A stretch of 28,880 nt of DNA from Oscillospiraceae bacterium (GTDB lineage: Bacteria; Bacillota; Clostridia; Oscillospirales; Ruminococcaceae), in the NCBI GenBank assembly GCA_045542675.1, contig JAZQLL010000099.1, positions 1 to 28,880 of the forward strand, given 5' to 3'. Within the stretch, counting starts at the first letter, position 1, and every line of letters starts with the position of its first letter. Made by a program: the position numbers and the translations under genes. The notes beneath the pieces were generated by a model. That model searched no databases, was not told where the DNA came from, and saw only the letters and a list, made by a program, of their open reading frames with translations. This document shows positions 1 through 28,880 of this stretch, piece by piece.

Positions 1-372
1 CAGTGGTACGATGCGCAGAAAGACTACATAAATTCACTTGAACTTGACGAGTTTTACGACAAGGCGATGTATGTAGAAAACGTCCGTCTTGACAAGGTTA
101 TTTTACATAGTCACAAGGAAATCTTCAGAAAAGAGACAAAAATTTCACTTTTTGGCGATAAAATTGTCTTTGACGACGATCTAGTGTTTGATTTTGACAC
201 TACCTCGGCGGTTACCATTCTTGGCAAAAATAAACTCAATATTTACCATGGTGGCGAGGTTTTCCAGGTAAAAGGCGAAAAGCGTTTTAATGCGCTTAAA
301 TATGTACACATTTTCAATCGGCACAAAAACATTCAAAAAGGAGAAAAAGATGAGCAATTTCTGGGACTCTAG
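1..372 (+). CDS. 5'-truncated CDS (C-terminal 123 aa), function uncertain; tentatively the tail of a lysophospholipid acyltransferase-like protein
   Basis: Frame +1 is open from base 1 (QWYDAQKDY...) to the stop at 372 and overlaps the next gene by 23 bp. The function is an unverified recollection of the C-terminal pattern (LGKNKLNIY...RFNALKY). Confidence 0.6.
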   Translation, partial: QWYDAQKDYINSLELDEFYDKAMYVENVRLDKVILHSHKEIFRKETKISLFGDKIVFDDDLVFDFDTTSAVTILGKNKLNIYHGGEVFQVKGEKRFNALKYVHIFNRHKNIQKGEKDEQFLGL

Positions 373-1738
373 TGTTTGGGGCACAGTTAATATTTTTGTG
401 GTACTTCTCTTAAGTTTGCTTGTTGCAAACATACTTAAAAGGTCGGTAAAATTCTTTAAAATATCGCTTATTCCGACATCGGTTCTCGGCGGAATTCTGC
501 TTCTTATCTTTGCAGGAGTTTACGACCTTATAAGCGGCGATATTCTGTTCGAAACGCAGTTTTTCGGCGGCGACGGATATCAGAATCTCGAGACCCTTAC
601 ATATCACGCTCTGGCGCTCGGATTTATTGCGTCGACCTTCAAGGCTTCCAAGGGCAAGCTGACAAAACAAAGGTCGGTTGAAATTTTTAATACGGGTGTC
701 ACAACCGTTTCAACCTATCTTTTACAGGCAGTTATCGGATTTGGAATTACGCTTATTGCCGCACTTATTATAAGCGGATTTTTCCCAGCGGCGGGAGTTC
801 TTCTCCCCTTTGGCTACGGTCAAGGCACCGGACAGGCGCTAAACTACGGCAACATTTATGAGACACAGTTTGGGTTTGACGGTGGTAAAAGTTTCGGACT
901 TACCATTGCAGCGCTTGGTTTCTTAAGCGCTAGTATCGGCGGTGTTATTCATCTAAACATCCTCAAGAAAAAGCGTAGTGTAAAGCTCGGTGAGGACGAA
1001 TATGTGAGCGTTTTTGAGCATCAGATTCAGAAGAGAAACGAAATCCCTATGCAGGGTAGTATTGATAAACTTACAATACAGTTTGCTCTCGTTTTCTTTG
1101 GATACTTTTTAACCTATCTTTTGATGATGCTGCTCGGAAGCCTTATTCCCTCAATGAAGGCGGTAATCTACGGATTCAATTTCCTTTTGGGAGTTCTGAG
1201 CGCTACTCTTATCAAGTTTGTTATCAACTTGCTTAGAAAAAAGAGGATTATGAAGAGAAGTCACGTGAATGACTTTTTGATGACCCGAGTAAGCAACTTC
1301 TTCTTTGATATTATGGTTGTTGCGGGAATCGCGGCTATAAGACTCGGTATACTTGAAAAATACTGGGGAATCACCCTCATTCTCGGCGTTTCGGGTCTGG
1401 TTATCACATATTTTTACAACAAATTTGTTGCCCACAAACTTTTCCCCGAATATGCAGATGAACAGTTCCTCATGATGTACGGAATGCTTACAGGTACCGC
1501 AAGTACCGGCACCATTCTCCTGCGAGAAATCGACGGCGAGTTTGAAACACCTGCGGCGGATAATATGGTTTACCAAAACTTCCCTGCTATCGTGTTCGGT
1601 TTCCCCTTAATGCTGCTTGCAACCTTAGCCCCCGTAAAGCCCATTCTGACACTTATAATCCTGTTTGTCTTCTTTGTTGTTATGAACATTATCCTGTTTA
1701 GAAGCTTTATCTTTAAAAGGAAAAATAAAGATAAATAA
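350..1738 (+). CDS. Sodium:glutamate symporter (GltS-like) family membrane transporter
   Basis: ATG at 350 with AAGGAG RBS at 338-343; many hydrophobic helices; re-entrant Gly-rich motifs FGYGQGTGQA and YGMLTGTASTG. Confidence 0.75.
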   Translation: MSNFWDSSVWGTVNIFVVLLLSLLVANILKRSVKFFKISLIPTSVLGGILLLIFAGVYDLISGDILFETQFFGGDGYQNLETLTYHALALGFIASTFKASKGKLTKQRSVEIFNTGVTTVSTYLLQAVIGFGITLIAALIISGFFPAAGVLLPFGYGQGTGQALNYGNIYETQFGFDGGKSFGLTIAALGFLSASIGGVIHLNILKKKRSVKLGEDEYVSVFEHQIQKRNEIPMQGSIDKLTIQFALVFFGYFLTYLLMMLLGSLIPSMKAVIYGFNFLLGVLSATLIKFVINLLRKKRIMKRSHVNDFLMTRVSNFFFDIMVVAGIAAIRLGILEKYWGITLILGVSGLVITYFYNKFVAHKLFPEYADEQFLMMYGMLTGTASTGTILLREIDGEFETPAADNMVYQNFPAIVFGFPLMLLATLAPVKPILTLIILFVFFVVMNIILFRSFIFKRKNKDK

Positions 1739-1747
1739 CCTAAAATT

Positions 1748-1780
1748 TAATGCCCCGATTTATTGACAATCGGGGCATTA
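1748..1780. terminator. 13-bp inverted repeat after the symporter (terminator-like hairpin, poor U-tract)
   Basis: TAATGCCCCGATT (1748-1760), loop TATTGAC, AATCGGGGCATTA (1768-1780). Confidence 0.55.
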
Positions 1781-1792
1781 TAGTGTTATAAT
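1763..1792 (+). promoter_or_regulatory. Sigma-A promoter of tRNA-Leu
   Basis: TTGACA (1763-68), 18 bp spacer, extended -10 TGtTATAAT (TATAAT 1787-92), 11 bp before the tRNA. Confidence 0.75.
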
Positions 1793-1803
1793 AATAAACC
1801 GAC

Positions 1804-1886
1804 GCGGGTATGGCGGAATTGGCAGACGCACTAGACTTAGGATCTAGCGGGAAACCATGCAGGTTCGACCCCTGTTACCCGCACCA
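1804..1886 (+). tRNA. tRNA-Leu (anticodon TAG)
   Basis: Acceptor stem GCGGGTA/TACCCGC, D-arm TGGCGGAATTGGCAGACGC, anticodon arm CTAGA-CTTAGGA-TCTAG, variable arm, T-arm GCAGG-TTCGACC-CCTGT, encoded ACCA. Confidence 0.97.
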
Positions 1887-1890
1887 ATAA

Positions 1891-1924
1891 AAAGGGAGCT
1901 TCTCAAAAGAGAGGCTCCTTTTTG
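1891..1924 (+). terminator. Rho-independent terminator of tRNA-Leu
   Basis: GGAGCTTCTC-AAAA-GAGAGGCTCC followed by TTTTTG. Confidence 0.85.
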
Positions 1925-1943
1925 TTAGATTTATATGTAAGAC

Positions 1944-2079
1944 GGGTCGAACCTGAGAAGGTCCGCGCGTAAAAACAGTCCGGCGGACTGTTTTTAGCAA
2001 GGAGCGTGAGGGCCTGGGCCCGAGCGAGTAGTGTGCAAGGCGAAGCCGCCGCACACGCCGACCCCTGTGAAGCGCACCA
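1944..2079. repeat. Non-coding palindrome-rich element with tRNA-derived ends
   Basis: 1944-1955 is the exact reverse complement of tRNA 1860-1871; 2059-2079 matches tRNA 1866-1886 at 17/21 positions; internal hairpins at 1971-1995 and 2031-2056. Confidence 0.65.
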
Positions 2080-2083
2080 AAAT

Positions 2084-2120
2084 AAAAAGTCTTCTTCCAA
2101 AATAGAAGGAGACTTTTTTT
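2084..2120. terminator. Bidirectional terminator (element side and araC)
   Basis: AAAAAGTCTTCTTC-CAAAATA-GAAGGAGACTTTTTTT; A-run and T-run flanks. Confidence 0.8.
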
Positions 2121-2121
2121 A

Positions 2122-2985
2122 TTATTTTATGTTGTGTTTTTTATAGTCCGAGGGCGAAACTCCCATTTGGGATTTAAATTTCCTTATAAAGTAGCTTAAA
2201 CTCTCAAACCCACATTCAAGTGCCGCATTGGTAACGCTCATATTGCCCATCTTTAAAAGTTCGCAGGCACGCTCAATACGGGCACGGTTCACATGCTCGA
2301 TGGGGGTTGTTCCTGTTTGCTTTTTGAAAAAGGTGCAAAAATACTTTTCACTCATATGCGCCGTTTTTGAAAGTTGTGACAAAGTTATGCGCTCGGAAAG
2401 GTGCGAATTTACATATTTCATAACCTTTTTAATCACGTTATCACCAGAACCCTTGAGCTCATCGACATCGTGCAGGGTAAGTTTATTATTTTTAGCAAGT
2501 GAGAGGAAAATCTCACAAAAAGCCGTAATCTGCTCAGCTTTTGAAAACTCATTCTCCCTACATTCAACTATTCTGGAAAGTTCGGAAAAAATCTTACTAT
2601 GGCAGGGATCATCACGATTTATCCTGGTCGGAAAAAGAAGTTTACCGCTCTTTATCGGCTCGAGAATATCCCTTTGGAACGGATTTGGGGCGGCAAAATC
2701 CACAAACGACGGGTCAAAAACGAGGGAGCAAAATTCTGTGTACCCCTCGTTATTATTCATCGAGTGCAGACCCTCGGAGTTAACGAAAAATATATCTCCC
2801 GCGCCCACTTTATAAACCTTGCCATCAATGGTTAAGTCAAACTGTCCCTCTTTGACAAAAACTATTTCACACTCGCTATGAAAATGATAGCCGACCGAAA
2901 CCTTATCGACTGTGTGATAATAAATAGTCATGGGGAATTCTGCCGTGCCGCGCATTATATTTTCTCTAAACGCCTTCAAATCCAT
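2122..2985 (-). CDS. AraC family transcriptional regulator with N-terminal cupin domain
   Basis: Cupin motif YHFHSECEIVFVKEG and C-terminal double HTH (LSQLSKTAHMSEKYFCTFFK...CGFESLSYFIRKFK...GVSPSDY). Confidence 0.93.
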   Translation of the reverse strand: MDLKAFRENIMRGTAEFPMTIYYHTVDKVSVGYHFHSECEIVFVKEGQFDLTIDGKVYKVGAGDIFFVNSEGLHSMNNNEGYTEFCSLVFDPSFVDFAAPNPFQRDILEPIKSGKLLFPTRINRDDPCHSKIFSELSRIVECRENEFSKAEQITAFCEIFLSLAKNNKLTLHDVDELKGSGDNVIKKVMKYVNSHLSERITLSQLSKTAHMSEKYFCTFFKKQTGTTPIEHVNRARIERACELLKMGNMSVTNAALECGFESLSYFIRKFKSQMGVSPSDYKKHNIK

Positions 2986-3069
2986 CGCCCTTTCTTACTA
3001 TTGTTCCATTTTTTAGCGAAAATTGTGTTAGAAATCGCGTAAAAAAGAGAATATAATTCAATTAAGGAC

Positions 3070-3098
3070 ATTCTATCAAACATTTCATAACTTGTCAA
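3070..3098 (-). promoter_or_regulatory. Sigma-A promoter of araC
   Basis: Minus strand TTGACA (3098-3093), 17 bp spacer, TAGAAT (3075-3070). Confidence 0.65.
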
Positions 3099-3113
3099 TA
3101 CAGGAGTGATTTT

Positions 3114-5525
3114 ATGAAAAAACTTCCCGAACATCTTATTCCCAATTACGATGCCGCACCCAGCACTGCTAGTTATGTTCAGGGTGAGCACTACCGATTC
3201 ACAGTCCTAACCAGTCGCCTTTTAGGGCTCGGGTACAGTGAGGATGGCGTTTTTGAGGACAGGGCTACGCAGTCGGTTATATGCCGAAAACTCGATGTCA
3301 CAAAGTACACATCTGCCGAACAAAACGGCGTTTTAAGGCTCGAAACCGACGAGTTGCTCCTAATATACAAAATAGGCAGAGATTTCAAGAGTGGACTTAC
3401 CGTAACGCTTAAGCACCACAATTCCTGGAAAGAGCCCATCTGGGCTTACGGAGACGAGTGTGAAAATCTCGGCGGCACCGCACGCACACTTGACAGAGCC
3501 GATGGCGAAATTCCTCTTTCGCAAGGCGTTTGCGCAAAGTGTGGCTACGCCGCACTTGATGACTCGAGTTCGGGAATTATTTTAGACAGCGGAATGATAG
3601 AGCCGAGAAAAAAAGGCATAATTGATGTTTACTTTTTCGGCTACGGATTCGACTATATCTCGGCAGTGCGCGATTTAATGCGCCTTACGGGCGCTCCCCC
3701 GCTGCTTCCCGCGTTTGCGCTCGGAAACTGGTGGAGCCGCTACCACAAGTACACCCAGGACGAGTACATTAAGCTTATAGAACGTTATGAGAAAGAGGAT
3801 ATTCCCTTCTCGGTTGCCATTATAGATATGGACTGGCATCTCGTTGACATACCTAAAGAATACGGCAACGGATGGACGGGCTACACCTGGAACCGCGAAC
3901 TTTTCCCCGATTACAAGGCGTTCTTAAAGTTCCTTAAAAAGAAAGGGTACGCCGCGGGTCTTGCTGACCACCCTGCTCTCGGAGTTCGCGCTTTTGAGGA
4001 TTTCTATGAGGATATGGCAAAGGCTATGGGGGTTGACCCCGAAAGCCGCGAGGCTATCCCCTTTGACCTTAACAACGAGGATTTTATAAAGCCTTATTTT
4101 GAAATTTTGCACAACCGCTATGAAAGTGACGGTATTGATTTTTGGTGGATTGACTGGCAACAGGGCACGAGAAGTTCTTTAGAGGGACTTGACCCGCTCT
4201 GGCTCTTAAACCACTTCCACTCGCTTGACATCACGCGAAAGGGAAAGCGACCCTTCATTTACTCGCGCTTTGCAGGTCCAGGAAGTCAGAGATTTCCCAT
4301 CGGTTTCTCGGGCGATGCCTGGGTAACCTGGGATTCACTTAACTTCCAACCCAAGTTTACCGCAACTGCATCAAACATTGCTTATCCTTGGTGGAGCCAT
4401 GACATAGGCGGACACTGTTGCGGTTACCGTGACGACGAGTTAATGATGCGCTGGACTCAGCTCGGAACGTTCTCGCCGATAAATAAACTTCACAGCAGTT
4501 GGTTTGTATTCAACCGCCGCGAGCCCTGGTGCTTTAACACCGAGACTGAAGCGAGTATGAAGCAATTCCTGCGCCTTCGTCACGCGCTTTTCCCCTATCT
4601 CTACACAATGAACTGGCGTACACACAAAGAGCTTATTCCTTTAGTTTGCCCCATTTATTACTACTGTGACCCCGAGAAAGAGGCCACATTTAAGTACCAG
4701 AATTCCTTCTTCTTTGGAAGCGAGATGGTTATCTTCCCCATCACTGCTCCTTCCGACGATGTAACAAAACTTGGATGCGCCAAGGGTTATCTGCCCGAAG
4801 GAAACTGGGTTGACTTTTTCAGAGGCACTCGCTACAAGGGTGATCGAGAACTTTGCTTCTACCGAAACGGATTTGAGTACCCCGTTTTATGTAAGGCGGG
4901 CGCAATCGTTCCTATGAACACACTTCGCGAGCACGACAACTCCCTCGGCTCGTTTGAGAATATGGAAATAAGGGTATTCCCCGGCGCAGATGGGAAATTC
5001 GTTCTCTACGAGGATTTGGGCGAAGGAAACGGCTACAGGGACGGCGAGTTTGCGACTACCGAATATGCGCTTGAGTGGAGCAGCAATAAGGCGGAATTTA
5101 AAATTAATGCCGCCGAGGGCGACCTTTCGCTTATTCCCCAAAAGAGAAACTACACCCTCTGCTTCAGAGGTTTCTGCGAGGAAATTGAGGTTTCCTGCGA
5201 GCAAAACGGAAAACAAATTCCCTTTAACACCCGCTATGACGATGCCACCTGCTCTTTATATGTAACTGTCGATTCGGTTTCAACCGATGGTTATATTACT
5301 GTTACCCTCGAAAGCAAAATCAACAACTTTGCACCGAGTGACAAGAGCCTTTATGACAGAATGTACGATGTAATCCTAGGAGCACAGATGGATTATAACA
5401 CCAAGCAGCGCGTCTGGGAGCATCTTACAAGAGATGACCTAAACTCTGTTGAAAAACTCCAAAACGCGATTCTTGAGGGACTTTCTCCCGCTCTTATCGG
5501 CGCTATTGCTGAACTTTTAGGTTAA
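3114..5525 (+). CDS. Glycoside hydrolase family 31 (alpha-glucosidase/xylosidase-like, WIDWQQG-type subfamily)
   Basis: GNWWSRY, IIDMDWH, GWTGYTWN, nucleophile motif FWWIDWQQG (Asp codon 4152), acid/base FSGD (4314), WWSHDIGGH; no signal peptide; AGGAG RBS. Confidence 0.9.
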   Translation: MKKLPEHLIPNYDAAPSTASYVQGEHYRFTVLTSRLLGLGYSEDGVFEDRATQSVICRKLDVTKYTSAEQNGVLRLETDELLLIYKIGRDFKSGLTVTLKHHNSWKEPIWAYGDECENLGGTARTLDRADGEIPLSQGVCAKCGYAALDDSSSGIILDSGMIEPRKKGIIDVYFFGYGFDYISAVRDLMRLTGAPPLLPAFALGNWWSRYHKYTQDEYIKLIERYEKEDIPFSVAIIDMDWHLVDIPKEYGNGWTGYTWNRELFPDYKAFLKFLKKKGYAAGLADHPALGVRAFEDFYEDMAKAMGVDPESREAIPFDLNNEDFIKPYFEILHNRYESDGIDFWWIDWQQGTRSSLEGLDPLWLLNHFHSLDITRKGKRPFIYSRFAGPGSQRFPIGFSGDAWVTWDSLNFQPKFTATASNIAYPWWSHDIGGHCCGYRDDELMMRWTQLGTFSPINKLHSSWFVFNRREPWCFNTETEASMKQFLRLRHALFPYLYTMNWRTHKELIPLVCPIYYYCDPEKEATFKYQNSFFFGSEMVIFPITAPSDDVTKLGCAKGYLPEGNWVDFFRGTRYKGDRELCFYRNGFEYPVLCKAGAIVPMNTLREHDNSLGSFENMEIRVFPGADGKFVLYEDLGEGNGYRDGEFATTEYALEWSSNKAEFKINAAEGDLSLIPQKRNYTLCFRGFCEEIEVSCEQNGKQIPFNTRYDDATCSLYVTVDSVSTDGYITVTLESKINNFAPSDKSLYDRMYDVILGAQMDYNTKQRVWEHLTRDDLNSVEKLQNAILEGLSPALIGAIAELLG

Positions 5526-5527
5526 GT

Positions 5528-5560
5528 AAAAAGACCATAGGCACTGCCTATGGTCTTTTT
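5528..5560. terminator. Bidirectional terminator between convergent GH31 and cinA-sortase genes
   Basis: AAAAAGACCATAGGC-ACT-GCCTATGGTCTTTTT perfect 15-bp inverted repeat. Confidence 0.88.
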
Positions 5561-5564
5561 TGAT

Positions 5565-8210
5565 TTATTCGTTTACGCCCCCGGGAGTCAACTCGTTGCT
5601 ATCCGAAGGGGTGTCGGTAGGAGTGTCATTCGGGGTCTCATTCGGTGTTTCACTCGGAGTCTCACTAGGTGTTTCGCTCGGAGTTTCCGATGGAGTATCG
5701 CTAGGTGTTTCACTAGGGGTTTCCGAAGGAGTTTCACTTGGCGTTTCGCTCGGAGTCTGTGAAGGAGTTTCACTCGGGGTTTCTTCCTCGCTGCTCGGCG
5801 ATGAAGGAGTACTGCTGCTTGAAGACGAAGACTTGTTATCCGATGAGTAAGAGGGTCTCACGGGAGTGTTGGGTCTGGAAGCAATACTGCTATTCCAGAG
5901 TTTATTACTCGAGGATTCGTCTGAAGAATCGTTAAATTGATTATTGTTTCCCGTATTATGTGTTGCCTCATTTACCGCAACAGAATTATCCTCATTGGCT
6001 CTTACACGTCTTGCCATAACTACAAGGCGCTGACCGTCGAAATCGTAATAGCAGGTAGAGAGAGTGAGAATATTATCTGTACTTAAGACATCGACGGGAA
6101 TGTTGAATATGGATTCATTTCTTACGCGCCTTAAGAATGTATCAAACTCTCCCTCATCTTTAGGGTTGAGCATATTATAGTAGTCAAATACCGCACCGTT
6201 TTTGCTCTCAACATTACAGGTAAAGATGGCGAAAATTTTCCACTGAGATCTCTCGTAAACTGTGTCAAAACTTATAAGGGGGTGCTTTCTGTAATAATTG
6301 AGCGCATCGCTTCCCTTATAGTAGTTTTCAAGTTCCGAGAACATCTGGTCATCGCTCTTCATATTGTGTCCGTGAATTACGGTATTAAAATCGAGCGGAC
6401 TTATATTATTTCGGCTATCCATAAAGGGAACACCGTGGCGCTCCTTTTCGCCGTAGAAGTTATGGTTTAAATAGAAATCGTTATCGGTTGTCTGAACTAC
6501 GGGGTAGTTAAGCTTAGTTCCCTCTATTTCAATCCAACCCGCAATCTCCTTATTTTCCTGATACAAAATACCGAATTCATCAAGGTAATTTTTAGGATAA
6601 ACCAGGGACTCTGTGGGAATTTCCTCTTTAAGCTCGGCAAGATTTTGATAGAGGTTATCATTTTGCTTTATCGAAAGGAAGAATGTTGCGATATAGCATA
6701 CGGACACCAAAAGTGCTACGACCGCTACCAAAAATACGCTCTTTCTCACCTTTTCGGCGCCATTATCGGCTTTATTTGGGAAAATGCTTGCTAAAAAGCC
6801 TTTTTTCTTGGCTAAAACAGGGGCATCTGCATCGTCATTTTTCTGGGGAGCATTTTTTTCCTGCTCGTTCTTTTTAACGTTACTGAATATGAGTTTTCCC
6901 TTCATAGACTCGCGGCTCTCAATACTATTGGGAACCTCGCTTACGGGAAGCCTTTGTGAATTAAAGATAGCAAAGCCGTTCATTACGCGGCGTACCATAT
7001 CAAACGCATGCAAACTTGCAAGCTCCCTAATCTGCTCGCGGCTCTCCTTACCGGTTATGGCAAGTTCAAAGCGCTTTACCCAAGCAGTTTCGCGATTACA
7101 AACCGCCACAAACACAAGGCCGACCGGTTCACCGAGCATTGATGCAGGGCCGGCATAACCCGTTACCGAAACGCCAAAATCGGAATTTGCGGTATTCATT
7201 GCTCCTACCGCCATCTGAAGCGCGGTTTCGGCACTTACTGCGCCAAATTCACTCAAAGTCTGCTCATCTACACCGAGAATAAGGTTTTTAATACCCTCGG
7301 AGTAACTTGTGACACCGAACTCAAAGCAGAGCGAAGCGCCGGGGATTTCGGTTATTTTCTTTGAAATAAGTCCGCCTGTGCAGGATTCCGCAGTTGCAAT
7401 AGTCATTTTGTTAGCAACGAGTTCACTTACAACGGCGTGATGAATTGAGGGCTCATCGATGCCATAGATAACATCTCCGAGTCTTCTCTCTATCTCCTCT
7501 ACCGCCTGGTCTACCTCTCTGATTGCAACCTTGAAATCATCCGAACAAGAGGAAACGAAAATGTCTATTTTGCCGTTTGAAGCGTATGTAGCAACAGTCG
7601 GGCTTGTCCTTTCAATGAGATCGGAAAGCGACTGAGCGATAAGTGATTCGGTCATTCCAAAGACATTTACAGTTTTAGAAACGACAGTTTTGCCTGTCAT
7701 GCTCTTTAAAAAGGGCAGTACACTTCTCTCAAGCATGGGGCGAAGTTCACTCGGGGGGCCGGGGAGCAAAATTATGCACTGATTTCCACTCTTTAAAATT
7801 GCGCCCGCCGAAAGACCGACGTCGTTTTTTATTACAACACTTCCTTCGGGCACCATAGCCTGACGGATATTATTATCCGCCATTTGCTCGCCTTTTCTAA
7901 AGAAATACGCCTTTATTTTCTCTAAACTCGGCTCGTCAACTACCTGATTTATGGAAAGCAGTTCACACACGGCATCTTTTGTGACATCATCGGGTGTGGG
8001 ACCGAGTCCACCTGTCATAATTATGATATTACTACGACCGAGTGCGGCGGCAACAACTGCCTTAAGGTCCTTTTTACTATCTCTTACAGAGGTCTGAAAG
8101 GAAACCTCAACTCCTATTGCACGAAGCTCCTCGGATATGAACTGGGCATTAGTATTAAGTTGTTGGCCTGTAAGTATTTCCGAGCCTACGGTAATGATTT
8201 CTGATCTCAT
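5565..8210 (-). CDS. cinA: Fusion protein: CinA (COG1058 domain + PncC NMN deamidase, aa 1-410), linker, TM helix (aa ~491-512), class B sortase (aa ~549-738), Ser/ETPS-rich tail
   Basis: EIITVGSEILTG, GGLGPTPDDVT, ATAESCTGG and SVTGYAGP are CinA motifs. GWIEIEGTKLNYPVVQ, VIHGHNM, LTLSTC and RLVVMAR are SrtB motifs with His/Cys/Arg. One uninterrupted 881-codon ORF. Confidence 0.88.
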   Translation of the reverse strand: MRSEIITVGSEILTGQQLNTNAQFISEELRAIGVEVSFQTSVRDSKKDLKAVVAAALGRSNIIIMTGGLGPTPDDVTKDAVCELLSINQVVDEPSLEKIKAYFFRKGEQMADNNIRQAMVPEGSVVIKNDVGLSAGAILKSGNQCIILLPGPPSELRPMLERSVLPFLKSMTGKTVVSKTVNVFGMTESLIAQSLSDLIERTSPTVATYASNGKIDIFVSSCSDDFKVAIREVDQAVEEIERRLGDVIYGIDEPSIHHAVVSELVANKMTIATAESCTGGLISKKITEIPGASLCFEFGVTSYSEGIKNLILGVDEQTLSEFGAVSAETALQMAVGAMNTANSDFGVSVTGYAGPASMLGEPVGLVFVAVCNRETAWVKRFELAITGKESREQIRELASLHAFDMVRRVMNGFAIFNSQRLPVSEVPNSIESRESMKGKLIFSNVKKNEQEKNAPQKNDDADAPVLAKKKGFLASIFPNKADNGAEKVRKSVFLVAVVALLVSVCYIATFFLSIKQNDNLYQNLAELKEEIPTESLVYPKNYLDEFGILYQENKEIAGWIEIEGTKLNYPVVQTTDNDFYLNHNFYGEKERHGVPFMDSRNNISPLDFNTVIHGHNMKSDDQMFSELENYYKGSDALNYYRKHPLISFDTVYERSQWKIFAIFTCNVESKNGAVFDYYNMLNPKDEGEFDTFLRRVRNESIFNIPVDVLSTDNILTLSTCYYDFDGQRLVVMARRVRANEDNSVAVNEATHNTGNNNQFNDSSDESSSNKLWNSSIASRPNTPVRPSYSSDNKSSSSSSSTPSSPSSEEETPSETPSQTPSETPSETPSETPSETPSDTPSETPSETPSETPSETPNETPNDTPTDTPSDSNELTPGGVNE
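5604..5783 (-). repeat. 15 tandem 12-bp units encoding [EQD]TP[SNT] (aa 810-869 of the fusion)
   Basis: 15 units counted directly, e.g. GAAACCCCGAGT; synonymous codons vary between units. Confidence 0.95.
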
Positions 8211-8222
8211 TTTTTCCTCCGA

Positions 8223-9398
8223 TTAGTTTGCTAAAATATGCTCAATTTCGGTGTTCTCTACTGCGCGGTTTACTAGTCCCTCAATATCAACACCAGCCTC
8301 TACCTTGGCAAAATCCTCAAGATTAGGCTTTGTCTTGGGGTGTTTTGGTGTAAACACTGTGCAGCAATCCTCAAAGGGCTGAACCGAAATATCAAAGGTT
8401 TCAATTTTTCTTGAAATTGAAACTATTTCCTCTTTATCCATACCGATAAGGGGACGGAAAACGGGCATAGAACTTACTGCATCGGTGCAGCAAATTGCAG
8501 GAAGGGTCTGACTTGCAACCTGACCGAGACTTTCGCCCGTTATAAGTGCCTGAGAGTAGTCTTTTTTTGCAATTTCATTTGCAATGCGCATCATAAAACG
8601 GCGCATAACAAGGGTTGAATATTCTTCTTTTATATCGTCTCTTATCATTTCCTGAATTTCGGTGAAGGAAACGGTATAGAGCTTAATTCTACCGCAATAT
8701 CTGGCCACCTGGCGAAGAAGGTCTTTTACCTTCTCAAGCGCTCTATCGCTTGTGTATGGCGGCGAAGCAAAGTGGACTGCCGAAATTTCAAGTCCTCGTT
8801 TGCCCATCATATAGCCTGCAACCGGGCTATCGATACCGCCCGATATAAGCAACATTGCTCGACCGCCTGTACCTGTCGGGATACCACCCGCGCCGTCCAA
8901 CTGCGCGCCGTGAACATAGGCAAAATTATCTCTTACCTCGACCACAACAGTGACCTCGGGATTTATCACATCAACCGAAAGATTTTTATATTTTGAAAGG
9001 ATATATCCGCCCACTTCCCTGCAAATTTCGGGGGAAGTTTTGGGGAATTTCTTGTCCGAACGCTTAGCGATTACCTTAAAAGTTTTGGCGTTTGAGAGCT
9101 CATTCTGAAGGTAGTTAACCGCCGTTTTCTGAATAACTGACATATCTTTTTCGATTTCGCAGGCACGACAAAATGCGCTTACTCCGAAAACGCGGCTAAC
9201 AATATCAATTGCCGCATCCATATCGAAAAATTCGTCCTTGGAACTTACTGTGATAGTGGACTGCGATTTCTTTATTTCCACCGCTCCAAGATGCCTCATT
9301 CTGCGGCGGATATTACGAATCATGGTGTCCTCAAAGGTATTTTTATTAAGCCCTTTAAGAGCGATCTCACCGTTTTTTATAAGAATAATTTCTTTCAT
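8223..9398 (-). CDS. thiI: tRNA 4-thiouridine(8) synthase ThiI (short form, no rhodanese domain)
   Basis: N-terminal IKNGEIALKG, THUMP region, PP-loop LISGGIDSPVA, TGESLGQVASQT, FEDCCTVF. Confidence 0.96.
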   Translation of the reverse strand: MKEIILIKNGEIALKGLNKNTFEDTMIRNIRRRMRHLGAVEIKKSQSTITVSSKDEFFDMDAAIDIVSRVFGVSAFCRACEIEKDMSVIQKTAVNYLQNELSNAKTFKVIAKRSDKKFPKTSPEICREVGGYILSKYKNLSVDVINPEVTVVVEVRDNFAYVHGAQLDGAGGIPTGTGGRAMLLISGGIDSPVAGYMMGKRGLEISAVHFASPPYTSDRALEKVKDLLRQVARYCGRIKLYTVSFTEIQEMIRDDIKEEYSTLVMRRFMMRIANEIAKKDYSQALITGESLGQVASQTLPAICCTDAVSSMPVFRPLIGMDKEEIVSISRKIETFDISVQPFEDCCTVFTPKHPKTKPNLEDFAKVEAGVDIEGLVNRAVENTEIEHILAN

Positions 9399-9409
9399 TT
9401 GTTTTTTCC

Positions 9410-10543
9410 TTATTTCAATTTTTGCAAACTGCTCAGTGCCTCTTTTAAGGCGGAGAGAAATGCTTCTATATCATTTTGAGTATTATCCGAGCAAAAGCTT
9501 ACTCTGATAGCAGTATCTATCGCCTTTTGAGAAAGTTGCATGGCCGATAAAACATGACTTCTGCTACCTTTTGCACAAGCCGAGCCGCCCGAAATATAAA
9601 TTTCCTTTTTCTCCATAAAGTGAATAAGCGTTTCCGATTTTATAGCGTTGGTCGAGAAATTCACAACATAGGGCATGGCATTTTCGGGGGAATTTATCTC
9701 TATTCCCTCAATTTGATTAAGTCCGCCCAAAAGGCTCTCGCGAATTTCCTTTATTTTTTTATAGTTTTGCGGCATCGCTGAAATTGACTCATCACAAGCG
9801 ACACCGAATGCGGCGATTGCGGGGGCATTTTCAGTTCCGGGGCGGAAACGATTTTGTTGTTCTCCGCCGAAAAACATAGGGGAAACTTTGGTTCCCTTTT
9901 TAACAAAAAGCGCACCGACTCCCTTAGGACCGCCTATCTTATGAGCGCTTACCGAGAGCATATCTACCCCGAGTTTTCCAACATTTACGGGAATTTTACC
10001 AAACGCCTGAACGGCGTCGCAGTGCACAAGAGTGCTGCTATTGTGTCTTCTCGCGGCGGCGGCAATGGTTGCAATATCCTGAATACTGCCGACCTCGTTA
10101 TTCACAAGCATCACAGACACTAAAATTGTGTTTTCATCGACCGCTTTTGTTACCGACTCGGGCGAGATTGTGCCATTTTTATCGGGTGCAATTTTCACAA
10201 TTTCAAAGCCTTTTTTTGAGAGGTAATCAGCGGCATCGAGCACCGATGAGTGCTCAATCGCGGAAACAACTATCTTTTTCCCGCGGCGCGAATTTGCCTC
10301 GGCGGCGCCTATTATCGCGGTGTTATTCGCTTCTGTTCCGCCGCTTGTAAAATATATTTCTCCCTCGCGGCAGTAGAGCGCCGCGGCGAGCGTTTTTCTG
10401 GCATTTTTTATTTCCATCTCGGCGCTAAAGCCGAAGGAATGAAGAGAAGAAGGGTTTGCAAAGCACTCGGTCATCATATAAGTGGCCTTCTCTGCCGCTT
10501 TTTTTGACACCTTTGTGGTTGCGCTGTTATCAAGATATATCAT
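9410..10543 (-). CDS. iscS: Cysteine desulfurase (IscS/NifZ type, ThiI partner)
   Basis: IYLDNSATT, FTSGGTEANN, HCDAVQ, PLP lysine SAHKIGGPKG, active Cys SGGSACA; 11 bp upstream of thiI, as in Bacillus nifZ-thiI. Confidence 0.93.
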   Translation of the reverse strand: MIYLDNSATTKVSKKAAEKATYMMTECFANPSSLHSFGFSAEMEIKNARKTLAAALYCREGEIYFTSGGTEANNTAIIGAAEANSRRGKKIVVSAIEHSSVLDAADYLSKKGFEIVKIAPDKNGTISPESVTKAVDENTILVSVMLVNNEVGSIQDIATIAAAARRHNSSTLVHCDAVQAFGKIPVNVGKLGVDMLSVSAHKIGGPKGVGALFVKKGTKVSPMFFGGEQQNRFRPGTENAPAIAAFGVACDESISAMPQNYKKIKEIRESLLGGLNQIEGIEINSPENAMPYVVNFSTNAIKSETLIHFMEKKEIYISGGSACAKGSRSHVLSAMQLSQKAIDTAIRVSFCSDNTQNDIEAFLSALKEALSSLQKLK

Positions 10544-10572
10544 ACCGTTCCCTCCTTTTTCAAAGTCACCTT

Positions 10573-10601
10573 ATATTATATAATAAATGTATCTTTATTT
10601 C
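10573..10601 (-). promoter_or_regulatory. Sigma-A promoter of iscS-thiI-cinA
   Basis: Minus strand TTGAAA (10601-10596), 17 bp spacer, TATAAT (10578-10573). Confidence 0.65.
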
Positions 10602-10618
10602 AAGTATAAAGGGCAAGT

Positions 10619-11149
10619 TTAATTATTTGGTAACTTTTTTAGTAGTTTTTGCCTATCTTTATAGTCGGGCAGATACTTCTCTATCAAATCATAGAATTTC
10701 TTACTGTGATTTTTATGCTTTATATGGGCAAGTTCGTGCACCACCACATAGTCGATAGCCTCTATGGGATACTGCATAAGTCTACACGAAAAGCATATAG
10801 AATTTTTACCGCTACACGAGCCGAACCGCGTTTTCGCCGAAGTGATTTTAAGGGCGGTCGGAAAAAGATTCATCAGTTCGCTATAGTATCTTACCCTCTC
10901 GGGCAGAACATCTTTTGCGCGTTTTTTAAGTTCCTTTATCTTCTCGCTTGAGAGTTCGACGGGGGTATTTTGTGCCTTTTCCCTCATTTTTTCGATTGCC
11001 TTTTCTATCCACTCTTCTCTCGATTTTACAAATGCCTCAACCGTAAATTTCGGGAGTAAAAACGGCGCTCTGACTATCACTTCAAGGTCGCGATTTACCT
11101 CAATTGCAAGGCTCTTCCTTTTTGAGCGAACAAGAGTGTATTCACGCAT
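10619..11149 (-). CDS. YgjP/M48-like (DUF45) metal-dependent hydrolase
   Basis: RSKRKSLAIEV, KTRFGSCS and DYVVVHELAH (HEXXH). Start placed at ATG 11149, overlapping the DUF523 stop by 8 nt. Confidence 0.85.
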   Translation of the reverse strand: MREYTLVRSKRKSLAIEVNRDLEVIVRAPFLLPKFTVEAFVKSREEWIEKAIEKMREKAQNTPVELSSEKIKELKKRAKDVLPERVRYYSELMNLFPTALKITSAKTRFGSCSGKNSICFSCRLMQYPIEAIDYVVVHELAHIKHKNHSKKFYDLIEKYLPDYKDRQKLLKKLPNN

Positions 11150-11585
11150 TGTCCTGCACCAACTTTTCAAGTTCATTTTCGTTGTAAAGTTTTATGCCTT
11201 TACACGATAAAAGCGTTGCTGTTATGCCATTCTTTTCGTTTGTAAGCGTTCCTGTGAAGGTTCCATCGTACACTCCGCAGTTACTGCAAGAAGGGCTTTT
11301 TGCTTTTAAAACAGCGCATTTACAGCTGAAAATTTCGCATAATTTAAGGGCAATTTCAGCGCCTTTTTGATATTCTTTTGTACAGTCTACTCCCTCTTTG
11401 GAAATCACCCTATCACCTATTATCTCACAAGGCACTCTGGGGATCTTAAGACCCCCTGCCGCCTCGGGACAAACAGGAATGAGTCTATGATTTTCTTTAA
11501 GGGCAATGACCTTCTCGCTCGGTTTACTCTGCCCATCATACCTACAAGGGTTTCCGAGAAGGCAGGCGCTTACTAATATATTCAT
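11142..11585 (-). CDS. DUF523 / YbbK family protein (TudS-like thiouracil/thiouridine desulfidase, [4Fe-4S])
   Basis: ILVSACLLGNPCRYDG, PVCPE, PRVPCE, LKAKSPSC and GITATLL are hallmark DUF523 motifs. Confidence 0.9.
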   Translation of the reverse strand: MNILVSACLLGNPCRYDGQSKPSEKVIALKENHRLIPVCPEAAGGLKIPRVPCEIIGDRVISKEGVDCTKEYQKGAEIALKLCEIFSCKCAVLKAKSPSCSNCGVYDGTFTGTLTNEKNGITATLLSCKGIKLYNENELEKLVQDNA

Positions 11586-12049
11586 TTTATCCTCTCTCCA
11601 TTTAAAATTGCGGATGTAAGGGAATCCTTTTGGTAGTTTAATTCGAGCTTAAAAAACGGAGCGTTTTCTTCAAGGAGTTTTAAAAAGATAAAATCGCCCT
11701 CCCAAAGCGGAAGTGATTTTAGTCTATCCTTCTCTATCCACTCAAGGTCGCCCTCGTCACATTCTATCAGGTCGCCTTTAAACTCAGTGGCGGTAAAAAG
11801 ATGCATAACTTCATCGGGATAAGGCGGGCAGGAAAAGTAAACTATTCCGCGGTAGGTGTAGTTTAAAACATCAAGTCCCGTTTCCTCTTCCGTTTCACGA
11901 AGAGCGCACTCAAGCGGAGTTTCGCCCTCTAAAAACTTTCCGCCGATGCCAATATATTTATCCTGATTTACATCGTTTTTCTTTTTCACTCTGTGAAGCA
12001 TCAGGTATTTGCCGTCTTTTTCAATATAGCAAAGGGTTGTGTGTATCAT
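11582..12049 (-). CDS. Nudix hydrolase, MutT/MutX-like
   Basis: Nudix box GGKFLEGETPLECALRETEEETG; CDEGDLEW and LPLWEGD motifs; ATGA overlap with DUF523. Confidence 0.9.
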   Translation of the reverse strand: MIHTTLCYIEKDGKYLMLHRVKKKNDVNQDKYIGIGGKFLEGETPLECALRETEEETGLDVLNYTYRGIVYFSCPPYPDEVMHLFTATEFKGDLIECDEGDLEWIEKDRLKSLPLWEGDFIFLKLLEENAPFFKLELNYQKDSLTSAILNGERIK

Positions 12050-12066
12050 TTTCGCTCCTTAAAAGC

Positions 12067-12100
12067 AAAGCCGTCGCAGACTTTTGCGGCGGCTTTTTTT
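12067..12100. terminator. Hairpin downstream of glnS, probably leaky on the minus strand
   Basis: AAAGCCGTCGCA-GACTTT-TGCGGCGGCTTT; on the minus strand the stem has an A-C mismatch and the U-tract is interrupted (TTTGCTTTT). Confidence 0.55.
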
Positions 12101-12103
12101 TAG

Positions 12104-13756
12104 TTAGTTTTGTGCGGGCTTAAAGCTATCCTTAAGGGTTACTGCTCTATTAAAGCAACCCTCGTTTTTACTATCCTTACAGAAATATCCCATACGGACA
12201 AACTGGAACTTCTCCCCTACCTTTGCATCCTCTAACGCCTTTTCAAGCTTTGCATTCTCGCAAATCTTAAGCGACTCGGGATTAAGGTAATCAAGGTAAT
12301 AGGTTCCCTCGGGAATGTCGATAAGATTATCTCTTGAGAAAAGTCTATCATAGAGACGAAGCTCGGCATCGATGCAGTTTTCTTGAGAAACCCAATGAAT
12401 AGTTCCCTTAATCTTTCTGCCGTCTACGGGGTTGCCGTTCTTTGTTTCTAAATCGCAGGTACAAAGGATTTCCTTTATCTCGCCGTTTTCATCCTTTACA
12501 ATCTCATTGCAACGAATTATATAGGCGCCCATAAGTCTTACCTCGCCATCGGGCTTGAGTCTGAAGAACTTGGGTGGCGGAACTTCTGCAAAATCGCTCT
12601 TCTCAATATAGAGATTGCGGGTAAATGCAACCTTTCGAGTACCTGCGTTTTCATCATTGGGGTTATTGGGAAGGTCAAAATACTCAGTCTGACCTTCGGG
12701 GTAGTTTGTAATGGTAACCTTTACAGGATCGCAAACGGCAATTCTGCGGGTAGCGTTAAGATTGAGTTCTTCTCTCAGGCAATGCTCTAAGAGGGCAAAA
12801 TCCACAACGCTATATGCCTTGGAAACACCTGCTCTGCCCACAAAGTCAAGGATTGAACTAGCGGTAAATCCACGTCTTCTAAGGCCACAAAGGGTGGGCA
12901 TTCTAGGGTCATCCCAACCATCGACACGTTTTGTTTCAACAAGCTCACGAAGATAGCGCTTACTCATTACAACGCCGGTTACATTAAGTCTTGCAAACTC
13001 ATACTGATGGGGCTCCTTCTCGAAGCCTATATTCTGCACTACCCATTCATAGAGGGGTCTGTGATTTTCAAATTCAAGCGAGCAAAGCGAGTGGGAAATA
13101 CCCTCTAAAGCGTCCTGAATGGGATGCGCAAAGTCATAGAGGGGATAAATGCACCACTTATTGCCCTGTCTATGATGAGGCTGACGGCTGATTCTGTAAA
13201 TTGCAGGGTCGCGCATATTCATATTAGGCGATGCCATATCAATTTTTGCACGAAGTGTGCAGGCGCCATCCTCAAACTCGCCGTTCTTCATTTTCTCGAA
13301 AAGTTCAAGATTTTCCTCTACACTTCTGTTTCTATAGGGACTCTCTTTGCCGGGCTCGGTAAGTGTACCGCGGTACTCTCTCATTTCGTCTGCCGAAAGG
13401 TCGCAAACATAAGCCTTGCCCTCGCGGATGAGTTTTACCGCAAATTCATAGCATTTCTCAAAGTAGTCCGAGCCGTAGAAAATATTATCAGGCTCGGCGC
13501 CAAGCCAGTGAAGATCCTCTTCAATAGCCTTAACATACTCGTCGTCTTCTCTTGCGGGGTTGGTATCGTCATATCGAAGGTTAAACTTTCCGCCGTACTT
13601 TTTCGCGGTCGCGTAGTTTATATAAATTGCCTTTGCGCTTCCGATATGAAGATAACCGTTAGGCTCAGGGGGAAAACGGGTGTGAATTTTCTGCACCTTA
13701 CCCTCGGCAATATCGTTATCTATAATTTCGTGAATAAAATTTGATGCAATTTCCAA
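12104..13756 (-). CDS. glnS: Glutamine--tRNA ligase
   Basis: TRFPPEPNGYLHIGSAK, RAKIDMASPNMNMRDP, WCIYPLYDFAH, VMSKR, DGWDDPRMPT, FQFVRMGYF; TTG start. Confidence 0.95.
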   Translation of the reverse strand: MEIASNFIHEIIDNDIAEGKVQKIHTRFPPEPNGYLHIGSAKAIYINYATAKKYGGKFNLRYDDTNPAREDDEYVKAIEEDLHWLGAEPDNIFYGSDYFEKCYEFAVKLIREGKAYVCDLSADEMREYRGTLTEPGKESPYRNRSVEENLELFEKMKNGEFEDGACTLRAKIDMASPNMNMRDPAIYRISRQPHHRQGNKWCIYPLYDFAHPIQDALEGISHSLCSLEFENHRPLYEWVVQNIGFEKEPHQYEFARLNVTGVVMSKRYLRELVETKRVDGWDDPRMPTLCGLRRRGFTASSILDFVGRAGVSKAYSVVDFALLEHCLREELNLNATRRIAVCDPVKVTITNYPEGQTEYFDLPNNPNDENAGTRKVAFTRNLYIEKSDFAEVPPPKFFRLKPDGEVRLMGAYIIRCNEIVKDENGEIKEILCTCDLETKNGNPVDGRKIKGTIHWVSQENCIDAELRLYDRLFSRDNLIDIPEGTYYLDYLNPESLKICENAKLEKALEDAKVGEKFQFVRMGYFCKDSKNEGCFNRAVTLKDSFKPAQN

Positions 13757-13778
13757 AGTCTTAACATCCTTTCAGGGC

Positions 13779-15422
13779 TTACGCTTTTGCGCCGCTTAAT
13801 CTCTCTACTGTTTTATCTTTTCCGAGAATTTTCATAATCTCATAAAGGTCAGGCGAGTTTCTTCTGCCGGTTACCGCTACGCGCAGAACCATACTTACAT
13901 CGCCGATGTGACCTTTATAAAGTTCAGGATTCTTTTTATAAAGTTTTGTTTTGGGAGCGAAGCCTAAATCCTCTGCTATCTGGGTCATTTTAGCAAACCA
14001 GGTTTCCTGATCGTCGCTCTCGCAGAAGCTTTCTGCAAAACGGCTTAAGATTTCGTTTCTATCCTCGCTGCTTACATTTTCGGGCATCTCGCCAGTTATT
14101 TCAAACAAATCATCATAGAAGAAGCAAACGTAGTCCTTTACCTCGTTCCATTTTGCAATATCTTTTCTGGGCTTTTCGCCGCCGCGGCCAATTGCGAGAA
14201 TGCTCTTGGCATAATCGGGAGCCGAAGTGAATTTCTCATAAAGGACGCTATCATTATCCTTTGCCCAGGCGGTTACCTGCTCGTAAACTTCGTCTGCAGT
14301 CATGGTACTAATGGCATTGCGGCTAACATCAAGAAGCTTGTCCATATCAAAAAGGCAACCCGAAACGCTCATCTTTTCGGCAGTGAACTTAAAGTCATTT
14401 AAGGGTGCCGAAGGATTCTCTATGCGCCATTCCTCAAAGTTTGAATTTAGGAGAGTCATAATATACTCACTTACGCTCTTTGAGGGGAAGCCCTCTTCAT
14501 AATAGAAGGAGAGGGATGCCTCGGGGTCCTTTCTTTTGGAAAGTTTACGCTTTGTACCATTGTCAAGTTTCATAAGTTGTGCGATGTGCATATAGTAAGG
14601 CTGGGGGAATCCGAGTGCCTCAAAAAGTTGCACATGGAAAGGCAGTGTTGCAAGCCACTCCTCGCCTCTTACAACGTGGGTAGTGCCCATCACGTAGTCA
14701 TCAACCGCGTGCGCAAAATGGTATGTCGGTATTCCGTCTGACTTGAGCATTACGTGGTCAATATCGTTCTCGGGGAACTCGAGTCTGCCTTTAATAAGGT
14801 CATTTACTACTGCGGTTTTACTGGGATCACCCTGCGAGCGAAAACGGAGCACAAATTTTTCGCCGTTTTTAATTTTTTCCTCGATTTCCTCAAAACTTAA
14901 ATTACGGCAAGCCGCATACTTACCATAATATCCGAAATTATCCTTATTTGCTTCCTGCTCTTTTCTCATTTCCTCAAGGCGCTCTTCGCTACAGAAGCAG
15001 GGATAAGCCTTGCCCTCTGCGATGAGTTTCTTTGCAAACGCCTGATAAATCTCGGCGCGCTGGCGCTGATAGTAGGGTCCATAATCTCCCTTTTCACCAT
15101 CAGCAGTTGCGCCCTCGTCGAAGATAATATCATAACGCTCAAGCGAGCTCAAAAGAATCTCGACTGCACCCTCAACCTCTCTTTTCTGGTCGGTATCCTC
15201 AATTCTTAAAATGAAAACGCCGCCGCTCTGGTGAGCAAGTCTTTCACTGGTAAGTGCGGGAAAAAGGTTTCCAAGATGCACAAAACCTGTGGGACTGGGG
15301 GCAAGTCTGGTTACCGCCGCACCCTCGGGAAGTTCTCTTTTGGGGAACATCGCGAGCGCCTTATCATAGGTTAATTTACAATCGGGATATAAAAGCTCAG
15401 CGAGCCTATTTAAATCAGCCAT
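13779..15422 (-). CDS. gltX: Glutamate--tRNA ligase
   Basis: TRLAPSPTGFVHLGN, LRIEDTD, GPYYQRQR, PTYHFAHAVDD, HVVRGEEW, KLSKRK. Start placed at ATG 15422 (GGAG RBS). Confidence 0.95.
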   Translation of the reverse strand: MADLNRLAELLYPDCKLTYDKALAMFPKRELPEGAAVTRLAPSPTGFVHLGNLFPALTSERLAHQSGGVFILRIEDTDQKREVEGAVEILLSSLERYDIIFDEGATADGEKGDYGPYYQRQRAEIYQAFAKKLIAEGKAYPCFCSEERLEEMRKEQEANKDNFGYYGKYAACRNLSFEEIEEKIKNGEKFVLRFRSQGDPSKTAVVNDLIKGRLEFPENDIDHVMLKSDGIPTYHFAHAVDDYVMGTTHVVRGEEWLATLPFHVQLFEALGFPQPYYMHIAQLMKLDNGTKRKLSKRKDPEASLSFYYEEGFPSKSVSEYIMTLLNSNFEEWRIENPSAPLNDFKFTAEKMSVSGCLFDMDKLLDVSRNAISTMTADEVYEQVTAWAKDNDSVLYEKFTSAPDYAKSILAIGRGGEKPRKDIAKWNEVKDYVCFFYDDLFEITGEMPENVSSEDRNEILSRFAESFCESDDQETWFAKMTQIAEDLGFAPKTKLYKKNPELYKGHIGDVSMVLRVAVTGRRNSPDLYEIMKILGKDKTVERLSGAKA

Positions 15423-15470
15423 AATTTTACTCCGTTTCGTCTGGGTTTTAAACATACTAACACAGAATAT

Positions 15471-15499
15471 ATTTTATAACTATTATGGCTTATTGTCAA
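15471..15499 (-). promoter_or_regulatory. Sigma-A promoter of gltX-glnS
   Basis: Minus strand TTGACA (15499-15494), 17 bp spacer, TAAAAT (15476-15471). Confidence 0.7.
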
Positions 15500-15519
15500 G
15501 GTTTTTAAAGGCTTTTTAG

Positions 15520-15993
15520 TTAATTTAAAACCACAAATCCGAGGTTTAAATATGCGGCAAACAAAAGCCAGATTAAATACGGAATTTGTAAAAGTGCCGC
15601 CGTTTTATTGATAGGGTAAAATTTATATATCATAAATATAACAAGTGCTATAAGAAGAAGTATCCAGATAAACGAAAGGGTCAGAAATCCAAACTCAAAA
15701 AACAGGAAAGACCAGGCGAAATTCACTAAAAGCTGAAGATAATAAATTTTGATGACGCCGCTATCTCTCCCCTTTTGGCTTGACAAAATGAGGGTGGCCG
15801 AAACTGCCATAAGGGTATAGAGTATGCTCCAGACTATCGGAAAGAGCACTGCAGGCGGCGAAAGAGGCGGTTTTACAAGGGTTTCGTATCCTTCTCTACC
15901 CGAGGTTAAAAGTCCGACTAAAATTCCGCCGCCGAGCGACAGCGCCAGTTGAAACAAAAACGGCAATGGCTTTATAACGATGCTTTTTTTCAT
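15520..15993 (-). CDS. tspO: TspO/MBR family tryptophan-rich sensory protein
   Basis: YETLVKPPLSPPAVLFPIVWSILY, QLLVNFAWSFLFF and LQIPYLIWLLFAAYLN; five hydrophobic helices. Confidence 0.9.
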   Translation of the reverse strand: MKKSIVIKPLPFLFQLALSLGGGILVGLLTSGREGYETLVKPPLSPPAVLFPIVWSILYTLMAVSATLILSSQKGRDSGVIKIYYLQLLVNFAWSFLFFEFGFLTLSFIWILLLIALVIFMIYKFYPINKTAALLQIPYLIWLLFAAYLNLGFVVLN

Positions 15994-16050
15994 ATAAAAA
16001 CTCCTTTATAGTTTTTATATAAATCTATTGCACAACACCCCAAAAAATGC

Positions 16051-16086
16051 AAAAAATAAGGCGGGCGCATTTTTGCGCCCACCTTA
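16051..16086 (-). terminator. Rho-independent terminator of gap
   Basis: Minus strand TAAGGTGGGCGCA-AAAA-TGCGCCCGCCTTA-TTTTTT. Confidence 0.85.
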
Positions 16087-16101
16087 AAAGTTTACTTATA
16101 A

Positions 16102-17139
16102 TTAGTTAAGCTCTGCGAAGTATTTAATGGTTCTTACCATCTGGCTGGTGTAGGAGTTCTCGTTATCATACCAAGAAACAACCTGAACCTCATAAAGATC
16201 ATCAGCAATCTTTGCTACCATTGTCTGAGTAGCATCGAAGAGTGAACCATACTTCATACCGATAACATCGGAAGAAACGATCTGGTCCTCATTGTAACCA
16301 AAAGACTCACAAGCAGCAGCCTTCATAGCAGCGTTGATACCCTCTTTTGTTACGTCTGCGCCCTTAACAACAGCGGTAAGGATAGTTGTAGAACCTGTGG
16401 GAACAGGAACTCTCTGTGCAGAACCGATGAGCTTACCGTTAAGCTCGGGGATAACAAGGCCGATAGCTTTTGCAGCACCGGTGCTGTTAGGAACGATATT
16501 TGCAGCGCCTGCTCTAGCTCTTCTGAGGTCGCCCTTTCTGTGAGGACCATCGAGAATCATCTGGTCACCTGTATAAGCGTGAATTGTGCTCATGATACCG
16601 CTCTGGATGGGAGCGTAATCGTTAAGAGCCTTAGCCATAGGAGCGAGGCAATTTGTTGTGCAGGAAGCAGCAGAGATGATAGTATCATCAGCGGTAAGAG
16701 TATCCTCATTTACGCTGAATACAACTGTCTTAAGATCGTTACCTGCGGGAGCAGAAATAACAACCTTCTTAGCACCTGCATCGATGTGAGCCTGGCTCTT
16801 ATCCTTTGAACAATAGAAACCTGTGCACTCGAGAACAACGTCTACACCGATTTCGCCCCAAGGAAGATCCTTAGCATCTTTCTCTGCATAGATCTTGAGG
16901 GTTTTTCCGTCAACAGTAATGGTACCTGCCTCGTCGTCAGCAGAAACTGTGTGAAGATCTTCGCCGATCTTTCCGCAGTAGCCGCCCTGAGCGGTATCAT
17001 ACTTTAAAAGGTGTGCGAGCATAGAAGGCTTTGTAAGATCGTTGATAGCAACGATATCATATCCCTCTGCGCCAAACATTTGTCTGAATGCGAGACGGCC
17101 GATACGGCCAAAACCATTAATTGCAACTTTAACTGACAT
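16102..17139 (-). CDS. gap: Type I glyceraldehyde-3-phosphate dehydrogenase
   Basis: [41 protein letters not shown]. Confidence 0.97.
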
Positions 17140-17311
17140 GGTATTTTACCTCCATAATTTTTTACTCATATAATTTTATAACAAAACTTAAAAATATACA
17201 ATATTTTTTTCAATTTTTTTTAAATATTTTTAAAAATTGTGTGCATTGTTAAAAATATAACGCCTTTTTGTATTGATTTTATTTATTTTTTCACAATTTT
17301 TCCGTATATTG

Positions 17312-17340
17312 TTGAAAAGTGTCGACTTTTGTTGTATAAT
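17312..17340 (+). promoter_or_regulatory. Sigma-A promoter of the kinase-like gene
   Basis: TTGAAA (17312-17), 17 bp spacer, TATAAT (17335-40); AAGGAG RBS at 17359-64. Confidence 0.65.
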
Positions 17341-17371
17341 GTCTACATATTTCCAGGAAAGGAGAATTTCT

Positions 17372-18514
17372 ATGCATTCTGAGGATATGCGTTCCGAGTT
17401 TTCAGCGCTTGCTATGAGTTTTAAACATTCGGGTGTGCCTATTGCAATATTTGACAGTTCCCTGGCACTTATTTTTGCAAACGAAAGCCTTATCAGCCTT
17501 TATCCCGATGCGGATTCTCCTTTTTTTGCCCTTAAAGTATTCGGTGACTGCGATGTAGAGACCGTTTTAAACTATCTTAAATCCGAAAAGCGCTACAATG
17601 CGGTTTGCAAGCTCGATGGCGAAGAGCCCACTTCCCTTTCGGCAGATGCAATTTTTGACCGCGAGGGCAATGTTATCGGTGCATTCATTATTTTCTCCGA
17701 AAAGGAAAAAAACACCGACTTTTTAAGCGATAGCGAGTGTATGATGGCGGTAAAACGCGAGTTTACAGACAGGCTTTCGTCCATATTCAATTACGTAAGC
17801 GGAATTGCAAACTCCAAAAATCTCAATGCCGACGAGGCCGATTGCGAGTATATAAACGGCATAAATCAGCACTGCTATCAGTTGCATCGTGTTTCGGATA
17901 ATCTCGCGAGATTTCTAAGTCTCACCTCTCAAAATGACAGCGCTAAGTTTTCGCATATTGACCTTTCAACATTTTTACTGAAACTTGTCGGCACAATTAT
18001 CGTTATGGACAATGCTTTGGGTGTGCCGGTAGAGTTTAAGTGCCGCGAAAATGATATAGTAGTCAAGGCGGATATAAAGCGCCTTGAATTTGCTTTGGTA
18101 AATATCATTTTAAACTCTATAAAATACACAAAAGACGGCAACTGTGTCGAGGTTGAACTGGCAACAGTTGGCAACAACGCTGTTATTACTATTTCCGACA
18201 AGGGAATCGGTATGCCGAAAGACGTTCTCTCCCGCGTAGGCGAGCCTTATTTCTCTTATTCGCATGACAATAAATTTGAGGCAGGGTTCGGAATCGGACT
18301 TTACATTGCCAAGAAATATATCGCTTCAAATGGCGGTCTGTTCGCTATCCAAAGCAAGCAAAACGAGGGTACAGTTGTTACAGTTTCGTTGCCTTTATGC
18401 GATGAAAACGGCGGCGATGTTACTTTAAGTTCCCCTACCGAATTCAATCCTAAAGAAGCGTTTTCGGTAACCCGAGTTCAGCTCAGCGAAGTGTGTTATT
18501 ATCCCAAAATATAG
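17372..18514 (+). CDS. Soluble sensor histidine kinase-like protein (PAS-like N-terminus, HATPase); phosphoacceptor His apparently absent
   Basis: N box ALVNIILNSIKYT, G1 ISDKGIGM, F box EPYFS, G2 GFGIGLYIAK; the H-box-equivalent helix reads VKREFTDRLSSIF. Confidence 0.8.
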   Translation: MHSEDMRSEFSALAMSFKHSGVPIAIFDSSLALIFANESLISLYPDADSPFFALKVFGDCDVETVLNYLKSEKRYNAVCKLDGEEPTSLSADAIFDREGNVIGAFIIFSEKEKNTDFLSDSECMMAVKREFTDRLSSIFNYVSGIANSKNLNADEADCEYINGINQHCYQLHRVSDNLARFLSLTSQNDSAKFSHIDLSTFLLKLVGTIIVMDNALGVPVEFKCRENDIVVKADIKRLEFALVNIILNSIKYTKDGNCVEVELATVGNNAVITISDKGIGMPKDVLSRVGEPYFSYSHDNKFEAGFGIGLYIAKKYIASNGGLFAIQSKQNEGTVVTVSLPLCDENGGDVTLSSPTEFNPKEAFSVTRVQLSEVCYYPKI

Positions 18515-18520
18515 TAAATT

Positions 18521-18555
18521 AAAAAGCGGCCTGCTTAGTGCAGGTCGCTTTTTTT
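18521..18555. terminator. Bidirectional terminator
   Basis: AAAAAGCGGCCTGC-TTAGT-GCAGGTCGCTTTTTTT. Confidence 0.85.
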
Positions 18556-18901
18556 ACAGAATATAACTAAGTCCTAATAGAATATAAAGGGGACCGAAAC
18601 AGTATAACATAAACATTTCGTGGTGCGGAACCTTAGTGGTGAACAAATCGGTTTCAATAAGTATTTCAAATACGTACGCCACCGCTCCGCTAAAGTATGC
18701 GCAGGCTTTCAGAATATGCCTGACTTCATCAGAAACAAAAAATTCGATTACAAACAATATAACCGCAAGCAAAACAAAGCAGTTTCTTAGGGTCAAAAAC
18801 AAAAGGCCCGTAGCAGCGTGTCCCGAATGTGAAACGTCCTCTCTTTTAAGTTTTGTCGGCTCTTCGATGCTATGTACAATTCTTTTAAAAGGATTGCTCA
18901 T
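18554..18901 (-). CDS. Hypothetical membrane protein (about 3 TM, 115 aa)
   Basis: ORF with three hydrophobic segments; G-rich RBS before ATG 18901; ends in the terminator. Confidence 0.65.
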   Translation of the reverse strand: MSNPFKRIVHSIEEPTKLKREDVSHSGHAATGLLFLTLRNCFVLLAVILFVIEFFVSDEVRHILKACAYFSGAVAYVFEILIETDLFTTKVPHHEMFMLYCFGPLYILLGLSYIL

Positions 18902-18980
18902 TTTCTTCCCCCCCACTGCCACTTTCCTATATTTTAGCAGATATACCAAAAAAAATCAACAAAAACACAAGAGTTGCACT

Positions 18981-19316
18981 TTACCGCGCGCATTTCTTAC
19001 AGGGTGTCAAATAATAAAAGTTTTTTGCTTTATCTAATGTTGTGGCATATGAGTTCTTTCCCCCGCAGGTTTCTACTATATGGTATCTTTTTCCTGTAGG
19101 CGTTATATAAACAGTCATATTGTTTTCTTTAATATGTTCATTAGATATAAAACTTTCATTTTCATTGACAGAATATTGTGAAAGAATCTTATCTAACTCG
19201 GTGTTTGATTGCTCCATTTTTTTATTTGACAAATCCTGCATTTTTAACAGATACACAATAACGATAATAAAAGAGAAAAAAATTATTATCTCGATTATTG
19301 TTCTTTTCTTATTCAT
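18981..19316 (-). CDS. Membrane-anchored protein with C-terminal Ada-like metal-binding motif
   Basis: N-terminal TM IIEIIIFFSFIIVIVYLL; C-terminal VYITPTGKRYH...C...TPCKKC; GGGGCGAGG RBS. Confidence 0.7.
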   Translation of the reverse strand: MNKKRTIIEIIIFFSFIIVIVYLLKMQDLSNKKMEQSNTELDKILSQYSVNENESFISNEHIKENNMTVYITPTGKRYHIVETCGGKNSYATTLDKAKNFYYLTPCKKCAR

Positions 19317-19337
19317 AGTCCTCGCCCCCCATTTTTT

Positions 19338-19369
19338 ATGTTATAAATTCTAACATATATTTATAACAT
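19338..19369. promoter_or_regulatory. Perfect 11-bp inverted repeat in the divergent promoter region
   Basis: ATGTTATAAAT (19338-48), 10 bp spacer, ATTTATAACAT (19359-69). Confidence 0.55.
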
Positions 19370-19402
19370 TCGTCAAGGCATAATATATGTGAGGTGAATG
19401 TT

Positions 19403-19591
19403 ATGAAAAATAAACTCGTAATAAATAAAAAGAATCTTAAAGGCGAAGACGGATATCGCACATTTTCCATTCGAATAAAATCTGAAACAGTTGCAAATTT
19501 GGATAAGCTAGCAAAGGAAACAAATCACTCTCGCAATGCCTTAATTAATGTTCTCTTAGAATACGCTATGGATAATTGTCAAGTAGAATAA
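19403..19591 (+). CDS. CopG-like ribbon-helix-helix protein
   Basis: Beta strand RTFSIRI followed by two helices (VANLDKLAKETNHSRNALINVLLEYA); GAGGTG RBS. Confidence 0.8.
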   Translation: MKNKLVINKKNLKGEDGYRTFSIRIKSETVANLDKLAKETNHSRNALINVLLEYAMDNCQVE

Positions 19592-19708
19592 AACGATTCA
19601 ACTAATTCATACTATTGTACAATTCAATATGTAACTAATTCAATAAAGTTCATACGAATAATTAATTAGAATCAGAAAAAAATAATAGTAAAAATTTGCA
19701 AAAATCGG

Positions 19709-19737
19709 TTGACAAACCGCAATCTTACTGATATAAT
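19709..19737 (+). promoter_or_regulatory. Consensus sigma-A promoter of tRNA-Lys
   Basis: TTGACA (19709-14), 17 bp spacer, TGaTATAAT (TATAAT 19732-37). Confidence 0.85.
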
Positions 19738-19776
19738 AGACAAGCATCATTTAGTTGATGCATTTTTGTTGTGCCC

Positions 19777-19852
19777 GATCCATTAGCTCAGTTGGCAGAG
19801 CACTTGACTTTTAATCAAGGTGTCCGGAGTTCGAATCTCCGATGGATCACCA
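19777..19852 (+). tRNA. tRNA-Lys (anticodon TTT)
   Basis: 76 nt; acceptor GATCCAT/ATGGATC, D-arm GCTCAGTTGGCAGAGC, anticodon arm CTTGA-CTTTTAA-TCAAG, T-arm CGGAG-TTCGAAT-CTCCG, ACCA. Confidence 0.97.
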
Positions 19853-19889
19853 AAAAACCGAAATGCCCTTTTGGGTATTTCGGTTTTTT
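19853..19889 (+). terminator. Rho-independent terminator of tRNA-Lys
   Basis: AAAAACCGAAATGCCC-TTTT-GGGTATTTCGGTTTTTT. Confidence 0.88.
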
Positions 19890-19947
19890 ATTTTGATTTG
19901 AAGTTGCGGAAAGTACTATGTTTTATACTATTGTACTATAAAAAAGG

Positions 19948-19976
19948 TTGCAAGAAGAAAAAAAATGGTGTAAAAT
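19948..19976 (+). promoter_or_regulatory. Sigma-A promoter of galE-coaX-ECF S
   Basis: TTGCAA (19948-53), 17 bp spacer, TAAAAT (19971-76). Confidence 0.6.
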
Positions 19977-20031
19977 AAGATGAGGGATTATGTATTCCCA
20001 TAAATAAAAGGCAAGAAAAGGAATGAAATGT

Positions 20032-21039
20032 ATGAAAATTCTTGTGACTGGTGGTGCCGGATATATCGGCTCTCACACCTGTGTTGAACTTTTAAATGCA
20101 GGTTACGATGTTGTTATTGTTGATGATTTTTCTAATTCCAAGCCCGAGGTTTTAAACCGAATTCGCGAAATTACGGGCAAGGATTTTGTTTTCTATCAGT
20201 TTGATGTTGCTGACAAAGAGAATATGAGATGCGTTTTTGAGGAAAATAAAATTGACGCGGTTATTCATTTCGCAGGCTACAAAGCGGTTGGCGAGAGTTG
20301 TCAGATCCCTTTAAAATACTACAAAAATAATCTTGGCAGTACATTTACCCTCTGTGAACTTATGGAAGAATTTGATGTAAAGCGCCTTGTATTTTCTTCT
20401 TCGGCAACGGTTTACGGCAGTCCCAAAACTGTTCCCATCCGCGAGGATTTCCCACTTTCTACAACCAATCCTTATGGTGCAACAAAGCTTATGCAAGAGG
20501 ATATTTTCAGAGATATTGCAAAGGCAGACCCCAGCTGGAGCATCGCGCTCTTGCGTTACTTTAATCCCGTAGGCGCGCACAAGAGCGGCCGAATTGGTGA
20601 GGACCCGAGCGGAATTCCCAACAATCTTATGCCCTACATTTCGCAGGTTGCGATTGGCAAGCGCGAGTGCCTCTCGGTTTTCGGAAACGACTATGACACT
20701 CCAGATGGAACCGGCGTACGCGATTACCTGCACGTAGTTGATTTGGCGCTCGGTCACATAAAGGCGGTTGAAAAAGTCCTCTCCGGATCGGGAATTGACG
20801 CCTACAATCTCGGAACCGGAAACGGATATAGCGTTTTAGATATGGTAAAGGCCTTTGAAAAGGCATCAGGACAAAAGGTGAACTACAAAATTGCGCCCAG
20901 GCGTGATGGAGATGTTGCCACCTGCTATGCCGACCCTTCTTACGCCGCAGAAAAACTCGGCTGGAAGGCTGTTCGTGAACTTGAGGAAATGTGTGAGGAC
21001 ACTTGGCGCTGGCAGAAAAACAATCCCAACGGATATTAA
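20032..21039 (+). CDS. galE: UDP-glucose 4-epimerase
   Basis: ILVTGGAGYIGSHT, HFAGYKAVGES, FSSSATVYG, YGATK, LRYFNPVGAH, DGTGVRDYLHV. Start 20032 preferred over 20023 by RBS spacing. Confidence 0.96.
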   Translation: MKILVTGGAGYIGSHTCVELLNAGYDVVIVDDFSNSKPEVLNRIREITGKDFVFYQFDVADKENMRCVFEENKIDAVIHFAGYKAVGESCQIPLKYYKNNLGSTFTLCELMEEFDVKRLVFSSSATVYGSPKTVPIREDFPLSTTNPYGATKLMQEDIFRDIAKADPSWSIALLRYFNPVGAHKSGRIGEDPSGIPNNLMPYISQVAIGKRECLSVFGNDYDTPDGTGVRDYLHVVDLALGHIKAVEKVLSGSGIDAYNLGTGNGYSVLDMVKAFEKASGQKVNYKIAPRRDGDVATCYADPSYAAEKLGWKAVRELEEMCEDTWRWQKNNPNGY

Positions 21040-21057
21040 TTTTTAAGTGGTGATTTT

Positions 21058-21822
21058 ATGATTTTAACTATCGATGTGGGAAACACCCACACAATAATCG
21101 GTATATACGATGCTGACGAGCTTATCTTCACCTCGCGTATTTCGACCGACAGACACAAGACTCGTGATGAATATGCGGTTACTTTAAAGAGTGTGTTATC
21201 CCTCTCCGACAAGGTAGGCGGCGATATTGACGGCGCAATTATTTCCTCGGTTGTTCCGCAGGTTTCTTCCCTTCTTCAAGGTGCCATTGAAACTCTGTTT
21301 GGTTGCAAGACATTTATAGTGGGTCCCGGCGTTAAAACAGGACTCAATATTAAAATTGACAACCCCGCACAGCTCGGAGCTGACCTTGTTTGTGTTTCGG
21401 TTGCGGCACAGAGCAAGTACCCTCTCCCCTCAATAGTTATCGACCTTGGAACTGCTACCACCATTTCTGCCCTCACAAAAGATGGAGAAATGATAGGTGG
21501 CTCTATCTTAACAGGCGTTAACACCGCTCTAAATGCGCTCGCACAGGGCACTGCTCAACTCCCTCAGATAAGTCTTGACGGCGAGGTATCAATTATCGGA
21601 AGCAACACTATTGACTGCATGCGCTCGGGTGCGATACTCGGAAACGCCTGCATGATAGATGGAATGATAAAGCGCTACAAGGAAGTTCTGGGCGAGGACG
21701 CCACCGTTATCGCAACGGGCGGACTCTCTAAGGTTATCTGTGCGCACTGCAATGAGAAAATTGTTCTCGATGAAAATTTGCTGCTTGATGGTTTATACAC
21801 CATTTACAAAAAGAATATATAA
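21058..21822 (+). CDS. coaX: Type III pantothenate kinase
   Basis: LTIDVGNTHT, ISSVVP, LGADL, VIDLGTATT, LPQI, VIATGG. Confidence 0.94.
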   Translation: MILTIDVGNTHTIIGIYDADELIFTSRISTDRHKTRDEYAVTLKSVLSLSDKVGGDIDGAIISSVVPQVSSLLQGAIETLFGCKTFIVGPGVKTGLNIKIDNPAQLGADLVCVSVAAQSKYPLPSIVIDLGTATTISALTKDGEMIGGSILTGVNTALNALAQGTAQLPQISLDGEVSIIGSNTIDCMRSGAILGNACMIDGMIKRYKEVLGEDATVIATGGLSKVICAHCNEKIVLDENLLLDGLYTIYKKNI

Positions 21823-21874
21823 AAGAAAATTAGCACTGCATCCCTCTGCGGAGCAGTAGCAAGGAGGATTTTCT

Positions 21875-22450
21875 ATGTCAACTTCAAAAAAAGGGTTATC
21901 TACCAAAACTCTAACACTTGGTGCAATACTTGCCGCGCTTGTTATTGTGCTTCAACTTATGGGATCATTTATCCATTTTGGAATGTTCTCGGTGTCCTTA
22001 GTTCTTATTCCCATAGTAGTTGGTGCGGCGCTTTGCGGAAAGTACATAGGTGCATTTTTAGGTTTCATTTTTGGCGTTGCAGTGCTTGCAAGTGGCGATG
22101 CGGCGTCGTTTATGGCTATTGATGTTTTCGGAACTGTTGTGACCGTTTTACTCAAAGGCACACTTTGCGGATTTGTTTCGGGACTCATCTACGAGGCATT
22201 AGCAAAGAAAAATCAGGTTGTTGCGGTAATTTCGGCGGCGGTTGTTTGTCCTATCATAAATACTGGTATTTTCCTGCTCGGTTGTCTTATTTTCTTTATG
22301 CCAACCATTAAAGGTTGGGCGGGTGACGGAGACCTTGTTTCGTTTATGATTTTCGGACTCGGACTTATAAACTTCCCCGTCGAACTTGGATTTAATCTCA
22401 TTTTAAGCCCCGTTATTGTAAGGCTTTTAAAACTCACAAAAAAACTTTAA
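21875..22450 (+). CDS. ECF transporter S-component, probably pantothenate (PanT-like)
   Basis: About 190 aa, six hydrophobic helices, IPIVVGAALCG; substrate inferred only from adjacency to coaX. Confidence 0.75.
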   Translation: MSTSKKGLSTKTLTLGAILAALVIVLQLMGSFIHFGMFSVSLVLIPIVVGAALCGKYIGAFLGFIFGVAVLASGDAASFMAIDVFGTVVTVLLKGTLCGFVSGLIYEALAKKNQVVAVISAAVVCPIINTGIFLLGCLIFFMPTIKGWAGDGDLVSFMIFGLGLINFPVELGFNLILSPVIVRLLKLTKKL

Positions 22451-22485
22451 AAAACATAAAAACCATCAAAGCAGATAAGTTTAAT

Positions 22486-22525
22486 AAAAAAATGCCCCGA
22501 GGCAAATTGCCTCGGGGCTTTAAAT
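22486..22525. terminator. Bidirectional terminator
   Basis: A-run, GCCCCGAGGCA-AAT-TGCCTCGGGGC, then TTTAAATTTTT. Confidence 0.8.
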
Positions 22526-22527
22526 TT

Positions 22528-22983
22528 TTATTTATCTTTTATCATGGATTTAAGCTCGTCCATAAATGCATCAATATCGGCAAACTGGCGGTAAACCGAT
22601 GCAAAACGGACATAGGAAACCTCATCAATAGGCTTTAAGTATTTCATAACGAGCTCACCAATACGATAAGATGTAACCTCTCTCTGAAGCGAATTTGAAA
22701 GTTCAGTTTCAATCTGGTCAACCATCTTTACGATATCCTCGATAGCGACAGGACGTTTTTCACACGAGCGAAGAATACCCCTCGTGAGCTTATCTCTATC
22801 AAAAGCCTCTCTCGACTTATCCTTTTTTACAACCATAATAGGAACGGTTTCAATAACCTCATAGGTTGTAAAACGGCAACCGCACTCGAGACACTCGCGG
22901 CGGCGGCGGATTTTTTCATTCTCGTCGGTAGGACGGGAATCTACTACTCGGCTTTCTCCAAAGCCACAAAAAGGACATCTCAT
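22528..22983 (-). CDS. nrdR: Transcriptional repressor NrdR
   Basis: MRCPFC...SRVVDSR...[21 protein letters not shown] cone, [15 protein letters not shown]. Confidence 0.97.
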
Positions 22984-23014
22984 GAGGAATCCTCCCTTTT
23001 TTCGTCTTTTTTCT

Positions 23015-23043
23015 ATTTTACCAAAAAATATACAAATTGTAAA
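23015..23043 (-). promoter_or_regulatory. Putative sigma-A promoter of nrdR
   Basis: Minus strand TTTACA (23043-38), 17 bp spacer, TGgTAAAAT (TAAAAT 23020-15). Confidence 0.6.
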
Positions 23044-23045
23044 GA

Positions 23046-23828
23046 CTAAATTTTCACAGTTTTCTGAAGGAACTCCAGGCTCTCTATAAGCTCGCTATAT
23101 TCTTTATAGTTTTGCCTATAAACCTCGATAACTCCGTCTCCCTTAAAGCCTTTATCTACAAGGTATGAGAGCGTCTTATTAAAATCGCAAACGCCCTGAC
23201 CTGCCAAAAGGCAATCGTGATTTTGGTCGTAGTCATTTAAGTGAAGATGCATTATTTTATCACCCATAGCATCGGCAAGGCTCTGCCATGGCACCTCGCT
23301 TCTTCTAGCCTGCTTAAAATCGAGCACAAAGCGAACATCCCCGCCGAGTTGGCTGCTCATTTTACGAATGAACTCTAAATCTCGGCTACGGCATCTTGAA
23401 ACATTTTCCTGTGCAAGATACACACCCTCTCGCCTTGCCGCAGTGTAGAGCCGATGATACCTCTCGATGTATCTATCATCCTGATTTTGCCTATCCGCTC
23501 TGTCGCCGTGCAGCACCACTATTTCGGCGCCAAGTCTATTTGCGCAGTCAAAATACCTTTTCATATACTCAAGTCCGTCAGAAAAACGGCGCTCATAGTC
23601 CGAAAAGAGCATAAAAGGCTCAAAACTTGAGGTAAACGGGTGAAGCGAGGTCACATTTGTGCCGTTTGATTTAACGATTTTTTCTATTTCCGAGAGGATT
23701 TCACCCTCGGTTTCACAAGCGGAGTTAAAAAAGATTTCGATATTCCCAACGCCATTATCGCAAAGCATTTTAACTGCTTTTTCGGTATGCTCGGGGTATG
23801 TGCAGGCGGTTGAAATACCAAAATTCAT
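23046..23828 (-). CDS. Sugar phosphate isomerase/epimerase (xylose-isomerase-like TIM barrel)
   Basis: Pattern GNIEIF, SLHP, IVVLHG, AQENV, FVLDFKQ, HLHLND, VIEV; AAAGGAG RBS before ATG 23828. Confidence 0.8.
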
Positions 23829-23847
23829 TTTTATAACTCCTTTCACT

Positions 23848-25038
23848 TTATTTTATGTTAAGAGCCTCTTTTAAGGCACCGACTTTATCGGTCTTTTCAA
23901 ATGAAACGCCAAGGTCCTCTCTACCCATATGACCGTAAGCGGCGAGATTTCTGTAGATGGGGCGGCGCAGCTCTAGATCACGGATAATTGCCGAGGGACG
24001 AAGGTCAAACACTTCGTTTACTGCCTTTTCGATTTCCTCGTCGCTGAATTTTCCTGTACCGAATGTATCAACCATTACCGAAACGGGCTTTGCAACGCCG
24101 ATAGCGTAAGCGAGCTCTATCTCGCACTTATCGGCAATACCTGCAGCAACGATATTTTTAGCAACGTATCTTGCGGCGTAGGCAGCGCTTCTATCAACTT
24201 TTGTAGGGTCTTTACCCGAAAATGCTCCGCCACCGTGACGCGCCCAGCCGCCGTATGTATCGACGATTATCTTTCTGCCGGTAAGTCCGCTATCGCCCTG
24301 CGGTCCGCCTACTACAAAGCGGCCTGTGGGGTTTACAAAAATCTTGGTTTCATCCGAAATGAGTTCCTTAGGAACTGTAGGATATATTACGTTTTCGATA
24401 ATTTCGCGGCGAATCTGCTCAAGTTCTACCTTATCGCTATGCTGAGAAGAAACTACGATGGTATCGACAAAAACGGGCTTATCATTTTCATATTTTACAG
24501 TTACCTGGGTCTTTCCGTCAGGGCGAAGGTACGGCAGTGTGCCATTTTTTCTGACCTCGGTAAGCCTTTTCGCAAGTTTATGAGAAAGCGAAATGGGAAG
24601 GGGCATAAGTTCGGGGGTATCATTACAAGCGTAACCAAACATCATACCCTGGTCGCCCGCGCCGTTTTGCTCGTTCTCGTCGCCGTTACCCTCTTTCAGT
24701 TCGAGAGAGTTATCAACGCCGAGCGCAATATCGCAGGACTGCTCATCAAGTTTCATAAATACATCGCAGGTGTTACAGTCAAAACCGAACTCTGTGTTAT
24801 TATATCCAATATCGTTTACTACATTACGGGCAATTTTCTCAATATCAACCTTTGCAGAGGTACTGATTTCGCCCATAATCATAATCATACCGGTTGTAGT
24901 TGTAGTCTCGCAGGCAACTCTTGCCATTTTATCCTGCTCTAAAATTGCATCCAGAACCGCATCTGAAATCTGGTCGCATATTTTGTCGGGGTGACCTTCG
25001 GTTACCGATTCGGATGTAAAAAGAAAATTCCTACTCAT
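23848..25038 (-). CDS. metK: S-adenosylmethionine synthetase
   Basis: [59 protein letters not shown]. Confidence 0.98.
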
Positions 25039-25073
25039 ATTTTTTCTCCTTTATATCTGACATTTTATTACAT

Positions 25074-25104
25074 AAAAAATACCGCTCACCAAAAGATAAG
25101 CGGT
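25074..25104 (-). terminator. Expression-platform terminator of the SAM-I riboswitch
   Basis: Minus strand ACCGCTTATC-TTTT-GGTGAGCGGT followed by ATTTTTT. Confidence 0.8.
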
Positions 25105-25114
25105 AAAAACTACA

Positions 25115-25208
25115 CCTCATCTTTCGGATCATCCGCAGGATTTGGCACCTTGAAAACTCAGGTTGCCGGGCTTCACAGGGCCTGTCCCCTCCACCACTCT
25201 TGATAAGG
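25115..25208 (-). ncRNA. SAM-I (S-box) riboswitch aptamer
   Basis: Minus strand CTTATCAAGAGTGGTGGAGGGGACAGGCCCTGTGAAGCCCGGCAACC...GGTGCCAAATCC...GAAAGATGAGG; directly upstream of metK. Confidence 0.95.
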
Positions 25209-25234
25209 AATGATATTCTTTTTTGTTCGTTCTT

Positions 25235-25263
25235 ATTTTAATACTTATATATGCTTTTGTCAA
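25235..25263 (-). promoter_or_regulatory. Sigma-A promoter of the SAM-I/metK leader
   Basis: Minus strand TTGACA (25263-58), 17 bp spacer, TAAAAT (25240-35). Confidence 0.75.
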
Positions 25264-25266
25264 CCA

Positions 25267-25932
25267 CTAATTTTTGCCGAAAATAAGATTTCCGTTAAGC
25301 ACAAAAATTATGCAAAGCACTATAACTACAAGGGCAACAAGCGAAATGCTTGAAACGAGAACAAATTTCTTTGTGTCGGTTTGTTTGCCGCTTGACTCCA
25401 AAAGTTTTGACTTCTTAAGCGCCGCGGTTATAGGTTTATAAATTATCATGGTAATTGATGCATTGACGATGCCTTTAAATAGGTTAAAAGGCAGAAGCAG
25501 GGTTGGTATCATAGCAACCACCTGAGACCTGTCAACACCCATATAAAATGGTGTTATAAATGTGTTTGCCACAAGCATTACTGCGGTCATACCAAAAACG
25601 GCACAGATACTGCCGAAAATAGCGCCCGAAAGGGTACGTTTATATTTATAGAAAAGACCGCAGATTCCGGCAAAAGCGGCGCTTGACAGAGCGTTCATAA
25701 TAAATCCGTAAATTCCGGTATCGCTGACCGAAATAAATTCGATAAACGCTACAACAACTGCCGATGCCACCGCATATATGGGGCCGTACAAAAAAGCGGT
25801 TACTGCCAAAACGGCATCCTTAAAATCAAATGTCAGAAAAGACACCTTGAATTTAAAGAGAAATGTACACAAAAACGCCAGTGCGCAAAGCATCGAAACT
25901 ACCGAAAGTTTTCTTATGTTAACCTTTTTCAT
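25267..25932 (-). CDS. ribU: ECF transporter S-component, riboflavin (RibU-like)
   Basis: FLTFDFKDAVLA...YGP, NLFKG, multiple TM helices; preceded by an FMN riboswitch; GGAGG RBS before ATG 25932. Confidence 0.8.
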   Translation of the reverse strand: MKKVNIRKLSVVSMLCALAFLCTFLFKFKVSFLTFDFKDAVLAVTAFLYGPIYAVASAVVVAFIEFISVSDTGIYGFIMNALSSAAFAGICGLFYKYKRTLSGAIFGSICAVFGMTAVMLVANTFITPFYMGVDRSQVVAMIPTLLLPFNLFKGIVNASITMIIYKPITAALKKSKLLESSGKQTDTKKFVLVSSISLVALVVIVLCIIFVLNGNLIFGKN

Positions 25933-25942
25933 AACCGCCTCC

Positions 25943-25973
25943 AAAATAAAAAGCCCCGACAACAAGTCGGGGC
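25943..25973 (-). terminator. Expression-platform terminator of the FMN riboswitch
   Basis: Minus strand GCCCCGAC-TTGTT-GTCGGGGC then TTTTATTTT, just before the RBS. Confidence 0.85.
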
Positions 25974-25991
25974 GTAAAATACAAAATGCGC

Positions 25992-26119
25992 AATACACTA
26001 TTCCTTCCGGACTATACCGTCGGTTACGGATTCTAACCGTATCCTGCTTTCGCTCGCGGACTTATTGCTCTTGGCACTTCACCGCCGGTGGAGAATTTCA
26101 CTCCGCCCCTAACTGTATT
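25992..26119 (-). ncRNA. FMN (RFN) riboswitch aptamer
   Basis: Minus strand AGGGGCGGAGTGAAATTCTCCACCGGCGGT...AGTCCGCGAGC...CGGTTAGAATCCG...CCGACGGTATAGTCCGGA. Confidence 0.92.
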
Positions 26120-26127
26120 ACACTGAG

Positions 26128-26156
26128 ATTATAATACACCTAAAGGCTATTGTCAA
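26128..26156 (-). promoter_or_regulatory. Consensus sigma-A promoter of the FMN/ribU leader
   Basis: Minus strand TTGACA (26156-51), 17 bp spacer, TATAAT (26133-28). Confidence 0.85.
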
Positions 26157-26160
26157 GAGT

Positions 26161-26445
26161 TTAACTCGGAATATCTGTACCACTTTTTTCATTTATTGCC
26201 ATATAATAGTGGTCGAGGATGATTTTCTCTAAAGATTCTCGTGCCTCTTTTGTTATGGGGTGGACAACATCTCTGAAACTTCCGCCATCTTCCTTACGGC
26301 TGGGCATTGCGACAAATACCCTCTGCGGACCCTCAATCACCTTAATATCGTGCACCGCAAAGTCATCATCGATGGTAACCGAAACGAGCGCTTTCATTCT
26401 GCCTTCATCATAAAGTCTTCTGATTTTTACCTGGCTTACGTTCAT
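26161..26445 (-). CDS. spoVG: SpoVG family nucleic-acid-binding regulator
   Basis: VKIRRL...KALVSVTIDDDFAVHDIKVIEG...FVAMPSRK...FRDVVHPI. ATG 26445 preferred over 26454 by RBS spacing. Confidence 0.93.
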   Translation of the reverse strand: MNVSQVKIRRLYDEGRMKALVSVTIDDDFAVHDIKVIEGPQRVFVAMPSRKEDGGSFRDVVHPITKEARESLEKIILDHYYMAINEKSGTDIPS

Positions 26446-26620
26446 GTCTATCATTCTCCTTAGACTGAAAAATTTTGTGTACTACGCCTTTATTATCGCA
26501 AAATTTAAAAAGTTTTATTCAAATTTTCAAAAAAGTGTTTATTTTTTCTAAAGAAAGCAATATAATAGTAAGTGATAAAAATTCAAAATACATAATTTGC
26601 TAAAATGGAGGGAAGCTCTT

Positions 26621-27997
26621 TTGGCAATCGACTATAATATTTTAAACGGAAAAAGGCACATTCATTTTATCGGGATAGGCGGTAGCGGAATGTACCCTTT
26701 GGCGCAGATACTCTACGCTAAAGGCTACAATCTGTCCGGCTCTGATAACAATACAGGCGATACGCTTACTGCAGTTGAGCGTATGGGAATTCCCGTGTTT
26801 TTAGGTCACAGTGCCGACAATATAAATGGTGCCGATCTTATTGTGCACTCAGCGGCTATTATGAAGGACAATGTGGAACTTTGTGCCGCGCGCGAGAGAG
26901 GTATCCCCTGCATTGACCGTTCTGTTCTGCTCGGAATTGTTACGAGTTGGTACGAAAATGCGGTTTGCATCTGCGGAACTCACGGCAAAACCACCGCTTC
27001 TTCTATGCTTACCCACATTTATATGGATTGCGGTATGGACCCGACTACCGTTATAGGCGGCAAACTTGAGATTATCGGCGGTAGCGGCAGGGTTGGCTCG
27101 AGCGAAAATATGATCTGCGAGGCCTGCGAGTATGTTGACACATTCTTAAAACTTTCGCCCGACGTTGCGGTTATTCTTAACATTGACTGCGACCACATGG
27201 AGTATTTTAAAACGCTTGATAACCTCATTGCATCCTTCAGGACATTTGCCAAAATGGCTACTCGAATGGTTATTGTAAACGGTGATGATGAAAATTCTTT
27301 AAAGGCCGTAGAGGGTCTTGATAAAAAAATCGTAACTTTTGGTCTTTCGGAAAACTGCGACTACAGAGCGGGCAACATTTCAAGTGAGGTTTGTCACAAG
27401 ACCCACTCGCTTATAACCAAATTTACGGTATATAAACACGGCACAGAGCTTCAGGAAATTTCAATAAAAGTTCCCGGCAAACACAATGTTTATAACGCTC
27501 TTGCGGCTCTGGTTGCTGCAATGGAGACAGGTATCCTTTTAGATGATGCCGCCGCAGCGCTGCTCGGATTTAAGAGCGCGGCGCGCAGATTTGATGTTCT
27601 GGGACTTTATAACGGTGTTACAATAGCCGATGACTATGCCCACCACCCTGCCGAACTCGAGGCCACTTTAAATGCGGCTCTGTCGCTTGGCTTCAATAAG
27701 GTCTGGGCGGTTTTCCAGCCTTTTACCTACTCAAGAACGGCAATGCTTCTTGATGATTTTGCAAAGGTTCTTTCGCTTGCTGACAGAGTTATCCTCACTC
27801 CCATTATGGGCTCGAGAGAGATAAACACATTTGGCATCGAGTCAAAGCACCTTGCCGACAAGATAGACGGTGCGATCTTACTCGAAACATTCGAGGAAGT
27901 TGCCGAGTATGTAAAACAAAATGCACAGCCCGAAGACCTCGTTATAACACTGGGTTGCGGTGATATTTACAAGGCGGCAAAACTGATTGTAAAATAA
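26621..27997 (+). CDS. murC: UDP-N-acetylmuramate--L-alanine ligase
   Basis: HIHFIGIGGSGM, SGSD, CGTHGKTT, EACEY, NIDCDHM, DDYAHHP, FQPFTYSRT. TTG start 26621 with GGAGGG RBS 8 nt upstream. Confidence 0.95.
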   Translation: MAIDYNILNGKRHIHFIGIGGSGMYPLAQILYAKGYNLSGSDNNTGDTLTAVERMGIPVFLGHSADNINGADLIVHSAAIMKDNVELCAARERGIPCIDRSVLLGIVTSWYENAVCICGTHGKTTASSMLTHIYMDCGMDPTTVIGGKLEIIGGSGRVGSSENMICEACEYVDTFLKLSPDVAVILNIDCDHMEYFKTLDNLIASFRTFAKMATRMVIVNGDDENSLKAVEGLDKKIVTFGLSENCDYRAGNISSEVCHKTHSLITKFTVYKHGTELQEISIKVPGKHNVYNALAALVAAMETGILLDDAAAALLGFKSAARRFDVLGLYNGVTIADDYAHHPAELEATLNAALSLGFNKVWAVFQPFTYSRTAMLLDDFAKVLSLADRVILTPIMGSREINTFGIESKHLADKIDGAILLETFEEVAEYVKQNAQPEDLVITLGCGDIYKAAKLIVK

Positions 27998-28015
27998 TGT
28001 TAATATTGCACAAAT

Positions 28016-28052
28016 AAAAAGGTACGTCGACCAAAATCGACGTACCTTTTTT
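28016..28052 (+). terminator. Rho-independent terminator of murC
   Basis: AAAAAGGTACGTCGA-CCAAAA-TCGACGTACCTTTTTT. Confidence 0.88.
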
Positions 28053-28188
28053 CGACTTTTTTCAAAATACTCAGACGGTTTTCTCGAAATTTTAACGCTT
28101 TTTTCACGCCTTTTTAAGTTAAATGGCACAGTTATCAAAAAAATTTTTGTGCAGATTTAACAAAATTTTTTCACTATATAAAAAGTTA

Positions 28189-28217
28189 TTGACAAATACT
28201 GAGAAATTGTTTATAAT
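28189..28217 (+). promoter_or_regulatory. Consensus sigma-A promoter of the zinc-ribbon gene
   Basis: TTGACA (28189-94), 17 bp spacer, TATAAT (28212-17). Confidence 0.8.
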
Positions 28218-28223
28218 GTATTA

Positions 28224-28449
28224 TAGATTTTTGTGTGCAAACAAAAATCTGTGTCCGAACCGATTATGTACTACTTGCTTTTGTTTTTTTAAACTTAAAG
28301 CAGACCGCACGTTATTGGGTTCTTTAAGTAGAAACTTAGGGGATATCCCCTTTGTGATATATGCCCGTAATTTTTTAACGATTGTTGTTGTTACAATAGT
28401 TGCGGTGAAAATCCGCGGGTAAATAAAAAAATAAAAGCGAGGAAAGACC
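28224..28449 (+). promoter_or_regulatory. Long (about 225 nt) structured 5' leader
   Basis: No plus-strand coding evidence between the promoter and ATG 28450; hairpins at 28225-28250, 28292-28329 and 28338-28351. Confidence 0.5.
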
Positions 28450-28734
28450 ATGTACGAAGACAAGACTTTAGTTTGCAAAGAATGCGGCGCAGAGTTCGTA
28501 TTCACTGCAGGCGAGCAGGAGTTCTATGCAGAGAAAGGCTTTACAAACGAGCCCCAGAGATGCAAAGAATGCCGCGCAGCCAGAAAAGCAGCTGCAAGAC
28601 CTGAAAGAGAAATGTTCACCGCTGTTTGCGCAGAGTGCGGAAAAGAGGCAACAGTTCCCTTCAGACCCCGTGAGGACAGACCTGTTTATTGCAGCGAGTG
28701 CTTCGCAAAGATGAAAGAAGAAAGCGCTGAATAA
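28450..28734 (+). CDS. Double zinc-ribbon protein (zf-trcl-like + CxxC-x17-CxxC domain)
   Basis: DKTLVCKECGAEFVFTAGEQEFYAEKGF.NEPQRCKECR, then CAECG...VPFRP...RPVYCSEC; GAGGA RBS. Confidence 0.9.
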   Translation: MYEDKTLVCKECGAEFVFTAGEQEFYAEKGFTNEPQRCKECRAARKAAARPEREMFTAVCAECGKEATVPFRPREDRPVYCSECFAKMKEESAE

Positions 28735-28756
28735 GCTTTTTCAATATTTCAAAATT

Positions 28757-28790
28757 AAAACCGCTTTGGAATAATCCAAAGCGGTTTTTA
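28757..28790. terminator. Bidirectional terminator
   Basis: AAAACCGCTTTGGA-ATAA-TCCAAAGCGGTTTTT perfect 14-bp inverted repeat. Confidence 0.88.
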
Positions 28791-28793
28791 ATT

Positions 28794-28880
28794 TTACTTT
28801 TTAAGCGAAGTGTTGTATATCTTTTTTACTGCATCTACCTGCTTGTCATACGAAGCTTTATCAGTTCCCTCTTTATATAC
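28794..28880 (-). CDS. 3' end of a gene entering from the right edge (VYKEGTDKASYDKQVDAVKKIYNTSLKK*), product unknown
   Basis: Minus-strand frame is open from the window end to TAA at 28796-28794, immediately followed by the terminator. Confidence 0.55.
   Translation of the reverse strand, partial: VYKEGTDKASYDKQVDAVKKIYNTSLKK

Follow-up and report, generated by a model that had tools for sequence, protein, structure and literature searches.

The window, that is, the whole 28,880-nucleotide stretch of DNA analysed here, is a 28.9-kb contig of an Oscillospiraceae MAG of 1.69 Mb in 228 contigs (G000). It contains a tRNA-Leu(TAG) gene that is followed on the same (+) strand, 51 nt past its end, by a module of approximately 140 nt (1937–2079), with genes for an AraC-type regulator, a GH31 glycosidase and CinA around it. 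Along the + strand, the locus reads as promoter, tRNA, first terminator (T1), module and second terminator (T2), with no internal promoter. The features are as follows:

1763–1792, + strand: sigma-70-type promoter of the tRNA-Leu unit (TTGACA, 18 nt, TATAAT, with TG), 12/12 match
1804–1886, + strand: tRNA-Leu(TAG) gene with encoded CCA, the template of both module arms (ARAGORN; Rfam tRNA model, 55.6 bits)
1890–1923, + strand: terminator T1, predicted, a 15-pair hairpin and then TTTTT
1937–1955, + strand: antisense arm, the reverse complement of tRNA nt 1860–1878 at 17/19 positions, read from the sequence
1951–1962, + strand: hairpin P2, ACCT-GAGA-AGGT, capped by a loop of the GNRA type and closed by a pair that exchanges between CG and UA; pairing in 97.9% of cells
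1963–2002, + strand: P3, in which a covarying lower stem leads through an internal loop to the conserved hairpin AAAAACAGTCC-GGC-GGACTGTTTTT (1971–1995), from fold and alignment
2005–2026, + strand: P4 hairpin CGU..GGGC-CUGG-GCCC..GCG, variable in length and sequence, poorly aligned here and weakly supported
2031–2056, + strand: P5 hairpin GTGTGC..GGC-GAA-GCC..GCACAC, which includes GCGAAGC and is conserved in the window's subfamily
2059–2079, + strand: direct copy of the tRNA 3' end (3' part of the T loop, 3' strands of the T stem and acceptor stem, ACCA), 17/21 positions
2084–2118, + strand: terminator T2, predicted, a 14-pair hairpin and then a long T run

Behind each of the 2 CCA ends, that of the tRNA and that of the direct copy, an A-run leads up to a terminator-like hairpin (T1 and T2, respectively), as a sequence-only reading of this DNA had stated. 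No promoter-like site lies on the + strand between T1 and the module, the sole upstream one being that at 1763–1792. The same reading had seen neither an ORF nor an integrase in the element, and both statements held: the ORFs over the module are mechanical only and have no Pfam matches, their frames are disrupted by indels of 1 and 2 nt relative to the copy in a genome of the same genus (G006), and no tyrosine recombinase (PF00589) was matched on the 28.9-kb contig. A coding element was rejected on the grounds that such ORFs match no Pfam family and their frame is not conserved.

Several other features of the window were recorded. At 1748–1780, a 13-pair hairpin (aatgccccgat..atcggggcatta) has a loop that contains TTGACA, the −35 box of the tRNA-Leu promoter, and is probably the terminator of the upstream 482-aa ORF, in which no Pfam domain was found. 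On the − strand, there are a SAM/S-box riboswitch (25114–25209, 81.5 bits) and an FMN riboswitch (25991–26120, 91.5 bits). The + strand also carries a tRNA-Lys(TTT) gene (19777–19852), behind which there is no module (9/17 for the direct copy and 8/12 for the antisense arm).

Both ends of the module derive from the tRNA gene. The sequence GGGTCGAACCTG at 1944–1955 is an exact 12-nt reverse complement of 1860–1871, in the T arm, as had been pointed out, and the match extends to 19 nt (17/19), so that the inverted repeat covers the 5' strand of the T stem, the T loop, the 3' strand of the T stem and the first acceptor bases. When 1 mismatch is allowed, the window has 2 matches versus 0.12 expected. 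The repeat of the tRNA 3' end at 2059–2079 was likewise correctly described as a 17/21 match (to 1866–1886), with all differences in the acceptor strand: it consists of 2 exact blocks of 10 and 7 nt, and its 4 mismatches are clustered, TACC being replaced by GAAG. The direct-copy pattern occurs twice in the window versus 0 expected. The 2 arms can in turn pair with each other, GGGTCG (1944–1949) forming the 5' strand and CGACCC (2059–2064) the 3' strand of a clamp helix, P1.

With GAAG in place of TACC in its acceptor part, the 3' arm in the window is an imperfect mimic of the tRNA end. The suggestion that GAAGCGCACCA might match another tRNA found no support among the 41 tRNA/tmRNA genes of G000 or in 400 genomes of the order. 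None of the 41 genes is for a tRNA starting with GCGCTTC, the partner strand of the GAAG block, and the 18-mer CCCCTGTGAAGCGCACCA was absent, at up to 1 mismatch, from all 400 other genomes of the order. A foreign tRNA end as the source of GAAGCGCACCA was rejected on these results. Because no donor tRNA was found and the G006 copy shares the block, we regard GAAG as a lineage-specific change (G000/G006). In most copies of the module, the acceptor strand and the NCCA are unpaired.

Folding of the + strand between 1940 and 2082 gave a computed free energy of −63.1 kcal/mol (z = −3.9) and 5 predicted helices, P1 to P5, in which the hairpin AAAAACAGUCC-GGC-GGACUGUUUUU, of 11–12 bp, forms the upper part of P3. 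Across the family, this core hairpin is conserved as AAAACAGTCC-NNN-GGACTGTTTT. The predicted fold bears out the earlier proposal that the ends pair as GGGTCG/CGACCC and enclose an 11-bp hairpin and GTGTGC...GCGAAGC...GCACAC. A covariance model (R1) built from an alignment of 13 long-type copies (A1) yielded 122 hits in 100 contigs outside its training set, and approximately 56 of these hits are distinct and full-length. The covariation that the sequence-only reading had proposed to look for is present in the alignment: 93.5% of the cells are paired and 18 of the 25 pairs have changed on both sides, values that none of 500 shuffles matched, and controls in which the partners were slid were 38–51% paired. 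The lower P3 stem, which is not tRNA-derived, exchanges freely among GC, CG, UA and AU, and P4 and P5 vary in sequence and length across copies and remain hairpins. Compensatory hairpin variants are also found in the copies on another contig of G000, C76 (AAAGGTCC/GGACCTTT and AAACAATCC/GGATTGTTT). Two helices call for a qualified reading: both arms being copies of the tRNA, covariation in P1 does not count as independent evidence, and part of the near-invariance seen for the upper hairpin in the large alignment arises by construction, because the loci were fetched by exact hairpin match.

The fold is strand specific. G-U outnumbers A-C by 18 to 5 in P1, 8 to 0 in P2, 19 to 6 in lower P3 and 70 to 3 in upper P3, indicating that the folded strand is the strand of the tRNA. 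The loops are of the GNRA (GAGA, GUGA) and GNA/GAA types. Loops of the d(GCGAAGC) type are very stable in DNA, and the G-T bias together with stable GNA/GNRA-type loops would fit a folded single strand of DNA equally well.

The whole element is single-copy in G000. A homologue 83% identical to it lies behind tRNA-Leu(TAG) in G006, and one from another family of the order (G053) lies behind tRNA-Leu(CAG), with an antisense arm and a 3' copy matched to that tRNA. In total, we collected 84 distinct tRNA-plus-module instances representing 15 isotypes, mainly from Oscillospirales-type Clostridia and with a common layout: tRNA, terminator, short spacer, antisense arm copied from the T arm, hairpin core, direct copy and terminator. 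The search for homologues and for tRNA adjacency suggested by the sequence-only reading thus returned many relatives with the layout of the module, each adjoining a tRNA (84 loci). The inner hairpin, AAACAGTCC-NNN-GGACTGTTT, is present in 65 of the 401 genomes sampled from the order. A tRNA gene lies less than 350 nt upstream on the same strand at 37 of the 51 distinct hairpin sites first collected, and 300–350 nt or less upstream, again on the same strand, at 41 of 91 hairpin sites on named contigs from a scan of public genomes (mostly Acutalibacteraceae, Ruminococcus, Oscillospiraceae, Faecousia and other Clostridia MAGs).

The length of the direct copy varies little. Exact copies measure 18 nt (n = 17), 19 nt (n = 16), 20 nt (n = 4) or 21 nt (n = 8), a few have 16–17 or 22–29 nt, and 29 are worn; the family mode is thus 18–19 nt exact, with 17/21 in the window. 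The antisense arm spans tRNA nucleotides at approximately 12–26 from the 3' end, at times reaching 5–7. Within G000, modules are found on 4 contigs: besides the one in the window (C99), there is one behind tRNA-Leu(GAG) that has lost its 3' copy (C52), a pair of tandem modules behind tRNA-Arg(ACG) (C76) and one at a contig end (C13). At 12165–12480 of C76, we observed a third subtype, with the 3' copy reduced to GAGTCCC and with inner hairpins that are compensatory variants. Rfam searches with 1937–2079 returned no family at the gathering threshold or at E values up to 10, and none was returned for the short and long repeat types either.

Comparison of copies behind different tRNA genes allowed us to follow the arms separately from the core. 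In G301, a core of the short type, at least approximately 90% identical, stands behind tRNA-Tyr, tRNA-Gln, tRNA-Ser and tRNA-Leu, with arms of its own in each case, and the same combination of a shared core and tRNA-matched arms is found in G132 (Thr, Pro), G327 (Arg, Leu) and G128 (2 Leu genes). As judged from these sequences, a unit at a new tRNA has both of its arms renewed from that tRNA. At both tRNA genes without an encoded CCA (L031 and L170), the direct copy also lacks CCA (2/2), implying that the copy is templated by the DNA of the gene rather than by the mature tRNA. Templating by mature tRNA, through reverse transcription of a PBS-like site, is rejected for now on the ground that CCA-less genes give CCA-less copies.

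The module is also a variable occupant of its sites. Among the 8 tRNA-Leu(TAG) loci read in the genus, 2 carry it (G000 and G006), and at the other 6 the terminator runs directly into unrelated DNA. The empty-site alleles that the earlier reading had proposed to look for thus exist in related species, at 6/8 of these loci. Tandem arrays of 2–3 units are frequent (L035, L036, L051, L098, L159 and L188); that of L098, with 3 units at 5211–5749, belongs to Ruminococcus sp. JE7B6 (NZ_CP162391.1). Some arrays (L012, L047 and L049) finish with an additional, truncated unit made up of a copy, a terminator, a spacer and an antisense arm, and worn copies are present in the family. Identity continues through the terminator in approximately one quarter of the copies; in the others, it breaks off at the tRNA end or a few bases from it. 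A comparison of G006 and G008 for the ancestral terminator is not decisive, because the DNA that they share after the CCA belongs to another repeat family, which also confounds G008 as an empty-site reference for T2. This second repeat family of the genus consists of a terminator hairpin and then a long inverted repeat rich in 'acttattacctcttacttcttcac...'. It sits straight after tRNA or module CCA ends at L060 (G008), L061 (G006), L018 (G007), L019 (G001) and L022 (G006:C32).

These units are built like the tRNA-linked repeats (TLRs) of E. coli, which were described in 1978 and have no function assigned (PMC8144298; Egan and Landy 1978); our literature search on tRNA-linked repeats and RtT RNA returned E. 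coli work only (PMC8144298). The E. coli TLRs lie in tRNA or rRNA operons, downstream of tRNA genes as well as 5S genes (PMC8144298, citing Egan and Landy 1978 and Rudd 1999), and number 22 units at 10 loci, with 1–5 units per locus; their last 18–19 bp are those of the 3' end of the gene directly upstream, and the length of the copy is near-constant (PMC8144298). Examples are the 178-bp units of tyrT-tyrV, corresponding to RtT RNA (rttR, RF00391), and rrA/rrB/rrF behind 5S rRNA. Dual terminators and read-through transcripts are known for the E. coli TLRs, and rrA/rrB/rrF and RtT are transcribed with the upstream gene by read-through and processed to small RNA (PMC8144298). In the K-12 tyrT-tyrV region, which we read for comparison, each rttR unit starts with GGGGAAGGAT, antisense to the end of the T loop, the T stem and the start of the acceptor of tRNA-Tyr, contains hairpins of the GCGAAGC and CCGCAG types, and closes with 19 nt copied from the 3' end of tRNA-Tyr.

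The Clostridial module and the E. coli TLRs thus share their position on the same strand directly behind a tRNA gene (or, for TLRs, also a 5S gene) and between 2 terminators, a 3' end that repeats the last 18–19 nt of that gene, and an occurrence in tandem arrays and at several loci per genome, represented here by C99, C52, C76 and C13 of G000 and by the arrays of 2–3 units in its relatives. In rttR, the unit moreover begins with an antisense copy of the T stem and acceptor, as the module does. Unlike the E. coli TLRs, the module has its own core hairpin, AAAACAGTCC/GGACTGTTTT, and is found in Clostridia rather than enterobacteria.

At the level of sequence, the 2 groups are set apart. RF00391 had no hit in the window at E values up to 10 and none in G000 at E values up to 1, and its end-to-end alignment to a sister subtype of the module scored 13.2 bits (E = 4.2), compared with a gathering score of 45 bits, which led us to reject membership in the Rfam RtT family. 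In the reverse direction, the 4 best hits of R1 on the tyrT region are the 4 rttR units (7.6–9 bits), which are not counted as homology since such low scores possibly come from the tRNA-derived ends alone. The element in the window is classed as a TLR on the basis of the layout shared with the E. coli TLRs, and not as a member of the Rfam RtT family; it is a new sequence family of a kind that is known but unexplained. A match to an already described repeat family, which had been named as an outcome that would refute the initial idea, was accordingly obtained for the layout and not for the sequence family, which is new.

The reading that we favour, with modest confidence, is that the module is a protein-less cassette of the TLR type residing in the tail of the tRNA transcription unit, spreading at the DNA level, co-transcribed with the tRNA and folded on the tRNA strand. 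Such a cassette would pass from the tail of one tRNA gene to that of another and form tandem arrays on the way. At each new site, both arms would be templated by the new tRNA gene; the comparison reveals this pattern rather than the steps or the enzyme behind it. The arms would then pair as P1 and clamp a core made of P2 with its GNRA loop, P3 with the AAAACAGTCC/GGACTGTTTT hairpin, P4 and P5. From the layout and by analogy with E. coli rrA/rrB/rrF, we infer that transcription would start at the tRNA promoter, read through T1 and stop at T2. The product would be a compact RNA with a tRNA-like 3' end, which is why the tRNA 3'-end machinery could trim and stabilise or protect it. Transcription, processing and any RNA function of the Clostridial module are thus putative. 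The initial proposal of a non-autonomous tRNA-targeting mini-element or structured ncRNA stands in so far as the module is protein-less, structured, tied to tRNA genes and equipped with many homologues; the mobilisation in trans that was part of it is plausible.

The strongest competing reading casts the module as a mobile, non-autonomous DNA cassette, active as a folded single strand and moved by a recombinase supplied in trans, any RNA being a by-product. The P1 clamp would in this case rebuild a duplex T loop/T stem, at which a recombinase from elsewhere would exchange strands with the tail of the tRNA gene. We consider this possible, if on balance improbable. Much of the evidence given above fits it as well, namely the conserved cores with swapped arms behind different tRNAs, the empty sites, tandem arrays and truncated extra units, the copying from DNA rather than mature tRNA, the strand-specific fold and the stability of d(GCGAAGC)-type loops in DNA. 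It can also draw on the 10-3-10 palindrome, which is conserved in sequence like a protein-binding site and recurs in non-tRNA repeats and in other phyla. The closest known counterparts would be integron attC sites and the attP hairpin of CTX phage, which are likewise imperfect palindromes conserved in structure above sequence, strand specific and flanked by a short repeat that the target also carries; the module differs from both in that its arms are taken from the target instead of being fixed and in that it has no cargo gene. Against the single-stranded DNA cassette stand the lack of a tyrosine recombinase on the window's contig and the results of the transposase searches described below. 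An exchange of the attP type inside the tRNA would, moreover, create chimeric tRNAs whenever the target changes, the renewal of the antisense arm is left unexplained, and E. coli units of the same build are read in print as small RNAs.

Candidate partner enzymes were sought in the 5 genomes richest in the hairpin (18–35 copies). None of the 5 encodes a Y1 (HUH) transposase (PF01797), a domain found in one non-carrier relative and, in one copy, in G000, and a single one of them has IS110-type genes (PF01548). In these high-copy genomes, many of the hairpins belong to other repeat families, such as that of G294. REP and BIME elements with their RAYT, MITEs, and Correia, RUP and BOX elements are, like the module, short, non-coding, multi-copy, hairpin-forming and intergenic, whereas the module lies strictly behind tRNA genes, has arms copied from its target and possesses no fixed terminal inverted repeats. 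A derivative of REP/RAYT or IS200/IS605 was rejected for want of a Y1 transposase in the 5 high-copy genomes, and an IS110/IS1111 guide-RNA element was rejected with its DEDD recombinase (PF01548) present in just 1 of the 5.

The hairpin itself is also found in repeats away from tRNA genes and in other phyla. In G294 (L067–L094), a multi-hairpin repeat of approximately 200 nt is present in 28 copies, all of them away from tRNA genes; it has 2 building blocks in common with the tRNA modules, the AAACAGTCC..GGACTGTTT hairpin and another of the ccgctttCCGCAGaaagcgg type, and matches no Rfam family. The exact 24-nt hairpin was detected in Alphaproteobacteria (Paracoccus, Palleronia and others; L125, L126, L143, L144 and L147) and in a Prevotella MAG (L095, L111 and L130). 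In L147, it is located within an insertion that interrupts the reading frame of an IS5-like transposase, and in L126 its flanks (GAGCGTGAAGA..TTAGCGA) are identical to those of the tRNA modules. The Rfam model of the Brucella sRNA CI153 (RF02604) holds a nearly identical hairpin (GGaaauCaGuCCACUGGaCuGauuuC) and matches L112:634–670 at 17.6 bits (E = 0.025), well under its gathering score.

Far weaker than the TLR-type cassette is the possibility that the locus is the worn remainder of an integrase-encoding island or prophage in the tRNA gene, with attL and attR retained and the interior deleted, as in a CIME; we regard this as very unlikely. The direct repeat does start in the T loop, a classical crossover sublocation, the interval between the repeats is free of genes, and G000 has 6 tyrosine recombinase genes, every one on another contig. 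The resemblance to the att sites of tyrosine-integrase elements and CIMEs extends to the intact tRNA and to the empty sites. The module differs from them in lacking an integrase, in having a conserved folded core, an antisense arm and a length of approximately 140 nt, and in that both of its arms change with the host tRNA. An inner core that is conserved and covarying at no fewer than 84 loci and 15 isotypes is not a random leftover, att sites have no need of an antisense arm matched to their own tRNA, the near-constant 18–21 nt of the copy resembles E. coli TLRs, and no integrase adjoins any of the loci inspected by eye. The attL/attR layout of an integrative element that had been proposed for the locus was therefore abandoned: an antisense arm made for each tRNA, a copy of nearly constant length and arms swapped between loci are unlike a fixed attP, and an integrase att scar was rejected with no PF00589 match on the contig and with inner DNA that is a folded conserved core. 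A chance resemblance or a private local duplication, in keeping with the single copy of the whole element in G000, is scarcely credible given the 0.12 and 0 repeats expected by chance and the homologues in other genera and families.

The family described here adds a module of the TLR build, distinct from that of E. coli, to the genomes of gut and rumen Clostridia. Its units are at risk of being mistaken in annotation for integration scars, pseudo-tRNAs or att sites. More tentatively still than for the single-stranded DNA cassette, we raise the doubtful but wider idea that TLR-type modules, the Clostridial family and E. coli RtT alike, form one cross-phylum class of protein-less mobile cassettes. 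If so, insertion behind tRNA and 5S genes would take place at the DNA level, with an antisense 'guide' arm and a direct copy of 18–21 nt templated anew from each target, and a host factor would take hold of the AAAACAGTCC/GGACTGTTTT hairpin. This hairpin also occurs in repeats unlinked to tRNAs, in DNA of Alphaproteobacteria and in an sRNA family of Brucella. Collectively, the comparisons place constraints on any mechanism: the arms are copied anew for each host tRNA, the copy is made from DNA, its length is nearly constant at 18–21 nt, and it is the tRNA strand that folds. With Ruminococcus sp. JE7B6, a carrier that is in culture and has a complete genome, the question can be taken to the bench.

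Follow-up and report, generated by a model that had tools for sequence, protein, structure and literature searches.

A genuine CinA-sortase B fusion gene for a predicted membrane-spanning protein in gut Oscillospirales

The locus lies within a window of 28,880 nucleotides, the whole stretch of DNA analysed here (contig JAZQLL010000099.1 of the Oscillospiraceae bacterium assembly GCA_045542675.1). Its central feature is P0001, an open reading frame of 881 residues that is uninterrupted by stops, as an earlier note on this DNA had reported. From its N terminus, P0001 comprises a CinA, a linker, a single transmembrane (TM) helix, a class B sortase and a low-complexity tail (Table 1). Judged from sequence, it is a genuine fusion gene product, a single CinA-TM-SrtB polypeptide with a predicted N-in/C-out topology and with the catalytic residues intact on both sides of the membrane. 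Taken jointly, this anatomy and the origin from fused genes are, in our judgement, nearly certain. Both halves are modelled confidently by AF2; the pTM of the model is 0.55, so that the placement of the domains relative to each other is unreliable.

Table 1 Features of the CinA-sortase locus (window coordinates)
Feature	Position	Strand	Basis or content
P0001, whole ORF	5565..8210	-	CinA, linker, TM helix, class B sortase, low-complexity tail
COG1058 / MoCF-type domain (ADP-ribose pyrophosphatase half), aa 4-169	7704..8201	-	Pfam PF00994 MoCF_biosynth, 113.6 bits
CinA_KH middle domain (KH-type), aa 178-250	7461..7679	-	Pfam PF18146, 61.9 bits
PncC / NMN deamidase domain, aa 256-410	6981..7445	-	Pfam PF02464, 158 bits
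Extension after CinA, aa 411-440 (strand 418-422, helix 430-440)	6891..6980	-	AF2 block-mean pLDDT 83-95
Disordered variable spacer, aa 443-464	6819..6884	-	pLDDT <50
Cytoplasmic helix, aa 465-476, and motif F-P-x-K-x-D...E-K-V-R-K, aa 477-490, beside the membrane	6741..6818	-	Conservation
Single TM helix, aa 491-514	6669..6740	-	Hydrophobicity, AF2
Class B sortase catalytic domain, aa 544-737	6000..6581	-	TIGR03064, PDB SrtB matches, Foldseek
Disordered extracellular Ser/Thr/Pro/Glu-rich tail, aa 756-881	5568..5945	-	Composition, AF2
Shine-Dalgarno GGAGG, 5 nt upstream of the ATG at 8210, within the 12-bp gap after thiI	8216..8220	-	Sequence
thiI (tRNA 4-thiouridine synthase), upstream operon gene	8223..9398	-	Pfam ThiI, THUMP, ThiI_fer
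iscS/nifS-type cysteine desulfurase, first gene of the iscS-thiI-cinA-srtB order	9410..10543	-	Pfam Aminotran_5, synteny
Best promoter-like site, upstream of iscS	10575..10603	-	11/12 consensus match only
Hairpin with 15-bp stem between the convergent fusion and GH31 genes; likely bidirectional terminator	5528..5560		Sequence

The first ~440 residues of P0001 would form a complete cytoplasmic CinA, predicted to combine ADP-ribose pyrophosphatase and NMN deamidase. Pfam recovers the three-domain order of CinA (COG1058, KH and PncC), and two NCBIfam models match over aa 1-411 well above their cut-offs: the CinA equivalog NF001813 (435.5 bits; cut-off 379) and TIGR00200 (347.4 bits; cut-off 243.15). 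The motifs GGLGPTPDD (aa 67-75) and AESCTGG (aa 274-280) are in place, in agreement with the earlier claim of a complete CinA at aa 1-410. In the AF2 model, this half superposes on CinA of Thermus thermophilus (TtCinA, 4ct8) with a Foldseek TMt of 0.82, and residues Y303, K308 and T350 align with TtCinA Y296, K301 and T340, which are respectively the phosphate-binding Tyr and the catalytic Lys and Thr of the NMN deamidase (PMC4246079). All three are invariant in 121 of 121 fusion homologues; G67, G68, D74 and D75 are kept in 120, the remaining one having a gap. Genome-wide, P0001 is the sole CinA detected in its genome. The CinA module itself is typical, and P0001 departs from a stand-alone, soluble CinA of ~400-420 residues by its length and by its TM helix and sortase.

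Between the two enzymes, the earlier note had described a charged linker of ~80 residues. A linker is there, but it is no plain charged spacer: a conserved extension (aa 411-440) is followed by a disordered segment (aa 443-464) and by a conserved helix and motif (aa 465-490). Across 11 genomes of the genus, the first ~20 residues of the extension (aa 411-430) vary little, with many positions identical. The spacer has a pairwise identity of 0.19 and a length of 17-28 residues within the genus; over the whole family, the linker spans 44-242 residues in 121 fusion homologues, and the reading frame is open in all of them. In the membrane-side motif, P478, D482, R489 and K490 are each at least 90% conserved. 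The motif is present in 114 of the 121 fusions and also on unfused sortases encoded next to cinA; it was not found in the second sortase of this genome. The single hydrophobic helix that the earlier note had placed at about 6740-6675 occupies 6740-6669. It is flanked by net positive charge on its N-terminal side and net negative charge on its C-terminal side, and these charges follow the positive-inside rule, hence the predicted topology. Exactly one TM segment is found, at the aligned place, in 121 of 121 homologues, and the membrane-side segment, TM helix and stalk are all conserved.

The variable spacer and the conserved motif would lead through one TM helix to a class B sortase, predicted to be competent, outside the cell, followed by the tail. 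As in other class B sortases, the membrane anchor precedes the catalytic domain, and the predicted topology turns this domain outwards. TIGR03064 (cut-off 153.75) scores 162.8 bits on the whole protein (aa 488-731) and 166.7 on aa 470-745, Pfam Sortase matches aa 560-736, and PDB structures of SrtB are matched at E 1e-33. In the AF2 model (pLDDT >90 here), Foldseek gives a TMt of 0.90 with 2oqw and 5jcv, 0.89 with 5b23 and 0.87 with 4lfd. The His, Cys and Arg motifs named in the earlier note are GHNM (aa 614-617), TLSTC (aa 716-720) and RLVVMAR (aa 728-734). The triad residues H615, C720 and R728 (codons at 6366-6368, 6051-6053 and 6027-6029, reverse strand) align with the motifs of Bacillus anthracis SrtB and are kept in 119, 115 and 120, respectively, of the 121 homologues. 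The DNA encoding the tail holds a 12-nt tandem array (E/D-T-P-S) at 5618-5783, and tails of homologues, 27-198 residues long, are similar in composition. The tail was ruled out as a sorting signal of P0001 itself: its C terminus is neither hydrophobic nor basic.

The fusion gene is preceded by thiI and iscS, with gaps of exactly the 11 bp (iscS-thiI) and 12 bp (thiI-fusion) previously reported. Together with the Shine-Dalgarno sequence, the promoter-like site and the terminator, these gaps support a single operon in which the three genes are predicted to be co-transcribed. The order iscS-thiI-cinA-srtB holds in fused and unfused loci alike, and in all cinA-linked sortase loci that were examined the gene immediately after thiI is of the cinA type (full cinA, PncC-only or fusion). 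In two genomes (G017 and G012), iscS-thiI-cinA occurs without the sortase.

The source of the window is a fragmented MAG (228 contigs, 4.7% contamination), which raises the question of an assembly chimera or a sequencing stop-loss artefact private to it. The chance of this is, in our estimate, negligible. All 10 genomes sampled from the genus carry the fusion intact, at 53-68% identity, and the architecture recurs in hundreds of database proteins of independent origin. In addition, contigs of four independent gut metagenomes (Logan contigs of DNA metagenomes, low depth) span 6173-7007, and with it the stretch 6600-7000 for which the earlier note had advised a read check, with zero indels. Genus genomes, database proteins and metagenome contigs together refute the artefact. 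Separate cinA and srtB genes, which the earlier note would have counted against the fusion had it been private to this assembly, do occur in relatives (adjacent to each other in G013 and G032), but these data and the family-wide distribution given below show that the fusion is not private.

A continuous frame could still yield mainly two proteins, by an internal translation start in the linker or by proteolysis of the spacer. An in-frame ATG (M436) does lie inside the linker, and the disordered spacer would be exposed to proteases. However, no convincing Shine-Dalgarno sequence precedes M436, and the Met is not conserved in the genus, so that an internal start for a separate sortase is unsupported at the sequence level. 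The frame also stays open across linkers of very different lengths in all 121 homologues, whereas unfused relatives show a clear stop and a new start. Constraint on the linker was judged from population variants and from the conservation of length and frame; interspecies dN/dS is unsuitable, because at 53-74% identity the synonymous sites of orthologues would be saturated. All 29 of 29 strain variants across the four metagenomes are synonymous, including five in the linker and some in the TM helix, which again argues against separate products. We consider the two-protein outcome very improbable.

The CinA-SrtB fusion is real, old and widespread in gut Clostridia. It is also found in several other families of Oscillospirales, and of the 150 best-scoring representatives of clusters at 50% identity, at least 110 join a sortase to a CinA part. 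In databases, such gut proteins bear no other name than 'competence/damage-inducible protein A' or 'class B sortase'. We found no description of a CinA-sortase architecture in the searchable literature, in agreement with the earlier note, which knew of no characterisation. The cinA-linked sortases form a clade of their own, split from the second sortase of the genus with 100/100 support. On the sortase tree, fused and unfused loci alternate, which forces at least two changes of state; with the deep branches unresolved, this lower bound is all that the tree gives on the number of fusion events.

The relatives differ in what they retain. CinA subdomains on their sortases are COG1058 and KH in some and PncC only in others; no subdomain is universally kept, which weakens any single docking model. 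In three genomes (G018, G016 and G036), the fused CinA has lost GGLGPTxDD but, judged from alignment and Pfam, keeps its fold; in two of these (G018 and G016), an intact cinA stands elsewhere besides the degenerate copy. At the sequence level, this coexistence points to a structural role for the module. Most sampled Oscillospirales genomes also have a stand-alone CinA, and coupling is therefore not obligatory for either enzyme. C-terminal SpoIID or Big_2/Big_9 domains are seen in relatives. A corresponding SpoIID linkage was ruled out for P0001, which has no SpoIID match in Pfam; the three SpoIID-domain genes of its genome are separate and unlinked to it, on contigs C86 and C131.

Potential substrates were sought genome-wide with the pattern x-P-x-[TSA]-x, which had to precede a hydrophobic stretch and then a basic tail. 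The contig of the window holds no C-terminal sorting signal, in line with the earlier note, and the scan that it had proposed yields candidates elsewhere: a protein with an SPNTG signal and a Gram_pos_anchor match (contig C120), a 2590-residue VWA+FctA adhesin with APDTG (C76) and a protein with PPNAG (C74). A second class B sortase, encoded on C71, could serve these candidates instead of P0001.

The explanation that we favour, with a probability of about 0.55, is that P0001 is a dual-enzyme fusion in which CinA is also a structural module of the sortase. The gene arose by fusion of the last two genes of the conserved Oscillospirales iscS-thiI-cinA-srtB operon. The sortase half would most likely cleave (S/A/P)-P-x-T-G signals and so anchor to the cell wall surface proteins whose genes lie elsewhere in the genome. 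Besides acting as an enzyme, the CinA half may serve a distinct cinA-associated sortase B subfamily as its cytoplasmic structural module, for dimerisation or as a scaffold. P0001 would then act as a dimer, the CinA dimer holding two sortase domains together. In the TtCinA homodimer, NMD+KH and COG1058 each pair up about a 2-fold axis (PMC4246079), so either CinA piece retained in relatives could still dimerise. Structural coupling of the module to the sortase, taken by itself, is tentative, a little short of an even chance. As a counterpoint to the overall explanation, neighbouring genes with a topology that permits fusion could give repeated neutral fusions, and the middle of the linker varies in length and is little conserved.

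Neutral fusion would mean that two neighbouring, co-transcribed genes lost the stop codon between them and that the halves work independently, with no cross-talk; the joined state would persist because re-splitting needs a new stop, ribosome-binding site and start together. Such independence is consistent with the retention of all catalytic residues in both halves, with the disordered central linker, with the adjacent unfused pairs and with the stand-alone CinA of most sampled genomes of the order. It is also consistent with the conservation of iscS-thiI-cinA without an obvious functional link, the sortase being absent in two cases. Several observations nevertheless speak against it. Degenerate CinA modules stay on the sortase despite an intact cinA elsewhere, where a useless appendage of ~250-400 residues would be expected to decay or be deleted; cinA-linked sortases share the cytoplasmic membrane-side motif, which other sortases lack; the extension after CinA is conserved; and the two states are interleaved on the tree. 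We regard neutral fusion as possible but unlikely.

The earlier note had proposed either that the fusion would tether NAD salvage to sites of anchoring or that a nucleotide would gate the sortase across the membrane. In such transmembrane gating, binding or turnover of NMN, ADP-ribose or a NAD-related nucleotide by CinA would alter the conformation or the oligomeric state of P0001 and so tune the sortase to the metabolic or DNA-damage state. Many receptors are single-TM dimers, and P0001, with its one TM helix and probable dimeric state, resembles them. The conserved path from membrane-side segment to stalk is compatible with gating, as is the wide, ligand-linked rocking of the COG1058 domains in the asymmetric CinA dimer (PMC4246079). 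However, the disordered, non-conserved spacer of 17-28 residues between CinA and the membrane-side helix makes a poor signal conduit, and paralogous fusions lack nucleotide-site residues or whole CinA subdomains. With degenerate modules on the same sortase subfamily, a structural or scaffolding role appears to fit better than nucleotide gating, which we consider improbable.

CinA is widespread and its physiological role is still debated; a clean cinA null of pneumococcus shows no phenotype in transformation or in MMS tolerance (PMC11708029). Sortases are usually viewed as enzymes that work autonomously outside the cell, the part in the cytoplasm being no more than a token stub. The large conserved family, the wiring of whole or dead CinA to a special sortase subfamily, the conserved operon linkage and the conserved cytoplasmic motif suggest that surface-protein anchoring in abundant gut Firmicutes involves an unstudied cytoplasmic component. 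CinA-type modules could even be the dedicated cytoplasmic partner of this subfamily, docked through P-x-K-x-D...RK or fused, and in species like this one couple NAD/ADP-ribose status or DNA-damage/competence signals to anchoring. That proposal is doubtful; if true, it would give an envelope function to an enzyme long without a settled physiological role. The cleanest test case is this genus, whose fusion keeps two intact enzymes and provides the only CinA. Were the fusion neutral, it would remain a useful textbook case of recurrent fusion of operon neighbours.

Compared with the CinA proteins of T. thermophilus (PDB 4CT8/4UUX; PMC4246079) and Streptococcus mutans (6MR3), P0001 has the same order of COG1058, KH and PncC domains, and its NMN deamidase Lys, Thr and Tyr and its GGLGPTxDD motif are likewise intact. 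It is 43-44% identical to the best stand-alone CinA cluster representatives and matches 6MR3 at E 5.6e-79. Known CinAs, however, are soluble, ~400-420 residues long and often encoded beside recA, whereas in P0001 the CinA part has a conserved C-terminal extension of ~30 residues and is followed by a TM helix and by an enzyme outside the cell, and the gene comes after iscS-thiI.

With the class B sortases of B. anthracis (1RZ2/2OQW), Staphylococcus aureus (1NG5/4LFD), Listeria monocytogenes (5JCV), Clostridium perfringens (5B23) and C. difficile (SrtB, 4UX7/5GYJ), P0001 shares the His-Cys-Arg triad, the active-site motif TLSTC, the class B fold and an N-terminal membrane anchor. C. difficile SrtB cuts (S/A/P)PxTG-type signals (PMC4155245), similar to the candidates in this genome. 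Unlike usual class B sortases, which have a short cytoplasmic N terminus, P0001 has ~490 residues there, carrying a whole enzyme and the P-x-K-x-D...RK motif, and it ends in a long disordered Ser/Thr/Pro tail; it has no adjoining substrate, isd-type or pilus genes. Its closest parallels are the CinA-sortase(-SpoIID/Ig) fusions and cinA-srtB clusters of gut Oscillospirales, with which it shares gene context, sortase subfamily, motif and single TM helix. From these relatives, the fusion of this genus is set apart by two intact enzymes, by being the sole CinA and by a low-complexity tail in place of SpoIID or Big_2/Big_9.

P0001, the CinA–TM–sortase B fusion of the window, is encoded in a single reading frame of 881 codons with zero internal stops, as the earlier note had described, and the motifs quoted there are all found where it had placed them. 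The NCBIfam CinA equivalog model matches residues 1–411 with 435.5 bits (curated cut-off 379), and the class B sortase model TIGR03064 matches residues 488–731 with 162.8 bits (curated cut-off 153.75), rising to 166.7 bits with residues 470–745 alone. K308, T350 and Y303 align with Lys-301, Thr-340 and Tyr-296 of Thermus thermophilus CinA (TtCinA): the proposed general base, its partner and a phosphate-binding residue, respectively (PMC4246079). Across the fusion homologues, 120–121 of 121 have these three residues unchanged, along with G67, G68, D74 and D75 of the GGLGPTxDD motif; the sortase triad is retained in 119 (His), 115 (Cys) and 120 (Arg) of them.

AlphaFold2 modelling with 100 homologues (mean pLDDT 84.6) gives a confident structure for residues 1–440, which comprise CinA plus an additional strand (418–422) and helix (430–440). 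Residues 443–464 are disordered and are followed by a short helix (465–476) and a long helix (484–529) holding the TM segment; the sortase fold is confident over residues 544–755, with disorder from residue 758 onward. The pTM of 0.55 makes the placement of the two halves relative to each other unreliable. In Foldseek comparisons, the CinA half matches TtCinA (TMt 0.82) and the sortase half matches the class B sortases of B. anthracis, S. aureus, L. monocytogenes, C. perfringens and C. difficile (TMt 0.86–0.90). Both modules are, on every sequence and fold criterion tested, an ordinary CinA and an ordinary class B sortase. The one hydrophobic helix that had been noticed is present, and exactly one TM helix lies at the aligned place in all 121 homologues. 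Its flanks in P0001 are net positive on the N-terminal side (K/R-rich, ending in KVRK) and net negative on the C-terminal side, from which an N-in/C-out topology is predicted. Sequence and comparison show one polypeptide, predicted to span the membrane, with two intact, conserved catalytic centres; production of two proteins by internal initiation or cleavage is an unsupported alternative. Linkers (44–242 aa) and Ser/Thr/Pro/Glu-rich tails (27–198 aa) vary among the homologues, and the P0001 tail includes E/D-T-P-S units specified by a 12-nt tandem array.

Positions of features of P0001, its operon and other loci, with mean pairwise identity within the genus
Feature	Position	Basis or detail	Identity
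Fusion gene (P0001)	window 5565–8210 (-)		
MoCF_biosynth	aa 4–169	Pfam	
CinA_KH	aa 178–250	Pfam	
CinA/PncC	aa 256–410	Pfam	
CinA domains			0.61–0.69
Extension	aa 411–442		0.50
Spacer	aa 443–464	length 17–28 aa	0.19
Membrane-adjoining segment	aa 465–490		0.43
TM helix	aa 491–514; window 6740–6669		0.59
Stalk			0.51
Sortase	aa 560–736	Pfam	
Sortase segment			0.65
Tail			0.28
GGAGG	5 nt upstream of fusion-gene ATG, inside the gap after thiI	consensus match	
Perfect hairpin, 15-bp stem	between fusion-gene stop codon and convergent GH31 gene	sequence prediction	
Best promoter-like site (11/12)	directly upstream of iscS	consensus match only	
Overlapping Nudix, DUF523/2-thiouracil desulfurase-like and YgjP-like metallopeptidase genes	window 10619–12049 (-), immediately upstream of iscS–thiI	Pfam	
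Two adjoining class Ic aminoacyl-tRNA synthetase genes	window 12104–15455 (-)	550 aa, GlnRS/GluRS-type with tRNA-synt_1c_C domains; 558 aa, GluRS-type with Anticodon_2	
Sharp fall in G+C	window 19001–20000	0.30; remainder of window ~0.43	
Second sortase with its two flanking genes	contig C71 (locus L021) 5677–8166	sortase of 256 aa; TIGR03064 163.5 bits	
VWA/FctA protein	contig C76 (locus L019) 374–8143 (-)		

An artefactual origin of the fusion by misassembly or stop loss is ruled out by database homologues, genomes of the genus and independent metagenome contigs. A length-restricted search for long proteins returned at least 189 clusters; the best 120 of these (746–1058 aa, 35–78% identity; from NCBI, ENA, JGI and Logan) nearly all have the same four Pfam domains and, if named, are called 'competence/damage-inducible protein A' from Oscillospiraceae, Ruminococcaceae or Clostridia MAGs. 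Exhaustive HMMER searching against 1.84 billion representatives of 50%-identity clusters placed 101 CinA_N+PncC+sortase, 5 CinA_N+sortase and 4 PncC+sortase proteins of 553–1403 aa among the best 150 matches, and ESM Atlas clusters agree. The frame is uninterrupted in all ten sampled genomes of the genus (53–68% identity) and in further genera and families of the order. Four independent metagenomes from animal gut or faeces yielded short contigs that match window positions 6173–7007, 7101–7575 and 8003–8153 at mostly 95–99% identity (a few at ≥99%) and have no indel within the ORF. All 29 strain variants listed are synonymous, including five in the linker (residues 413, 418, 464, 469 and 485) and another four within or next to the TM helix, which argues that the linker is translated in frame and under purifying selection in nature.

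The order iscS–thiI–cinA–srtB is seen throughout the order (tblastn with the window's proteins against loci of 30 genomes). Among these related Oscillospirales genomes (G numbers), cinA and srtB are separate and adjoining in G013 and G032, a PncC-only gene lies beside srtB in G022 and G011, and iscS–thiI–cinA occurs without a sortase in G017 and G012. Full fusions are found in the window's genus, G014, G024, G027 and G036, fusions with COG1058 and KH only in G018 and G019, and one with PncC only in G038. C-terminal additions are SpoIID (G024, G016), Big_2 (G016, G019), Big_9 (G038) or low-complexity sequence (P0001, G014). The comparison indicates that the fusion arose from neighbouring operon genes. 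The gaps reported earlier, 11 bp between iscS and thiI and 12 bp between thiI and the fusion gene, were confirmed. Of 150 genomes sampled evenly from 30 families, most have stand-alone CinA, and full fusions turn up in a few families (f4, f9, f15, plus f1 and f13).

In a maximum-likelihood tree inferred from 51 sortase domains, the 11 fused sortases of the genus form a single clade (support 100/100), within a larger clade of all cinA-linked sortases and local paralogues (89/79) that is split from the other class B sortase of the genus (100/100). Fused and unfused states interleave across unresolved deep branches, so that the number of changes can be given only as two or more. Directly N-terminal to the TM helix, 114 of 121 fusions have a cytoplasmic motif, hydrophobic-P-x-K-x-D followed by E-x-x-R-K. 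The same motif occurs in unfused cinA-adjacent sortases (G013, G032, G011) and in sortase paralogues (G023, G015), and is absent from the second sortase of G000, the window's own MAG, and from the lipoprotein-type sister clade. Tree and motif together place the P0001 sortase in a distinct cinA-linked subfamily. Locus L037 (G015:C3:200000-214000) has four tandem sortase B genes of this subfamily in one cluster, one coding for 865 aa with an acidic N-terminal region of ~390 aa without a Pfam match; cinA was not detected in its 14 kb.

We propose that the CinA half would provide the cell with its NMN deamidase and ADP-ribose pyrophosphatase. In the genus's form both enzymes are intact, SpoIID is lacking and the fusion is the sole CinA (in G000, within the assembled part of a 91% complete MAG of 228 contigs from an uncultured organism). 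The CinA module may in addition have a structural role in the cytoplasm for the cinA-linked sortase subfamily, in the simplest case as a dimerizing scaffold; we assign this a probability of roughly 40–50%. In the TtCinA homodimer, the NMD+KH pair and the COG1058 pair both lie on 2-fold axes; with a scaffold role, relatives could therefore keep either piece, even catalytically dead. The fused COG1058 domain has lost GGLGPTxDD in G018, G016 and G036, while aligning over its entire length and still being detected by Pfam; in two of these, G018 and G016, an intact stand-alone cinA is present at another locus. The main rival, a neutral fusion that the topology permits and that is difficult to reverse, seems to us somewhat less likely. 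Nucleotide-gated signalling across the membrane, proposed in the earlier note, is possible, but the disordered, variable spacer and the paralogues carrying dead CinA copies speak against it. The fusion hints that sortase function may have a cytoplasmic component not yet studied, and that CinA may have a role linked to the envelope. Neither the union of the two modules nor the properties of the sortase subfamily were found described in the literature searched, and databases label these proteins simply CinA or sortase.

The sortase half would anchor (S/A/P)PxTG proteins. Two sortases, each of class B, are encoded in the assembled part of G000. The second is flanked by genes for an LCP-family (LytR-CpsA-Psr) protein and a small secreted Ig-like protein of 185 aa, with an atypical C-terminal anchor (SPDSPPLGD, a hydrophobic stretch and CRKRFN); the arrangement resembles a compact sortase–substrate–wall-polymer ligase cassette whose sorting motif is unusual. 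A tripartite sorting-signal scan of all ORF C-termini in G000 found none on the window's contig and three elsewhere: APDTG in a 2590-aa protein on C76, SPNTG in a protein of >908 aa with a Gram_pos_anchor match on C120, and PPNAG in a 219-aa protein on C74. The C76 surface protein carries a VWA domain at its N-terminus, 11 FctA domains (Spy0128-like isopeptide) and two DUF7601 domains, and is likely a major adhesin and sortase substrate. The three candidate signals are similar to the (S/P)PXTG motifs that C. difficile SrtB cuts (PMC4155245).
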